A stretch of 61,902 bases of DNA, counting the filler. It is 5 parts of 5 records of this genome, joined end to end, with 100 filler letters (N's around TTAATTAATTAA, not from the genome) between each part and the next. Parts side by side here need not be neighbours in the genome. Positions count along the whole stretch, not along the records: positions 1 to 29,133 come from SRR9188676_1717; 4 more parts are not named here. One strand, written 5' to 3'. Within the stretch, counting starts at the first letter, position 1. Each line of letters starts with the position of its first letter. Both the position numbers and the translations under genes were made by a program. Shown in pieces: positions 1-61,902 of this stretch. Under the pieces are notes generated by a model that had not been told where the DNA came from, did not search any database, and saw only the letters and a list, made by a program, of their open reading frames with translations.

Positions 1-80
1 AAGTACTACAAAACTTTCGCATATTAGCGAGTTAGTGGCAAGCGTAACGAACCGATACAACGGACAAATAAAATGAGCTA

Positions 81-653
81 ATGAGCCAAATTTTACGACA
101 ACAAATAGAAAAAATAATTCAAATCACCGATACCGAGTTTGACTATATTTTGTCGCATTTTTCAAACAAGAAATTTAAAAAGCATCAGTTTGTAATTCAA
201 GAAGGACAATTAGTTGAAAATGATTTTTTTATTTTAAGCGGTTGTCTCAAATCATATAGTACAGATGCCAACGGCAAAGAACACATCATACAATTTGGGA
301 TGCAAGACTGGTGGATTACAGATTATCAAGCCTATTACAATCAAACCACAGCAACAGTAAATATTGACTGCATTGAAGAAACTGAATTGCTTTGCCTTTC
401 ATTCCAAAACAGAGAAAAACTTTGTGCAGAAATGCACAAAATTGAACATTTCTTTCGCAAAAAAACGAACAAAAGAAATGTAGCCTTACAAAATCGAATT
501 CTATCCTTATTGAGTAGCAATGCCAAAGAACGCTACGACAAATTATTAGAACAATATCCCCAACTTTTCCAAAAAGTTCCCAAGCAATTAATCGCTTCTT
601 ATCTTGGTGTAACAAGAGAAACTTTGAGCCGTTTCAACTCCTCAGCAAAATAA
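81..653 (+). CDS. Crp/Fnr family transcriptional regulator
   Basis: 190 aa; cNMP-binding-like N-terminus (FFILSGCLKSY...GKEHIIQF) and C-terminal HTH IASYLGVTRETLSR. Confidence 0.93.
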   Translation: MSQILRQQIEKIIQITDTEFDYILSHFSNKKFKKHQFVIQEGQLVENDFFILSGCLKSYSTDANGKEHIIQFGMQDWWITDYQAYYNQTTATVNIDCIEETELLCLSFQNREKLCAEMHKIEHFFRKKTNKRNVALQNRILSLLSSNAKERYDKLLEQYPQLFQKVPKQLIASYLGVTRETLSRFNSSAK

Positions 654-669
654 TGTGACGTACCTCACA
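654..669 (+). promoter_or_regulatory. CRP-type operator TGTGA-N6-TCACA upstream of yceI-nmo
   Basis: TGTGACGTACCTCACA directly after the Crp/Fnr stop; weaker second copy TGTGC-N6-TCATT at 677-692. Confidence 0.7.
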
Positions 670-750
670 TCAAAATTGTGCGGTATGTCATTTTCATTTC
701 TTTACATTCCATAGACCTTTGTGCCATTAATAATTTATAACAAAATTAAA

Positions 751-1275
751 ATGGCAAAATTTAAAATTCAAAAATCAAGCAGTACAGTAAACTGGACGGG
801 CAAAAAAGTATTAGGCTTACATACGGGAAGCATCAATATTGCAGACAGCTTTATAGAAATCACTGACAGCGTTATCAAAAGTGGTGAAATCCAAATTGAT
901 ATGACTTCAATTGTCATCACAGATATTGAAGATAAAAAAAATCATGATGATTTTCTGGCACATTTAAAAAATGATGATTTTTTTGCGGTTGATAAATTCA
1001 AAATTGCAAAACTTGTTATTTCTGGTTCAGAAAAAACAGAGAACAACAAATTGAAAGTTGATGGAATGCTGACAATAAAGGATATTTCACATCCTGTAAG
1101 TTTTATTGCTTCGGTTGAAATATTTACCGATTTTCTACACTCACTTGGCGAAATTGTAATAGACAGAACTCTGTATAATATTCGCTATGGTTCTGGTAAA
1201 TTTTTTCAAAAATTGGGCGACAATCTTATTTACGATGATTTTGTTTTGCAATTCAAACTTGTAGGACAAGCATAA
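751..1275 (+). CDS. YceI family (lipid/polyisoprenoid-binding) protein
   Basis: SSTVNWTGKKV..HTG, HLKNDDFF, G.LTIK, IDRT.YNI motifs; ATG at 751 preferred over GTG at 721. Confidence 0.9.
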   Translation: MAKFKIQKSSSTVNWTGKKVLGLHTGSINIADSFIEITDSVIKSGEIQIDMTSIVITDIEDKKNHDDFLAHLKNDDFFAVDKFKIAKLVISGSEKTENNKLKVDGMLTIKDISHPVSFIASVEIFTDFLHSLGEIVIDRTLYNIRYGSGKFFQKLGDNLIYDDFVLQFKLVGQA

Positions 1276-1287
1276 ACAAATTTTAAT

Positions 1288-2457
1288 ATGAAAAGGCGAA
1301 GTTCAATAAAAGCAATTGTGTTAGCAAGTGTTTCAAGTTCAAGCACTTCGCTTTCATCTTTTGCAAATCAAACAAAGGAAAAAAAAATGTGGAATAAAAC
1401 AAAATTCACAAAACTATTGGGAATTGATCTTCCAATAGTTCAAGGTCCTTTTGGTGGCGGTTTATCATCTGTAAATCTCACAAGTACAGTTTCTAATGCA
1501 GGTGGATTAGGCTCATTTGGCGGGCAACCTTTTTCTGCAAACGAAATAATTGAAACTTGTAAAACCATAAGAAAAGCAACAAGTAAACCTTTCAATATCA
1601 ACTTATGGGTAAACGACAGAGATGCTAGTTTGGCGACCTTTGATAATGAAGCGTATGAAAAATTGGTTGAACTTTTCAAACCATATTTCAACGAATTGGG
1701 GTTGCCATTACCACTAAGACCAACTAACCTTGGTCCAAAGTTTGAAGACCAAATTGAAGCAGTATTTGAAGCAAAACCAAAGGTTTTTAGTTTTGTCTAT
1801 GGTATTCCATCTTCTGATATTTTAGAAAAATGTAAATCGTTAGGGATTCTAACTGTTGGTGCTTCCACAACGGTTGATGAAGCCATTGCATTGGAAAATG
1901 CAGGAGTAGATGCAATAGTTGCCACTGGATTTGAAGCAGGTGGACATAGAGTTTCATTTTTAAGGTCAGCCGAAGATTCTTTAACTGGTACATTTTCACT
2001 AATTCCACAAGTTGCAGATAGCGTAAAAGTTCCCATAATTGCGGCTGGTGGTATTGCTGATGCAAGGGGAATAAAGGCAGCTTTGGCTTTGGGTGCAGAC
2101 GCTGTACAAATGGGAACAGCATTTTTAGCAACAGCTCAATCCAACGCTTCGGAAGACCATAAGGACAAACTTTTTACAGCAGAAGCAAAATATACAACGC
2201 TTACAAAAGTATTTACTGGCAGACTATCAAGGGGAATTAGAAATAGACTGACAGAAGAATTAAAAAATAACGAAGAATTGTTTGCACCATATCCATTACA
2301 AAGTAAATTTATGGGTTTACTAAAAGCATATCCTGCAACTTCAAATTCTAATCCTGACTTTAAGTCCTATTGGGCTGGACAATCTGCATCATTATTAAAA
2401 CATCGAGACGCTAAAATATTAATAGAAACATTGGTAAGCGAGATGAATAAAATGTGA
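1288..2457 (+). CDS. Nitronate monooxygenase family flavin oxidoreductase
   Basis: PIVQGP, GGLGS, GFEAGGHR, PIIAAGGIAD, GADAVQMGTAFL motifs; alternative start at 1387. Confidence 0.92.
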   Translation: MKRRSSIKAIVLASVSSSSTSLSSFANQTKEKKMWNKTKFTKLLGIDLPIVQGPFGGGLSSVNLTSTVSNAGGLGSFGGQPFSANEIIETCKTIRKATSKPFNINLWVNDRDASLATFDNEAYEKLVELFKPYFNELGLPLPLRPTNLGPKFEDQIEAVFEAKPKVFSFVYGIPSSDILEKCKSLGILTVGASTTVDEAIALENAGVDAIVATGFEAGGHRVSFLRSAEDSLTGTFSLIPQVADSVKVPIIAAGGIADARGIKAALALGADAVQMGTAFLATAQSNASEDHKDKLFTAEAKYTTLTKVFTGRLSRGIRNRLTEELKNNEELFAPYPLQSKFMGLLKAYPATSNSNPDFKSYWAGQSASLLKHRDAKILIETLVSEMNKM

Positions 2458-2491
2458 CTTGCATGACAGAAAACGTCAGCCATTAATAACT

Positions 2492-2528
2492 AGCCTTCGT
2501 CGTGTCTGAAAGCCATACGATGAAGGCT
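2492..2528. repeat. Stem-loop (possible terminator or REP-like hairpin) after nmo
   Basis: AGCCTTCGTCGT...ACGATGAAGGCT inverted repeat, 11/12 matched. Confidence 0.5.
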
Positions 2529-2569
2529 TATCTGGGCGGACGGCTAGTCTAGCGGTAGGCTTCGGCTGT

Positions 2570-2898
2570 TTATTAACTTCATGCCAGTCGTCTCATCGTT
2601 CGGGTGAAATGTCTTTAATAGGCAATAGTGCTTCATCAATTTATGTTTGTGTACCCTCTATTTTACTTGATAGCACGGCTTCTTTCATAATGTGTATGTG
2701 CAAAAACAAGTCTATATTAGGAACAAGCCTTGCATACGAGTTGACCTATCTGCAAAGATGCTTTTCAAGTAAATGATTCAAATTGGGGTCTTCCCATAGC
2801 CATTATCTATTTACCTTCTCTGGGATAAAGTATTTATAACCAGTACTAGTACCTTTGATTCCTGCGATGTATTCATCTAAATGAAGTGTTGATTCCAT
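2570..2898 (-). pseudogene. Fic family protein N-terminal fragment (stops and frameshift)
   Basis: Manual translation MESTLHLDEY...GYKYFIPEKVNR*W...LVPNIDLF...KEAVLSSKIEGTQT*IDEALL; EAVLSSKIEGTQ is typical of the Fic/DOC N-terminal domain. Confidence 0.8.
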
Positions 2899-3534
2899 GG
2901 TGTCTTTTGATGTGTTTAGTTCTGTACAAAAGTAAAATATACTCTATTTTACTTTTAAAACCTTCACAACACCAGTCCATTCATCAACATCGGTAATAAT
3001 CAATCTCCTAATTGAGCGGTTTGCTGGTTTGCCTATCAAATCGATATTTGGTTGGCTAATATAGGAGAGAGTAATCTTCTATTTATTTCTTTGTTTGGGT
3101 GTTTACAGGGATAATTTACTCCTCAAACTTGTCGTAAGTTGCTTCCTACGACTAATTCTGAGTTGAAAAAATGAAAACTCTAGTCTTATCGAAACCTCAC
3201 CACCAAAAGAGAAGCAATGATGTATTTCGGAAATCATTGGATAAACTGGGGGTGATTATTTGCAAATTCTTCATAGCGTTTTTCGTCCATGTTACTAATA
3301 GTAGAGCTTAATTTTCGCTCTTGCAATAGTTAAGAAAACTTTTAACAATAAGGTCATTAATCTAAGAATATAGTCATGATATTATTGAAATAGATAATTT
3401 TTAAAGAATAATAAGAGTATTATATTTTATAAACTTGTTTCTTGAAATCTGAGATTTCAAGGTGTAAAGAGACTGAACTTTTCGGACAGCCTCCTACATT
3501 GATTTCCCCTTTTATACTTAAAATCTCATCGTTA

Positions 3535-4071
3535 TTACTTGTTTTCAACGGCTTTCTTTAATAAATCTAAGCCTTGTTGATTCGTTTTTTCCATTTCAGC
3601 TTTTGTACCAAAGAGCCATAAAAAGAAGGCATCTACCAAACCAGATTCCAATTTAAAATCCTGTGATATTACAATGCCATCAGGACTTTCTTTGAAACTA
3701 TAATCAAAAATAGGTTCAGCACTAAATGGTTTCTGAATGTAGCATTTCATGCCAATAAATTGATAATTCACTACTTTCACAATTTCTTGATAGCCCAAGT
3801 CTTTACCTTCATTTCCTTCCCAATGATATTGTGCTCCCACTGTTCCATCATTCCCTTTTACTTCATATTTCAATGTTGGGTCTTGTGCTAAAAATGGCGA
3901 CCATTTAGGGAAGTTTTTTAAATATCGTACCATATCAAAAGCTTCTTCTTTTGAAGCCTTTACCGTTACCGATTTTATTATTTGGATAGAAGTAAGTCCG
4001 TTGGCTTTGTAAAACCCAAAACTCAAGAATGCTGCCAATGCAATGGCTATAATTGATAGTATCATTTTCAT
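3535..4071 (-). CDS. SRPBCC (START-like) family protein with N-terminal membrane anchor
   Basis: WSPF..DP, G.DGTVGA.YHWEGN motifs; hydrophobic N-terminus. Confidence 0.85.
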   Translation of the reverse strand: MKMILSIIAIALAAFLSFGFYKANGLTSIQIIKSVTVKASKEEAFDMVRYLKNFPKWSPFLAQDPTLKYEVKGNDGTVGAQYHWEGNEGKDLGYQEIVKVVNYQFIGMKCYIQKPFSAEPIFDYSFKESPDGIVISQDFKLESGLVDAFFLWLFGTKAEMEKTNQQGLDLLKKAVENK

Positions 4072-4133
4072 TTAATTTATAATTTAGATTAAGGAATCAG
4101 TACAATTTGAGTAATGTTTTATTTGATTAAATA

Positions 4134-4168
4134 ACTGACAATTAGCGATTTGAATGCCAATTGTCAGT
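4134..4168. repeat. Intergenic hairpin between yciI and the SRPBCC gene
   Basis: ACTGACAATTAGC...GCCAATTGTCAGT, 12/13 inverted repeat. Confidence 0.5.
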
Positions 4169-4192
4169 CACTATTTACGAAACATTACTTAA

Positions 4193-4540
4193 TTAGATCA
4201 TTTGAATATCTCTTACTTCAACCGAGCCCCCCATCAATAAAATAGGGCAGTCTTTGGCTATCTCAACAGCTTCGTCGAGGCTACTGGCTTTCACAATCAT
4301 ATTACCACCCAATATTTGTTTTTCTGAAATATACATACCAGAAATTACAGAATGGTCGGCAGAAATCTGTTTCCCTTCAAAACCAAGTTGATGAGTACTG
4401 ACTAATTTTTCTTGAATGGCAATGTTACCGATAAAAGCACCCCATTGTTGGTGCATTTCATCCATTTCGGCAGTTGTTGGTTGGTAGTCGAAACTTGGCT
4501 CATATCTGAACACTAGCATGAATTCTTTTTTCTGTTCCAT
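4193..4540 (-). CDS. YciI family protein
   Basis: KEFMLVFR, A.SLDEAVEIAKDCP.L..GGSVEVR motifs. Confidence 0.88.
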   Translation of the reverse strand: MEQKKEFMLVFRYEPSFDYQPTTAEMDEMHQQWGAFIGNIAIQEKLVSTHQLGFEGKQISADHSVISGMYISEKQILGGNMIVKASSLDEAVEIAKDCPILLMGGSVEVRDIQMI

Positions 4541-4568
4541 CGTTTTTTGTTATGTTTTAATGATGAAA

Positions 4569-4614
4569 CAAAGGTATAGTGGCGAAATATGCTTTGTCTT
4601 GCCATAGGACAAGA
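4569..4614 (-). promoter_or_regulatory. FNR-like palindrome plus Bacteroidota -7 element upstream of yciI
   Basis: TCTTG-N8-CAAGA at 4597-4614; TACCTTTG (TAnnTTTG) on the minus strand at 4569-4576. Confidence 0.6.
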
Positions 4615-4621
4615 ACTGAAT

Positions 4622-5338
4622 TTATACAGATTTTTTTTGTAATTTTTTGAAAATAGACGAGTGCAAAAACAAAATAGTAGGAGGGGCAAAAGCAGGAATA
4701 ATGCAAAAAGGAAATACAGCCAAAGTATCTACACCCATTGAACCAGTATCTATTGAGATTTTGGTGAGCACATTGGCAGCAATTGCAGTAAATAAAATAT
4801 CTAATGAGCCAAAGATATTCCAGATGTAGGTCAATTTTTTTGAATAACTTTTATTACTTCGTATGGCTTTTACCACAAAAATACTACTGATAGCCGTAAG
4901 TATATCGCCAAAACCAGCCAAGTATGCGAAGGTTTTGGGTAAAGCATCATAAAATGCAAGTAACACAAAAAAAACACCAATAAGCCTAAAAATATGAAGT
5001 TTTACAAGGTCTTCCAGATTCGTTTTTTCTAGAATACTTTGATAGATTTTTAGGTTAAAGATTACGCCAAAAAGTAAAAAAGCATAAGGGGAAGTTGTAT
5101 ATAAAAGTACTGCTGGAGGAAAAGATACTTTATCAAACCAACCACTAAAACTGGCGAAGGTTATATACAACAAGTACAAGATATAAAAGAGAGCTACCGC
5201 TTTATAAGTAAAATGTTTTTGTTGCGTAAAAGTTACTTTTCGTACCCACAAAACAATTATGATAAATGGAATACTTATGGCAATCAGAAATAAGGGCGAA
5301 AGCCATTGTGGTACGAAATAGTGTGTTAGTGTATTCAT
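4622..5338 (-). CDS. Multi-pass membrane protein, unknown function
   Basis: 238 aa, about 7 hydrophobic segments; ATGA overlap with the upstream Crp/Fnr gene. Confidence 0.8.
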   Translation of the reverse strand: MNTLTHYFVPQWLSPLFLIAISIPFIIIVLWVRKVTFTQQKHFTYKAVALFYILYLLYITFASFSGWFDKVSFPPAVLLYTTSPYAFLLFGVIFNLKIYQSILEKTNLEDLVKLHIFRLIGVFFVLLAFYDALPKTFAYLAGFGDILTAISSIFVVKAIRSNKSYSKKLTYIWNIFGSLDILFTAIAANVLTKISIDTGSMGVDTLAVFPFCIIPAFAPPTILFLHSSIFKKLQKKSV

Positions 5339-5916
5339 TTGTTATCTGCAATTTCTTTTCTAATTCTGCTTAAAGAGGTATCAGTAATGCCCAAGTAAGT
5401 GGCAATTTGTTTTAATGGAACGTTCTGTACAATATCAGGTTTTGTTTTTAATAAATTTAAGTAGCGTTCTTTTGCGGGGTCGGCAATAACAGAAACAGAA
5501 TGAGTTTTTAGTTCAAAATAATTATTTACTAAACGTGTTCGCCCTACTTCTCGGAAAGATTCAATATGAAATAATTTCATAAAATTTTCAAAAGAGATTT
5601 TCCATGCTGTGCAAGGACTTATCGCTTGGACATTCTCACGACATTTTGTTTTTAAAAAGTAAGAGTGCCAATCAATGATAATATCGGTTGAACTAAAAAA
5701 TTTGGTACTTATATCATTTCCATCTAAATCAATTACATAAGATCTGGCAAAACCAGCCTCCATAAAATAATAATAATTTGCTGTTGTACCTTCTTTAATT
5801 AGGTAATCGTTTTTAGCAAATTCAATTTTCTGGTATTGACCAAAAATGGTTTTTAAATCTTCTTCCTTGAAATTTTGTGGATTAAATATCTTATTCAAAA
5901 AATGATTGTCGTTCAT
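5335..5916 (-). CDS. Crp/Fnr family transcriptional regulator
   Basis: 193 aa; cNMP-like domain and HTH IATYLGITDTSLSRIR. Confidence 0.93.
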   Translation of the reverse strand: MNDNHFLNKIFNPQNFKEEDLKTIFGQYQKIEFAKNDYLIKEGTTANYYYFMEAGFARSYVIDLDGNDISTKFFSSTDIIIDWHSYFLKTKCRENVQAISPCTAWKISFENFMKLFHIESFREVGRTRLVNNYFELKTHSVSVIADPAKERYLNLLKTKPDIVQNVPLKQIATYLGITDTSLSRIRKEIADNK

Positions 5917-6171
5917 AAGGAAAGTTTTAGAGTAATCGATAAAGTAATCAGTAATTTACAGCGAATTAGCGGAAAAGAGCTTTTCCGTTTTCTAAAGTAT
6001 CATATTATTTTTTCATTTCTAAATTAAATAATTAATCTATGCTTTTAGGGAGCATTTGCTGGTTAAAACCTGTGGTTTTGAATTTTAAATATTGAAGTTT
6101 CAAATGAAGTATTTTTAATTTGATATAAGCGACGCTTCTCAGGCAACGTCCTCAATTTATTTATCGTTTTA

Positions 6172-6198
6172 ATTCAAAGTCTTAATTAGACTTTGAAT
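6172..6198. repeat. Perfect 11-bp inverted repeat (possible operator or hairpin)
   Basis: ATTCAAAGTCT-TAATT-AGACTTTGAAT. Confidence 0.5.
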
Positions 6199-6321
6199 AA
6201 TAAATACAAAACAGACTCTATTGATGAAGTAAAGATTAAATGCTAAACTATTATTTAAGAAAGTAAAAATTTTGTATTTAACAATACAAAAAGCACGACA
6301 AAATTTTCGTAAAAACACTTT

Positions 6322-6387
6322 GCCTAACATGTATTGGCGAAATAAACAGCGATGCTAGCTAGCTCTTCACTAATACGAACATTAGCT
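6322..6387 (+). mobile_element. Degenerate attC-like site
   Basis: GCCTAAC...GTATTGGCGAA / TTCACTAATAC...ATTAGC imperfect palindrome. Confidence 0.35.
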
Positions 6388-6432
6388 GTAAGCCTATGAC
6401 AAACTCAAACTAGTTGTAGGTTATTTTCTACA

Positions 6433-6497
6433 CCCCAAAATATTAAAAATCGTCCCGCTTGTACAATTTATCAAGGATAAATATTCCTTTTGCCTTG
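6433..6497 (+). repeat. 65-bp direct repeat, copy 1 (copy 2 at 9628-9692)
   Basis: Ungapped alignment at offset 3195, last 23 bp GGATAAATATTCCTTTTGCCTTG identical. Confidence 0.8.
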
Positions 6498-6901
6498 CAA
6501 TGGCAAAGACTAGTTTTGGTGAAAAACCTAATCTTATCGAAACCTCACGGCCCAAAGAAGGGTACAAATTTATATTCAAAAGCTATTTTACAACAGGATG
6601 TTTAAAATATTACAACCTGTTACATTTCAAAGCTTACAACACAGCAAGGCTACACATTTGTATGAACGAGGGACTACCAGAATATACAATTCATATTTTG
6701 TATTGTCATGAGACAGCATTCTCAAAAACAATAAATATAATTATTTGAGAATAAATCGCTTATAAATTGTAGATAGCTATTACTTAGTTTTAAAAAAAAC
6801 ATGCGTATAGTTACGAGTTATCAACAATCCTAACAGACACTCTTAAATAAACAACGACCTTATAATTTGGAAACTTTTATCAACCACTAAACTACTTTGA
6901 T

Positions 6902-6909
6902 TACCTTTG
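6902..6909 (+). promoter_or_regulatory. Bacteroidota -7 promoter element, probable leaderless transcript
   Basis: TACCTTTG ends 4 nt before the ATG at 6914. Confidence 0.6.
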
Positions 6910-6913
6910 CAAG

Positions 6914-7234
6914 ATGAAAATATTTTGTTTTATCTTATCAATTTGTGTACTTGTTCTTTCGACAGTTCCTTGCTGTTCGGACGACAACTGCATTGATGAA
7001 ACAAAAACAGAACAATCCGACAAACATTCTCAAGACGAACATCAAGGTTGTAACGGTTCTTGTTCACCCTTTTTTACTTGTGGTACTTGCGTTGGTTTTA
7101 CTTTTTCAAATACTACTCTCACTTTTGAGCTTTCAAAGGTTTTTTTTGAAAATGCTTTGTTAGTGCCTTCCTACAAAAATTTATTTGTAGATGATTTCAT
7201 TTCAAAAATTTGGCAACCGCCAAAAATAAGTTAG
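6914..7234 (+). CDS. Cys/His-rich small protein (DUF6660-like), candidate leader of the TonB receptor
   Basis: Signal-like N-terminus, PCC, CSPFFTCGTC, C-terminal IWQPPKIS. Confidence 0.8.
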   Translation: MKIFCFILSICVLVLSTVPCCSDDNCIDETKTEQSDKHSQDEHQGCNGSCSPFFTCGTCVGFTFSNTTLTFELSKVFFENALLVPSYKNLFVDDFISKIWQPPKIS

Positions 7235-7313
7235 TGAATATTGTGGCTTCGCTACAATTAAAAATTGGTGCTACGCACCGACTTCTAATTCATTAACTTA
7301 AATAATTTCCAGA

Positions 7314-9485
7314 ATGCAAAAAATATTTTTGCCTTTAATGGCATTTCTATATTCCGTAGTGACTTTCGGACAAAACAACTTTAAAGCCAACATCAAAGAC
7401 GTTGAAACAAAAGAACCATTAATTAACGCTACAGCAATTTTACAAGGTTATACTAATGGAGCAGCTGCCAACAAAAATGGTTTCGTAGAACTAAAAAATA
7501 TACCCAATGGTAAACAAGTAATTCTATTTCGTTTTATTGGCTATGCAGAGCGAATTGACACTTTGAATTTTCCATTAGTGCAGTCTGATACAATGGAAAT
7601 ATTCTTACATTCGGAAAACGAAGAAATGGAAGAAGTAGTAATAACTTCAACAAGAAGTAGCCGAACTATTGCAAGCATTCCTACAAGAATTGAAGCAATA
7701 TCAGGCGAAGAATTAACTGAAAAAGGCAATATGAAGCCAGGAGATATTAGAATGATGCTTAATGAGAGTACAGGCATTCAAACACAACAAACTTCGGCAA
7801 CTTCATATAATTCAAGTATCAGAATACAAGGACTTGACGGGAAATACACTCAGATATTAAGAGATGGACTTCCTTTATATTCAGGCTTTTCAGGTGGTTT
7901 AAGTTTATTACAAATTGTTCCACTTGACCTAAAACAGGTAGAACTTATCAAAGGAGCATCATCTACCCTTTATGGCGGCGGTGCAATAGCAGGCTTGGTA
8001 AATTTAATTTCAAAAACGCCAAAAGAGAAAAGAGAGCTCAGTTTTATGCTGAACAGAACATCAGCATTGGGACTTGATGCAAGTGGTTTTTATGCACAAA
8101 AATTCAAAAAAATTGGTGTAACGGTTTTTGCTTCTTACAATAAAGGAACTCCTTATGACCCTGCCAATATTGGACTTACTGCTATACCAAAATTTAATCG
8201 GTACACCCTTAATCCAAGACTATTTGTGTATTTCAACGATAAAACCACTTTAAATGTTGGCGTAAATACAACCATTGAAGACCGTATAGGTGGTAATATT
8301 AAGTACATAAAAAATGAAGCGAATAGTACAAATAGTTTTTTTGAAAAAAATAAAACAAATCGTATTAGTTCCCAACTTGGACTTGACCATCGTATCAACG
8401 AGCAATCAAAAATTTCATTCAAAAATAGTATCAGTTACTATGATAGAAGCATAGAAATTCCGAGTTTTAAGTTTTCAGGTGTGCAAGTTTCGTCATTTAG
8501 CGAAGCATCATATAATCATAAAACTGAAAGAACAGAGTGGATTACAGGCTTAAACCTTTGGACAGACAAATTCAATCAAAACCAATTTGGAAATAGTAAA
8601 TTAGTTGATTACACACATTCTACTTTTGGTGCATTTGTTCAAAACACTTGGAATGCAAGTGAAAATTTTGTTCTTGAAACAGGTATTCGTTGTGATTATC
8701 AAAACGAATACGGACTTTTTGCATTACCAAGAATTTCGACACTATTTAAAGCAAATCAAAAACTAACAATGCGTTTGGGTGGTGGTTTAGGGTACAAAAC
8801 ACCAACTATATTTTCTGAAGATGCCGAAAGAATACAATTTAGAAACGTATTGCCAATAGATGTTTCAAACACAAAAGCCGAGCAGTCAATAGGAACTAAT
8901 TTTGACATCAATTACAAAACATCTCTTTCAGATGAAGTCTTTTTATCTGTAAATACTTTGTTTTTTTACACACAAGTAGTCAATCCATTAGTGCTAATTC
9001 CTACTTCAAGCGGTTCATTTGAGTTTCAACAGCCAAACGGTTTTATTGACACAAAAGGAATAGAAACGAATGTAAAATTGACTTATAGCGACTTTAAACT
9101 TTTCATAGGCTATACTCTTGCAGATGTTAAGCAACATTATAACGGCAACCCAACGCAATTTCCTTTAGTAGCCAAGCATCGTTTAAACAATGTTTTGATG
9201 TACGAAATAGAAGATAAATTGAAAATTGGTTTGGAAGCATATTATTTCAGTCCACAAAAACTCAATGATGGAGCAATAGGAAAATCTTATTGGATTACGG
9301 GCTTGATGGCTGAAAAACTTTGGGAGAAATTTTCTATATTCATAAACTTTGAAAACTTCTTAGACACAAGACAGACAAGGTTTGACACCATTTATACAGG
9401 TTCAATTTCTAACCCAAATTTTAGAGATATTTATGCACCTGTGGACGGCTTTGTAGTTAACGGTGGGCTAAAAATTAAATTATAG
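7314..9485 (+). CDS. TonB-dependent receptor
   Basis: Signal peptide, carboxypeptidase-regulatory-like N-domain, EEVVITSTR, plug IRIQGLDG, ELIKGASSTLYGGGAIAGLVNLI. Confidence 0.95.
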   Translation: MQKIFLPLMAFLYSVVTFGQNNFKANIKDVETKEPLINATAILQGYTNGAAANKNGFVELKNIPNGKQVILFRFIGYAERIDTLNFPLVQSDTMEIFLHSENEEMEEVVITSTRSSRTIASIPTRIEAISGEELTEKGNMKPGDIRMMLNESTGIQTQQTSATSYNSSIRIQGLDGKYTQILRDGLPLYSGFSGGLSLLQIVPLDLKQVELIKGASSTLYGGGAIAGLVNLISKTPKEKRELSFMLNRTSALGLDASGFYAQKFKKIGVTVFASYNKGTPYDPANIGLTAIPKFNRYTLNPRLFVYFNDKTTLNVGVNTTIEDRIGGNIKYIKNEANSTNSFFEKNKTNRISSQLGLDHRINEQSKISFKNSISYYDRSIEIPSFKFSGVQVSSFSEASYNHKTERTEWITGLNLWTDKFNQNQFGNSKLVDYTHSTFGAFVQNTWNASENFVLETGIRCDYQNEYGLFALPRISTLFKANQKLTMRLGGGLGYKTPTIFSEDAERIQFRNVLPIDVSNTKAEQSIGTNFDINYKTSLSDEVFLSVNTLFFYTQVVNPLVLIPTSSGSFEFQQPNGFIDTKGIETNVKLTYSDFKLFIGYTLADVKQHYNGNPTQFPLVAKHRLNNVLMYEIEDKLKIGLEAYYFSPQKLNDGAIGKSYWITGLMAEKLWEKFSIFINFENFLDTRQTRFDTIYTGSISNPNFRDIYAPVDGFVVNGGLKIKL

Positions 9486-9510
9486 CAAAGTGGGTAGACA
9501 GAAAGGTGGG

Positions 9511-9643
9511 AGATAACAGGGGTTTGGTAAAATGGGGGCGGATGGAAGTAATTGAATAGTAGTAATTCTATGAAACTTTTACACTAAATTTAAGTTAACG
9601 TATTTCAAACTTCCCCACTTCGCCAAGCCCCAAAATGTTAAAG
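9511..9643 (+). mobile_element. attC-like site downstream of the TonB receptor
   Basis: GATAAC-A-GGGGTTTGGTAAAATGGGG ... CCCCACTTCGCCAAGCCCC-AAAAT-GTTA; arms 15/19 complementary. Confidence 0.55.
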
Positions 9644-9692
9644 GATGTCACGCTCGTAGAATGTATTAGGGATAAATATTCCTTTTGCCTTG
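9628..9692 (+). repeat. 65-bp direct repeat, copy 2
   Basis: Matches 6433-6497. Confidence 0.8.
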
Positions 9693-9850
9693 AAACATTT
9701 TAATATATCAGTAAGTACTTTCGAACGTGAGGCTCTTTATTGTTTTAGGTCTTAGGATTTCCTAAGATTAATTCTGGGTTGATACGTCAGGATTAAAAAA
9801 TGGATGGTTTTAGAACAGAAATAGTGCTTGTTATTGCCGAGATTAAGTTG

Positions 9851-10057
9851 CTATGTATAGAAGATGACTTTTATTAAATGTAAATTATTGATTTGCTCTA
9901 AATTAATTTTATCTACCTCATCTGTAGTAAATTCGTAGCCCTCATCTTCGTAGCAGTGATAATTTATATCAACCTTCTTTCCTTTAGTTAATATAAGCTC
10001 GTTCCGGGTTTTAACACTGAGGGTTTTGTCACTGAAAGGACGTATTATTATTTGCAT
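9851..10057 (-). CDS. Small hypothetical protein, possibly third gene of the PRTase-NADAR operon
   Basis: 68 aa ORF starting 35 bp after the NADAR stop, same strand. Confidence 0.5.
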   Translation of the reverse strand: MQIIIRPFSDKTLSVKTRNELILTKGKKVDINYHCYEDEGYEFTTDEVDKINLEQINNLHLIKVIFYT

Positions 10058-10092
10058 GATACTTGATAAGTACTCTGTCTCTTCTATTTTTA

Positions 10093-10713
10093 TTAAACCA
10101 TAAACTCTTCATACTCTGTATGAAGCTCAAAATCTCCTAAAATGTTGGTATCGCAAATAATACCAATTGGGTGATTGTATAGTAAAAATGCAGGTAGATT
10201 TACTGGTTCAACACAATAAATTCGGTCATTTGAGTTTACATATTTTTGACGTAATTCCATTAATAACCTTCCGAGTGCATTTATTCCTTGTAACTTACCA
10301 TCTAATAAATACGCTCCCCAAAGTTTATCTTCTTTTGAAAATTCTACAATTGGCTTATCTTCGGTTGATTGAAGTACTTTACTAAACTTTTCCCAGTTTT
10401 GTGCTAACTTCACTTCAAGTACCCATCTCATTATTTTAATTTGCATCCTATCCCAATCTGGTCGACTATACTTTTCTTTATATTTCTTACTTACCATTTT
10501 AGCCTTCATTGCATTATCCTGAGAGATAATTTCATGTTGAATTTCAGGGTTAATGGGATAACGCATAGCCTGATACAGATGCTCAGAAGATGGAATAATT
10601 ACATCATTAATATAAAGGCTATATCCTGATGCCATATTAGACAAACCACCGAAAGCTTCAGTTGTCTTACGAAAAGAGATAACTTCGTTTGGGTTATAAA
10701 TACGTATTTCCAT
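10093..10713 (-). CDS. NADAR (YbiA-like) family protein
   Basis: LSNM, SEHLYQA, RPDW, IVE..KEDKLWG, G.NALGRLLMELR motifs. Confidence 0.92.
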   Translation of the reverse strand: MEIRIYNPNEVISFRKTTEAFGGLSNMASGYSLYINDVIIPSSEHLYQAMRYPINPEIQHEIISQDNAMKAKMVSKKYKEKYSRPDWDRMQIKIMRWVLEVKLAQNWEKFSKVLQSTEDKPIVEFSKEDKLWGAYLLDGKLQGINALGRLLMELRQKYVNSNDRIYCVEPVNLPAFLLYNHPIGIICDTNILGDFELHTEYEEFMV

Positions 10714-10722
10714 GTTGTTTGT

Positions 10723-11790
10723 TTAGTTATTGCCTCGTTTATTTAACGGGAAAAGTCCTTTCCAATTATGAGTTGGATTATCCCACCATAAAACAATAGG
10801 GCAGGTATTACTAATATTACTCCAAGTAAAAAACATTGTGCCTGTGCCAAATGTTTGATACGATGGGTATGTTTTACCTAACGGACGATGATTTTTTCTT
10901 TTTTGTTCATCTTGAATTCTATTGATAATCTCAATACCTTTTTCTAAAAATATTGTTTCTAAACGCTTTCTATTTTCTTTTGATGAAAAGAACGTTTCTT
11001 GTGAAGGTAGAGACAAAGGTCTGAATGCCTTATCTTTATGATTACGTGCGTTATCAATTAAACTACTTAAATATAACTCAAAGTTTATATTGTCTGTTTG
11101 TTGTGGATATATCAAATTTAACCTTTGATTGTAGTCTTTGATATTATTTTCAATCACGTAATACCCACCTATTGTAAACTTTTTTTGAAGCAAAAAAATA
11201 TCTTCGTTCAGTTGCATTTTTAAAGAATAACGAGCACTATTTATGCCCCAAGTATGGATACCAAAAAAGTAGGCTAAAAACTTTATCTTACCAGATTTAA
11301 GATTTTCTAACTGTTCTTCGGTTTTAATCCATTCTAAAACGTTATTCATAAAGGTTTTGCCAGTACCCAGAATATCATCAAGATAAATATAGTTTTTAAT
11401 TCCTAAAGAACCACAAGTATCCAGCGTTTTTTCAAATTTAGTTACTAAAATTTCATTTAGCAAGCCTAATAAAATTGATTGACTTTTACTCTTTGGTTGG
11501 ATATTAAGAAATATTGTTTCATTTAAAAACTGCTCTGTTGATGAATACTTTAAAAAGTTGCGAAGTTTTTCAATCAGACCTTCAAGCAATGCTATTGCTT
11601 TCTGTTTTGAAATATAAATACCTTGATTTAGTAAATGAGCAAATTCTGACAAAATAAACTCTCTATCACTTTCCTCGAATTGATTTACCCACTCCAGAAT
11701 ATGCTCTGGAGTCATTTGAAAATCATCCTGAACATCACAATGATAATCAGATGTTATTTGTGCTATTTGTTCTGCTAATTCTTCCATCAT
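10723..11790 (-). CDS. Phosphoribosyltransferase-like protein (PRTase-CE type)
   Basis: PRPP-binding loop YIYLDDILGTGKT; C-terminal RPLG...FG.G...ISNTCPIVLWW...W.GLFP. Confidence 0.78.
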   Translation of the reverse strand: MMEELAEQIAQITSDYHCDVQDDFQMTPEHILEWVNQFEESDREFILSEFAHLLNQGIYISKQKAIALLEGLIEKLRNFLKYSSTEQFLNETIFLNIQPKSKSQSILLGLLNEILVTKFEKTLDTCGSLGIKNYIYLDDILGTGKTFMNNVLEWIKTEEQLENLKSGKIKFLAYFFGIHTWGINSARYSLKMQLNEDIFLLQKKFTIGGYYVIENNIKDYNQRLNLIYPQQTDNINFELYLSSLIDNARNHKDKAFRPLSLPSQETFFSSKENRKRLETIFLEKGIEIINRIQDEQKRKNHRPLGKTYPSYQTFGTGTMFFTWSNISNTCPIVLWWDNPTHNWKGLFPLNKRGNN

Positions 11791-12057
11791 ATATAATATA
11801 TATCTTTACTCACCCATCTCGCTCCACCACTACTTGCCTCTTTATCAACACTGAATTAACGCTATGTTATAGCCAAACATGTTATAATGTGTAGAAAAAG
11901 ATGTATAATCTTGAGAAGACAGAGTAATAGGTGGATTGTTTAAGTAATTGTAAATTTTCCAACTATTTATTCATCGTTTACGTCCAAATCAAAAGTTATG
12001 GCATTTGACATAAATGATGAAAGAAAAAATAACACTTCAGTAATTTGCTGAGAATGC

Positions 12058-13545
12058 TTACTTCACTGCCAAAGCCGAAATAATGCTTCTAAAACTTTCT
12101 AAACCTGCTTCTAAGTTTTCGATGATGTCTTCTGCTAATACTTCTGGGTCTGGTAAGTTGTCAAGGTCGGCCAAGGATTTGTCTTTGAGCCAAGTGATGT
12201 CTAAACTGGTTTTATCTCTGTCGATGATTTCTTGGTAACTAAATTTTCTCCAACGTCCTTCGGGATTATTTTCAGGATGAAAAGTTTCTTTTCTTAAAAA
12301 GCGATTGCTCGGATGATAACAAGTAATAAAATCTTGTAGGTCTTCCAGTTTAAGTGGATTTTTCTTTAAAGTATGATGAATATTGGTACGGTAATCATAC
12401 ACCCAAATTTCTTTGGTCGAAGGCTCTTTACTGGCTGGTCTGTTATCAAAAAACAATACATTTGCCTTTACACCATGAGCATAAAATATGCCTGTTGGTA
12501 AACGCAAAATGGTATGTAAATCGGTGGTTTCTAATAATTTTTTACGCAATATTTCGCCTGCTCCACCTTCAAAAAGAACGTTATCGGGCAGCACGACCGC
12601 CGCAATGCCTGTGGTTTTCAGCATGGTACGGATATGCTGTACAAAGTTGAGTTGTTTGTTGCTGGTTGTCACCCAAAAATCTTGACGATTGTAAGTCAAA
12701 TCCTCTTTTTCTTGTTCGCCTTCGTTGTTGGTAAAGGTCTGGCTACTTTTTTTGCCAAAAGGTGGATTGGCTAAAATATAGTCATAAGTGCTTGGAGAAG
12801 CCGCTATCAAAGCATCAGTAGGCGAAATAAAGTTATCACTTTCAATATCTCCGATATTATGTAAAAATAAATTCATCAAAGCCATTCTACGGGTAGAGGC
12901 TACGATTTCATTTCCGAAAAAAGTACTATGCTTTAAAAAAGTATTTTGTTCTTTATCTAAACGATGATTGGCTACCAAGTAATCATAAGCCGCCAAAAAG
13001 AAACCACCCGTACCACAAGCTGGGTCGGCAATGGTTTTCATGGGTTGCGGACGCACACACTCTACCATGGCTCTAATCAGTGGGCGAGGAGTGAAGTACT
13101 GCCCTGCACCACTTTTTACATCTTGGGCATTTTGTTCTAAGAGTTTTTCATAAATATCTCCTTTTACATCTGCTCCCATTACCAACCATTGCTCTTTATC
13201 TATCATATCAATGATTTTGGCAAGCATGGCTGGGTCTTGGATTTTATTTTGACTTTTCGTGAAAATCTGCCCCAAAATCCCTTTCTGTGTACTTAGTTCA
13301 CGCAGTAGTGTGGCGTAATGCAATTCTAATTCTGCTCCTTTTTTTGCCGTAAGGCTTTCCCAATTGTATTCTATCGGAATATTTAGTTTACGATTATGCG
13401 GTGGCTTGCTGTATTCATCAGCCATTTTCAAAAACAACAAATAAGTAAGTTGCTCTAAATAATCCCCATAACCCACGCCTACATCTCTCAAAGGATTGCA
13501 GAACGACCAAACCTTACTTACGATACTTGATGTACTTTGTGTCAT
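12058..13545 (-). CDS. hsdM: Type I R-M methyltransferase subunit M (m6A)
   Basis: YLEQLTYLLFLKM, GAGQYFTPR, DPACGTGG, NPPF; start taken at MTQSTSS. Confidence 0.96.
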   Translation of the reverse strand: MTQSTSSIVSKVWSFCNPLRDVGVGYGDYLEQLTYLLFLKMADEYSKPPHNRKLNIPIEYNWESLTAKKGAELELHYATLLRELSTQKGILGQIFTKSQNKIQDPAMLAKIIDMIDKEQWLVMGADVKGDIYEKLLEQNAQDVKSGAGQYFTPRPLIRAMVECVRPQPMKTIADPACGTGGFFLAAYDYLVANHRLDKEQNTFLKHSTFFGNEIVASTRRMALMNLFLHNIGDIESDNFISPTDALIAASPSTYDYILANPPFGKKSSQTFTNNEGEQEKEDLTYNRQDFWVTTSNKQLNFVQHIRTMLKTTGIAAVVLPDNVLFEGGAGEILRKKLLETTDLHTILRLPTGIFYAHGVKANVLFFDNRPASKEPSTKEIWVYDYRTNIHHTLKKNPLKLEDLQDFITCYHPSNRFLRKETFHPENNPEGRWRKFSYQEIIDRDKTSLDITWLKDKSLADLDNLPDPEVLAEDIIENLEAGLESFRSIISALAVK

Positions 13546-15329
13546 ATTTTCCAAATTTTCATTGCTATTTCTGTTAATTCTTCGGCTCTTTTCTCAACTT
13601 GTGAAAATTTAAACTCAGAATATTTCAATACTAATTCTTTAGTTAATTTTATGTCTGATAATTCATAGCACTTCTTTTTTGCCTCAAATGGATTATTTGA
13701 GGCAATTATATTTAATTCTCCTGCCAATAAAGTCATATTACCGATTTTACTTACATATTTTTTATGTTTAAATGCAGCATTTTCACCTAAATATGCTTCC
13801 CAATCTCCATATTTCCTTTTCCAATTATTTGGCTTTATTTTTTCAGGGATAATGTGTTCAAGGTGAACTTCATTTCCTGAATTTAGGGTGAACTCTCTTG
13901 TATTACCACGTAAAAAATACTCTATTTCAGATAAAACGTATTTTGCTCTTGGTATGAGAATTCCTACGAAGTCATGTTTGGGAAAACTATCTTCAAAATC
14001 TATATTTTCAGGATAGTATTCTTGCAATTGCTCTTTAATCTGTTCTATTAAGTTCTCTTCACTCAGTCTAAGAAGTTTAGCAAAAATATTATCATTCTCA
14101 GATGTCCTTTTATTACAAATGTGCCTTCTGAGCATGAACACTTCAAAAATTCTTAGCACTTCTAATTTTTCAGTTTCGTCATCATTTTTTTGAAGATAGA
14201 ACATTAGATATATGTATGAAGGATAAGAAAGTATTGAAGCTAGATTTTTTAACCTTCTGTTAATCTTTACACTTGAAAATTCTTGGCGAATGATTTTGCG
14301 ATAGCAATTAGAGGCTAATGAAATCTTTTTAAGAAAATCTTCAATTGATAATCTACTATTTTCATTTGGCTTACCCTCAGACTCTTTATTTTCATCATCA
14401 TGGTCTATTTCTTCGATTTCAATTTCCTCATCATCGGATTTATCCGATTCAGAAAAATAAGAGAATTCTCCCAATAGCTCAGTATGCTCTACATTTTTAA
14501 TGTAATACTTTTTGAACTCTTCAACCAACTTACTTTGAGGAATTTTTCGAGTTAATATTCCACACATATACTGTCTAAAAAAGTCATCTGTATCAATATC
14601 ATCTAGTGAAACTATGATATTTGACCAAAGTTCTTTCGCATCATCTAAGGTTGCTTGACTTACTTTGGCAGCATGACCAAGAATGAAATTTTTGAGTAAA
14701 TCAGTTGGAGAAAGTCGAAGACCTCTATTGTTGATTGTTTCAAACAGTTTATAAGCATCTTTTGCCATACCCACATTCAGTCGAATAATGATGGCTACGT
14801 TAGTCAATTTATAAAAGAATTTATTGAGCCAATCTTTATCCTTGTTTTTAATTTGCTCTCTGTACCAAATAGAGGCATACTCCAAATTTTTATTAAAAAG
14901 CTCGTCTAAGTCACCTTTAAGGATTTTCTGATAATCTTTGTTATCTAATTCACCCAGAACCAATTTGCTTTTCTCTATATCATCGTATCCTTTGCAATAT
15001 AGCATTCTATTTATATCATCAACTTTTGATTGATTTTCAAGAACCTTATAACGGTTTCTAATAGCAATCATTAATAAGGATATAGTTGTCATGCGTTGTT
15101 GCCCATCAACTAACTCTGCTGTATTTACGCCTTGATTTGTATTGCTGTGTAAAATTAACATTCCGAAAAGATGACCATCATCATCTCGAAGCATATCAAT
15201 ATCTTCAAATAAAGCGGCTACTTGATTATGACCCCAAGCGTATCTTCTTTGATAGCTTGGAATTATAAATTGTTCAGATTGAATACTTAGCAGTTGGGAT
15301 AAATTAAGGTCTTTTGAATTAATTTGCAT
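13542..15329 (-). CDS. GmrSD-like DUF262/DUF1524 modification-dependent endonuclease
   Basis: IPSYQRRYAW, LVDGQQR, FETINNRG, HNH-type EHIIPE...IGNMTLL...LN. Confidence 0.9.
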   Translation of the reverse strand: MQINSKDLNLSQLLSIQSEQFIIPSYQRRYAWGHNQVAALFEDIDMLRDDDGHLFGMLILHSNTNQGVNTAELVDGQQRMTTISLLMIAIRNRYKVLENQSKVDDINRMLYCKGYDDIEKSKLVLGELDNKDYQKILKGDLDELFNKNLEYASIWYREQIKNKDKDWLNKFFYKLTNVAIIIRLNVGMAKDAYKLFETINNRGLRLSPTDLLKNFILGHAAKVSQATLDDAKELWSNIIVSLDDIDTDDFFRQYMCGILTRKIPQSKLVEEFKKYYIKNVEHTELLGEFSYFSESDKSDDEEIEIEEIDHDDENKESEGKPNENSRLSIEDFLKKISLASNCYRKIIRQEFSSVKINRRLKNLASILSYPSYIYLMFYLQKNDDETEKLEVLRIFEVFMLRRHICNKRTSENDNIFAKLLRLSEENLIEQIKEQLQEYYPENIDFEDSFPKHDFVGILIPRAKYVLSEIEYFLRGNTREFTLNSGNEVHLEHIIPEKIKPNNWKRKYGDWEAYLGENAAFKHKKYVSKIGNMTLLAGELNIIASNNPFEAKKKCYELSDIKLTKELVLKYSEFKFSQVEKRAEELTEIAMKIWKI

Positions 15330-15354
15330 AAATAATATTTGTGTAATTTAGTGT

Positions 15355-15397
15355 TTTTTAAACCAACAACTCCTCAGTTGCCTTTTCCGAAATACTC
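15355..15397 (-). pseudogene. Remnant of an hsdS 3' end
   Basis: 33/43 nt identical to 16792-16834; reads SISEKATEELLV* versus SILKKAFEGQLV*. Confidence 0.65.
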
Positions 15398-15472
15398 CAT
15401 TAAAATCCCGCCACGGATTGCAAAATGCTTAAACTATAATTGATGTATTGTCAATCATTTTAATCTCGTATT

Positions 15473-16780
15473 TTAAATAAACATAGATTGTTTTTCTTTT
15501 CTAATAACATCATATTCATTCCAGGATAAATATGCGTTATTTATAAAATCCCATATTATCTTCTTTATCAGATTTTTAAAAAAAATGAATAATTCCTCTC
15601 GTTGCTCTTTATCAATCATCAAATCCTCTAAAGACTTTCCTTTATGGACAATCTCAGTTCTTATGTCTTCTGAAAGAAATCTAAATTTTTCAGATAAATT
15701 ATGATAGTCTGTTTTATTTTTTGCGATGTAAGTTATAATTTTCCCTTTCAACTTTTTAAAAGTTTCATATTCAAACGGATTCCCGAGAAATTCTATAAGA
15801 GTCATAATCTGTGTAAATTTTAATGATTCATTATCAGATTCAGCTATACTTGCATTGAGTTTAAGAGCGTATTTAATCAATTTGCCTACTTCTCCAAGTT
15901 CATCTTCGTTATCAACCAAGATACCTGAATTATTCATTACAAACGTTTCGCTAAATTCCAATCCCACACCTTTGACAAGGGTTTTAATTTCAACTTCTCT
16001 TGATTGAAAGAAAGCTATATTATAAGCTGAGAAATGCACCATTGCCACCGAGTGACGGTCATTCCATAATCCAGCTCTTGCTGGCAACCTCTCAGGAATA
16101 GTGTAATTACAAGAAAGGAATTTTATAATATCTAAAACTTTGTCAGCTTTTTGTGAATACGATTTAATTAAACTGACATCATCTATTTGACTAAGCTTTA
16201 CGTAATCTTCAATACGAATCTTGTCACGAAATACGATTAATGGAAAATCGTTAAACAACTCTTTTTTGATACCTGTGTACCAAGTAATATAATCTCTGTT
16301 GCTAATATTTTGTGATTTTGTGATTTCACTTAAATCTACATCTTCAAAATTTATTAAATCTTCACCATTCAGGTTTTTTAAATTTATTTTATGGACTTGG
16401 AATTCACCTGCTGGAAATAAACACATCTGCTTACTGTAAACTGTATCATTTATCAATAATCTGCTAAGAGGCAAAATTACAATTTGCTCAGATGTTAAGA
16501 AATTGTCAAAATTTAACTCTTCATCTTCTTTATAAACCTTTATATTCATCCATGGGAAAGCTAATTCAAAATCGAACAAATCTTCTTCTGAATCTTGTAA
16601 ATTAAAAGTAAGTCCATCTCCTTCTGGAAATCGACTTATCCAATAATTTTTGCTTTGTAAATAATGGATACCCTTTTGCAAATCACGTTCAGGGTACAGA
16701 TAAGGAGGCATCCATAATAGATTTCCATAATTTAAATTTCCATGAAAATCTTTATGTGAAAATTTAATTACACAGTTCAT
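15473..16780 (-). CDS. Hypothetical protein with C-terminal HEPN (ApeA-like) RNase motif
   Basis: 435 aa; helical C-terminus KFTQIMTLIEFL...IRTEIVHKG with Rx4H. Confidence 0.65.
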   Translation of the reverse strand: MNCVIKFSHKDFHGNLNYGNLLWMPPYLYPERDLQKGIHYLQSKNYWISRFPEGDGLTFNLQDSEEDLFDFELAFPWMNIKVYKEDEELNFDNFLTSEQIVILPLSRLLINDTVYSKQMCLFPAGEFQVHKINLKNLNGEDLINFEDVDLSEITKSQNISNRDYITWYTGIKKELFNDFPLIVFRDKIRIEDYVKLSQIDDVSLIKSYSQKADKVLDIIKFLSCNYTIPERLPARAGLWNDRHSVAMVHFSAYNIAFFQSREVEIKTLVKGVGLEFSETFVMNNSGILVDNEDELGEVGKLIKYALKLNASIAESDNESLKFTQIMTLIEFLGNPFEYETFKKLKGKIITYIAKNKTDYHNLSEKFRFLSEDIRTEIVHKGKSLEDLMIDKEQREELFIFFKNLIKKIIWDFINNAYLSWNEYDVIRKEKQSMFI

Positions 16781-16794
16781 ATCTTTTCAAATTT

Positions 16795-18027
16795 TTAAAC
16801 CAACTGCCCCTCAAATGCCTTCTTTAATATACTCTGCCGTAAGGTTTCGCTTTGGGCAAGGCTTTGGCTAATGGTTTCCTCAATCTTATCGCAAATTGTT
16901 AATTTACTTTCTAATTCTTCTATGATGCGATTTTGTTCATCTATTGGAGGAATTGGGATTTCAATCTTTAAAAATTTGGATTGTGTTAAATTTAAACCAC
17001 TATCGCTGATTCCAGATTTCATTTTTTCAATTTCACGTTGATAAAATGGGGTGTTAAGAACTAATTCAAAATACTCTGGCTTAACCATTTTGATATTAAC
17101 CTTAATCCTATAAACTTTATCACTATTAATTAATTTGGGTCTTGTACTTTTTATCATACAACAAACACCAACTCTTATTCGTGGACCTGCACGTGTAATA
17201 AGAATATCCCCCATTTTCAATTCGTGTTGCTCTCTTGGTTTTAAATTGGTTGGTAATACTTTATTTTCATGAGCCATAAAATGTCCATTTTGTACTGCAC
17301 TTGTTTTTATAACAGCCCATTCATTTTCATTTATGGAGTATTCATTGAGGCATTTTGGACTCCAACCTTGGTCAAGTTTGTTAATAACGGATTCTATTGA
17401 TTGACAATTTTTGCCTGTAACAATTGTATTCAACAAACTTTGGCGATATACTTTTAATTGTCCCTGTGCTGTCAGTAATTGTTGTTTCCCATTCTCTAAA
17501 TCACTAAGTAATTCTTCTATTTTGGCCACGATGGCGGTTTGTTCGGATAGGGGAGGGTAAGGAAAAGGTTGAGAAAATACATCTTTATCACGAATTGCAG
17601 GATATGAACTACCTGTCTGTAATTCATTTAATGGTTGGAGAAATTTATGAGATAAAGAGTAATAAAAAATAAATTTAGGATTAATGATTTCCTTATTTGC
17701 CCTGATAACACAAAATCCAGAAGAAGCAATTTGACCATCATAAATCTGATTATTAACTATTGCAATATTCTTCATGTAGGTTCTTACAGTAGAAAATAAA
17801 ATATCATCTAAATGGACAATTTGCTGAGCTCTTGAAGGGGCATTTTCCCAAATGAAATTTTTATGAGATAAAACTACATTGGTAAGGTTATCAATACCAC
17901 CAATGTCTAAATAAAGTAGTTCTTCATCAAGTTTTTTTTCCTTTCTTTTTACTGTCTGTACTTTTAAACAAACCTCACTTAACTTTTTAACTTCCCAACC
18001 TTTGGGTAATTTTGTTTTTTCTATCAT
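16795..18027 (-). CDS. hsdS: Type I R-M specificity subunit S
   Basis: LPKGWEVKKL, two TRDs, PPLSEQTAIV and PPIDEQNRII, SILKKAFEGQL. Confidence 0.96.
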   Translation of the reverse strand: MIEKTKLPKGWEVKKLSEVCLKVQTVKRKEKKLDEELLYLDIGGIDNLTNVVLSHKNFIWENAPSRAQQIVHLDDILFSTVRTYMKNIAIVNNQIYDGQIASSGFCVIRANKEIINPKFIFYYSLSHKFLQPLNELQTGSSYPAIRDKDVFSQPFPYPPLSEQTAIVAKIEELLSDLENGKQQLLTAQGQLKVYRQSLLNTIVTGKNCQSIESVINKLDQGWSPKCLNEYSINENEWAVIKTSAVQNGHFMAHENKVLPTNLKPREQHELKMGDILITRAGPRIRVGVCCMIKSTRPKLINSDKVYRIKVNIKMVKPEYFELVLNTPFYQREIEKMKSGISDSGLNLTQSKFLKIEIPIPPIDEQNRIIEELESKLTICDKIEETISQSLAQSETLRQSILKKAFEGQLV

Positions 18028-18121
18028 GCTTAAATAAGAATGTTCTTGTGCTAAAGCTGTAATTTCATTTACTGTTATTAGCTTTTTTATAAATTAAGTA
18101 TTTGTTTATTAGGTGTAATTG

Positions 18122-19387
18122 TTAATTAGATTGTTGGAATAATTGATATAGACTTTCTTTTTCTTCTACTTCTAAATCAATAATTCCTTCTAACGTTTCT
18201 AAGATATGTTTACGTTCATCTGAGACCAATAGTAAATTTAAAAATCGTACAAAAAACTTCTTTTGCTCAGTATTAAGCGAAATAAATAACCTTGGTTGTA
18301 CTTCATAAAGATTTATCAATGTTTCCTCAAGTTGAGATTTCTCAAAATCACTTTTGTATGCTGGAAATATTCCATCTTGATTGTACTTCTCAATTAGTTT
18401 TGTTGAGGTTTTACGAAGAATATCTTTCCTTTTTTTATGAAGAAACTCACTTAACAGATTATGAAGATATTTATATTCAGACAAGTATTTCGCTTTACTA
18501 AAAAGGTTTGTTTGTTGATTATTTGCTTGAGATTGGAAATCAAAGTCGTTAAAAAAGCTACTTGAAATATATACACTATGGTAAAACTCATCACCTTTAT
18601 TATTAAGTGTAGTGTAATCTTTATACACTTCTTCATGGTTTGCATTGAGATAATAAAATCTTGATAGTTCTTTGTGTGGTTTATTAGTCCATTGATAGTA
18701 TTTACATTGAAAACTTGTATTGCTTTCTTCATAAGTAAGCATAAAAGTCTCAGAGTCTTCTATAAATGATTGATAGTTCAAAGGAGTACCATTGATAATA
18801 ATTGTATAGCCTTTCGCTTTATTTAACTCTAAAAACCAACAAAACTCACTAATTAGGAAGGTAATAACATCTTTTTCCAGTTCTTCTTTACCAATAGTTA
18901 CGTTATGAAAAATAACGCTAGTCCCTGTTTTATCATTTTCGCTTTTAATTAAAGCAGAAGCATTATACTTGTTGATATTTTCGGTATTAATTGTAATGTC
19001 TCCTTCCAATAATAGACCGTTTTTCTGGAAAGTAGTATGCCACTTTGCGATTTGAGCAAAAGTGAAAAAGGTTAATCTTCCTACACCATTTTTTCCGTGT
19101 ATTGTAGAAATATGTTTATCATCTCTTGAACTAACTTCTATGGCTTTTTCAGATGAATAAAATAAATTGAATTTGGTGTCTAATTGTTCAAAGTTAATTC
19201 CATAGCCATTATCTGTTACTTCAATTGTTTCAACTGTACCCAGTTCATTAATTTTAAAATTCAAGTGAACAGTATCTGCTTTTGCATCAAAGCCATTCCA
19301 GATAAATTCAGCAATAGCAAGTTTTGAATCATAATTTTTAAGTACTTTTTTTATACCACTAGGAGTAATGTTAACATTATTTGACAT
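18122..19387 (-). CDS. GHKL (HATPase_c/MORC-like) ATPase
   Basis: AIAEFIWNGFDA, DNGYGI, GKNGVGR, TGTSV Bergerat-fold motifs. Confidence 0.9.
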   Translation of the reverse strand: MSNNVNITPSGIKKVLKNYDSKLAIAEFIWNGFDAKADTVHLNFKINELGTVETIEVTDNGYGINFEQLDTKFNLFYSSEKAIEVSSRDDKHISTIHGKNGVGRLTFFTFAQIAKWHTTFQKNGLLLEGDITINTENINKYNASALIKSENDKTGTSVIFHNVTIGKEELEKDVITFLISEFCWFLELNKAKGYTIIINGTPLNYQSFIEDSETFMLTYEESNTSFQCKYYQWTNKPHKELSRFYYLNANHEEVYKDYTTLNNKGDEFYHSVYISSSFFNDFDFQSQANNQQTNLFSKAKYLSEYKYLHNLLSEFLHKKRKDILRKTSTKLIEKYNQDGIFPAYKSDFEKSQLEETLINLYEVQPRLFISLNTEQKKFFVRFLNLLLVSDERKHILETLEGIIDLEVEEKESLYQLFQQSN

Positions 19388-19653
19388 AGTCTTACTTAGG
19401 TTAAAATTTATAAAATGTTTGATTGAACCAGAACAAAATTATTACTTAAATGTTGAATTACATTGGTTTGGGCTATATGCTGAAATAAAGAATTACTCAG
19501 AGCAGCGCTAATGTTTATACCAAATTCTCTTTCGTTGATGGCTTTATTTATCATGAAAGGTTTCTTCTGTATGCTTATTATTTTTACAATTAGTGAATAT
19601 TTAAGCGGGGTAAAAAATTATACTTTGAATGTATTGCTCTTAAAAGTAATTGT

Positions 19654-22473
19654 TTACGCTGCCAATACTTCGTTTAATTCATTAATAATCAACTCATAAT
19701 CATTTTGAAATAATTGGTAAAACTTACCTAAACCACCATTTCTATTGAAAGGGTCGAGGTCGAAATCATCTTTATCAATATGAAAACTATTGCTTACATA
19801 GTCTTTTATCATGCGTAGCCAAGTCATTTGTTCTTCATTAAACTTGGTAGCACCAGCTTGTTTTTTAAATACCCAATCCTGAAAATTCTTATCTACAATT
19901 TTATCAAAGGCAGTCAGCGTACTATCAACGCCTGTTACTTTACGAATCAAGGCAACAATAGCAGTAAGTTCGTTTTTGGCAGAGCCGTTGCATTGCCCCA
20001 AAGCTTCATAAGCTTGCCACAAGTGAATAGGAGTGAGGGCAGGCTTTTCGTTTTGGAGTTTCTCTAAAACTTCCTTAATCATACTGTAAGTCAATTCCCG
20101 ACGACGATAAGGCTGGCTATAAAAAATCTGTAAAGCTGTTAGTTCGTCTTTATTGGCAATAATCCAAGCCTCAAAATCTTCGATTAGTTCCTTTGCTTTT
20201 TCTTGGCTATCTTTTGCCCAACCTACATTCAAAACCTCATCAGGATTCGATAAATCAATTTTTTGTTCATGGGCTTTTCTTACGTTTTCGATATATTCGT
20301 TTAATTCACCCGTAAAAACTTTAGCAGCATCATTCAAGATGATTGTATGCTGGGTTACAATAGCCTCTTCAATTGCTTCGGGGCTTTCGCCTATCATCTT
20401 CACCGTAATTTTCTCTCTCAAATCTTCTAATACATCAGGATTATGAGCGTTCAATAAGCCTCTTACAACCTCTGAAATGTTTTTTCCTCCAGTTTTCTCA
20501 GCGAATTTAGCTTTTTCTTTTTCGGTTAATTGCTTATCCAAGCGAGCCAATCTACTTGCCAAAGAACTGAATAGCTCTTCATCTCTTGCACCGACTGCAA
20601 CAGCTTGGAGTAAATCTTTCAAAGGAACGCCGGGCTTTTTCTCTAAAGGTCGGCTATCTGTTTTTAGGCTTTTAGTTACACCGATGGCATCCACAATCAC
20701 AAAATGGTCTTTAGAGAATTTAGCCGTTTTAGATACCTTTTGTAAAGCATCCAGCGAAATAATTCTTGTGCCTCTACCTTTCATTTGCTCGAAATAGTTT
20801 CTACTTTTTACATCTCGCATAAAAAGTAAGCATTCAAGCGGTTTTACGTCTGTACCTGTCGCAATCATATCTACAGTTACGGCAATTCGTGGATAATAGT
20901 CATTTCTGAAATTCGCCAAAGTACTTTTAGGAGCTTCGCCTTTTTCTATGATTTTTCCATCCTCATCCTTTCTGTCTTTATCAGAGCTGTAAGTGATTTT
21001 TTTACAGAATTTGTTTTCTTCGTTAAATTCTTCTCTTACAATCTGGATAATATCGTCGGCATGGCTATCAGTCTTAGCAAAAATGAGTGTTTTGGGTACT
21101 TCAAAACAAGCATTTTCATCGAATCTATCAGGAAAAATAAAAGGTAAATGTTCTTTAAAAGCCCTAATAATCGTTCTGATTTGAAGCGGGTTCACTACTT
21201 CTTTATCTAATTGTTTAGAAGAATAGAGTTCGTCTTCATCTTGCAATTCCATTCTTTTTTTACGGCTGAGGCGTTCACGGTGTTCAACATATTCACCTTT
21301 CCACAGTACAGCACCTTTTTGGCTTATTTTAGTCTCTATGATAAAGACATCAAAACCAACATTTACACCATCAGCTACTGCCATTTCATGCGAATATTCG
21401 CTTACAATATTTTGGTCGAAATAGCCAATGGTACGTTTATCAGGCGTAGCAGTAAGTCCAATTTCAAAAGCATCATAATAATTCAACACTTGACTCCATA
21501 GATTGTAAATACTTCTGTGACATTCATCAATAACGATAAAGTCAAAGAAGTCAATTGGCATTTTGTCATTGTATTCAACAGTCGGAATGGTTTTGGGTTG
21601 ATAGGACTTTTCGTTAGGGTTTTCTTCCTCGGCACTATCATCTAATTCAGAGCCTTTCAGTACCGCATACAAACGTTGAATCGTACTAATACACACCTGA
21701 CTATCCGTGGCTATGTAGCTGGATTTTAAACGTTGTACATTGTATAATTCCGTAAATTTTCTGTTATCGTCATTAGGCACAAAAGTCATAAACTCCTGTT
21801 CGGCTTGTTCGCCTAAGTTTCTGGTATCTACCAAAAATAAAACACGTTTTGCTTTGGCATATTTAAGTAAACGATAAATAAAAGTAATAGCCGTAAAAGT
21901 CTTGCCCGACCCTGTAGCCATTTGGATAAGAGCCTTAGGTTTATTTTGTTTAAAAGACAGCTCCAATTTATTAATAGCATTGATTTGGCAATCTCTTAGC
22001 CCATCAATGGGCAAGCTGGGTAAATCAAGTAATCTTTTTCTCAGTGATTTCCCTTTCTTGAGCCAATCCCTCAAAGTTTCAGGTTTATGAAAATGAAATA
22101 TTTCTCTTGTTCTTGGCTTTGGGTCGGTAAAGTCAGTAAAGCGAGTAATTTCTCCTGTACTTATATAGACATACGGAAGTGGAGTATTATTGAGGTGTTT
22201 AAGTTTAGCGTTGGCATATCCTACACTTTGGTCTTCGTGTACATTCAATTTATGTCCTTCCTCTTCTCTCTTAGCTTCAATAACACCACAAGGTTTGCCA
22301 TCTACAAAAAGCACATAGTCGGCAGGGCCAACATCTGTTAAATACTCTTTCACAGCAACTCCAACTCCAGCATTGAGATTGATACGTTTGATATGTTGAA
22401 TAATCCATCCACAAGAAATTAATTGCTTGTCGATGGTATCTCGTGCTATTTGTTCAGGATTTTGGTTGGGCAT
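19654..22473 (-). CDS. hsdR: Type I R-M restriction subunit R (EcoEI-like C-terminus)
   Basis: ADYVL...IEAK nuclease motif, ATGSGKT, DECH, LTATP, QMKGRGTR; start taken at MPNQNPEQ. Confidence 0.96.
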   Translation of the reverse strand: MPNQNPEQIARDTIDKQLISCGWIIQHIKRINLNAGVGVAVKEYLTDVGPADYVLFVDGKPCGVIEAKREEEGHKLNVHEDQSVGYANAKLKHLNNTPLPYVYISTGEITRFTDFTDPKPRTREIFHFHKPETLRDWLKKGKSLRKRLLDLPSLPIDGLRDCQINAINKLELSFKQNKPKALIQMATGSGKTFTAITFIYRLLKYAKAKRVLFLVDTRNLGEQAEQEFMTFVPNDDNRKFTELYNVQRLKSSYIATDSQVCISTIQRLYAVLKGSELDDSAEEENPNEKSYQPKTIPTVEYNDKMPIDFFDFIVIDECHRSIYNLWSQVLNYYDAFEIGLTATPDKRTIGYFDQNIVSEYSHEMAVADGVNVGFDVFIIETKISQKGAVLWKGEYVEHRERLSRKKRMELQDEDELYSSKQLDKEVVNPLQIRTIIRAFKEHLPFIFPDRFDENACFEVPKTLIFAKTDSHADDIIQIVREEFNEENKFCKKITYSSDKDRKDEDGKIIEKGEAPKSTLANFRNDYYPRIAVTVDMIATGTDVKPLECLLFMRDVKSRNYFEQMKGRGTRIISLDALQKVSKTAKFSKDHFVIVDAIGVTKSLKTDSRPLEKKPGVPLKDLLQAVAVGARDEELFSSLASRLARLDKQLTEKEKAKFAEKTGGKNISEVVRGLLNAHNPDVLEDLREKITVKMIGESPEAIEEAIVTQHTIILNDAAKVFTGELNEYIENVRKAHEQKIDLSNPDEVLNVGWAKDSQEKAKELIEDFEAWIIANKDELTALQIFYSQPYRRRELTYSMIKEVLEKLQNEKPALTPIHLWQAYEALGQCNGSAKNELTAIVALIRKVTGVDSTLTAFDKIVDKNFQDWVFKKQAGATKFNEEQMTWLRMIKDYVSNSFHIDKDDFDLDPFNRNGGLGKFYQLFQNDYELIINELNEVLAA

Positions 22474-22791
22474 AGTTAAGCAAAACAATTGTTTGAGGTA
22501 AAATTTACTTGCTATTTAGTAGGTTTGGAGAGGAACAACAAATGTAGCATAAATGCGTAGAACCGCCTTATCATCCTATTGATGTAACAACCTAAATATA
22601 CTTTAGACAAATATATTAACATTTGTTGAGTAGGACAATTGGGCTTGATGATAATTGTTGAAGAAAAAAGAATAGTTAGGACAAAGCGAAAGGGATATAC
22701 TTCAGATAATGAGTTGTTTTATAAAATAACTGTTACTTTGCAAATAAATAATCACCTTGTGATTCAACAATATTAAATACAGACACTTACG

Positions 22792-25700
22792 ATGAAATGG
22801 ATTGATTCAACAGATATACGCAATTGGGCCAATAGAAGAGATTGCCAAGAATTGTTGCCTTTACTTGTTAGAAAATTGATTAGAGCTACCTCCAATACAA
22901 TTCAAAATATCAAATTCCCAGCAGGAGATAGTATTTCATTTGGTGGATGGGATGGAATTCTTGAGGTAAAAGAAAGCACAGATTTTTTGCCTGATGGAAT
23001 TTCACTTTGGGAATTTGGTACCTCAAAAAATCCTAAAGGAAAAGCTGACGATGATTATTTAAAAAGGACAACAAATCCATTAGAGTATTCTCCTTCTGAA
23101 TCAACTTTTATTTTTGTAACACCACGTCTTTGGCAAAATGAAAAAGATTGGATTGAAGAAAAAAGAAAAGAAGGTATTTGGAAAGATATTAAAGTTATAA
23201 ATGCTGAATTACTGGAAGAGTGGATTGAACTTGCTCCGACAGTTGGAGCTTGGTTAGCAAAACATTTAGGAAAATATCCATCTGTAGGTATTCAGCCGAC
23301 TGATGATTTTTGGGAAGAATGGACTTCTGGCCCTAATTTCAAATTAACACCAGAAGTATTATTGGGAGGGAGAAAAGCTGAACAACAAAAACTCATATTA
23401 GGACTTTACAGTTCCTCTGTCATTGGAGTTCAGGGATCCTCACGAGAAGAAGCTTTGGCTTTTATTATTTCTTGTGTAAAAAATAACCAAGAAACAGAAG
23501 AAGATTTTTTCTCACGAAGTATAATAGTTGATAGCATAGAAGTTTTCAGAGAGTTAGCATTGCATGATAATTCATTAATTCTAATTCCCAGATTTGAAGA
23601 CCATGCAGTTGCAAACCGAGCAGTAGAGAAAGGACACATTGTTATATTTCCATTAGGCGCAGATGCTACTAATTGGCCTAACAAAATTGTGCTTCCAAAT
23701 ATTGATAGAGATTGTTTTATTGAAGCGTTTACTCAGATAGGCATAAGTAAAATAATGGCTGATAGGCTTTCAAAAGAAACAGCCCGTAATATCACAATAG
23801 TTAGGCGTCAACTCGAATTTGAAAGAATAAAACCTATTTGGGCTAAACAGGAAAATGTCGCTGATATCATTCCTATATTAATTGTTGGAAGATGGGATGA
23901 AAACATAAAAAGCGACACTGAAATCATCGCAAGCATCGCAGGAGATAGTTACTCAAACTATATTAAACGACTTAGTAAATGGTTAAATACTTCCGATTCT
24001 CCAATTGTAAAAATAGGAAATAAATGGAGGCTTTCTTCTCCTCTTGATGCTTGGAGCAATGCATCCAACTATCTAACTTCGAAAGACTTTGAATTGCTTG
24101 CAAATTCGTTTAAACTTATTTTAACAGAAGTAAACCCAGCATTAGAGCTTTCTCCTGAAGTTAGATATATGGCATCTATTTATGGAAAAAAAAGAAAATA
24201 TTCATCTTGGATACGAGAAGGAATTCTTCAATCATTAATACTTGTGTCAACGTTTGGAGAAAGATTACAATTTCATTTACCTACAAAAGCCGATTTATGG
24301 ATTGATGGATTAATAGCTGAATTATTGAATTCAGATAGTATTGACTTGTGGAAATCATTAGATGATAAACTCCCATTAATCGCAGAAGCTTCTCCTTTTT
24401 CTTTTCTGGAAGCGTTAGACAAACATTTAGTCAAACTAGATAATTCGATGCTTGGTTTATTTGAAGAGGAACCAAATTTTATTTTTTCAAGAAGTTATCA
24501 TATTGGCTTACTTTGGGCTTTAGAAAGTTTGGCATGGTTTCCTCAATACCTATCAAGAACTTCACTTATACTAGCTAAACTCTCCGTTATAGACCCAGGT
24601 GGCAATGTAATAAATAGACCTATCAACAGCCTGAAAGAAATTTTCAAATCTTGGCATTATCAAACATTTGCTTCTTTTGATGAAAGAATGCAAGTCTTAA
24701 ATCTAATTTGTAAAAATCAACCAGAAATAGGATGGGAACTTTTGCTAAGTATGCTACCCAAATCGATTGGAGATACAGCAATTACTACTCATAAAACAAG
24801 ATGGAAAAGTTTTGAACAAGTGGAAATAACTTATACACGGGATGTAATGTTTAGGACTCATTCAGAAGTGATAGATATACTGATTAATATTTTTGATAAT
24901 TCAGAGACTAAATTAACAACACTTATTGAAAAATCAGTTAACCTTTCAACAAATGATATGGACAGGCTTTTAACATTTATAGAAGCTAATTTAACCAATG
25001 TAAAGCAATATGAGTTTACAGCATGGCATGAAGTCCGTAGCATTATTGAAGATCATAGTTCTCATCCTGAAAGTGATTGGGTATTATCAGAAAAAGAGTT
25101 AGATAGGTTTCAAAGACTTTATAAACGACTTCAACCAGTTAATGAAATTGAACGTGTTGCTTGGATGTTTGATAATTCTCAATTCAGTTTTCCCAAAGGA
25201 TTGGATTATAAGAATACATCACACCGAGACCGAATGCAATATGTTCTTACAAAAAGAATAGAAATATTATCTGATATATATCAAAATAATGGCATAGAAA
25301 AAGTAATAGAGATCAAAGGTATTATTAAAGAAACTCAAACCTTAGGAGATGTTTTAGCTTATATTGTAAATGATGATAAAGAAATAATTCATCTCTGTGA
25401 ATTCCTTAATAGCGAAAGTTCAGATTTAGACTTTATCCAACATTTTTTACTTAGAAAATCTTTCTTAAATGATTTTGTGTGGATACAGAGGTTATATGAA
25501 AAATTAAGCATTCTAGATTTCAAAAATTCGTCATTAGCAAAGCTGCTTATTCCTATAAAGCAAACTAAGCAACTTTGGGATTTTATAGATTCTCAAGAAG
25601 ATAAAATTGTTCATGAATACTGGAAGAATATGAATCCTAATTTTTACTCACTAAATATAGATGAAAAAGTATTTGGACTTAAAAGGTTAATTATTAGTGA

Positions 25701-26565
25701 AAGGATTTTAAGTGCTGGTGTTGTTAGTTCTATTTTTATAGAAGAAATACCAAGCGAAATACTTGTTGAGATTTTGAAAAAAATGCCCAAAAAAGGAGTT
25801 AAAGAAAAAGGCTATATTGGCTCTCATGATTTATCTCAACTTTTTGAGGAGATTGATTCAAGAAATGATATTGATCTTAATGAAATTGCACAGCTTGAAT
25901 GGTTATATTTTCCTCTTTTAAACTCAAAGAGCATTAACTATAAACCCAAACAATTATATCAATCTTTAGCTTCTAATCCTGAGTTTTTCATAGGAATTTT
26001 TAAATGGATTTATTTACCAGATGATACTTCTAAGTTAGAAGAACTACGTGCAGATTTAACCAATGAACAAGTTAGTGATAGAGCAGCACAAGCTTTTATG
26101 CTTTTACGATCATGGGAAAATATTCCAGGAGTTGATGATTTTGGAAATATTGATTTTGTATTTTTAAAAGGTTGGATAGAAAAGGTTAGAGAACTAGCTG
26201 TTGAATATGGTAGGTTAAAAGCTGCAGATTCATTAATAGGAGGCATTCTGGCTCAATATCCAGAAAATAAGGACAAAGTGTGGCCTCCAGATGAAATATG
26301 TAATTTAATTGAAATGATAAAATCTGAGAATTTAGATAATGGTTTCTCAGCTGGAGTGCATAATAAAGCAGGAGCTTCTTTCAGAGGAGTTTTTGATGGT
26401 GGGACTGTTGAAAGAGCACGAGCAACCTATTTTTATTCGCTAGCAGTCATTCACAGAAATAAATTTCCAAGAATAACTGCAATTTTTGAAAGATGTGCAA
26501 AAGGGTATGAAAATTCTGCTAAAAGTGAAGATGAAAAAGCTGAACAGGATAAATTAGAATATTAG
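22792..26565 (+). CDS. Large protein with N-terminal restriction-endonuclease-like domain and long helical C-terminus; probable defence protein
   Basis: 1257 aa; GWDG...WEFG...KA..DY..R resembles a PD-(D/E)xK-type fold; no canonical Walker A found; the ORF is clear, the function is inferred. Confidence 0.55.
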   Translation: MKWIDSTDIRNWANRRDCQELLPLLVRKLIRATSNTIQNIKFPAGDSISFGGWDGILEVKESTDFLPDGISLWEFGTSKNPKGKADDDYLKRTTNPLEYSPSESTFIFVTPRLWQNEKDWIEEKRKEGIWKDIKVINAELLEEWIELAPTVGAWLAKHLGKYPSVGIQPTDDFWEEWTSGPNFKLTPEVLLGGRKAEQQKLILGLYSSSVIGVQGSSREEALAFIISCVKNNQETEEDFFSRSIIVDSIEVFRELALHDNSLILIPRFEDHAVANRAVEKGHIVIFPLGADATNWPNKIVLPNIDRDCFIEAFTQIGISKIMADRLSKETARNITIVRRQLEFERIKPIWAKQENVADIIPILIVGRWDENIKSDTEIIASIAGDSYSNYIKRLSKWLNTSDSPIVKIGNKWRLSSPLDAWSNASNYLTSKDFELLANSFKLILTEVNPALELSPEVRYMASIYGKKRKYSSWIREGILQSLILVSTFGERLQFHLPTKADLWIDGLIAELLNSDSIDLWKSLDDKLPLIAEASPFSFLEALDKHLVKLDNSMLGLFEEEPNFIFSRSYHIGLLWALESLAWFPQYLSRTSLILAKLSVIDPGGNVINRPINSLKEIFKSWHYQTFASFDERMQVLNLICKNQPEIGWELLLSMLPKSIGDTAITTHKTRWKSFEQVEITYTRDVMFRTHSEVIDILINIFDNSETKLTTLIEKSVNLSTNDMDRLLTFIEANLTNVKQYEFTAWHEVRSIIEDHSSHPESDWVLSEKELDRFQRLYKRLQPVNEIERVAWMFDNSQFSFPKGLDYKNTSHRDRMQYVLTKRIEILSDIYQNNGIEKVIEIKGIIKETQTLGDVLAYIVNDDKEIIHLCEFLNSESSDLDFIQHFLLRKSFLNDFVWIQRLYEKLSILDFKNSSLAKLLIPIKQTKQLWDFIDSQEDKIVHEYWKNMNPNFYSLNIDEKVFGLKRLIISERILSAGVVSSIFIEEIPSEILVEILKKMPKKGVKEKGYIGSHDLSQLFEEIDSRNDIDLNEIAQLEWLYFPLLNSKSINYKPKQLYQSLASNPEFFIGIFKWIYLPDDTSKLEELRADLTNEQVSDRAAQAFMLLRSWENIPGVDDFGNIDFVFLKGWIEKVRELAVEYGRLKAADSLIGGILAQYPENKDKVWPPDEICNLIEMIKSENLDNGFSAGVHNKAGASFRGVFDGGTVERARATYFYSLAVIHRNKFPRITAIFERCAKGYENSAKSEDEKAEQDKLEY

Positions 26566-26844
26566 CTTTACTAGAAAACTTTATTAACTGCCTAAAATAG
26601 TGTTGGGTACAATTAGACGGATTCGCAAATATTATTTTCATTAGTTCATAAAGCACAAATTTGGGCAGATAAATTTATTCAAATTGTTACAAATTATCAA
26701 AATCACTCTATTATTCAGATAAAATCTCAGACGTATGAACACTGTTTATATTATAATAGTATAATAGGCTCTTCATTTCTTTGATTAAAGTTTTTTGTCA
26801 AAATATGTTTTCATCATTTTAAAAATGTCTTAACCCCTACAAAT

Positions 26845-28773
26845 ATGAAGGAGGACCTACTACCAGAATTTATTGATTGTGGAGAGAAAGTTGTTGAAGC
26901 CTTGTACAAAGACCTCAATGGAAGAAAACTTAATATTTCAAATATCATTGACGACGAGGGAAATCAATATATCAATTTAGTCCAACAAGGCGGTGGTGTG
27001 CTTGGAATTGCCTTACTTGGTTATACTTATGTGCTTGAACGCATGGGAATTCGTTTTCTAAAACTCGCAGGTACAAGTGCTGGAGCAATAAACACAATGT
27101 TACTGGCGGTAGTAAGACCCAAAAATACAGAAATACTAAAAACACCTATCATTTTAAGTTATTTGAGTAAAAAAGACCTCTTTGATTTTGTTGATGGAAC
27201 ACCCATTGCCAGATGGATTACCAGAAATATCATCGTTTATAAAGATTATATTCTACGAACAACAAATTCCATCAAAATGATATTTATTTTGAGTCTTTTG
27301 TTGATTTCTTTTAGCACCTTACTGCTTTGGCAAAACTCACTCGGGCTACTTTCCTTGAATATCTGGATATTGATTGCCTATGCTGTCGGCTTGGTAATAT
27401 TCAGAAGAGGGTCTGTAAGTGATGGTACCATCAAAGATTTTTTGACAAGCTTCGATGCCCAAAAATACTTTTTGGGAGCAATCGCTTTCGTTATTTTTTG
27501 TTGGTGGTTAATAACCAAAGTCCCAACCGAGACACAATATTATTTTGAATCATTCATTATAATCATACCTATGATTTATGCGTTTATGATGATGACAAGC
27601 AATAAATATTTGAAGTTTTTTCAGGTAACTATAGGCGGAATATTACTTATTGTGTTGCTATTGCAAGTATCTAATCGCTTTTATACTAACAATGTAGAAA
27701 TACAACTAGATGGATTGTTTAAATCGTTTTCTACAAGTAAAACTAAGCAAATTCCACCCTTTTTGTTTATTTCGGTAGCTGGCACTTCATTGTTTATTTT
27801 CTTCATACTACTTGTGGTACTCATTGCTTCTTTTCTGTTGCGGCGTTTTGTCGAATCCCACTATGGTATCAATAAAGGTGATGAATTTTTAAATTGGGTT
27901 AAAGAAATAAACAAAAATGGGAAAATTGACCGCTTAGAAATTCCAATAGCCAATAACAGAATTATGATTATAGAAAACGAAGTGAATGGCATAGAAACTT
28001 TAAGAGATTTTGAAAATAAATTAAATGAAATACCAAGGCTAAAACGCAAGGATACCAAAGAACCTTTAGACGAAAAAACGCTTGATAACATTGCACGAAA
28101 TTCAAAGTTGAGACCGAGCGTATCTTTCATCACTTCTGAAATAATTACACAGAATAAAATAGAATTTCCTAAAATGTGGGATTTGTTTTATGATACTAAA
28201 GACAACGTAAATCCAGCTGAGTTTGTACGAGCATCTATGTCAATCCCGATTTTTTTTGAAGCCTTCAAAATTAAAAATTTACCAAAAAAACGTGATGAAC
28301 AGTGGATTTTATATCTAAAATATCGAGACAGTACGCCCGATAATGCCGTTTTTTGTGATGGTGGACTACTTTCTAATTTCCCGATAAATATTTTCTTCGA
28401 ACAAGGTCAAGAAATTTTATTACCAACCTTTGGCGTAAAACTAGATGATTCGAGTAACCTACTACCATCAGATTTCGATTCGTTCGGAAGTTATGCTTGG
28501 TCAATGCTCAATACAACAAGGTATTATTATGACAAAGATTTTTTGATAAAACACCCACATTTTGAAGAATGTATTGCTTCAATTGATGTACGAGAATTTA
28601 ATTGGCTAAATTTCAATTTGGAAGACGAAGAAAAATTAAAAATGTTTAAAAAGGGAGCAGAAGCAGCTGCAGAATTTTTGAAAAAATATGATTGGACGAC
28701 TTACAAATCATTGGTGGACGACTACAAAAAAGGGGAAATTATAGAAAAAACTTTTAAATCAATGGGAGAATAG
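26845..28773 (+). CDS. Patatin-like phospholipase with internal transmembrane insertion
   Basis: QGGGVLG, GTSAG, RASMSIPIFF, DGGLLSNFP; hydrophobic block at about aa 140-335. Confidence 0.9.
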   Translation: MKEDLLPEFIDCGEKVVEALYKDLNGRKLNISNIIDDEGNQYINLVQQGGGVLGIALLGYTYVLERMGIRFLKLAGTSAGAINTMLLAVVRPKNTEILKTPIILSYLSKKDLFDFVDGTPIARWITRNIIVYKDYILRTTNSIKMIFILSLLLISFSTLLLWQNSLGLLSLNIWILIAYAVGLVIFRRGSVSDGTIKDFLTSFDAQKYFLGAIAFVIFCWWLITKVPTETQYYFESFIIIIPMIYAFMMMTSNKYLKFFQVTIGGILLIVLLLQVSNRFYTNNVEIQLDGLFKSFSTSKTKQIPPFLFISVAGTSLFIFFILLVVLIASFLLRRFVESHYGINKGDEFLNWVKEINKNGKIDRLEIPIANNRIMIIENEVNGIETLRDFENKLNEIPRLKRKDTKEPLDEKTLDNIARNSKLRPSVSFITSEIITQNKIEFPKMWDLFYDTKDNVNPAEFVRASMSIPIFFEAFKIKNLPKKRDEQWILYLKYRDSTPDNAVFCDGGLLSNFPINIFFEQGQEILLPTFGVKLDDSSNLLPSDFDSFGSYAWSMLNTTRYYYDKDFLIKHPHFEECIASIDVREFNWLNFNLEDEEKLKMFKKGAEAAAEFLKKYDWTTYKSLVDDYKKGEIIEKTFKSMGE

Positions 28774-29101
28774 TATAAAAATTAAAGCTTCAAAGCTAAT
28801 TAAATTATTTTCTGAGTTTTTTAATTTATTACCAAAAGTATATTAACCAACTACATTTATTGATGTAGCCTTAATTACTCACTTTTTTATCCAATTATCA
28901 GTATTTCATTGAGTGAGTATGGATAAATAATAAACATCTTTTTCCAGGTACAGGTTGAGGCCTGACACATACAACTCAATAACTATCTACAGGTTTTCGA
29001 TAAAATGAGTGCATGAAAAAGTAATAACTTACTTAAAACCTTCCGTTTATCTTGAGATGAATGTTTTGTTAAATATATAGGATATAAATTATGCTATTTT
29101 T

Positions 29102-29129
29102 ATTTAACATAATAAATATTATAATTCAA
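29102..29129 (-). mobile_element. dif-like XerC/D site
   Basis: ATTTAACATAA (reverse complement of the E. coli XerD arm TTATGTTAAAT)-TAAATA-TTATAATTCAA. Confidence 0.6.
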
Positions 29130-29133
29130 ATCA

Positions 29134-29233
29134 NNNNNNNNNNNNNNNNNNNNNNNNNNNNNNNNNNNNNNNNNNNNTTAATTAATTAANNNNNNNNNNN
29201 NNNNNNNNNNNNNNNNNNNNNNNNNNNNNNNNN
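29134..29233. other. Artificial contig linker
   Basis: N44-TTAATTAATTAA-N44, stops in all six frames. Confidence 0.98.
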
Positions 29234-29263
29234 CTCTCTCTCTCTCTCTCTCTCTCTCTACAG
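29234..29263 (+). repeat. (CT)n microsatellite serving as polypyrimidine tract and 3' splice site
   Basis: (CT)n-ACAG directly before the in-frame start of the giant exon. Confidence 0.75.
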
Positions 29264-32200
29264 CATCGCGCTCTACTCTGTGCCTGACACCCCGAGCCTG
29301 AGCATCAGTCCCATCTCGACTCAGACCACCGAGGACACCAGCGTCCCATTCACCATATCTCCCAGTGTTACTGACACTGACCAGTCCGAGAGAAACTCTT
29401 TTGTGCTGACCGGCTTGCCGAGCGCTTCGAAAGTCCTTGGTCTCAGTGGTTCCACCTCCTCGATCTCAGGGACAACCTATACATTGGTGTATCTAGGCAC
29501 CACGGGCTATGCGTCACATGCTCTGACTATAAAGCCTCCCCCCCAGTGCGACTATGACATGACTCTGACCGCGCGCTTGCATGCCAAAGAGACAAACAAT
29601 ATGGCTGCTGCACTCTCCAACACTGTCACTCTCTCGATTGAAGTCTCTGCTGTCCCCGATGCTGCCACGCTTGTGAGTTCCACGGATGCAGGGACGGAGG
29701 ATGTTTACACCGCGTTGAAGCTCACACCCTCCTTTCCTGACACCGATTCGTCAGAGCGGTTCGACTACGCCACTTTGAAGCTTGTGCCTAGTGCATCTGG
29801 AATCGTATTCTTGAGCAATGTTGAAGGGGTTCCGGCAGCATACTCGATCACACGCGCAAGCGCCAACACCTTTGCCCAACGCAGTATGCCAGCCTACAGC
29901 CTCACCATTGAAGCTCCAAGCCAGTGTGACAGGGACTTTACCATCAGTGCGACTTTGCAAACGAATGAGGGCTCGCTGACTGCCAGGGGCACGTGGTCAT
30001 ATCGCATTACCTTGCGTGCACAGGCCGACTCTCCTTCCGCGAGTCCCTTTTCGGTGACTTCTTGCATGATGACCGAAGACAAAATGGCAAAGTTGTCGTT
30101 TGATCCCCAACTCTCTGATACGGATGGCAGTGAAGCCGTGCGTCTTTCTACCCAGAGGTCACTGACTGGCCTCGCGAAACTATCTGCTGTCAATTCCGTG
30201 ATTACTGCCACTCCTTTCACGCTTCAGATCAACCTCACACCCACAACCTTCGCCAGTCCAATCAGCTTCAGCATGTCTCCGCAACCACAATGCGATGTTG
30301 ATTTCACTCTGACCTTCAAAGTCCAGAGCGTTGAAAAGAATGGCAACGATTTATTCGCTAGCCCAGCAAGCACGGTTGGAGTCGAGCTTTCCTCGATTAC
30401 AGATGAACCCGTGATCGCATCTGGCAATGACGCGCAATCCACTTTCACGACGGAAGATATCAAGGTCACAATGAACTTCCAACCCAAGAGTGCTGATACA
30501 GATGGCTCGGAATTGCTTGCATCGATTCGTTTGTCCAGGAGCGGGGATGGAATGACCGTGTCAGGACTTTCTCCTCTCCAGCTCATTGCTTCAAGTAACT
30601 CATGGACTGTGACTTATCCAGGCTCTGGCTTTGCTCTCGAACGCATCTACGCTCTCAGCATATTCCCTGTGCCACAATGCGACGTGGACTTCACGATCAC
30701 CTCTCGATCCGCTGCAGTTGAGCGGAACACGCCGATTCAGGCTGCTACTACACTGTCCACTAGCCAGGGTAGAGGTGTGCAATTGCGGTCTTCGCCGGAC
30801 GCCCCCTCACACACCTTGCTGTTCCCGGTTGGGGCCACGAGCACGGTCTCTACTGAGGATTTATCAGTGCCTGTCACGCTCCTGCTTGTGATGGGAGTGG
30901 ATACTGACCGCTCCCAAGAGCTCACGCGGCTGAAAATAACTCCGAGTCGCAACTTTGTTCTCGACGCTTCTTATGGGTTTGTCTCTGCCATCGGTACCTC
31001 CACCTACACTCTGTCTTGCCCCCCCACTGGCTTCACTGCTCAGTTTTCGTATGCTCTTTCGCTGAGTCCTGCTGTACAATCAGATGTCGATTTCACGCTC
31101 TCCTCGTTCGTGCGGTCTTGTGAAAAGAATTCAGCCTCTTCCTCCTCTCTCTGCGCCTGGGGGCCAGTACAAACTCTCAACATGGTGGTCTCGGCTGTAG
31201 CTGATGCACCCACTGCAACTCCAGCCTCCTATACAACCAGCACGAGCGAGGATATCCGTATTACACTCAGCGTTTATCCATTGGCTTTTCTGGACACAGA
31301 TCGGTCCGAGAAATATCGTCGACTCGTGTTGAGTTCCAATTATGCTGGATTGACTTTTGTCGCTTTGGATCATCAAGGCATGGCTGTAGGTGTGAAACAG
31401 TCTAGCAACGTGTATACCATGACCACCGGTATCAATGGATTCTACTCCAATACTGCGGTAGTGTTCAGCGTATCCCCCTTTGTACAGTGCGATCGGGATT
31501 TTACTTTATCTTTCCGGTTCCATAATGTGGAAACGAATGGCGACCAAGTGTACATCCCGGTCTCCTCCGCCATTATGATGCACCTCAGTGCTGTGGCTGA
31601 AACCCCATCCGTGACCACTACGTTGTCCACATTTTCCACAACCGAGGATGTAGGCTGTACAATTCCTCTCACACTGGCCGTGGGTGTCGACACAGATGCT
31701 TCGGAATTGATCCGCACTCTCGTGATCACCACCATTGCCCCTCAAGTCACTGCGCTCTCCGGAACACTCAGTCAATCAGGGACCACATCAACGATCACCA
31801 TGTCCGGGCAGCAACATCTTCCTTCTCCATTGTCTGTCCAACTCACAAGTGCATCCCAATGTGATCTTGACTTCACTGTGAGCGCACGCCTGAATTCGAT
31901 CGAGAGCAATGCCGGCGACTCTCGCACAGCGACTCTTAGTCGAACAGTCATTGTGTCTGCTCTCGCTGAGACCCCTTTGCTCTCTGCCGCTGACACGTTC
32001 ACAACAGAGGATGTCCGTGTCGCTTGGCGCATCACCCCTTCATGGAGTGTCGATACAGATGTGTCCGAGCGTCTCAAGGTGCTCAAAATCGAGCGTCCAT
32101 CCTTTAGCTTTGGCTCTCTCGGAGCTGGTGGGAAATTCACTGGGCTAGCCAATACTGTGTCCGCAGTGAGTATTACGTATTACATACTGACTGCTACCGC

Positions 32201-35200
32201 GGCAGGAAGCTCAGGTTTTGCCTCTGGCAAGTCACTGCAGTCCTTGTCTTTCAGCCCCTCGGTGCATTGCGATATCGACTTCACAGTCACCATCCAGCTC
32301 ACTGCAGTCGAGACGAACGGTCGCTCGGTGGCCTTCACTGCGACCACCATGTGCACAATCATTTCTGCTGTCTCTGATCGTCCTTCCCTGGCTGTCTCTG
32401 GAGGAGGATCCGCTAGACTCACAGAGGATGCCTCACAGTTTATCCGAATCACGCCCTCCCTCCAGGATACTGATAGCTCGGAATGGTTCCACACTCTGCG
32501 TCTGCGATCCTACAACACTGCAACGTACATTTCTTCTGTTGGGTACCAGCTGTCCTCTGCTCTGCCGTACAGCTCTGCTGCGTGTGATGCTTTGCTGACC
32601 TTCACGCGCACGAACCCGAGTGGATCGACCTCTCGTGCCGTGACCACAACCATCATGCCTGTCTCTCAGTGTGACATTGACTTCACCGTGACAATGACAC
32701 TGATGGCATCCGAGAAGAATGGGCTGGATGTCTCGGACCAGCTATTATCCGCAACCGCGTCTTTTGGTATCTCTCTTTATGCCGTTTGCGATGTCCCTCA
32801 GCTCTCTCTCCCTGCCTCGACATCCACTCTCGAGGACAACACCCTACCAGTGGCCGTCACACCCAAGTTTGGGGCCGATACTGATGCCAGTGAGGCGTTG
32901 CGCATGCTCGTGTTCTCAGGCATGCGGTCTGTGACATTGCCCTCCATCTCTTATTTCAAAAGCTCCCAATACGGTAACACCTACACGCTGACCGCAACGG
33001 ATACTGGCTTTGCTCACAACACGATGCTGCCGTCCTTCCATGTGACTCTGGCTCGGCAGTGCGATGTCGATTTCAGCTTCAAGCTCACGGTCATTTCTCA
33101 TGAAAGTGATCTGGATAGCAGCCCAGTGGTCCAAAAGGCCACAGCGTCCATGCAGGTTTATATATCTGCTCTCGCAGACATGCCATGGGTTTCCAGTTCC
33201 CTCTCGACCTCGACCATCGAAGACATCTCTGTGCCGCTTTCTCTGTCCCCATTTTCGGCAGACACAGATTCTTCTGATCGAATTCGTGGATTGATCATCA
33301 CCACGAGTGCGCTTGAACAGAACCTTCGCTTTACAAGCACGTCCAACGTCGTTTCGAGCGTGTCAGGGACCACTTACACAATGGCACACCCCAACTTGGG
33401 CTATGGCAAAAATACAATAAAGACATGGTTCTCGCGCGTGGCTGTGGCTCAGTGTGATTTCGACTTCACTTTGGTCATCCGATCGAAAAGCATCGAGACC
33501 AATGGCGGGGATTCTGCGTTAAGCACCACTGTGTGTCTTCAAGTGCTCGTGACGCCTGTGTCTGATACGCCTGTCCTCACGCTCGGCACTCCGTTTGCTG
33601 GATCTGAGGATACCCTTGTGCGATTGACACTCACTCCTCGCGTGGATGAGGATACTGATCTCTCAGAACTGCTTACCTCTCTCACCATCAAGTCAAGCGC
33701 TGATCTCACATATCAGAGTATTTCTGGAACCTCGGCCACTTCCATCGCGACGCTGTGCACGCTGACTGCCAGCGCTTCTGGCTTTGCTACAGGTGTTTCG
33801 TTCACGCTGGAAATTACCACCTCACCGCAGTGCGATGTAGACTTTACGAGCAGCTTTGTGCTCCGATCATGTGAAAATAATGCTGCTGCTGTCCCTGCAT
33901 CTTTTGCTTGCTCTACCTATTCCATTTCAAGTCTAGTTCAAGTCTCGGCCGTGGCGGACACTGTCTCGATCTCAATTTCCACCACTCCGGCCCCCTTGCT
34001 GTCCACGGAGGATTCAACTTCTTTGGTGACCGTGTCAGGGGTCCTGATCGACACGGACTCATCCGAGCAAATTCGAAAGCTTATTTTTACGAAATTGCAA
34101 GGAGTGACTTTCCTTTCTATTCCTGTCACATCTTCTTTGGTCATCACTACAGTTTATACCTTGACTGCTGGTTTTGCCACTGGCTTTGATGGTGCGAGTA
34201 CCAGTCTAACGATCAAACCGGTTCGAGAATGTGACATTGATTTCACATTAACTGCTTATGCTGTCACAGCGGAGGAAAATCGCAAAGACCAACTTCGATC
34301 CACAAGTAAAAGCACAGCCGTGGCTCTGACTGCAGTAACGGACGCCCCTATCCTCACTGCAACTTCCACAGCCACGACCACTGAGGATGTGAAAGCTCCC
34401 TTCGCACTTAATCCCAGAAACAATATTGACACGGACGGATCACAGTCTCTTGGACCCTATGTGTTCAAGTACCCGTCCTATCCAGGGAATGTGTACCAGT
34501 TCCAACCCAGTGGCACAGGCACGGTCACTAGTACCGGGTGTATCTACACGCTCACTGCGGCAGCCGCAAGCGGCTTTGCCTCGTCATCTGCGACATACTA
34601 TGTGACTGCACCCGCACAATGCGATCAGTCTTTCACTCTCACCACCGTGCTGTTCACTCTCGAGCGGAATCATGTGATCACGGATGCAGGCGCCTCCACA
34701 TCCTTGAGCATCGGGTTCCGGGTGGTACCAAGTGCAGATTTCCCCGTGATCTCGGTGGTGCAAACCACCTGCACGAGTGAGGATACTCAGACTGTTTTGA
34801 GTGTCATCATCCCTTCGCATGGCGCCGATACTGACCAATCTCAGCTTCTCAGCAGCATATCTCTGCGAGGCCCCGCGGGTATTTTGATCCCGTCCCCTGC
34901 CGTCTATTCATCCAACATCTTCACGCTCACTGCGGCCTCGTCAACAGGATTCACTTCCGCTTATGCTGCGGACTCGCTGTCTTTAACCCCGACCAATCAA
35001 TGCGATATTGACTTCACTCTGACCGTGCGTGTGACCACCCTGGAGCGAAATCGTATGGTTGTATCCAAGACCGCGCGACTTGGCAGCACCACACTCGGTG
35101 TGACCGTGAGTGCGGTCGCTGATTCAGGTGTGCTCTCGCTGTCCCCGGCCTCAGGCTCCACGCAGACCACAGAGGATATGCGCGCTGCAGTGGGCGTTGA

Positions 35201-38200
35201 GGCGAGATTCAATGTCGATTCTGATTTATCCGAAAAGTTCCGCGCGCTCATTCTACGACAGTACATGCCGAATTCTATGCCCTTCCCTTACAGCTTTGTC
35301 ATGAATCATCCTGTCGCAACATCGCAGAGTTCGACTTACTACACCATCACCACACTCAATACTGGCTTCGAATCCTATGTGCCTCTTCCACTGAGCATCA
35401 CGCCTGCGACACAATGCGACGTCGACTTCACCGTTTCAATCACTCTGGTCAGTATCGAAGCGAACCGAGTAGGTGCAACAGCAGCGACTACCTCCAACTC
35501 TTTCAGTGTCACTGTGCGTGCGCGGACTGACAGCTTCTCGCTGGCACTCCCTTCGAGCACCGGCACCATTGAGGACACAACTGTCACCATGAGCATCACA
35601 CCCTCGAATATCGTAGACACTGATCGCTCCGAGCGGGCTTCGCAAGTGCGTGTCTCTCCACCCAGTCGCATGTCGGCTGTCGCATTCCCCTTGACCCATT
35701 TCCCTTCAAGCTCCATTCTAGCTACTTCCTATGTCTTTGCGAATTGTGATGTAAACTTTATGTTTTCGATCACCGTATTCTCATTCACTCCTAGCCGTCA
35801 ATGCGATATCGATTTCACGCTCACCGTTGCTGTGACCAATGTGGAGCTGAATGGTGTTGTGCCATCCATCACCTCCTCAGCCACAGCTCCGGTCTCTGTC
35901 AGTGCTTTGTCTGATGAACCAAGCTGGGCGGTTATATCAACTTCAACGACTACCACTGAGGACATCAAGGTTGCCATCCGAAGCACTGCGCAGTTTGGCG
36001 TAGACACGGATGCCTCTGACCGGCTGCGCAAGATTATTCTCAGCGCGTTACCCACGGGGTCTAGAGTCACTGGCATGCCGACTGCACCCACGACCACCCT
36101 CGCTGCCTCGGTTTACACTGCCACTGCTGCCGGGACCGGTCTCGCTCCAGGAATGAAACTCTTGCCCTACAGTGTGTCTGCTGTCGCTCAAACCGACTAT
36201 GACTTCACTCTCTCTGCCAAGGTCGCAGCTGTCGAAGAGAATGACAAAATGTGCTCGCTGAGTACACCCCTCGAGGTCAAGATTTCTGTGACAGCACGAG
36301 CGGATACTCCAGCAGCTGTTTCAGTAACCTCCACGGCCACTTGGGAAGATCAACAAGTTGCAGTGAGAATGACACCAGATATTCTTGTTGATACCGATGG
36401 GAGTGAATATATCGGTACTATTCTTTTCAGCGCCATTTCATCATTCGTTCGTTTTGCTTCGTCACATTCCTCATCGCAAGTTGGAAGCAAGTATACCATC
36501 ACAAACAACCTGATGATGAACTCTGGCTTCGCTGTTCGATCTGCTGTCCCATCTCTGAGTGTGAGTCCCGCAGCTCATTCTGACATGGATTTCACCTTGA
36601 CTAGTCGAGTGTTTGCGTACGAGTCAAATGGAGCTTCATCTCGCGCTCTCAGTCCCTCTGTGAGCTTTGGAATCGCTGTCTCTGCCATCGCGGATGCCCC
36701 AGTGCTGACTGTAATAGTGTCCCGGTACACTACCGAGGACAAGGCTGTGAGGCTGATTTTCACACCTACTGCATCACCGGATACAGATCGGTCCAATCCA
36801 ATCCAGAAGCTCGTGATTCAAGAAGTTGGTAGTGTCATACTTGGACGCACTTTTCTTGGTGTCTCCAACACGCTCTCGACCCTCGTGTCAAATGTGTACA
36901 CGATGAGTCATCTCGCCGTGACTGGCTTCCTGAATGCAAATACTCCGATCTTGTCTGTGCTTCCATCCATTGACTGTGATTGGGATTTCTCGCTTACTTT
37001 AGCTCTGCGCGCTGTGGAGAGAAATGGGAAAAACGAGCTGGAGTCGTCGACCTCCTCTGGAACTGTTTGGGTTCGAGTGATCCCACTTGCCGATGTTCCC
37101 TCCGCTCCACTCCTCACTACCACAATGACAACTGAAGATTCGAAAGTGCGCTTGGTTATGGATCCATACGGCTCGCGTGATACGGACGAGAGTGAATGCC
37201 TCTCTCGCCTTGTCATGAAAACTCCCGCTTTCAGCATCACTACTACTGGTTTCAGTGTGCATCTTCTTCCTCAGACTGCGACACTTCCAGTTGGATCGAT
37301 TTTCACCCTCTCAACTGCAGGCTCTTTCACTCCCGCCGCTTCCATTCCAAGCTTCTCCATTTCGAATCCTGCCGAATGCGATGTCGACTTCACCTATACT
37401 GTGTACTTCATCTCTCGTGAAACCAATATTGGAGGGGACTTTGCTGTCTCTTCTACGAAATCCACCGGTGTCGAAATCTATGCTGTCAGTGATGAGCCTG
37501 CTGTGAGCTCGAGCCCAACAACATCGACCTCTGAGGATGTTGCTGTGGCCCTTTCCGTCACGGCGAACTACGTCAGTGATACTGACTTTTCCGACCGACT
37601 GCGGAAAATCTCTCTCACTTCTCTTCCTTCTGGGACCCGGATTCGAGCGATTCCCACAACTACATCGAGCTATACTTCGACGGTTTACACGCTAACGCAG
37701 GGAGGTACGACATTGACTGTGCCTGGACACGCATATTCACTATCATCAGTGAATCTGAGTGGATTCTCGTCTGGTGCCAAGGTCCGCGCGTTGAGCGTGT
37801 CGCCGATTAGCCAGTGCGACATTGACTTCACCTTGACCGCTCGAGTGATTGCGGTGGAACAAAATGGCAAAGACATCTCTATCTCATCATCGCGTGCAAC
37901 CATTGGCATTGCCGTGAGCGCCGTCGCAGATGTTCCTCTGCTTCAGATCGCCACTACGACTTGCACTACGGAGGATGTGCTTGTAAAATTAACTGTGACA
38001 CCAGCATTCACATTCTCGAATAGCGACACAGACGGGTCTGATCGGCCTCACAAGCTTGTGGCTCGCCTCCCTGTGGCCGACTATTTCACTCTCACTACTC
38101 CCCCAACTACTTTCTCTTCCCAGATTTTGGGCACATCTTTCACACTCAGTGCTGGCAGCATGACTGGATTCGAACTCAATTCCGCTCTGTCTGGCTGGAG

Positions 38201-41200
38201 TATTTCACCCCCTCTTCAATGTCACATTGATTTTTCTCTTTATGTTGCTCTCACCTCCGTCGAGTTTAATGGAAAGTCACCCAAGACGACCTCTTATCTT
38301 TCCACCCGAGTGACTGTATCGGCAAACAGCGATATTCCAGATCTGAGCGTGACAACCACCCTCTCAACTCTGGAAGATACACTTGTACGGCTCGACTTCA
38401 CTCCTAGTCATGTTTTCGACACAGATCGCAGCGAGCGATTGAAAACGATTTCCATTGAGGCCAGCGCTCTGACTGCTCCCTATCTCACTCTCACGCCGCT
38501 GTCTGCCCATCTGTATTCTGTGACCACCAATTCAGGTTCAGCGGTGTTCACTCTCTCCACCTCACAGCCAAGCATGACATCTGCAGTGCGAATCTCTCGC
38601 CCTAGCTTATCCTGCCCTGTTCAATGCGATCTTGACTTTTCCTTGACTGCCCGGCTGACCAGCGTGGAATTCAACGGCAAGTCCACGTCCTATTCCTCCA
38701 CGATATCGTTTGGCATTGTTGTGTCAGCGCAATCGGACCCCGTGACGTTCACCATGTCCACGAGCACCTCGACAACTGAGGACGTGAACGTGATCGTGTT
38801 CGTCACCCCGACCCTGATGGATGACTCCGACAAGTCAGAGCTGCTCAAGGTGATGTCCATTCAGCATGCACAGCTGAGCTATATGCAACTCACGGCGCTA
38901 GCCAGCACCAAGAGCTGCATGACGGACACAAGATACACCGTGAGCCAAAGTGGAACCGAGTTCTTCACCAGCGGTGCGATTGTGAGTCTTGACCTGCGCC
39001 CTGCCTCTCAATGCGATATCGATTTCACATGGAGTCTTGCTGTCTATGCTTACGAGCAAAATAATCAAATGTACAGCAGCACAACTGCGTCCATTGCTGT
39101 GAAGGTTTCTGCGGACTGTGATTTACCGAATATCTCTGTTGACGCTACAACGGAAACAACTGAGGATATCAAAGTGGCCCTGACTGTGACACCCTCGCTT
39201 CCCACAGATACTGATCGCTCCGAAACGATCCGGAAATTTGTTGTTGTGACTACCGCTGCTGCCATCTCTTTCTCGCGCATGATTGGCACCGTGTCCTCTG
39301 TTTCGGGCACTCGCTTCACTCTGACTGGCATCGGGAGCGGTTTTCAGTGGGATACAAAGCTTGTTTCTTACAGTCTCACACCAGCCTTGCAGTGTGATAG
39401 TGATTTTACTCTCTCGCTACGAGTCTTTAGCCGAGAAGAGAATGGCAAGAAGCAGCTTGGCTCGGCAACGATTCCCAGCATCCAAGTTTTCGTCTCCGCG
39501 GATAGCGATCTCCCAATCTTGAAGTATGTTTCCACTACTACTGGCGCAACCACCACATCTGAGGATGTCCGTGTGATCATCCCTCTGGAGCTCAGCATGG
39601 GTGTGGATACGGACAAGTCAGACAGGCTGCGCAAGCTTTCTGCTCAGAGCATGCCTGTGGGTATCACATTCACTGGGGTACAACAATCTCCGCATTCCTC
39701 ATCGCTTTCCAATACTCTCTACACTCTGACTTGCTCTGGGAGCGGCTGGGCCTCTGGTCAGAAGACGCAACTGCTTCCACTTTCCTTGAGTGCTGCTATC
39801 CATTGCGATGTGGATTTCACTTCAACCTTCACTCTATTCTCTGTCGAGGAGAATGGTGCCGATTTCGCAGCAACATCCATCTCCTTGGCTGTGATAATCC
39901 TCGGCATTGCTGATAAGCCATCCATCTCCGCAGTGTCAACCACGACCACTGAAGATGTCCAAGTGTCTTTGACAGTGGCGGTATCCGTGCAGGATACTGA
40001 TATCAGTGATCGACTGCGTGTGTTATCCATCCGTCGAGCCGTCCCGACTTCAGCGTTAAATCGGGTGACCTATGCTTGGATTCCGGGCACGGAGTCAACC
40101 ATTAGTGCCACCCTCTACTCCCTCACTTGCCTCAGTACAGGTTTCGGATCTGGAGGAGGAGGAGGTAGTGTGGTCACAGCGCTCAGTGTCAGTCCTGTAG
40201 TGCAATGCGATATTGATTTTACTCTCACCGTTCAGGTGAAAGCTGTGGAGCAAAACGGACGGAGTTATTCGACGTCCAGCACTCAGCCGCTTGCCGTGCT
40301 TTTGTCTTCGTGGGCAGACCTGCCTGCGATCTCTGTGCGCGAGACTGCTGTGACGACGGAGGATGAGACTGTGACTCTGTTCATGACTCCGATTATCGGT
40401 GAAGACAGTGACTCTTCGGACCATCTTCGCAAGATCTTTATCTCTGCACTGAATCATGCCACTTTCCATGGGCTGGCTTCTTCATCTTCCACTCGTGTGA
40501 GCACCAAGTACACTCTCAGTTCGCTTGATATGAACGGGTTTGTTCGACTGAAAGTGGTCAAGATGAACATCTCCCCTGCCGTCCAATCCGATATCGATTT
40601 CACTCTGACGGTAAATGTCATTTCTGTCGAAAAGAACAACAAAGACGCGATGGCCTCGACAACACTCTCCATTGGAATCGCAGTGTTGAGCCTCGCAGAT
40701 CCTCCGATGCTTACTGTTCAGACTTCGACCACTGTTTCTGAGGATGTGAAAGTACGACTCGATGTGAGCCCATCTTTTGTCCGGGATACTGATGTCAGTG
40801 ATCGCCTGCGGAAAATTGTGATGCAAACGTCGTCCTTCAGGCCGTTGACTCTCGTTGGTCTGAGCAACTGCTATTCTACAATGCTGGCAACTGTATACAC
40901 GATTTCACACCACTCGGGAAGCACCGGTTTCACTTCTGGTTTGGCTGTTGTGTCATTTTCTATCTCCCCGCCAGTTCAGAGCGATATCGATTTTTCTCTT
41001 GCTGTGAAAATCATTAGCGTGGAAATGAATGGACAAACTCAATCTGTATCAACCACTGTGTCCACCAAGTTCACGATTTCTGCAGTGGCTGATGCTCCTT
41101 CTCTAGAGGTCGCAGCCAGCACTCACACAACTGAGGACATCTCGGTAAAGCTTTACCTCACGCCATTTATTGGCCAAGACTCCGATGCCTCGGACCGTCT

Positions 41201-44200
41201 CGTGAAATTGAGCATGTCAAACGTTCCTGTGGGCTCCAAATTCAGGGCTAGATTTTTATCCTCTTCTATTTCTGGACAAATCTATACTCTCACTCGTAAC
41301 GCTGGTGTGGGCTTCCAAACGAATTCTATCGTGAGCTCGGAATTGTCATTCATCCCGCCGCTGCAGACCGATGTAGACTTTACTGTCTCGGCTCGCTTCT
41401 ACTCGACTGAACAGAATGGGAAATCGGTCGATGTGAGCTCGACTGTGAGTTTCGGAATGAGCATCACTGCTCGCGCCGATCAGCCTGCGTTCTACCCTCC
41501 TTCTGTCTCCACAACAACGAGTGAAGATGTTTGCGTGGTATTGAAGCTGACTGTCAAGTTTGGTGAAGATACTGATGCCTCTGACCGATTAACACGGCTT
41601 CGAATCTCTCATGCAAAGCTTTCCTATATTTCATTTGCATCTCTTGTGAATAGTGAGTCCATTCGAGTTGCGAGCTACTTCACATTGACCTTTGAAAACA
41701 CCGGTTTTGCAACTGATACACTAATCTCTGATTTGAGTGTCAGTCCAGCTGTTCAATGTGACGTCTCATTCACTCTCACCACCACGCTTGTGAGTGTGGA
41801 ATTCAATGCCAAGTCGTCTTTCCTGTCCACCTCTGTCACAAGCGGCGTGTTCATCTCTGCTGTGAGTGACACTCCAAATTTCGTGACTGAACCTTCAACC
41901 CACACCACAGAGGACCTGAAGGTGACGCTCTTCACCACGCCGCTATTTGGTGAGGATACTGATCGCTCCGACAATGTCCGTAAACTTCTGCTTCGTTCAC
42001 AACACATCCTGGCTATGTCTTTCACGAGCATATCCTTCTCGACCTCGAAGCGATCTGGGTCTTTTTACACGCTAACTGGGCGAACCGGCTTTGTTATTGG
42101 CTCCAAGATTCCATCATTGAGTCTCATTCCTGTCATTCAATGCGACTTGGACTTTACGCTGTCCCTTGAGGTCCAGAGTGTCGAGGAGGTTGGCAAGGAT
42201 TCGTCTACTTCGGCACAGTCTTTAATGTCAGTTTTTATCAGTGCTTTGCCTGATGATTGTACATTAAAAGTGCTCAGTACCTCCACAATGGAAGACACAT
42301 GTGTGCCGCTGACTTTCACTCCATTCACCAATATCGACACAGATAACTCCGAGCGCGTTCGAGGCTTTTCACTCTCACACCATTCCATCTCCATGAGTCA
42401 GCTCGGGTACGTCTACAGCGGAACGTCTACAGTTTCTGCCACAAGCATGACTGCACGATACTACACGCTGAGTGTCCAAACCCCTTTGCTCTTCTTGCAA
42501 AAGGTTGCTCTCATGAGCGTATCGCCTTCTGTGCAATGTGATGTGGACTTCACTTTGAGTTCGCGTGCTCTGACCTTTGAGGTCAATAATCGCTTGCCCG
42601 ACCAGTCTATGTCCTCTGGCCTTTCAATTGCTGTGAGTGCGCTTTCCGATGAACCCAATCTTTTGGTCGAATCCTCTTCCAGTGTGACTGAGGATGTCCG
42701 AATTCAGCTCAAATTCACACCCTCCTTTGTTCACGACACCGATGGTTCTGATCGCTTAAGAAGAGTGCGTGTTTCTGGCGCTGTAGTTCCCAGCCTCACA
42801 TTTATCCCCCCGAAGTTGATTGCTTCCACCTCTTCACGTCCCGCGACACACTACACCCTGAGTGCCATCGGTACCTCCCCTGTGTTCGCTCACACTAAAG
42901 CCACTATTCTATCTTTGTCACCGCCTGTACAATGCGATGTGGACTTTTCACTGTCTCTGATGATCTTTGCCGTCGAACAGAACGGATTGGTCGTATCCAA
43001 ATTCCCTGTTCAAGATGGTATAACCACCGGTATCTCTGTGTCCGCACGTTCTGATGAGCCTCTGCTTGCAATACTATCCACTCAAACTACGGAAGATATC
43101 ATGGTAAAGATCACTCTGACTCCTAGCTTTGACCGCGATACTGATCGCTCCGATGCCCTGCGCGTTATCAATCTGCACTTTGCAAGCATCAAATCCAAGG
43201 GTATTTCTCTTCCAGTGCTCAGTTTCCTGTCCTTCTCCTCCGTTGCAAACACTTGTACTGCCTCGTTCAACACAGATTACACAGTATCTGTTTTCGGCTC
43301 TGGTTTCGCATCGAAGGGCATGATCCTGACCTTGTCTCTGTCTCCTGCTGTACAATCGGACGTCGATTTCACGATCACATCGCGCATTCACGCTGTGGAA
43401 GAGAATGACAAGACGGTCTCTAGGTCCCTACCCAAGACCATTGCAGTGGCCGTTCTCGCACGCTGTGATACCCCAGACTACATCTTTTCCACTACGACCA
43501 CAACCACGGAGGATGTGCAAGTCGGTTTCATTTTAACTCCAGTCCCCATCGACACAGATTCTTCAGATCAGGTCAGAAAAATGTCCTTTAGCTCAAACAA
43601 TCCGGGTGTCATGGCTGCATTAGGCTTCTCAGCTTCGGGGCAATTTGATTTTGTCCGGGATGAAACAGCGTACACCATGAGCTACATTGGCAACGGTTTC
43701 GACTATAGTACAGCGTCCATGAATTCTGCGTCTGTGACTCCACCATGGCAATGCGATGTCGACTTCACTCTGACTGTCCAGCCGATGAACCTGGAGGAAA
43801 ACGGCAAGAACTCGCTGGTTTCGAACCGCGACACTGTCGGCGTGGTTGTTTCTGCTGCATGCGATATCCCGCTACTGAAAGCAACCGAATCTACAGAGAC
43901 AACGGAGGATATCTCAGTGGTTCTGCTGTTTAATCCATCCCTCGGTATCGATTCGGATGTCTCGGAGCGCCTTCGCAGGCTATGGTTGGTCCAGGATAAC
44001 ATGTTCAATGCCCCAAGTCTCATGTCTCATCTGAAGTTTGGCAGTGTGACCGATACTGACTCTGTGCGCACTGCAGCTGTATTTACCCTCACCAGCCCGG
44101 CTTCTGGATTTATGGATCAGACGCTGATTACAAACCTGAGTGTGAGTCCATCCTTGGTATGCGATATAGATTTCACCTTATTTGCTCGGATTACCGCCGT

Positions 44201-45861
44201 GGAGGTCAACATGCAGAACCAGATTGCGTCTCGGCCTGCTGTATCAGTGGGTGTGACTGTCTTTACGGTGTGTAATGGCATGACATTGACTGCCTTCCCC
44301 ACCACATCGGTCACCGAGGATGTACAGGTTGCCTTACGGCTCACGCCCTCGCAGACCCTCGACACTGATAACTCTGAACGCATCCGAACACTTTGGTTTA
44401 CTGGTGTTGATTCCACTGTGCTTGGCGATGAGCCTACTTTCCCTGGTCTCTCATTCTCATCCATGGCCACGGTCCGCAGTGCTCGGACTTCCTCAGTCTA
44501 TACCCTCACGCACGTCGCCTCAGGCTTTTCGCCTTTCTCGCTTGTGTCGAACCTCAGTGTCACGAACTTGGTGCAATGCGACTTGGATTTCACTCTTACT
44601 GCTCGATCGATTATTATAGAAGTGAATGACCAGTCCAGCATTTTATCGACAACGCAGTCCATTGGCATCGCTGTGTCAGCCGATTCGGATGTTCCCAAGC
44701 TGCTAGTGACGGAGAGAGATTCCATCCAGGAGGATACCATGCTACTCGTGCCGTGGGAGCCCTATAATGGATGGGATACCGACTTCAGTGATGCTTGTCG
44801 TACGGTTATCATTGACAATCCATTGCCTGGATATATGCCGACTTTACACTTCATGGGCATGCGGTACTCTGAGTCTTCGATCTCAATGAATGTGTATACT
44901 TTGACTTCCCCCGGCACTGGCTTTACCACGGCTCTGAGCATGGACATGTCGGTTTCTTTTGCCGCTCAATGCGATGTCGATTTCTCATTGACACTAAGAC
45001 TGCTCGCCATGGAATTAAATTCGGGCACAAACATTCACAGCAGCACTTGCTCGACGGGCATTGTAGTGTCTGGTGTCTCGGATGAACCTTCTCTCGCTAT
45101 GACAGCAACCACTGAGGTCACTGAGGATATTGCTGTGGTCTATGAGGTCACGCCATTCTTCTCCATTGACACGGATCTGTCAGATCGTATGAGGAAGCTG
45201 ATTGTTTCGAATGTTAGGAACGCAGACATTGGGAAGCTATCATTCATCGCACCGCGTGATACTTATTCGGCCCGATCTGCACAGACCTACACGATTACCA
45301 TGATGCCATCGACATCAGGTTTCACGGGCGACTCCCGTTTGAACTTCGCCAGTGTGACACCTGCCATTCAGAGTGATGTTGACTTCACTCTGACTTTCAT
45401 CCTTCATTCAGTTGAAGAGAACGCAAAGAGTTATTCGGCCAGTATGTCCAAGACCATCGGATTCTTGGTGCGTGCCTGGACCGATCCCCCATTGCTCAAT
45501 TCCATCAGCTCCACCACATTGACCGAGGATGTAAAAGGAGGGCTAGTTGTGACTCCCTCCTTTGGAGTGGACAGCGACGCCTCTGATCGCCTCAAGCATC
45601 TTCTTATCACTGCGCTCCCCTCTGTAATCCATCGGGTCTCATTTTCCCCACTGGCCAATACCGCATCCAGATTTGAAGCCAGCCTAGGATACTACACCTT
45701 CTCGGCACTTCGCACTGGGTTCCAGTCATCATCGCCCATCTCCTCCTTCAGCATTTCAGCAGTCACTCAGTCAGATATCGATTTCACGCTCACTTTCCGA
45801 ATCGTGGGCGTCGAAAGCAATGGCGGCAGGGATCTCACACATAGTCCGTCCGTTTCTACAG
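29264..45861 (+). CDS. Giant repetitive Ser/Thr-rich surface protein, internal exon of about 16.6 kb with about 42 cadherin/Ig-like repeats
   Basis: Repeats of about 130 aa: TTED...P..DTDxSE/DR...YTLT..GF...QCDxDFTL...ExNG...VSAVxDxP; bounded by CAG| and |GTAAG. Confidence 0.88.
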
Positions 45862-46103
45862 GTAAGAAGCTTCGTTATCGTCCTCATCATGTTCCTCTCT
45901 TTGGCTGTCCCTAACTCTTTTTTTTTTTTCTCAGTTTTCTCTTTTATTTCGTTCTATTTCATCATCATTCCCATCATCACGCTCTGGGGGTTTGTCCTTT
46001 TTTGATACTTTCTTGTTTCGTTTTCGATGCTTGCTCGGTTTTTTCACAAGACGCATTCATTTGAGATCTGTGTTTACTAACTGGTTGTCTTCTCTCTTGG
46101 CAG
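45862..46103 (+). other. Spliceosomal intron (242 bp, phase 1)
   Basis: GTAAG donor, TACTAAC at 46075-46081, pyrimidine tract, CAG; splicing joins the two ORFs in frame (SVST-G-LELIALPDVP). Confidence 0.92.
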
Positions 46104-49100
46104 GCCTCGAGTTGATCGCGCTGCCCGACGTGCCCACCGTTGTCGCAGGCTCCACCGCATCCACGGAGGACTACCGCTTATATCTGTCCATCACACCTTC
46201 GGGGAATGGCGATTCTGACCGCAGTGACCATGTGAATAGTCTATCTTTGAGCTCTCTCGTTTTCCCTGGCGCTTTCCCATTGAGCTTACCAGGAACTTTA
46301 TCCAAGATGAATGGAGCCTTATACACCCTGAGTGCTTTGGATGCATCCACTGGTTTCTCTTACTCTGGTATCGCGATTCCGAATCTCAGCCTCACTCCAG
46401 TGGTCGAGTGTGATCGCGATTTCACACTCACGTTGCGAATGTACGGCACAGAAATCAATGGACTTCAGTCTTCCGTTGGACTTTCCACGACCCTGGGTAT
46501 TACACTTCGTGGTGGTAGCGATATCCCATTAATATCAGCTGTGGAATCTACTCAAACAACAGAAGACCGGTCTGTGTACCTTTCGTTTACCCCAGCTCTC
46601 GGATCAGACTCCGACATGAGCGACCGCCTCAACAAACTTTCCATCCGAGCGACCATCCCGGTGAATAAAATCAACTTCAGATCCGTTTCTTCCACGACTT
46701 CGTCCCGAGTGAGCACTCAGTACACCCTGTCGGCCGCCGGGACTGGATACAAGATGAATACCGTGATCCCTCGGCTTAGTCTGACGCCCGCAATGCAGTG
46801 TGATGTTGACTTCACCCTCTCGGCTCGCATCCAAAGCGTCGAATTCAATGGAAAGAGCTCTGCTTTATCTGCCACCCAAGCCTTGGCTGTTGTAGTAGTG
46901 GCAGATGCGGATGGTTTCAACTTTGACTCTCTCAGCACCTCTACATCCAGCTCGGAAGATAGTTCGTTCCCGCTACTTCTCACTCCCAAGGCCCCATCTT
47001 TCCCGGATACTGATCTCTCTGACCGTCTTCGAAGTCTCACCCTTCGAGGCCCCACGCCTGCTATGCTGCCCATTCTCGCGATTTCGGGTATCCCAGGAAC
47101 TATATCTGCCTCCAGCTCTAGCATCTTTACTGTAACTGCTGACGGAACAGGGTTTTCGTTCGGCAAACGCATCCAAAAGCTGAGCTTGAGCAGCCTTGTA
47201 CAATGTGATATTGACTTCACAATGAGTGTGACCTTGATTGGCATCGAAGAGAATGGTGGTGCTAGAAAATCTAGTTCACGAAGCTGCAAGGTGGCTCTCT
47301 CTGCAGTCTCGGATATTCCTTTGTTAAACCTCGCAAGCTCAAGTACTTTGACCACTGAAGATGTTTCTACTGCTGTGCTTCTGTCCCCAAGCTTTGGTGT
47401 AGATACTGATGGTAGTGACACTCTCTATCGCTTGCTGGTGCAGCCGTGCGGTCCGATTTCCTTCTCATCGATCCCGAATACCAGAGTGCGGTTGTTTGCT
47501 GGTCGTTTCACCATTACAGCCTTCGGGACTGGGTTTGCTTCCTCCGCCAAGATTGTGAGCTTTAGCGTTTCGCCTGCTGTCCAAACGGATACCGATTTTA
47601 CTCTTTCGCTAACTTTGTTCAGCTTGGAACGAAACGGAAAGGGAAGTACAAAGACAGCCCCATCACCTCTCGCATTAGAACTCCGGCCTCGTGTGGATGA
47701 TATCACAGCTTCTTCACGTAGTACTCGGCTCACAGAGGACTTTACGACAGGACTGCTGATCACACCTTCCATTAGCAAGGATACTGATACATCAGAGCGG
47801 ATACTGAATCTTATGGCTCACTTCTCAATTGTCGAAGCGGTCACTTTTGTCACTCCGGCTGGAACTACTTCCTCAATGTCCAGCATGTCATTCACCTTGA
47901 GTTCTACCAGCAACTTCCTTGGTGCGACTCGTGTCAACGACTTCAGCATGAAACCATCGGTAGAATGCGATGTGGACTTTTCGATAATATTCTCATTTGT
48001 CACACGAGAGCAAAACGATATGTCTATTTCAGGCTTTGCAACAACCTCAATGGATGTTGTCGTCATGGCAAAAGCAGACCCAGCAACACTTTCGAATCCA
48101 TTTTCAACCTACTCGACCTCTGAGGATGTGATGGTGAATCTCTTGAACCTCATTCCTGTGAATGGTGCTGATACTGATATGTCTGAATGCATTGCCAAGA
48201 TTTCATTGGCAAATATGGTTGGAAACTCACTGCGAGTGACTTTCAACGCCATTCCGCTGACCACTTCGACTCTATCTAATGGCCGCTACACTCTGGCCTC
48301 CACTGGAACAGGTTTCGAAACAAACAAGCCCCTCTCTGATCAGTTTGGCATTCTCCCTCCTAAGCAATGCGATGTTGACTTTGTTCTTCGCACGGGCATT
48401 TTCACTGAAGAAGCCAACAACCGTGACCAAAGTGCCGTCATGTTGGGAAGCATCAGCATCCAGGTATCTGCGATTGTGGACGAGCCAGGGTGTCAGACTC
48501 GAGCAGCCATTACCACAGAGGATCGCCGCATCTCCCTCTGGGTGAATCCGAAAGCCAGTACAGATACTGATGGCTCGAATCCGATTACCCAGGTCTTGCT
48601 GACTGAAACTGCCTTCGGGTTGGAGCATCTGCTTGCCTTCCAGCTTGGAAGCTCTACCGGTCACCGTGATGATTCCACTTGGAATTCCACAACGTTGACT
48701 CTGTTGCATCCGACTCTTGCGTACTTCCCTTCCAACACAGCTCTGTCACAGTTCAGTATCTCAATGCTCTATCAATGTGATCAAGATTTCACCCTCACTG
48801 TCCAAGTTATCAGCACAGAAACAAATGGCCTCTCAGCGTCAATGAGCTCGAGTCAATCATTAGGCGTTGGTGTTTTAGCGGCATGTGATATCCCGGGTCT
48901 CATTGTTGCACCCGAAACTGCCACATATGAGGATACCTCTGTGCTCTTGCACCTTACTCCCACCCTGAATCTCGACACTGATGCATCTGAATCATTGTCG
49001 AAAATCAATATATTTGCGAAATATAGCTTCTATATGCCATCTTTGGATTCCTCTCCCAAAACCGCCTTCGTTTTTGTTTCCGAAGGAACAGGTATGACTC

Positions 49101-50932
49101 CTTTCGCGGCCATTCAAGATCTGAGTGCTGCGCAGTTAGCGAACTGCGATGCTGACTTTACACTTACACTCCGGTCTGTCGCTGTGGAAGAGAACAACAA
49201 GGATGAAGAGATGAGTGAGACTGTGACAATAAGCATTCAGGTCTCTGCTCTTGCAGACACTGCCAAGATTACCAGTCCAAAGTCGCCCTCGACAACCGAA
49301 GATGTCTCCCTGAGAATTGTGATCACCCCATCCTTCAGTGGCTTCGATACTGACGGATCCGAAATGATCTCGAAATTCATTCTTCTTTCTACCTCTGATA
49401 CTCAGCCTCTGACTTTATACACATTCTCGGGTATGGCAGGCACAGCTTCTTGCTTGACAGCCAATTCCTACACTCTGACGAGTCAAGGACCAAAAGTTTT
49501 CACTTCTACCAAAGCGATTCCTTTTTTGAGTGTAATAATGCCAGCGGAGTGTGACTTTGATTTTGCCCTTTCGATCCAAGTGGTGCTCTCTGAATCGAAT
49601 GGCAAGGATGAGAATCCGAGCTCAACCATGTCCGTCACTCATATCCTGCGCGCTGATGCAGACTCTCCCCTCCCCGTTCTCTACTCAAGAACAATCACGG
49701 AAGACACAAAGGTCGCCGTCATGCTTCAAGTTCTTCCAACTCAAGATACTGATGATTCCGAAGCGATCAACAAAATTTTCATCACTCATCCTCTCCTGAG
49801 CAAGTTTAAGTTTGCGAGCACGAGCTACACAGGTACCTCTCTTGCAGGGGGCGTGTACACTATGACCCGTCGAGGGTCTGGATTCACAATGAATGCACTC
49901 ATTCCCAATTTCAGTCTTGCTGCTGCACCGATTCAATCTGACATCGACTTCACCTTGAGCGTCGTATTATTCTCAGCTGAGAAGAACGGACGAGATAACG
50001 AGGGGAGCATCACACAGCAAGCAGGATTCGTTTTGGAAGCATGTGCGGATCGAGCTACTGTCAATATAACTCGTTCTTTTGCTGTCACTGAAGATCGATC
50101 CGTGGCACTTCAGTTCCTTGCAAACAACTCAACTGATACTGATGCAAGTGAGTTCTTGTCCAAGTTGATGGTGATTATGCCTGTGCCTCTGACTTTCACA
50201 GGCACACCCGAAACTAGCTCTAGCCATTCTGCTAGCCTATATACCATGACAATGCAGGGCACTGGCTTCGTATCAGGTCTGAATGTTTCCATGAGCATCG
50301 CAGCTCTCCCTCCAAACTGCGATGTGGACTTCACTCTCAACTTTGCTGTTCTCACCGTCGAGCAGAACGGATATGACTCCATCATCGGTTCATCCGCCAC
50401 GACTCGCATTGTGATTTCCTCCCTCTCTGACATGCCTGGTATTTCGATCCGTGTGCAAACGTCAGTTACAGAGGACATCCAAGTCCAGCTGATTTGCTCT
50501 CCTCGTTTCATACAAGACTCTGATAGTTCCGATGCGCTCCGAAAGGTTGTGGTTCAAGTCGCCTCCTCTGAAGGATTCAAGAAACTCAAGTTCAGTCCCA
50601 TGTCTGACACTATCTCGACCACTGAAACCAAGAGATACACACTCACGAGCATGGGCACAGGTTTTGCCGCCAGCGCAGCTTTGAAGGACTTTAGCCTCTC
50701 CTCCCCGACACAGTGCGACCGCGACTTCACTCTCTCGTTCTTCTCGATCGCTGTCGAAATCAACGGACGTACTACTTCTGCGAGCACGACGATGACCTCA
50801 AGCTTTGAAGTGACCGCGGTGTCCGATGTACCAACATTGGTGGCAATTGAATCCACAATGACATCCGAGGACGCCAAAGTCGCGATGACATTGACTCCTG
50901 CATTTGGCTTTGATACAGATGCGTCAGATAGA
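46104..50932 (+). CDS. Same giant gene, next exon (about 12 more repeats), truncated by contig end
   Basis: Same repeat consensus continues in register; open to the linker. Confidence 0.88.
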
Positions 50933-51032
50933 NNNNNNNNNNNNNNNNNNNNNNNNNNNNNNNNNNNNNNNNNNNNTTAATTAATTAANNNNNNNNNNNN
51001 NNNNNNNNNNNNNNNNNNNNNNNNNNNNNNNN
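50933..51032. other. Artificial contig linker
   Basis: N44-TTAATTAATTAA-N44. Confidence 0.98.
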
Positions 51033-51096
51033 ATTCATCCATGGCACTGGTTTAACCCCCCCGCCCCTCCCCCCCGCAAAATGAATATGCACTTAC

Positions 51097-52414
51097 TTGA
51101 GCCGACAGCACCTAAAAGAGCAAGTCCATCGCCGTAGTAGCTGCTTTGGCCCTCGGATGCACCCTCATGAGCCGCTACAAGCACAAAGGTTGAAAAAAAA
51201 AATAGTAATTAAAGCCACAAATATCCAGAACAACATAGCTTCATTCTTCGGTAAATAAAGCTCATAAAAGTCAAAATCATTGGATCTAAACATATCAATG
51301 GCTAAGGTGTCGGAGAGTGGTCATCATGGATCATTGATACAAGTAAGAAGCAAGACAAACATTGGAGAGAAAATACCCCCCCACCACCCTGTTTCCCCAG
51401 AAGAATAATAACAATAATTAAAAATAAAAATAAAATAAAAAAAGGCCTGATGGCACAAAGAACTCAAAAATGTCTCTCAAGCTCGAATATTTTTCGGGAT
51501 CGAAGCCACACAGGAAGGAGGAGTCACTGGACCCAGAGAAAATCCAATAGCGATGCAACTTTTCAATAGCTGGAGTTGTTCCCCAGCGGTTTCGTTTGCC
51601 CACAGTTTCAGAACGAAATCTTTGATTTACACTTCAAAGCGCTGACTCAGAAAGAAGGTGTAAAAAATATCTCGAGGGTGCACAGTTTCAATATCACGCA
51701 TTGTCCCGCCCGGAAATGTCTTTCATTTCTCCCACAGACCCAAAATAGCCTTCTAAATCCCTCAAACCTAAACTACAAAGAACAGGCAAATGAAAACTTT
51801 GACCAGAGAACAGGCAAATGAAAACATACCAAGAGCTCCACCCGCAAATCCAACCAATGCAGCAATCCCTTCACGAGAATCCACAGCTCGGCATTGCAGA
51901 AGCGGGCAAAATGCAACAATCAATGGGCATGTGTTTGTAAGTAACATTACGTTCAATAACGACGTATTGTCGAGAGCCCAGCTGCAAGTTGATGTAGCAT
52001 CACGACGTTGTCCAGAGTTAGAAAATAACGGAACATGCATTCAAAAAGCATTACCTAAAGAAGAAGTTGTAGAGCAAGAAGCCGAAGGCGGCAACAGAGG
52101 CCCATTTGAGAAGATATATCCTCTGTTCGGGAGAAAGGTTGCGCATGATCTTAATATTTTTTTGTCCGTAAAGTTCATAGAAAAGAAAAGGCAGTGTAGC
52201 GATTGATGTAACATGGGCACGCCAACTTGTTCGAAGCAAAGGAGCCACATCGCTGAGTTCATTCATGGCAATAAATGCGGAAGCCGCAAAGGCCATGCTG
52301 GTGAGCATGACCACGTACACCACAAAGATAAAAATGGTGCCCTAACAAGACATATAGTCAGAATGAGAGCTATATAGATTGATTTTCAGAAAAGTAGCGT
52401 ACATTATCTTCCAT
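51097..52414 (-). CDS. EamA/DMT family transporter paralogue A (spliced, 3' partial)
   Basis: Exons about 52414-52403, 52341-52055, 51981-51830 and one ending at 51097; LRTSWR, WALDNTSLLNVMLLTNTCPL, GDGLALLGA. Confidence 0.75.
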
Positions 52415-53064
52415 GATTCGACCAAAAATGTTGGAAAATTTCAGTTAGTGCGACGAGAAGTGAGGACTGAAAACAATCGGAGAATGTTCAATATTTTCAG
52501 GCATCAGGCTGAAAACCCGATTTCCTGCTGATTTCAATTCCCATTTTTCAGAACGTCGGCCACCCAGAATATTTAGAATGTCATTTCGAATTTCGAAATG
52601 CATTGAAAATGTACAACTTAAAATGTGCTGTTCATTCTTAAAAATGTCATTATTTTTCAAAATGGGAGCGAAGGTACGCGAAGAAAATACATCAATCAAG
52701 CGAGTGAGCTGGTGGAAGAAATTTCGAACTTCTAGAAGCTCGCTCGAAACCAGGAGAATATTTATCTGCGAACTATCGCACTTAGGGGGGTAAATGTTAA
52801 CTTTTTACAAGAGAGAACTACTAATTACCCTGCCTATGTTATGTGAATTCTGATTGTTGAAGTCACGAGAAAAAAATAACGACTCACTTGAGGCCCTGCA
52901 CACTTTCCTTTCGTTTTCGTTTCCCTCTTCCCTCGTCTTCTTTCGATCCTTTGCTCTTGATTTCGTATACTTGACTGTTCTATCATGTTTCAGATATTTG
53001 ACCCGAAAAATGTAGGTGTCTTGTTCTCTGCCTTTCATATTCACGCGAAACATCCATACCGATA

Positions 53065-54841
53065 ATGTCGAATCTTCTTGTACAGCCGCTTTTCATCACA
53101 GGTGTCTACCTGATCATGCTGAGCAGCATGTTCTTTGCCTCATCTGCTTTTATTGCGATGGATGAACTGCGGCAAGTTCGGCCGATACTTCGAACAGCTT
53201 GGAGGGCCCATGTAACCACGATCGCGTTGACACCTGCCTTCCTGTGGGAACTTTATGGCAAAGGCTCGTTTGAATCTCTCAAGAACATGAATCAACAAAA
53301 GCAACATTATGTAATGAAGTGGACCATGGCAGCCGCCATTGGTTTCTTGCTCTATAATTTCTTGTTCAGGTACATCGACATCGTCTTTTGTCTCATTATC
53401 TTGCTCTTTCTCATCTAGTTCTCAACAGCTGGGCGCTCGATACTACGTCTCTTTTAAATGTGATGCTGCTGACAAACACTTCACCACTTCTCGTGGCTTT
53501 TGCTCCATTGTTAATCTGTCGCGGGATTGATCAACGTGAGGGGAGTGCTGCCTTCGTGGGATTTGCTGGTGGTGCTCTCGGTAAGGAGACTGTAATGATA
53601 TATTATATCTAATATTCACTGTTTTGCTCTTCAAGCTTTGCACTTTCTTCAGATCACATCAGTTTCGATGCCTTTTTTTAGAGGATCATTCTACAGAGGC
53701 CCGGTAGTCTTCGAAAGAAGACCACTCACTTGATGTGTGCCGTCTTTATTTTCTTGATGGCACTTTGAACTTCCGGTCTTGTACTTGTTCTGGGATAGAT
53801 ATCGAGGATTAACCCACAGGAAATACTCTTCTGGAGCAGTGATGTTTTTAACATCGTGTCATAATCTGCAATTTCGTCCAGCTTTTCGATTTCTGGTAAA
53901 ATTCGGGAACCAGCAATCTGAATTCAAGACCTAGGCTGAGTGACTGTAAGAACCAATTATTTTCAAAGAATCGAACATCATGTACACATTTTGAGTTCCA
54001 TAAGACCTTTTGAGTGCAATATATCCTGCTGGTAGATCTCATTTCGGGCGACTTCAGAGGCGCGTCAAAATCGAAAAACTTGCATCCCCTATTGTTCTGG
54101 ATGGCCAGACTGTCTTCTTATTGTTGGTTTGTAGAGATCGTTTCAACGGATAACTCTCATGTGGAAAGACATAGTGGTACAGTCATACCAAGTCTAAAGT
54201 CGATTAGAAATGCCTGAGCCAGATGGAAAATAGGTAGCCATCAAAACCGACACGAAACATGTTTTACCAATTGAAACGACCGGAGGTATGCTCCGGTAGG
54301 CCGTTTTTTTTTATTATCACTAGCTAGTTTGAACGAATCCGCAAAATGGCTACACTGTTTTGGATCATTCATAACAACGTCTGATCATCGCAATTTGGAG
54401 ATGCGCCCTTCCGTAGCGTCGCAAATAATTGATATAATTATGAGTTTATTTTATTATTTATTATTTAGAAACAATGATTTTGGGAATTGATGAGCTTATT
54501 TACTCTCCTAATAAGACTGCTGGGAGATCCTCTATCAGATAAGATTCCTCCTTTCATTTTTTATTTTTCTTCGATCTATCGATGTCTCTCTTTTTTCCCC
54601 CATCTCTGTCTTTCTTCTCCCCTCTCTGATATGTTTGTATGTTTCTCCTTTTTTAGCTGCGTGGGAAGGATCCTCTGCGGGAGAAAGTTCAGTTGCGGGT
54701 GATTTCATCGCTCTGCTGGGTGCCGTTGCCTCAAGTATGTACCCTTAATAATGATGAGGGAGGGGTATTAACGGGTTAAACCAGTGCCACCAGCCTTTAT
54801 ACAGATGCACACATACAATCTACCTGAAGAAATTCCGCTCG
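53065..54841 (+). CDS. EamA/DMT family transporter paralogue B (spliced, 3' partial)
   Basis: Exons about 53065-53369, 53429-53580, 54657-54734 and a likely further exon; LRTAWR, WALDTTSLLNVMLLTNTSPL, GDFIALLGA. Confidence 0.75.
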
Positions 54842-55125
54842 GGTATAATATATTTTATGACTCTTTTCATCTTATCCATTTGTGAATTTTCTATTTATAC
54901 AGACAGAAATATAGATGTCGAATCTCATAAGTTCCAAAAATCATTCGATTGAAATCTGAAAACGAGAGTCAATCAAATGCTCTCTACTTTCTTGTTTTTG
55001 CCTTCCCTACCACGAATCCATTGGTCATCGTCGTCGTGAGCATCATCTCTGTGATACTGTGCTTCTGACTCGCGTTCTTGCTGTTTTTGCTTTCTCTCCT
55101 CTCCCTCTCTCTCTCTGTCTCTCTC

Positions 55126-55225
55126 NNNNNNNNNNNNNNNNNNNNNNNNNNNNNNNNNNNNNNNNNNNNTTAATTAATTAANNNNNNNNNNNNNNNNNNN
55201 NNNNNNNNNNNNNNNNNNNNNNNNN
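55126..55225. other. Artificial contig linker
   Basis: N44-TTAATTAATTAA-N44, preceded by a CT-rich microsatellite. Confidence 0.98.
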
Positions 55226-56899
55226 CAAAATCTTAGTATAATACAATTCACCCTAGCTCGGGATTTGTGCCTCAGATTCAATTACCATTCGCCCCCTGCT
55301 TCAATGTCCCTTGATTGCACCTCGTCCATTCTAACCTCAAAATTCTCTAAATGTCTTATGAGCTCATAGCCACATGAAAGATAGTGGTAAATCTGGAGAA
55401 ATCAAACGTTATATTCGCACGAGGCACATATCACAGTTATGCAGTTGGTTGGTTACCTTGCAGATTTGTGTTACATGCAGCGGACACTCTGAAATCAGCC
55501 AGCTTCACGTGTCCCGTAGAGTTTCCAAAGGCAAACAAATAGTCCTTCGTGGGGTGGCATTCCAAGCACGAAATCCACTCTGTCTCATCCTCTGTGCAAA
55601 TGAAAAGAAGAAAAAATGAATTTAGAAATCACATCGGCTGAATCGGCAGGAACACGGGAGATAAAACATCATTCAAGTGTAAATGGAGCTCATTTTAAGG
55701 GTAACAGAAGACTGGGACAGGTCCGAGATGAGACCGGGGGGGTAACAAGAAAAAAAGAATAGCTACTCACCAAGATGGTAATCTGGAGACTTGGGATCTA
55801 CAACAGTAAATACATCTCCTTTTGCATCCTACAGAACAAAGAAATGTGAGACAATTGGGCCGTTTGAAGCAACAGGGCAATGGGGAAGACAGGAAAGTAT
55901 CAGGTGGATCTTACCACCAGAGAGTGGAGGTTAATCTTATAATCGTCGGCAGTTAGGAAAGTTAGACCGTCCGAGTTAATAGCTAGAGAGTGCATGGGGT
56001 CCTTATGGCCTGTCTTGGCATAGACATGCTTCTCGCGGACGGACACCTGTCGTGTGGCTCGATGCGCTTTAGGCAACTGAAACACACAATTTATCAGAGA
56101 GCTGAAACACTAGCCTCGAGCTGACATATATTACCTGTAATGATGACTTGGGGCCTGTGTATAGCGCGGAGGCTGGCTTGTCAATGAGAAGTCCAGACTT
56201 TTCTCGCACCGCCACCAACGTGAGAACAACGCCTGTCACACAACTCAATCAGACACTGTCCGCGAGAGGAGAGAAGGAAATATTGTACCATTCGACGTGA
56301 GAATGTGATGGGCATTGCTTGGGCGAGGGCACCATTTCAATTGTCTGAGAGCGCCAGAGACTTGGCTTGACCGCAGCGAATCGAACATCGGCTTGTGAGC
56401 CTGGAACTCATGATAGAACTGATACTTGTACGAAGTTCTAAGATAGAAAATTAGCATTATGTAATATATTCAAGGACATTTGTCTCGAGAGAAAAAAAGA
56501 AAAAAAATACCCTCTTGGAACTTTACAGAACATCACCAGGCGACCAGAGTTGTCACCAGTTGCGAGAAAGTCGCCAGACTGATCGAACTCCACAGAATTA
56601 ATCAAATCATCTAAAAACAAAACAGCGAACAGCGGAGATGAGAAGAAGCTAGTCTCGGGATTTGGAAGACATGGTGGATGACTCGTTCCGAGTGACGGAA
56701 ATGGCCCCAGTGCGAAGAAAACCCAAGAGACAATCTACCAAAAGGTAAAATGAATGCTTGTTATGGAACTCTGATCACCTTCAGAGGCAGTTTCTCCGGG
56801 AAGAAGAGCACCGAACGCCTGTGAGAACTTGACTCGGAAAAAGTTGCTCGAAGCAGCATTCGTGGCTGCAGTTGGTGGGACTACCGTGGATGGTGGCAT
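55226..56899 (-). CDS. PP2A B55 (PPP2R2/Cdc55-like) WD40 regulatory subunit, divergent, multi-exon, 3' partial
   Basis: KFSQAFG, INSVEFDQSGDFLATGD, FQAHKPMFDSLRS, SLAINSDGLTFLTADDYKINL on short exons. Confidence 0.82.
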
Positions 56900-57399
56900 A
56901 GATATCCTTTAATATAAGACGAAAACCAAAGGAGATATCATGAAATATTCATCAATTTTATCGGGTGAAAAAATTCTGTCTGTGATTCCAGAAAATTCCA
57001 GAAGAAGAACACATCAACGTTGAAAAACAACACCCGCTCGACCTTGCTCTTGCTCCCTTATGCCATCACCCACTGTTTTCTCCATCCTTTGCAGTAATTT
57101 TCAGCTCTATTTCTTATTTCTTAGAATGGCTTGAGAGCGCCTCAATATTCAACCATTTGGGAGGGCATTTATCCTAACGCATGCGCTTAGCAGGTCAATC
57201 TCACGCTAACCATTTTAATCATATCGATCGTATCAATCTCACTACTAGAATCGTCTTAATATCGTACCAATCTGTAATCTCGTAAGCGAGCATCACGTTA
57301 TCCACCTTGGCATTTTTACTTTGAAAAGCAACTCGCCGATCATCGGAAAGACGAGGTTTTTTCTGTAAATATTACTGAACTACTCTATACTTGCACTTC

Positions 57400-58650
57400 A
57401 CCTCTCTTTCGAGGAGGAATTTCCGTCGCTTTGAGATTCTTCGGGACACGAACGAATTGGAAGGAGAATAAGCTGATGCCAATTGCGTTTGTTCATTAAC
57501 AAATTTATTTATGAATGACTGCGATCAGACAAGAATTGATATTCGATATCACGCTTTCTCCGAAGAGTGTCATGTAGAGTGGAGGATGATTGTCTCATGA
57601 AGGCATCGGTAGCGAGAACATCCTTCTCACCCATCGATCTTGTGAAACCCGTTGGTTCGATGATGTTCACACCTAGTTCCTGTAATAAAGAGACAAGAAT
57701 GGGAATGAGATTGATGTGTGATAAGTTGAGAATCATTTGACCCGAATCTGAAATTGCTAGGCCAAACGATTCAGTGAAATGTGTGGCGAAATTCTAAGAT
57801 ATACCTCGGACAGATTCATTCCAAACACTAGTCCGGATTGGGCGTCATAAGAATCTAAGAATCCCTTGAGTTACCTTGTGAGCCGAGCGAGGGATCGAAT
57901 GATGGATTGATTGGTGGTACGCCATGGATATCCATGTGCCGGGGTCATTAGGCGTGGTTGGGAACAAGGGCTCTGTGCTTTGATACATGTTTCCAACCTT
58001 CGATGCTCGAGGGTCGATTGCGGTTCTGGCAAGCCTGGCGCGGGTCTCGGGGGATCTGGGACAGAGAGGGGTCGAAAGGAAGAGAAATGAGATCAATGCC
58101 TTTCTATTGAGGAATTTACTTCAAGAATGCAAAGAACATACCCGAAAAATGCATCCTGTGTATATGTGGCCTGAGTGGTGGACTTCCATGCATCGGGATC
58201 GGCCTCCATCGATTTCAGTGTAGGATCAATCCAAGGGCGGGTGCCACCCACAGATTCAAGTGTAGTGATTGAATGTTCTTGTCGGGAAAATGCACTCGTT
58301 TCTCTGGAGGCAAATATGCAGCGAATGAGAGGTAAATGAAACTTCAATGACAACTGAAAAGAGAAGAAATAAAGAACAAGGACTGAAGTAACTGAAAAAT
58401 AGAAGGAAAACTTAGAATCTATTGAATCATATACCTGCGGAATGAGGGGACAGTTCTCGGTCTTCGGGCCATACCAGGGTTCATCCAGGATGCTTTATAT
58501 GTGGTGTCGGTTTCAGAGGGAGGTGCATGCTCGGGGAGCTGGCAAGGTGGTTGATTGCGAGTATAACCATTAGGACCCTGAGCGGAAGGTCGAATACCTT
58601 CGAAGGCGGCCTTCATGCCTGTCGGATCACGATAACAGTCTTTGTTCGCA
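57400..58650 (-). CDS. Multi-exon protein resembling axonemal microtubule inner proteins (SAXO/PPP1R32-like); boundaries approximate
   Basis: Short motifs TTYKASW, STTQATY, SMAYHQS, GYTRN, TGFTRS on exons separated by short introns. Confidence 0.45.
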
Positions 58651-58747
58651 CTGTTTCCATAGTTGCTTTTTTTCTTTTAAATGAATAATAAGAGAAGAGA
58701 AGTGAATGAAGAAGGACAAAAAAAAAAAAAAAAAATAGAAAAGAAGA

Positions 58748-58847
58748 NNNNNNNNNNNNNNNNNNNNNNNNNNNNNNNNNNNNNNNNNNNNTTAATTAAT
58801 TAANNNNNNNNNNNNNNNNNNNNNNNNNNNNNNNNNNNNNNNNNNNN
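58748..58847. other. Artificial contig linker
   Basis: N44-TTAATTAATTAA-N44. Confidence 0.98.
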
Positions 58848-59662
58848 AGAGTGGCTATGTGCATGTTTATTCTCCTTCTTCTTTTCGCCATGAGAGTGAG
58901 AGTGCGATTTCTTTTCTGATCGAGAGTGAGAATGACTGTGACCGTGGTCTTCCAACTCAATAGCCTCAGCCTCTGCATCGCTATGACCATGTGATCCACC
59001 ATGAGAATGCGAGTGCCCATGCCCTCCATGGCCTCCATGGCCATGGGAATGGCCCAACACCATCATCATTAAGATGTTCACAATGAGACCCAAGGTAGCC
59101 ACAATGAACATCAGACGTCCATCAACTTCCTCAGGATGGCGCACACGATGGAATGCTTCGTATAGCAGGCCGATGGTCAGAATCCAAATCATGCCAATGG
59201 AGATCAATGCACCAACGACCTCGGCACGAGCGTAACCGAAAGTAAGCCGCCCCTTAGCAGGAATACGTCCAAAACTACGTAGAATAGAACGAAATAAGAT
59301 TTTTATCGGACAATTACACAAAGAGATTTACCTCATAGCAATTAAAGAGATTGCAAAACTGGCCAAATCAGACAGCAGATGCACCGCATCGGCCATGATG
59401 GCAAGCGAACTCGCGAGATATCCTCCAACAAACTCAAGGATCATGAAGGCACCACAGATCGCACAAGCCACGACAAGCTTATCCCGTGCATTAGTATAGG
59501 TTCTGTTGATAGAGAGGTTGTGAGATGCGACAAGATTTCTCGAGAACAAAGGACGTACTGGTCTGCCTTCGAGAGCTTGGTTTGCCTATCTTCATGCTCA
59601 TCAGAAGATATCAAAGGAATATCCTGCTTATCACCGAATGAATCCGAGTCTGAATCTGACAT
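58848..59662 (-). CDS. Cation diffusion facilitator (ZnT/MTP1-like) zinc transporter, spliced, 3' partial
   Basis: [36 protein letters not shown], His-rich loop. Confidence 0.93.
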
Positions 59663-60598
59663 TTGCGTTGTTGTGAATTGAGGCACATCACACAAATCCG
59701 GAGTAAGTAATAGAAAATTCAAAACTTTAGGTCATGCGACGTGCAGCGGCGTTGCATATGTTTGAATTTCCCCTGGCAAAAGCAGTTGATTTAAGTTCGA
59801 TACCCCGGTTAGACATCCAATAAAACGAGTTATATCAAAATGCGACTTGAAAAAAGAAATTTGCTTGACTGAGATTGCAGACCACCAAGATCACGAATCA
59901 TCGATCGTCTGCATTGCAAAGGTCTCAAGGTTTTGTCAGGTGTTGGTCGGAGAAAGCTTGAACCTCAGGTCCTCAATATTTATGGGCAGAGCTGCAAAGG
60001 ACTGCGTTCACCATAACCATCATCTCAAATAAAGACCTTTTTTATTATGTTACAGAAAGGCGTACACTAAAAGATAATAAATCAAAATATATAATCCATT
60101 TGACATACATCTCGGTATGTTGGATTCATAATCCACCGAGGAAAAGGTGCAAATGTTTTGATCAGGTTGCAAATTGCAAAAATGAGAAGGGAAAACAAAA
60201 CAAGGAAAGCGGAACAGGGAATGGTGGAGTACATCGCCGAGAAGAATAGATTTGGCGAACAGGAACAAAAGCAAAAAACAAAACAAGAAAGAAGAAAGCA
60301 AAAAAAGAAGAAGAAACAGGTGTACGGAACTTCGAAGGAAGAGAAAGAATATAGGTGTGAAGGTACGAGCGCAGTTCTAGAGAGAAGAAGATCATGAAAG
60401 GTATATATTAAACTAGTGAAACAAAAAATAAAATAAGAATTGTCTATTTGGTCCCGTTTGAACCGATATTTACAACTGAGTCTAGAACTGGAGTACAGAT
60501 ATATGTATAAAATATATGCAGTGAAAGGTACAGAGAGAGTCATATAGCGGACTCTAAAGATCTGTTCATAAAATGAATGATCACAGATCACAGATCGA

Positions 60599-61210
60599 TC
60601 AATCTTCAATTTCAAACATTTGATCGTCTGACATCGAGTTCGAGTGTGAGCGCATCTGAACATCTTCTGGCACTAATCGAGTGTCCTCTCGTGTGTTCAT
60701 AGCAGCGAATGAGGTAGACAGGTTCTCATTGACATCTTTGTGTGCAGTGGATCTGAGGAAGGAGAACATAGTGGGAGTACCGTCATGAGGTGTGGATAGA
60801 TATGCATTAACATCAGCTGGGGATGTGACACTTTGTCTATATGGCTTGCCCTTCTGAGAGATACCGCTAATGGAGCTGACTCGGGGTCGGCCAGCGAAGT
60901 GCAAGTGAGGGGGGCAAGAAGTGGCAATCTTGTCGATGCTCTTGTCAAGGCTCGGAGTGTCATTACTCATGACTGGCTCGGGGTTGTTCTTAGACATATG
61001 CATCGAGAAGTCTTCGGCTCCGCTGGATGGCAGAGAAGGCTCGGGAAGAAGCAATGGAGCCATGCCTACCTCCTCAGCTTGAGGACCCGGAAGCGAGCCG
61101 AAAAAGGTAGGAACGCTCTTCGAAAAAATAGCAGCGGCAGAATCCATATCCAAAGCTCCAGTTGTGACACCGGAGCGATTGGGAATGGGAACACTACGTT
61201 GTGGCTGCTG
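60599..61210 (-). CDS. Terminal exon of a Ser/Pro-rich, probably disordered protein
   Basis: About 200 open codons after a pyrimidine tract and CAG; ends DDQMFEIED*; upstream exons unresolved. Confidence 0.6.
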   Translation of the reverse strand, partial: QQPQRSVPIPNRSGVTTGALDMDSAAAIFSKSVPTFFGSLPGPQAEEVGMAPLLLPEPSLPSSGAEDFSMHMSKNNPEPVMSNDTPSLDKSIDKIATSCPPHLHFAGRPRVSSISGISQKGKPYRQSVTSPADVNAYLSTPHDGTPTMFSFLRSTAHKDVNENLSTSFAAMNTREDTRLVPEDVQMRSHSNSMSDDQMFEIED

Positions 61211-61902
61211 AAAGAAAGATAAAGAGTGGAATAGGAATGAATAATTGAAGCGGGCGACGAATTGCTTCAAAAAAGCAGCTTAAAGCGAAAAATAATAGAT
61301 ATATCTTGCAAGTTTCGATGAGCTGTCGATCTCTAGAGCAATTCAAATGCACTGGTGGTTGATGTTGATGAAAGATCGCGTAAGCTCCTTCATTCTTTCA
61401 GCATCTTTTCAGCAAAAATCAATCTCATACCTCAAAGCCTTTGGAAGCGGTTGCTGCACTCGTCATGGATGTCCCAATATTGAATTAAAAAAGCTAGTAG
61501 TATAGGTAGTAAGTTAGCAGGAGATCTGATTGGAATGCAAAACCCTTTGTCGGAGTTCAACAGGGGGGTACACTCTGTGCATGCAGGTTGCGAAATTCTG
61601 ATTGATATGATTTTCTCTGTGCCCTTATATGTTACTTACCCCGACATTTTTCTTGTTTCTTTCGTTTCGTGTTCGGCCAATTTCCACTGTGTTCAACGAG
61701 ATCCCAGATCCTGATATACGCGGGCAATTCTCTGTCGATATCTTTATGTTTGCGTGATTGATCTCGCAGATGCGGTGCAATGATGCATTGTGACCTTTCC
61801 TTTCTGAAATGCAAGGGTTGGTAACTACCAGTCGGAGCACACCTCAGAATGAATTTGGATTATTCCTGTCCGAATGTCCAAATGGACTGTCCGAATGTCC
61901 GA

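Follow-up and report, generated by a model that had tools for sequence, protein, structure and literature searches.

The locus analysed here raises the question of what a phosphoribosyltransferase (PRTase) gene and a NADAR gene might do side by side at the end of a defence island, without a DarT partner, and whether such a pair would represent a system not yet described. A previous sequence-only reading had proposed a candidate writer/eraser toxin-antitoxin or anti-phage system. In the window, i.e., the whole stretch of DNA that was analysed (61,902 nucleotides, filler included), the arrangement on which that proposal was built was confirmed in its coordinates: a 355-aa PRTase with the loop YLDDILGTG, a NADAR 9 nt further on and a 68-aa ORF, with hsdM upstream of the three. 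The features of the region are the following.

9851..10057, minus strand, 68-aa ORF, N-terminal remnant or miniature form of an MqsA-like/HTH/Panacea antitoxin (homologue alignments)
10093..10713, minus strand, predicted YbiA-type NADAR N-glycohydrolase, 206 aa (ORF, Pfam, closest solved chain and invariant columns)
10723..11790, minus strand, predicted PRTase-CE phosphoribosyltransferase-like effector, 355 aa (ORF, Pfam, AF2 model and invariant columns)
11791..12057, minus strand, 267-nt spacer between hsdM and the PRTase gene (coordinates and sequence)
12058..13554, minus strand, hsdM (Pfam N6_Mtase/HsdM_N; PADLOC MTase_I, 6.2e-192)
13542-15329, minus strand, GmrSD type IV nuclease (Pfam)
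15473-16780, minus strand, 435-aa protein of unknown family
16795-18027, minus strand, hsdS (Pfam; PADLOC Specificity_I among the island matches)
18122-19387, minus strand, HATPase_c_3 protein (Pfam)
19654-22488, minus strand, hsdR (Pfam)

The whole flanking defence island spans 12058..22488 on the minus strand, where PADLOC also matched HEC-06/Orf5, and the cassette stands at the end of this type I R-M/GmrSD island. The PRTase and NADAR genes are co-directional, with 9 nt between the PRTase stop and NADAR, and a further 35 nt separate NADAR from the 68-aa ORF. On the minus strand hsdM lies upstream of the PRTase gene, and the 267 nt between them possibly hold a promoter for the PRTase-NADAR pair itself. 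A sigma-70 scan, whose model does not fit Bacteroidota promoters, returned 9 sites where 12.9 were expected, and hence no excess, and a terminator scan, likewise not fitted to Bacteroidota, gave nothing in excess of shuffles. No RNA family was matched by Rfam in 9000-23000 or 51000-61902. The lack of an ADP-ribosyltransferase (ART) recorded by the previous reading was borne out, Pfam having returned no such family in the 25 of the 39 window ORFs of at least 110 aa that were scanned; each of the other 14 overlaps a longer ORF in a different frame.

The 355-aa translation of the ORF at 10723..11790, which contains NYIYLDDILGTGKT, was assigned to the Pfam family PRTase-CE (PF24390) with 152 bits against a cut-off of 27 (E 3.6e-44). 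Its PRPP loop is intact, an acidic pair being followed by small residues (YIYLDDILGTGKT), and is numbered Y136-x-D138-D139-x4-G144; Y136, D138, D139 and G144 were invariant in both a 14-sequence and a 37-sequence set covering several phyla. The top three VIA structural matches of the AF2 model (pLDDT 93.6) were uracil PRTases, with Z values of 8.9, 8.5 and 8.2 and an rmsd of 2.7-3.3 over 126-144 aligned residues, and PRTases or PRPP synthetases made up the majority of the top 30. Foldseek returned a weak best match (E 0.015, nothing at E <= 0.001), its top rows being likewise PRTases, and a profile search against PDB sequences gave nothing at E <= 1. A type I PRTase fold is predicted from the model with moderate support.

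The 206-aa translation of the ORF at 10093..10713, containing IVEFSKEDKLWGA, was assigned to PF08719 at 79.7 bits, above the cut-off of 35.1 (E 3.8e-22); among solved chains, E. coli YbiA (2b3w) comes nearest, with E 3.2e-13 across residues 9-158. The key residues are E44, R51, E124, D129 and W132-G133. Both E44 and E124 were invariant in alignments of 6 and of 28 homologues, while R51 and D129 were invariant in the 6-sequence alignment and, in the larger one, neither invariant nor conserved at >=90%. The PRTase and NADAR motifs are not chance, and the invariance of the catalytic residues across phyla offers a clear set of mutants to make. The catalytic position of NADAR proteins is reported to be Glu in the YbiA type, Asp in the DarG1 type and His in phage NADARs (PMC11543638). 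E124 sits in an IVE stretch and aligns with the VE of YbiA, and the window NADAR is of the YbiA type, with E124 as the catalytic Glu. The motifs E...(K/R) and VE..(x)D..WG are common to the two proteins. However, YbiA works alone as a metabolic enzyme, cited as cleaving N-glycosidic bonds in riboflavin intermediates, whereas the window NADAR is fixed beside a PRTase, has Arg in place of Lys and bears a C-terminal tail of roughly 45 residues. Within this tail (residues about 158-190), a motif P-x-N/L..F-x-L..I is conserved in the linked NADARs and in two phage orphans.

The linkage survey that had been proposed for the two genes showed NADAR immediately after the PRTase gene in 77 of 80 related genome loci; the three exceptions all lie at contig ends. 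The same order was found in five out of five annotated records (Klebsiella, Bacillus, Methylobacterium, Vibrio and E. coli), and the pairing spans at least seven phyla in the sample, namely Bacteroidota, Cyanobacteriota, Chloroflexota, Bacillota, Deferribacterota, Thermodesulfobacteriota and Pseudomonadota. Among the 120 neighbour ORFs of 17 loci, neither DarT nor another ART family was matched, which speaks against the idea that homologues carry a darT that was lost here. The PRTase-NADAR pair is a conserved, self-contained cassette without DarT. Its distribution is rare and patchy, at about 1% of genomes per family or species: 3 of 301 genomes, a sample drawn from the family to which one Flavobacterium carrier belongs and in which that carrier is counted, and 62 of 5426 E. 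coli genomes. Proteins 83-98% identical to the window query were retrieved by homologue search, and a scan of metagenomes for near relatives yielded a single, distant locus at 43% identity. Judged by identity to the same five distant records, the NADAR (42-51%) is far better conserved than the PRTase (24-29%).

The defence setting assigned to the pair holds for the window, where the cassette lies beside type I R-M and GmrSD genes, but extends to a part of the other loci only: defence-type neighbours were found in 7 of the 17 sampled loci and housekeeping neighbours alone in another 7, as raw fractions that carry no background rate. Plasmids and the accessory slot of a lambdoid prophage are among the places where the cassette was located, and its neighbours include Gabija, R-M, Shedu, GmrSD and Mks genes.

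A pair of this kind has been reported as DS-32 (DefensePredictor; DeWeirdt et al., 10.1101/2025.01.08.631726; PMC13092281), described as an E. coli PRTase (A) and NADAR (B) validated as anti-phage. The window proteins were compared with an E. coli prophage pair, WP_021548563.1 / WP_000122138.1, which has the DS-32 architecture and may or may not be the cloned DS-32; over the full length, the PRTase is 26% identical to the 'phosphoribosyltransferase-like' protein (E 3e-28) and the NADAR 43% identical to the 'NADAR family' protein (E 2e-50). Since DS-32 is published and the window proteins match an E. coli pair of its architecture, the locus belongs to a known kind; by its sequence it is to be regarded as a Flavobacterium-type (Bacteroidota) copy of that kind, and it is very probably a DS-32-type defence cassette. 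Each consists of two genes in the order PRTase-NADAR and lacks a DarT. The window copy is divergent, its host belongs to Bacteroidota, and it lies on the chromosome, joined to a type I R-M island, whereas the E. coli comparator lies in a lambdoid prophage.

The proposal of a candidate anti-phage system is thus sustained by the reported validation of DS-32, which has the same architecture, but the system is not undescribed, because the DarTG comparison and the notion of 'TA partner swapping' are already in print for PRTase-NADAR (10.1101/2025.01.08.631726). For the same reason, the window cassette adds little as a new system; what it brings is the extension into Bacteroidota of a homologue of a validated anti-phage PRTase-NADAR pair. 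As to its place in the catalogues, PADLOC-DB 2.0.0 holds no dedicated model and returned only weak matches to the retron PRTase_III-A and to PDC-M42C, the same being obtained for four further PRTase-NADAR pairs. Literature searches on NADAR with PRTase, with PRPP and with phage defense retrieved no mechanistic study of the pair. Aravind-lab reviews that name both NADAR and PRTase draw no link between the two.

DarTG1 resembles the window pair in its toxin-first order with NADAR as the second gene, and in the occurrence of orphan phage NADARs, reported for DarTG1 (10.1101/2024.07.11.602962) and also found for the PRTase-linked clade. In contrast, no ART was matched among the window ORFs scanned, the proposed donor is PRPP instead of NAD+, and the NADAR carries Glu (E124) where DarG1 has Asp. 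Identity with DarTG1 was rejected on the basis of this residue and of the gene upstream of NADAR, which encodes a PRTase and not DarT; PADLOC gave no DarTG match in the window.

The PRTase-CE family is reported to mark the effectors of type III-A1 retrons. Type III-A retrons (e.g., Retron-Eco11) carry a PRTase of the same Pfam family or clan, the PADLOC PRTase_III-A models match the window PRTase weakly (E 7.9e-10), and a C-terminal G...N..P motif region is common to both. However, retron PRTases are described with a Gx14PNNxP motif (PMC12746101), whereas the window PRTase has SNTCP at the aligned place (PNNTP in the E. coli and Klebsiella homologues, with N328 and P331 invariant), and its partner is a NADAR instead of an RT-msDNA. 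A retron type III-A identity was rejected, since no RT family was found in the 25 of 39 window ORFs scanned (at least 110 aa) and no Rfam family in 9000-23000. As the Retron-Eco11 PRTase alone is reported not to be toxic in E. coli (PMC12746101), PRTase-CE proteins are not necessarily self-sufficient toxins.

ShosTA also relies on a PRTase effector, whose DD pair is reported to be required for toxicity. Unlike the window PRTase, ShosT carries a pyrophosphatase domain at its N-terminus, and it is paired with ShosA, a DNA-binding, DprA-like protein; a ShosTA identity was discarded because PADLOC gave no Shos match and the N-terminal 60 residues of the window PRTase are modelled as helical and not as a Rossmann PPase. 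Finally, a Flavobacterium genome encodes a PF24390 protein (214 bits) beside a 650-aa ORC-CDC6-like ATPase (PF24389). This cluster shares the effector family with the window and differs in lacking a NADAR, its surroundings including a DNA methylase and a CARF-like protein.

In the reading that we favour, the PRTase-CE protein would be the effector and would move the ribose-5-phosphate of PRPP onto a nitrogen atom of an acceptor that is most likely a nucleobase, whether free or part of a nucleotide or nucleic acid, with the result that PRPP would be drained and/or a harmful N-phosphoribosyl adduct formed. The YbiA-type NADAR would cut that N-glycosidic bond and keep the effector product in check in uninfected cells, the neutralisation being enzymatic as in DarTG and not a sequestration, and infection is assumed to shift the balance toward the PRTase. 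An effector role for the PRTase is favoured by the use of its Pfam family in type III-A1 retrons and beside the ORC-CDC6-like ATPase, by the loss of about 50% of PRPP reported when the Retron-Eco11 PRTase is activated (PMC12746101), and by the need of ShosT for its DD pair. A Bacteroidota DS-32-type cassette with a PRTase effector and a NADAR holding its product in check is the best explanation overall, and a reasonably probable one. The role of the NADAR as eraser or antagonist of the PRTase product comes close to an even call and falls slightly short of it, and the phosphoribosyl writer/eraser chemistry is something that we infer.

An eraser role agrees with the YbiA type of the NADAR and its Glu, and the writer/eraser reading finds indirect support in two sets of loci. 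Two large phages, with records PP438435.1 and LR745208.1, encode orphan NADARs that a quick tree, with SH-aLRT values of 88-89 on the relevant branches, placed inside the PRTase-linked clade, PRTase-CE being absent from the whole of these two phage records; a phage collection searched with the PRTase gave zero matches. Moreover, in five Chryseobacterium loci one NADAR accompanies a pair of PRTase paralogues that share 34% identity and each retain the DD loop. If these observations hold, the orphan phage NADARs, the shared NADAR and its better conservation would point to the enzymatic reversal of a PRPP-derived adduct. In a more specific form, which we consider unlikely, the PRTase would write a PRPP-derived phosphoribosyl mark on a DNA or RNA nucleobase, the NADAR would erase it, and large phages would have captured the eraser as a counter-defence; if true, PRTase/NADAR would be the first system known to phosphoribosylate nucleic acid reversibly, and the phage orphans would parallel the DarTG1/orphan-NADAR arms race.

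The strict co-occurrence of the two genes, with both active sites invariant, would also suit a cooperative cycle in which the PRTase loads an acceptor base and the NADAR at once hydrolyses the product and regenerates the acceptor. The net reaction, PRPP + water -> ribose-5-phosphate + PPi, would starve phage nucleotide synthesis, and both proteins would be effectors and neither an antitoxin. The fall in PRPP of about 50% reported upon activation of the related Retron-Eco11 PRTase (PMC12746101) and the reported joining of the ShosT PRTase to another enzyme, which drives the reaction onward, are consistent with such a cycle; phages with an orphan NADAR of the linked clade, however, would then be aiding the defence, and we rate the cycle as similarly doubtful. 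The service of one NADAR to two divergent PRTases is compatible with the eraser model and with this cycle alike.

Neutralisation of the PRTase mainly by complex formation, for instance through the C-terminal tail and with the glycohydrolase activity as secondary, would have a precedent in DarG, reported to neutralise DarT2 partly via binding by its second domain, and the tail motif shared by linked NADARs and two phage orphans fits it. Against such a binding partner stand the invariance of the NADAR catalytic residues across phyla, the single NADAR serving two PRTases only 34% identical, and the much better conservation of the NADAR, unusual for a co-evolving binder; we hold this explanation to be quite improbable. 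Still less credible, and indeed very improbable, is a housekeeping or metabolite-repair pair with no defence role, or a DarTG1 locus decayed by loss of darT. The clean-up of riboflavin intermediates reported for YbiA-type NADARs and the 7 of 17 loci with housekeeping neighbours only would agree with the former, but the low frequency of the cassette (about 1% of the genomes in a family or species), its mobile and defence-associated settings (plasmids, the lambdoid prophage slot and the Gabija, R-M, Shedu, GmrSD or Mks surroundings) and the reported validation of DS-32 (10.1101/2025.01.08.631726) argue against it, while a decayed DarTG1 is contradicted by the absence of DarT/ART from the scanned window ORFs and the 120 neighbour ORFs and by the Glu at the DarG1 Asp position.

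The 68-aa ORF, which the sequence-only reading had listed with the pair, did not hold as a component, zero homologues having been found among 85 loci. A sub-threshold Pfam match (E 0.088) was put down to chance, and the only homologues of similar length are P0121/P0122, 92% and 89% identical. The ORF aligns to residues 1-60 of the SocA_Panacea proteins P0125/P0130 (334-337 aa), the remainder of such a gene being absent from the window, and it is a lineage-restricted N-terminal remnant or mini-version of a Panacea-type antitoxin, lying outside the cassette.

Pfam searches and ORF coordinates confirmed the gene order proposed by the sequence-only reading, a PRTase with a PRPP loop followed after 9 nt (PRTase stop to NADAR start) by a NADAR and then by a 68-aa ORF, all downstream of hsdM:

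9851..10057, minus strand: small ORF, 68 aa, 35 nt beyond the NADAR gene, no significant Pfam match
10093..10713, minus strand: NADAR ORF, 206 aa, Pfam NADAR (PF08719), 79.7 bits (cut-off 35.1)
10723..11790, minus strand: PRTase ORF, 355 aa, Pfam PRTase-CE (PF24390), 152 bits (cut-off 27)
12058..13554, minus strand: hsdM ORF, 498 aa, Pfam N6_Mtase and HsdM_N, upstream of the PRTase gene
13542..15329, minus strand: GmrSD (Pfam)

The translated PRTase (10723..11790) includes NYIYLDDILGTGKT and the translated NADAR (10093..10713) includes IVEFSKEDKLWGA; a spacer of 267 nt separates hsdM from the PRTase gene. Further minus-strand neighbours in the window are HsdS, an HATPase_c_3 protein, HsdR and a 435-aa protein without a Pfam family. 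Since GmrSD, HsdS, the HATPase_c_3 protein and HsdR adjoin it, the pair forms the end of a type I R-M/type IV restriction island. The absence of an ADP-ribosyltransferase, also proposed earlier, was borne out by Pfam: 39 ORFs of the window reach at least 110 aa, and none of the 25 scanned matched such a family, each of the other 14 overlapping a longer ORF. Inside the type I R-M operon, the 435-aa protein (15473-16780) matched no PADLOC family either, and the 421-aa HATPase_c_3 protein (18122-19387) showed a weak DUF2779 match.

The pair was strongly conserved in other genomes. Scanning 185,579 species genomes by pattern yielded 210 confirmed PRTase relatives, and among the best 80 of these 210, a sample leaning towards Bacteroidota, profile HMMs of both proteins detected a same-strand NADAR ORF directly downstream of the PRTase in 77 loci. 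The three misses lie at contig ends: two contigs (L043 and L083) stop less than 520 nt past the PRTase, and in the third (L074) the match sits at a contig end and gave no intact ORF. The neighbourhood survey thus upheld the predicted linkage. A plasmid collection gave seven matches, including four near-identical Bacillus cereus plasmids, and in all four distinct records examined (Klebsiella, Bacillus, Methylobacterium, Vibrio) the gene after the PRTase is annotated as a 'NADAR family protein'. Within lineages the cassette is rare: a sample of 301 genomes from the family to which one Flavobacterium carrier belongs contained it in 3, the carrier itself counted (E <= 1e-20). Of 5,426 complete E. 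coli genomes, 62 were matched by a Klebsiella probe.

Of the 51 loci whose 6-kb flanks were complete, every third one was examined by Pfam for genomic context (17 loci, with 120 ORFs no shorter than 150 aa). Defence-type neighbours occurred at 7 of the 17, a count that is descriptive only: Eco57I-type R-M at two loci, and at one locus each type III R-M, Shedu with SLATT, HNH and PLD-helicase genes, two GmrSD genes, MksE/SMC, and a PLD nuclease. Three loci carried solely mobile-element or toxin markers (TnsA-like; Tra genes; HipA with a resolvase) and seven solely housekeeping genes. Gabija gajA is found close to the pair on the B. cereus plasmid. The sequence-only reading had treated a darT always found beside homologues as evidence against it; none of the 120 neighbour ORFs matched DarT or another ART family.

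The proposal of a candidate defence system held in that the cassette is real and conserved, and failed as to novelty: the window pair is a divergent new member of an already published kind of defence cassette. One of the 62 matching E. coli genomes was examined and showed a 'phosphoribosyltransferase-like protein' next to a 'NADAR family protein' in a lambdoid prophage, with replication gene P on one side and ybcN/ninE on the other. In end-to-end alignments the window PRTase was 26% identical to the prophage PRTase (E 3e-28) and the window NADAR 43% identical to its counterpart (E 2e-50). The prophage pair agrees in architecture and gene order with the published anti-phage system DS-32 (bioRxiv 10.1101/2025.01.08.631726) and may be the cloned system itself; in the excerpted text of the Science version (PMC13092281), NADAR is mentioned only in passing. 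The suggested PADLOC check did not find the system catalogued, as PADLOC-DB 2.0.0 holds no dedicated PRTase-NADAR model; for the window pair and four others, the PRTases weakly matched retron PRTase_III-A models and the NADARs PDC-M42C. An excerpted retron survey table (PMC13712802) names PRTase-CE beside type III-A1 retron reverse transcriptases.

A profile search with the window PRTase returned no relative of solved structure at E <= 1. An AlphaFold2 model built from an alignment of 37 sequences was confident (mean pLDDT 93.6, pTM 0.91), and its best structural matches among 48,161 PDB representatives were uracil PRTases (Z 8.9, 8.5 and 8.2; rmsd 2.7-3.3 Å over 126-144 aligned residues), the next 27 rows being mostly type I PRTases or PRPP synthetases. 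Foldseek gave no match at E <= 0.001, its top rows (E about 0.015) also being PRTases. Invariant positions comprised Y136, D138, D139 and G144 of the PRPP loop, the pair S103-Q104, and a C-terminal block of G305, G315, G317, N325, N328, P331 and W335, both in an alignment of 14 sequences (Bacteroidota, Pseudomonadota, Bacillota) and in that of 37, which adds Chloroflexota, Cyanobacteriota, Deferribacterota and Thermodesulfobacteriota.

The nearest solved relative of the window NADAR was E. coli YbiA (2b3w, E 3.2e-13). The YbiA subfamily, as described by Schuller et al. 2023 (PMC11543638), has a Glu where the NADARs associated with DarT1 carry their catalytic Asp and where a His is found in phage NADARs; a second Glu, followed seven positions later by a Lys, supplies the other key residues. 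Because it carries E44, R51 (Lys in YbiA) and E124, with Glu at the DarG1 Asp position, the window NADAR is assigned by its residues to the YbiA type and not the DarG1 type. E44 and E124 were invariant among 6 and among 28 homologues, R51 in the 6-sequence alignment only. Against five distant records the NADAR was 42-51% identical and the PRTase 24-29%. Longer NADAR ORFs, of about 250-335 aa against the usual 200 aa, were seen in Cyanobacteriota (L078, L080, L081), in Chloroflexota (L070, L076, L082, L084) and at L075; their length suggests an extra fused domain.

Two phage records, Dolichospermum phage Dfl-JY45 (209 kb) and an uncultured 485-kb phage, encode NADARs resembling the PRTase-linked ones:

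L086, 3989-4627 (PP438435.1): phage NADAR, linked clade
L087, 3995-4630 (LR745208.1): phage NADAR, linked clade

Against the profile of linked NADARs their scores were 181 and 236 bits, compared with at least 173 bits for linked NADARs and 44-92 bits for four ordinary phage NADARs. A maximum-likelihood tree of 89 rows, built by a quick search, placed both inside the linked clade (SH-aLRT 88-89 on enclosing branches, 96 for one pairing) and separated three ordinary phage NADARs at SH-aLRT 99. Neither whole record contained a PRTase-CE match, and the window PRTase had no tblastn match in the phage collection. These orphans are candidates for a counter-defence role against PRTase-NADAR systems; the abstract of 10.1101/2024.07.11.602962 already reports this logic for orphan NADARs acting against DarTG1.

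At five Chryseobacterium loci (L061, L062, L067, L071, L077) one NADAR gene is preceded by a tandem pair of PRTase-CE paralogues that share 34% identity and each have the DD loop. In one Flavobacterium genome (G002) a second PRTase-CE adjoins an ORC-CDC6-like ATPase and not a NADAR:

L093, 3541-8780: DNA methylase, PRTase-CE (214 bits), 650-aa ORC-CDC6-like protein (PF24389) and a CARF6-matching protein (2.9e-87 against PADLOC CARF6 models)

An AbiEii-like gene and a thymidylate synthase gene lie upstream. PRTase-CE appears to be a modular effector, since this second copy pairs with the ATPase in place of NADAR.

Judged from these gene arrangements, the PRTases would yield a common chemical product that NADAR would undo, an activity that, by analogy with orphan NADARs and DarTG1, would also be useful to phage. 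Loci with two PRTases and one NADAR, the higher identity of NADAR and the phage orphans are all expected if this is so. Published excerpts describe related activities: YbiA is cited for cleaving N-glycosidic bonds in reactive riboflavin intermediates, removal of ADP-ribose from guanine in vitro is given as a property of all NADAR families (PMC12945103), and ShosT is described as PRPP-binding, with toxicity requiring the DD pair and an unknown acceptor (PMC11961720). The related Retron-Eco11 PRTase, in the part of PMC12746101 consulted, halved PRPP upon activation and was non-toxic as an effector by itself.

The retron PRPP data, together with the strict co-occurrence of the genes, would also fit a cooperative cycle in which the PRTase makes a product that NADAR hydrolyses, with net PRPP hydrolysis; the orphan phage NADARs sit badly with such a cycle, which we consider rather unlikely. 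That NADAR neutralises the PRTase chiefly by binding is more doubtful still: its conserved C-terminal tail would suit this role, which is disfavoured by the invariant active site and by the sharing of one NADAR between two PRTases. That the pair has a housekeeping role, or is what remains of a decayed DarTG1, seems very improbable. Enzymatic reversal by NADAR is the reading we prefer, and the mechanism of the whole PRTase-NADAR family is now easily testable.

The 68-aa ORF, which the sequence-only reading had noted after the NADAR gene, was rejected as a third component: it had no homologue in 85 loci (best tblastn E 0.31) and matched the N-terminus of a Panacea antitoxin only. A collection of 5.8 billion proteins contained only two near-length homologues (92% and 89% identity), whose C-termini depart from it after residue 58. 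HMMER, run in full on 1.84 billion representatives, gave nine matches, and among the seven scanned, two long ones (334 and 337 aa) were antitoxin proteins with an MqsA-like N-terminus, an HTH and SocA_Panacea. As the ORF aligns to only their first 60 residues and a search of the window with both proteins recovered only 10057..9884, and not the rest of the gene, its alignment identifies it as the first 58 codons of a Panacea-type antitoxin, either left over from the 5' end of such a gene or standing alone as a mini-version of it. Several other short versions of this N-terminus (62-113 aa) were present in the protein library, and such free-standing forms may be real genes.

Elsewhere in the window, plus-strand ORFs of 1257, 5544 and 1662 aa (22792-50980) had no Pfam family at E <= 0.01 save a stray row at 0.0016, and a 642-aa patatin-like phospholipase is encoded between them. 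The region 53400-58800 (about 5.4 kb), with no ORF of at least 110 aa and no Rfam family, contains many short overlapping ORFs, some beside partial EamA and cation-efflux matches, which could be pseudogenes or assembly frameshift errors.

Follow-up and report, generated by a model that had tools for sequence, protein, structure and literature searches.

A eukaryotic gene fragment, most likely from a protist, composed wholly of predicted beta-sandwich domains homologous to a repeat of giant bacterial proteins

Two very long open reading frames, filled with repeats that recall giant bacterial adhesins, lie side by side in a 61,902-nt window (the whole stretch of DNA that we analyzed). Do they belong to a bacterium or to a eukaryote, and what kind of protein would they encode? 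A preliminary description had taken them for one spliced eukaryotic gene. The answer bears on two groups of proteins that are usually treated apart, as it would tie the calcium-stiffened "extender" rods of bacterial type I secretion system (T1SS) adhesins to giant surface receptors of protists.

Results

The window was found to consist of five unrelated contigs with N/TTAATTAATTAA spacers between them, and the giant gene takes up exactly one of these, the 21.7-kb contig at 29234-50932 (contig B). At its left end, outside the gene, the sequence reads as an artificial, unstranded joint of N44 + TTAATTAATTAA + N44 (29134..29233), and a second joint of the same composition (50933-51032) adjoins its right end. 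The locus had been called open at both ends. The frame is indeed open, and the cause is that a whole contig sits between two spacers; both contig ends fall inside the repeat array, and the ends of the gene lie beyond them. The first contig of the window (contig A) is bacterial. Of the four contigs other than contig B, three (C, D and E) are eukaryotic in appearance, and two of these three hold fragments of conserved eukaryotic-type genes. A PP2A-B55 fragment on one eukaryote-like contig matched the PDB with an E-value of 1.2e-5, and a cation-efflux gene fragment on contig E, split over two ORFs, retrieved only "Eukaryota" from the ESM Atlas, with uninformative phyla.

The two ORFs, of 5544 aa (29280-45914) and 1662 aa (45992-50980), differ in reading frame, their stop-to-stop frames being 29190-45914 and 45866-50980. 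Joining position 45861 to 46104 takes out 242 nt and gives one frame of 7,142 codons with no stops, as expected from the claim that the ORFs join through one intron into more than 7,100 aa. The excised segment (45862..46103, + strand) is a predicted spliceosomal-type intron of phase 1. Its donor reads GTAAGA and its acceptor GCAG, with a branch-point-like TACTAAC at 46075-46081; it is 38.8% GC and 47.5% T (the exons are 50.8% GC), and contains stops in all three frames. Its removal restores the repeat register along with the frame: the distance from one DTDxS[ED] motif to the next over the splice join is 133 aa, and the other intervals are 121-149 aa. The contig itself opens with a (CT)n polypyrimidine tract and ACAG (29234..29263, + strand), which from its sequence is probably the 3' end of an upstream intron whose remainder lies beyond the contig break. 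Because the contig opens in this way, position 29264 is probably an exon start after this second intron; the translation of 29234..29263 (SLSLSLSLYS) misfits the repeat profile, and the residues from 29265 on match the start of a repeat. The exon that would begin there (29264..45861, + strand, 16,598 nt) is an open frame with repeats 1-42, of approximately 131 aa each, and D-x-P, ED, DTDxSE, (C/S)DxDF and ExN motifs in the 42 repeats. The exon that follows the intron (46104..50932, + strand), likewise an open frame with repeat matches, carries repeats 43-54 and stops 45 aa into repeat 55, where the contig breaks off. Together these features support a spliced eukaryotic gene with one predicted GT-AG intron.

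The motif DTDxS[EDQN] occurs 55 times. This corresponds to 54 full repeats, of which exon 1 has 42 and exon 2 has 12, and to the cut 55th, with a repeat unit of about 131 aa, which bears out the earlier estimate of about 42+12 diverged repeats of about 130 aa. A repeat HMM searched against the six-frame translation of the whole window gave 55 matches, all on the + strand between 29262 and 50935, which tile the entire fragment. The same search found no repeats on the other window contigs, and further pieces of the same gene there were thus ruled out. A pattern search with P0002 for longer or related contigs gave 18 pattern matches among metagenome contigs and 14 among genome contigs, none of them confirmed in either set.

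Pairwise identity between the repeats averages 32% and is flat, at 0.32-0.335, for offsets of 1-19. DNA self-similarity is almost nil, confined to two short pairs (48 and 71 nt), and on these two observations we rejected recent duplication and any super-repeat structure. Six residues are invariant (E24, D25, D39, D41, S43 and E118) and six further columns are nearly so across the 54 repeats. Such conservation at 32% identity, over 7,142 stop-free codons, supports selection on the array. By analogy with known calcium-binding repeats, the acidic residues D10 (in the A-x-x-D-x-P linker), E24-D25, D39-x-D41-x-S43, D105-x-D107 and E118-x-N120 are putative Ca2+ ligands, and the 54 diverged copies form a natural set that marks the residues indispensable to the fold and to these putative metal sites. 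Of all residues, 28% are Ser or Thr, acidic residues are in excess over basic ones (670 versus 427), and no transmembrane segment was found in the 7,142 aa of the fragment.

At a threshold of E<=1e-3 the profile built from the 54 repeats matched 1,172 proteins, and 256 of them still matched at E<=1e-30. Most of the matches listed are Cys-free bacterial giants, several of them with RTX/type I secretion ends. Their repeats, of 112-119 aa, score 20-53 bits each against the window profile, across some 110-120 aa, and may tile a protein nearly throughout; P0004 (7,609 aa) is covered by 41 repeat matches, and P0029 by 13, over residues 2-1479 of 1490. The T1SS C-terminal target domain TIGR03661 exceeded its cut-off in 7 of the 19 bacterial relatives scanned. 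P0010 (3,953 aa) has an RTX nonapeptide Pfam match and a T1SS C-terminal domain, and P0156 corresponds to an NCBI "tandem-95 repeat protein [Azospirillum melinis]". In the ESM Atlas, look-alikes of the window protein fell into bacterial clusters only, with scores of 0.89-0.93. The likeness to bacterial type I-secreted giants that had been noticed by eye thus stood up to the HMM search that the preliminary description proposed.

Consensus lines built from 54 window, 90 eukaryote-type and 787 bacterial repeats have a common motif order, V.AVAD.P ... ED ... DTD.SE ... (C/S)D.DFTL ... E. The bacterial repeat (V.AVADAP, ED, DTDGSE, SD.DFTL, E) resembles that of the window in this order and in its very long tandem arrays. 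It differs in having a shorter unit (112-119 versus about 131 aa), Ser in place of Cys and no GTGF segment, and the bacterial arrays adjoin tandem-95, Cadherin_4, VCBS and RTX modules and T1SS signals.

Neither Pfam nor NCBIfam has a model for the repeat itself, as P0029 yielded no family above cut-off, and such proteins, bacterial or eukaryotic, are consequently annotated "hypothetical" at present. Scans of P0002 and the first 2,000 aa of the window protein (3,610 of the 7,142 residues) likewise gave nothing above the Pfam and NCBIfam cut-offs. The models for Cadherin_4, Big_9, Cadherin_5, tandem-95, VCBS and T1SS-143 did not match at their curated cut-offs, nor did the classical eukaryotic cadherin repeat, PF00028. 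When the repeats were scanned singly, 4 of the 54 touched Cadherin_4 (best E-value 0.014), and Cadherin_4 overlaps the N-terminal half of some bacterial copies (P0016, P0156); a distant kinship with Cadherin_4-type families may exist. Both the scan of the 3,610 residues and the repeat-by-repeat scan agree with the earlier view that no known eukaryotic family accounts for the repeats. No RTX nonapeptide or T1SS-type match came up among the residues scanned (3,610 out of 7,142), the gene ends lying outside the contig. Bacterial RTX adhesins are encoded by uninterrupted genes, and here we found a GT-AG intron, a polypyrimidine-AG contig start and membership in a eukaryote-type clade. Our literature search found no account of such a repeat in eukaryotes and no match for the motif string DTDGSE, and the accessible portion of a DDxP-protein paper (PMC7730722) does not mention the motif set of the window.

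To obtain a predicted fold we modeled repeats 30-31 as a tandem pair (40671..41453, + strand) with AlphaFold2; alignment A1 takes repeat 30 (40671-41063) as its reference row. The single repeat was predicted to be all-beta with a pLDDT of 80.8 and a pTM of 0.74, and the pair reached a pLDDT of 89.3 and a pTM of 0.75. The beta-sandwich fold anticipated in the preliminary description is thus matched by confident all-beta tandem models. Compared with 48,161 structures, the single repeat ranked a chain of 9CSE first (Z 9.4, rmsd 2.9, 110 aligned residues, 19% identity), and with the tandem model 9CSE was joint top (Z 11.2, rmsd 2.7). The margin is small, as cohesin and other Ig-like sandwiches scored Z 9.1 and 8.9 with the single repeat and 11.3 and 11.1 with the tandem. 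9CSE was also the only PDB sequence match of the profile, weak at E 0.094 and aligned over the DTDxSE motif. Foldseek against the PDB returned nothing at E<=0.001 for the single repeat, only generic cohesin/Ig-like sandwiches; for the tandem model 286 matches passed this threshold, among them integrin leg domains, antigen I/II adhesins and SiiE, which is a generic tandem-sandwich signal. The extender tetra-tandemers of AhLap, MhLap and SiiE were absent among the PDB sequence matches of the profile, and MpIBP (4P99) scored only Z 8.2 against the tandem model.

According to the available text of its description, 9CSE is the Ig-like split domain of the Aeromonas hydrophila RTX adhesin AhLap, residues 4168-4498 (mBio 2025, PMC12077191), and the construct begins at an AVAD motif, as do the window repeats. 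Alignment with the window profile covers the D-x-D-G-S-E motif in sequence and about 110 residues in structure. RTX adhesins and the window protein are alike in having tandem beta-sandwiches that make, or for the window are predicted from sequence and models to make, a long rod with conserved Asp, Glu and Asn. The AhLap split domain, however, is a single copy with an inserted RTX beta-roll, whereas the window repeat occurs in at least 54 copies, and the 28 near-identical extender repeats of AhLap were not among the profile matches returned. Unlike AhLap, the window protein is eukaryotic and Cys-bearing and has a longer unit.

Among the relatives we recognized a second, eukaryote-type group that resembles the window repeats in three features: column 101 of the profile is Cys, a GTGF segment is present and the unit measures about 130 aa. 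It includes three EukProt records labelled Rmarinus, @m.20654 (P0003, 7,451 aa), @m.22865 (P0005, 6,213 aa) and @m.12685 (P0131), so that the repeat family is not confined to the organism of the window; P0020, P0051, P0017, P0140, P0035, P0006 and P0025 also belong here. P0020 has an N-terminal signal-like peptide (judged by eye), 8 repeats, GEX2-Ig and filamin domains, and after these five hydrophobic segments with a TRP (PF06011) match. In P0051 the repeats are followed by EGF_CA, one transmembrane segment and a protein kinase, and P0005 has one C-terminal transmembrane segment. P0017 and P0140 carry EGF arrays. Precomputed Pfam annotation gives EGF, filamin and GEX2-Ig in both P0003 and P0005, and REJ in P0005 only. 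P0006 and P0025 show repeats and nothing else. All of these proteins have fewer repeats than the window protein, with at most 32 stretches (in P0003) versus at least 54, and the window fragment consists of repeats only, whereas members of the group bear EGF, GEX2-Ig, filamin, REJ, a TRP-like membrane domain, a kinase and transmembrane anchors. None is a close orthologue of the window gene. The nearest are 31-34% identical to the window protein, over up to 4,186 aa, which is no closer than the repeats are among themselves, and their architectures may therefore not hold for the window gene.

In a tree of the repeats, a single branch set apart 47 of 48 eukaryote-type repeats, and no bacterial row was among them; a tree holding all 48 together was better by 72 lnL units (p-AU 0.943). 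FastTree placed 61 of 65 eukaryote-type repeats in one clade with an SH-like support of 82. The eukaryote-type repeats, those of the window included, thus form one clade in the repeat phylogeny that had been suggested as a check. The tree is unrooted and gives no direction; the domain would probably have passed from bacteria into eukaryotes once, long ago.

The added Cys of the (Q)CDxDF motif had been reported from nearly every repeat. It is present, in 43 of the 54 repeats, the remainder having S, T or N, so that "nearly every" was too strong. Its restriction to the eukaryotic branch held: among the 151 relatives with usable repeats, 16 have the Cys of the window (70 of 97 repeats) and 135 are bacterial-type, with the Cys in 0 of 780 repeats. 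Ser is the commonest residue there in bacteria (569 repeats), and the Cys may for this reason be a mere conservative replacement. No regular partner was found within the repeats; second Cys residues are scattered, column 9 having Cys in only 6 of 54, and we dropped the idea of a regular disulfide. One conserved Cys per domain without a regular partner is odd in an extracellular domain and counts against a surface rod.

Discussion

Contig B is an internal fragment of one gene of a eukaryote, most likely a protist. The fragment, of at least 7,142 residues, consists wholly of at least 54 tandem predicted beta-sandwich domains of about 131 aa, homologous by sequence and model to the giant-protein repeat of bacteria, and the Cys before DxDF, the GTGF segment and the longer unit place them on the eukaryote-type branch. 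We lean towards reading the array as a rod, extracellular and probably stiffened by Ca2+, that belongs to a giant surface protein of a protist and is built from a domain family that bacteria have too. Domains of this kind are 4-5 nm long, and at that length the fragment alone would span approximately 0.2-0.3 micrometre. Through its conserved acidic residues the chain would take up Ca2+ at, or close to, the junctions between domains and be stiffened by it, in the manner of the extender repeats of RTX adhesins, for which a role of Ca2+ in the linkers is described in the accessible part of an earlier study (PMC7493085). By analogy with the eukaryote-type relatives, the rod would carry, or be carried by, EGF/filamin-type modules and a membrane anchor, and could hold a part that binds or senses a long way out from the cell, in adhesion, contact with prey or substrate, or mechanosensing.

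An alternative to a receptor stalk is a secreted structural protein (of a wall, scale, stalk, mucilage or filament) whose rods would be cross-linked through the single conserved free Cys of each domain, which we think improbable. The partnerless Cys, common in the eukaryote-type repeats and absent from the bacterial ones, would suit such a protein, as would the lack of a transmembrane segment, the Ser+Thr content, the acidic excess and the relatives that show repeats alone. The Cys may nevertheless be a conservative, possibly buried replacement of the bacterial Ser, the absence of a transmembrane segment carries little weight because the fragment is internal, and membrane anchors and receptor-type modules are present in those relatives whose length allows a judgement. 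That contig B is a bacterial contaminant, a T1SS adhesin gene with a frameshifting 242-nt insertion or an assembly error, is very hard to credit. One contig of the window is bacterial, most relatives are bacterial and the Atlas look-alikes are exclusively so; yet the 242-nt segment runs from GT to AG, contains TACTAAC and is T-rich in its body, its exact removal restores frame and register, and the contig opens with a polypyrimidine-AG signal. The column-101 Cys, found in 0 of the 135 bacterial-type relatives, GTGF and the 131-aa unit also group the repeats with EGF, kinase and filamin proteins. It is no less far-fetched that the gene belongs to a giant virus or other mobile element of a protist. 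The contig holds this gene alone, with no genomic setting, and its GC content is 50.7% versus 41.5-44.1% in the neighbouring eukaryote-like contigs. The higher GC is, however, explained by a contig that is nearly all coding, as its own intron shows the lower value given above; the intron is of spliceosomal type, there are relatives in a collection of eukaryotic proteins, and the flat divergence of the repeats speaks against recent turnover.

If the surface-rod reading is true, a single bacterial domain became the source of a whole family of very long eukaryotic stalks, wired in the relatives to channels, kinases and EGF/filamin modules, and this family offers testable material on the ways in which single-celled eukaryotes reach, grip or sense their prey, their partners and surfaces. 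Diatom adhesive trail proteins, although reportedly built on a different domain type, bear on this point. They are said to derive from bacteria in the accessible part of a preprint (bioRxiv 10.1101/2023.03.06.531300), and to that extent are a precedent for bacterial adhesion-type domains in extracellular proteins of protists. A more ambitious version of the surface rod, which we put forward as a speculation with rather long odds, has a T1SS adhesin extender domain taken up once by an early protist lineage, gaining a thiol beside the putative Ca2+ site and becoming the building block of an undescribed family of megadalton eukaryotic surface receptors, with the unpaired Cys serving cross-linking or redox/metal sensing along a quarter-micrometre rod. 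Judging by sequence matches, the relatives in this proposed family would be fusions to EGF, filamin, GEX2-Ig, REJ, TRP-like channel or kinase modules. The window gene, whose domains number at least 54 and are ancient and non-homogenised, encodes the longest such stalk among the proteins compared.

Repeat array and intron

The fragment of the giant repeat gene coincides exactly with contig B, end to end (29234-50932, + strand). The preliminary description placed two ORFs in this contig, both of which are present as stated, and joined them in frame through a single intron; when the exons were joined from 45861 to 46104, we indeed obtained 7,142 stop-free codons. The 242 nt between the ORFs start with a GTAAGA donor, end with a GCAG acceptor and include a TACTAAC (46075-46081). 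This predicted intron is 38.8% GC and 47.5% T, while the exons are 50.8% GC, and it contains stop codons in all three frames. Joining the exons restores a normal repeat start (…STG/LELIALPDVP…), and the DTD-to-DTD distance over the join is 133 aa, compared with 121-149 elsewhere. The contig itself begins with (CT)n-ACAG directly before another repeat start, and a second intron was therefore probably truncated there. The predicted intron at 45861/46104 and the putative one at the contig start interrupt the same repeat codon, 8 residues N-terminal of the Asp in the A-x-x-D-x-P linker, but they differ in phase: the former is phase 1, and the latter would be phase 2 if its acceptor is the AG at 29262-29263.

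A repeat HMM run against the six-frame translation of the window gave 55 matches, none of them outside the + strand of contig B. The DTDxS[EDQN] motifs likewise numbered 55, so that 54 repeats are complete and one is cut. Pairwise identity among the repeats ranged from 19 to 50% (mean 32%) and was independent of their separation in the array (0.32-0.335 for offsets 1-19), and DNA self-similarity was detectable in only two short pairs of 48 and 71 nt. This low, flat identity and the near-absence of DNA self-similarity indicate, at the level of sequence, that the array is old and without ongoing homogenization, and make it unlikely that the array arose as an assembly artefact.

In the alignment of the window's repeats (A1; reference row, repeat 30, 40671-41063), E24, D25, D39, D41, S43 and E118 are invariant, and D10, T77, D105, D107, F108 and N120 are each found in at least 90% of repeats. 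The array is 28% Ser+Thr and has 670 acidic versus 427 basic residues. No TM-type hydrophobic segment was found in the protein, a 7,142-codon fragment lacking both gene ends. A Cys precedes DxDF (profile column 101) in 43 of the 54 repeats; other Cys positions are scattered, with column 9, for example, carrying Cys in 6 of 54.

Predicted fold

We modeled the repeats with AlphaFold2, using the repeats as their own alignment. The single repeat was predicted to be all-beta (pLDDT 80.8, pTM 0.74), and the tandem model of repeats 30-31 (40671-41453) was confident (pLDDT 89.3, pTM 0.75). When the single repeat was compared with 48,161 PDB representatives, the best match was 9CSE chain A (Z 9.4, rmsd 2.9, 110 aligned, 19% identity), with cohesin modules close behind (Z 9.1 and 8.9). 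For the tandem model, 9CSE (Z 11.2, rmsd 2.7, 111 aligned) was tied with cohesin modules (Z 11.3 and 11.1). 9CSE was also the sole PDB sequence match of the repeat profile (E 0.094), and Foldseek returned only generic sandwiches for the repeat models. According to the portion of PMC12077191 that deals with it, the 9CSE construct begins at AVAD and is the Ig-like "split domain" of AhLap, an Aeromonas hydrophila RTX adhesin, with an RTX beta-roll budding from the domain. Such an insertion is consistent with the split chain range in our structural alignment.

Repeat family and its relatives

No Pfam or NCBIfam model scored above cut-off on the window protein, and when the repeats were scanned singly, Cadherin_4 was touched by 4 of 54 (best E 0.014). 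A profile built from the 54 repeats was searched against 1.84 billion representative proteins and matched 1,172 (E<=1e-3), of which 612 passed E<=1e-10 and 256 passed E<=1e-30. We surveyed the Cys in 151 proteins with at least one well-scoring repeat, drawn from the profile and word-index searches. The column 101 Cys was absent from 135 of them, with Ser in 569 repeats, and present in 16.

The Cys-free group consists of bacterial giants in which units of 112-119 aa tile most of each protein. TIGR03661, the C-terminal target domain of type I secretion, scored above cut-off in 7 of the 19 bacterial-type proteins scanned, P0010 has an RTX nonapeptide Pfam match as well, and tandem-95, Cadherin_4 and VCBS modules occur elsewhere along the chains. 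Source names are attached to two of these proteins: one is a "tandem-95 repeat protein [Azospirillum melinis]", and the other comes from a Pseudomonadota MAG. Another, P0029, is all repeats, end to end, and none of the family models scored above cut-off on it, so that the repeat lacks a library model in bacteria too; a Cadherin_4 match overlaps the first half of some bacterial copies. The elements V.AVAD.P, ED, DTD.SE, (C/S)D.DFTL and E are common to the window, eukaryote-type and bacterial consensus lines. In P0016, a bacterial-type protein of 3,311 aa, repeat scores alternate at about 40, 22, 40 and 22 bits, which suggests a two-repeat super-unit, whereas the pattern in the window's array is flat.

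The 16 Cys-bearing proteins also have in common a GTGF segment and a longer unit, and three of them are EukProt records (labels Rmarinus@m.20654, m.22865 and m.12685). Judged by their sequences, the remaining parts of these eukaryote-type relatives are eukaryotic. P0020 has a signal-like N-terminus (by eye), 8 repeats, GEX2-Ig and filamin, followed by five hydrophobic segments that give a TRP (PF06011) match, and no Pfam family matched its residues 1031-3840 (about 2,800 aa). P0051 combines repeats with EGF_CA, one TM segment and a protein kinase; P0017 and P0140 have EGF arrays; and P0005 has one C-terminal TM segment. Precomputed Pfam matches of P0003 and P0005 include EGF types, GEX2-Ig and filamin, with REJ in P0005 only. 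The Cys-bearing repeat stands at the head of a receptor-kinase-like protein in P0051. In P0020 it stands at the head of a chain whose GEX2-Ig and filamin repeats precede a C-terminal multi-pass membrane domain of TRP (PF06011)-like type.

The window protein is 31-34% identical to its eukaryote-type relatives, no higher than the identity among its own repeats. The best match of the 54 window repeats lay within the window for 42, in another eukaryote-type protein for 10 and in a bacterial protein for 2. A FastTree analysis of 20 window, 45 eukaryote-type and 136 other repeats (random samples of 54, 90 and 787) placed 61 of the 65 window and eukaryote-type repeats in one clade with SH-like support of 82, and the only "bacterial" row inside it, P0035, is itself Cys-bearing. 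In a quick IQ-TREE tree of 16 window, 32 eukaryote-type and 55 bacterial repeats, one branch separated 47 of the 48 window and eukaryote-type repeats, the exception being a long-branch row of P0051; the tree holding all 48 together was better by 72 lnL units (p-AU 0.943). A single origin of the eukaryote-type branch is thus supported by these trees, which are unrooted, are drawn from an alignment of only about 125 columns and give no direction. We infer transfer of the repeat from bacteria to eukaryotes, because bacterial relatives are far more numerous among the proteins examined and the eukaryote-type branch has derived features.

Proposed role

At 4-5 nm per domain, a rod of the 54 domains would be roughly 0.2-0.3 micrometre long. 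The extenders of RTX adhesins are described in the relevant part of PMC7493085 as tandem beta-sandwiches whose linker Ca2+ is held by conserved Asp, Asn and Glu, yielding a stiff rod. The window repeats keep such residues through deep divergence, one of them in the A-x-x-D-x-P linker. Because residues of this type stay invariant, the array probably forms an extracellular rod stiffened by Ca2+, and the architectures of the relatives suggest that the gene product would be a membrane-anchored protein for adhesion or sensing.

The main rival reading is that the gene may encode a secreted structural protein that is cross-linked. The basis of this rival is the lone conserved Cys, which A1 and the tandem model place in a loop directly before a predicted strand, adjoining two near-invariant Asp; it may act in such cross-linking or may be a conservative replacement of Ser. 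No account of this repeat in eukaryotes turned up in our literature searches.

Other contigs of the window

The window is made up of five contigs rather than one genome stretch, with spacers of N44 + TTAATTAATTAA + N44 at 29134-29233, 50933-51032, 55126-55225 and 58748-58847. Contig A (1-29133, GC 32.7%) is bacterial, and contigs B (29234-50932, GC 50.7%), C (51033-55125, GC 41.5%), D (55226-58747, GC 44.1%) and E (58848-61902, GC 43.6%) are eukaryote-like, with GC of 41.5-50.7%. The assembly is a mix of organisms and the contigs are unrelated; features apparently crossing the spacers are artefacts.

Open frames in contigs C, D and E are all short, and contigs D and E have matches to conserved eukaryotic genes, each broken into pieces. 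In contig D, a divergent PP2A B55 regulatory subunit is encoded in short ORFs that resemble exons (55900-56734, - strand), and one piece matched PDB B55 chains at E 1.2e-5; these ORFs indicate that contig D is eukaryotic and intron-bearing. In contig E, a cation-efflux (CDF/ZnT-type) gene comprising two ORFs with a His/Gly-rich loop (58848-59585, - strand) extends into the contig joint. Two similar EamA-like membrane-protein fragments lie on opposite strands of contig C (52051-52341, -; 53065-53418, +), with weak Pfam scores under the gathering score.

Contig A is gene-dense and encodes a TonB-dependent receptor with a CarboxypepD_reg domain, type I restriction-modification, GmrSD, PRTase-CE and NADAR. 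On its + strand (22792-28773), a 1,257-aa ORF, for which no Pfam match was found at E<=0.01, is followed by a 642-aa patatin-like phospholipase. A bacterial defence-type island occupies 10093-22488 on the minus strand, with the type I restriction R subunit (19654-22488), a HATPase_c_3 protein (18122-19387), the S subunit (16795-18027), a 435-aa protein with no Pfam match (15473-16780), GmrSD (13542-15329), the M subunit (12058-13554), PRTase-CE (10723-11790) and NADAR (10093-10713).
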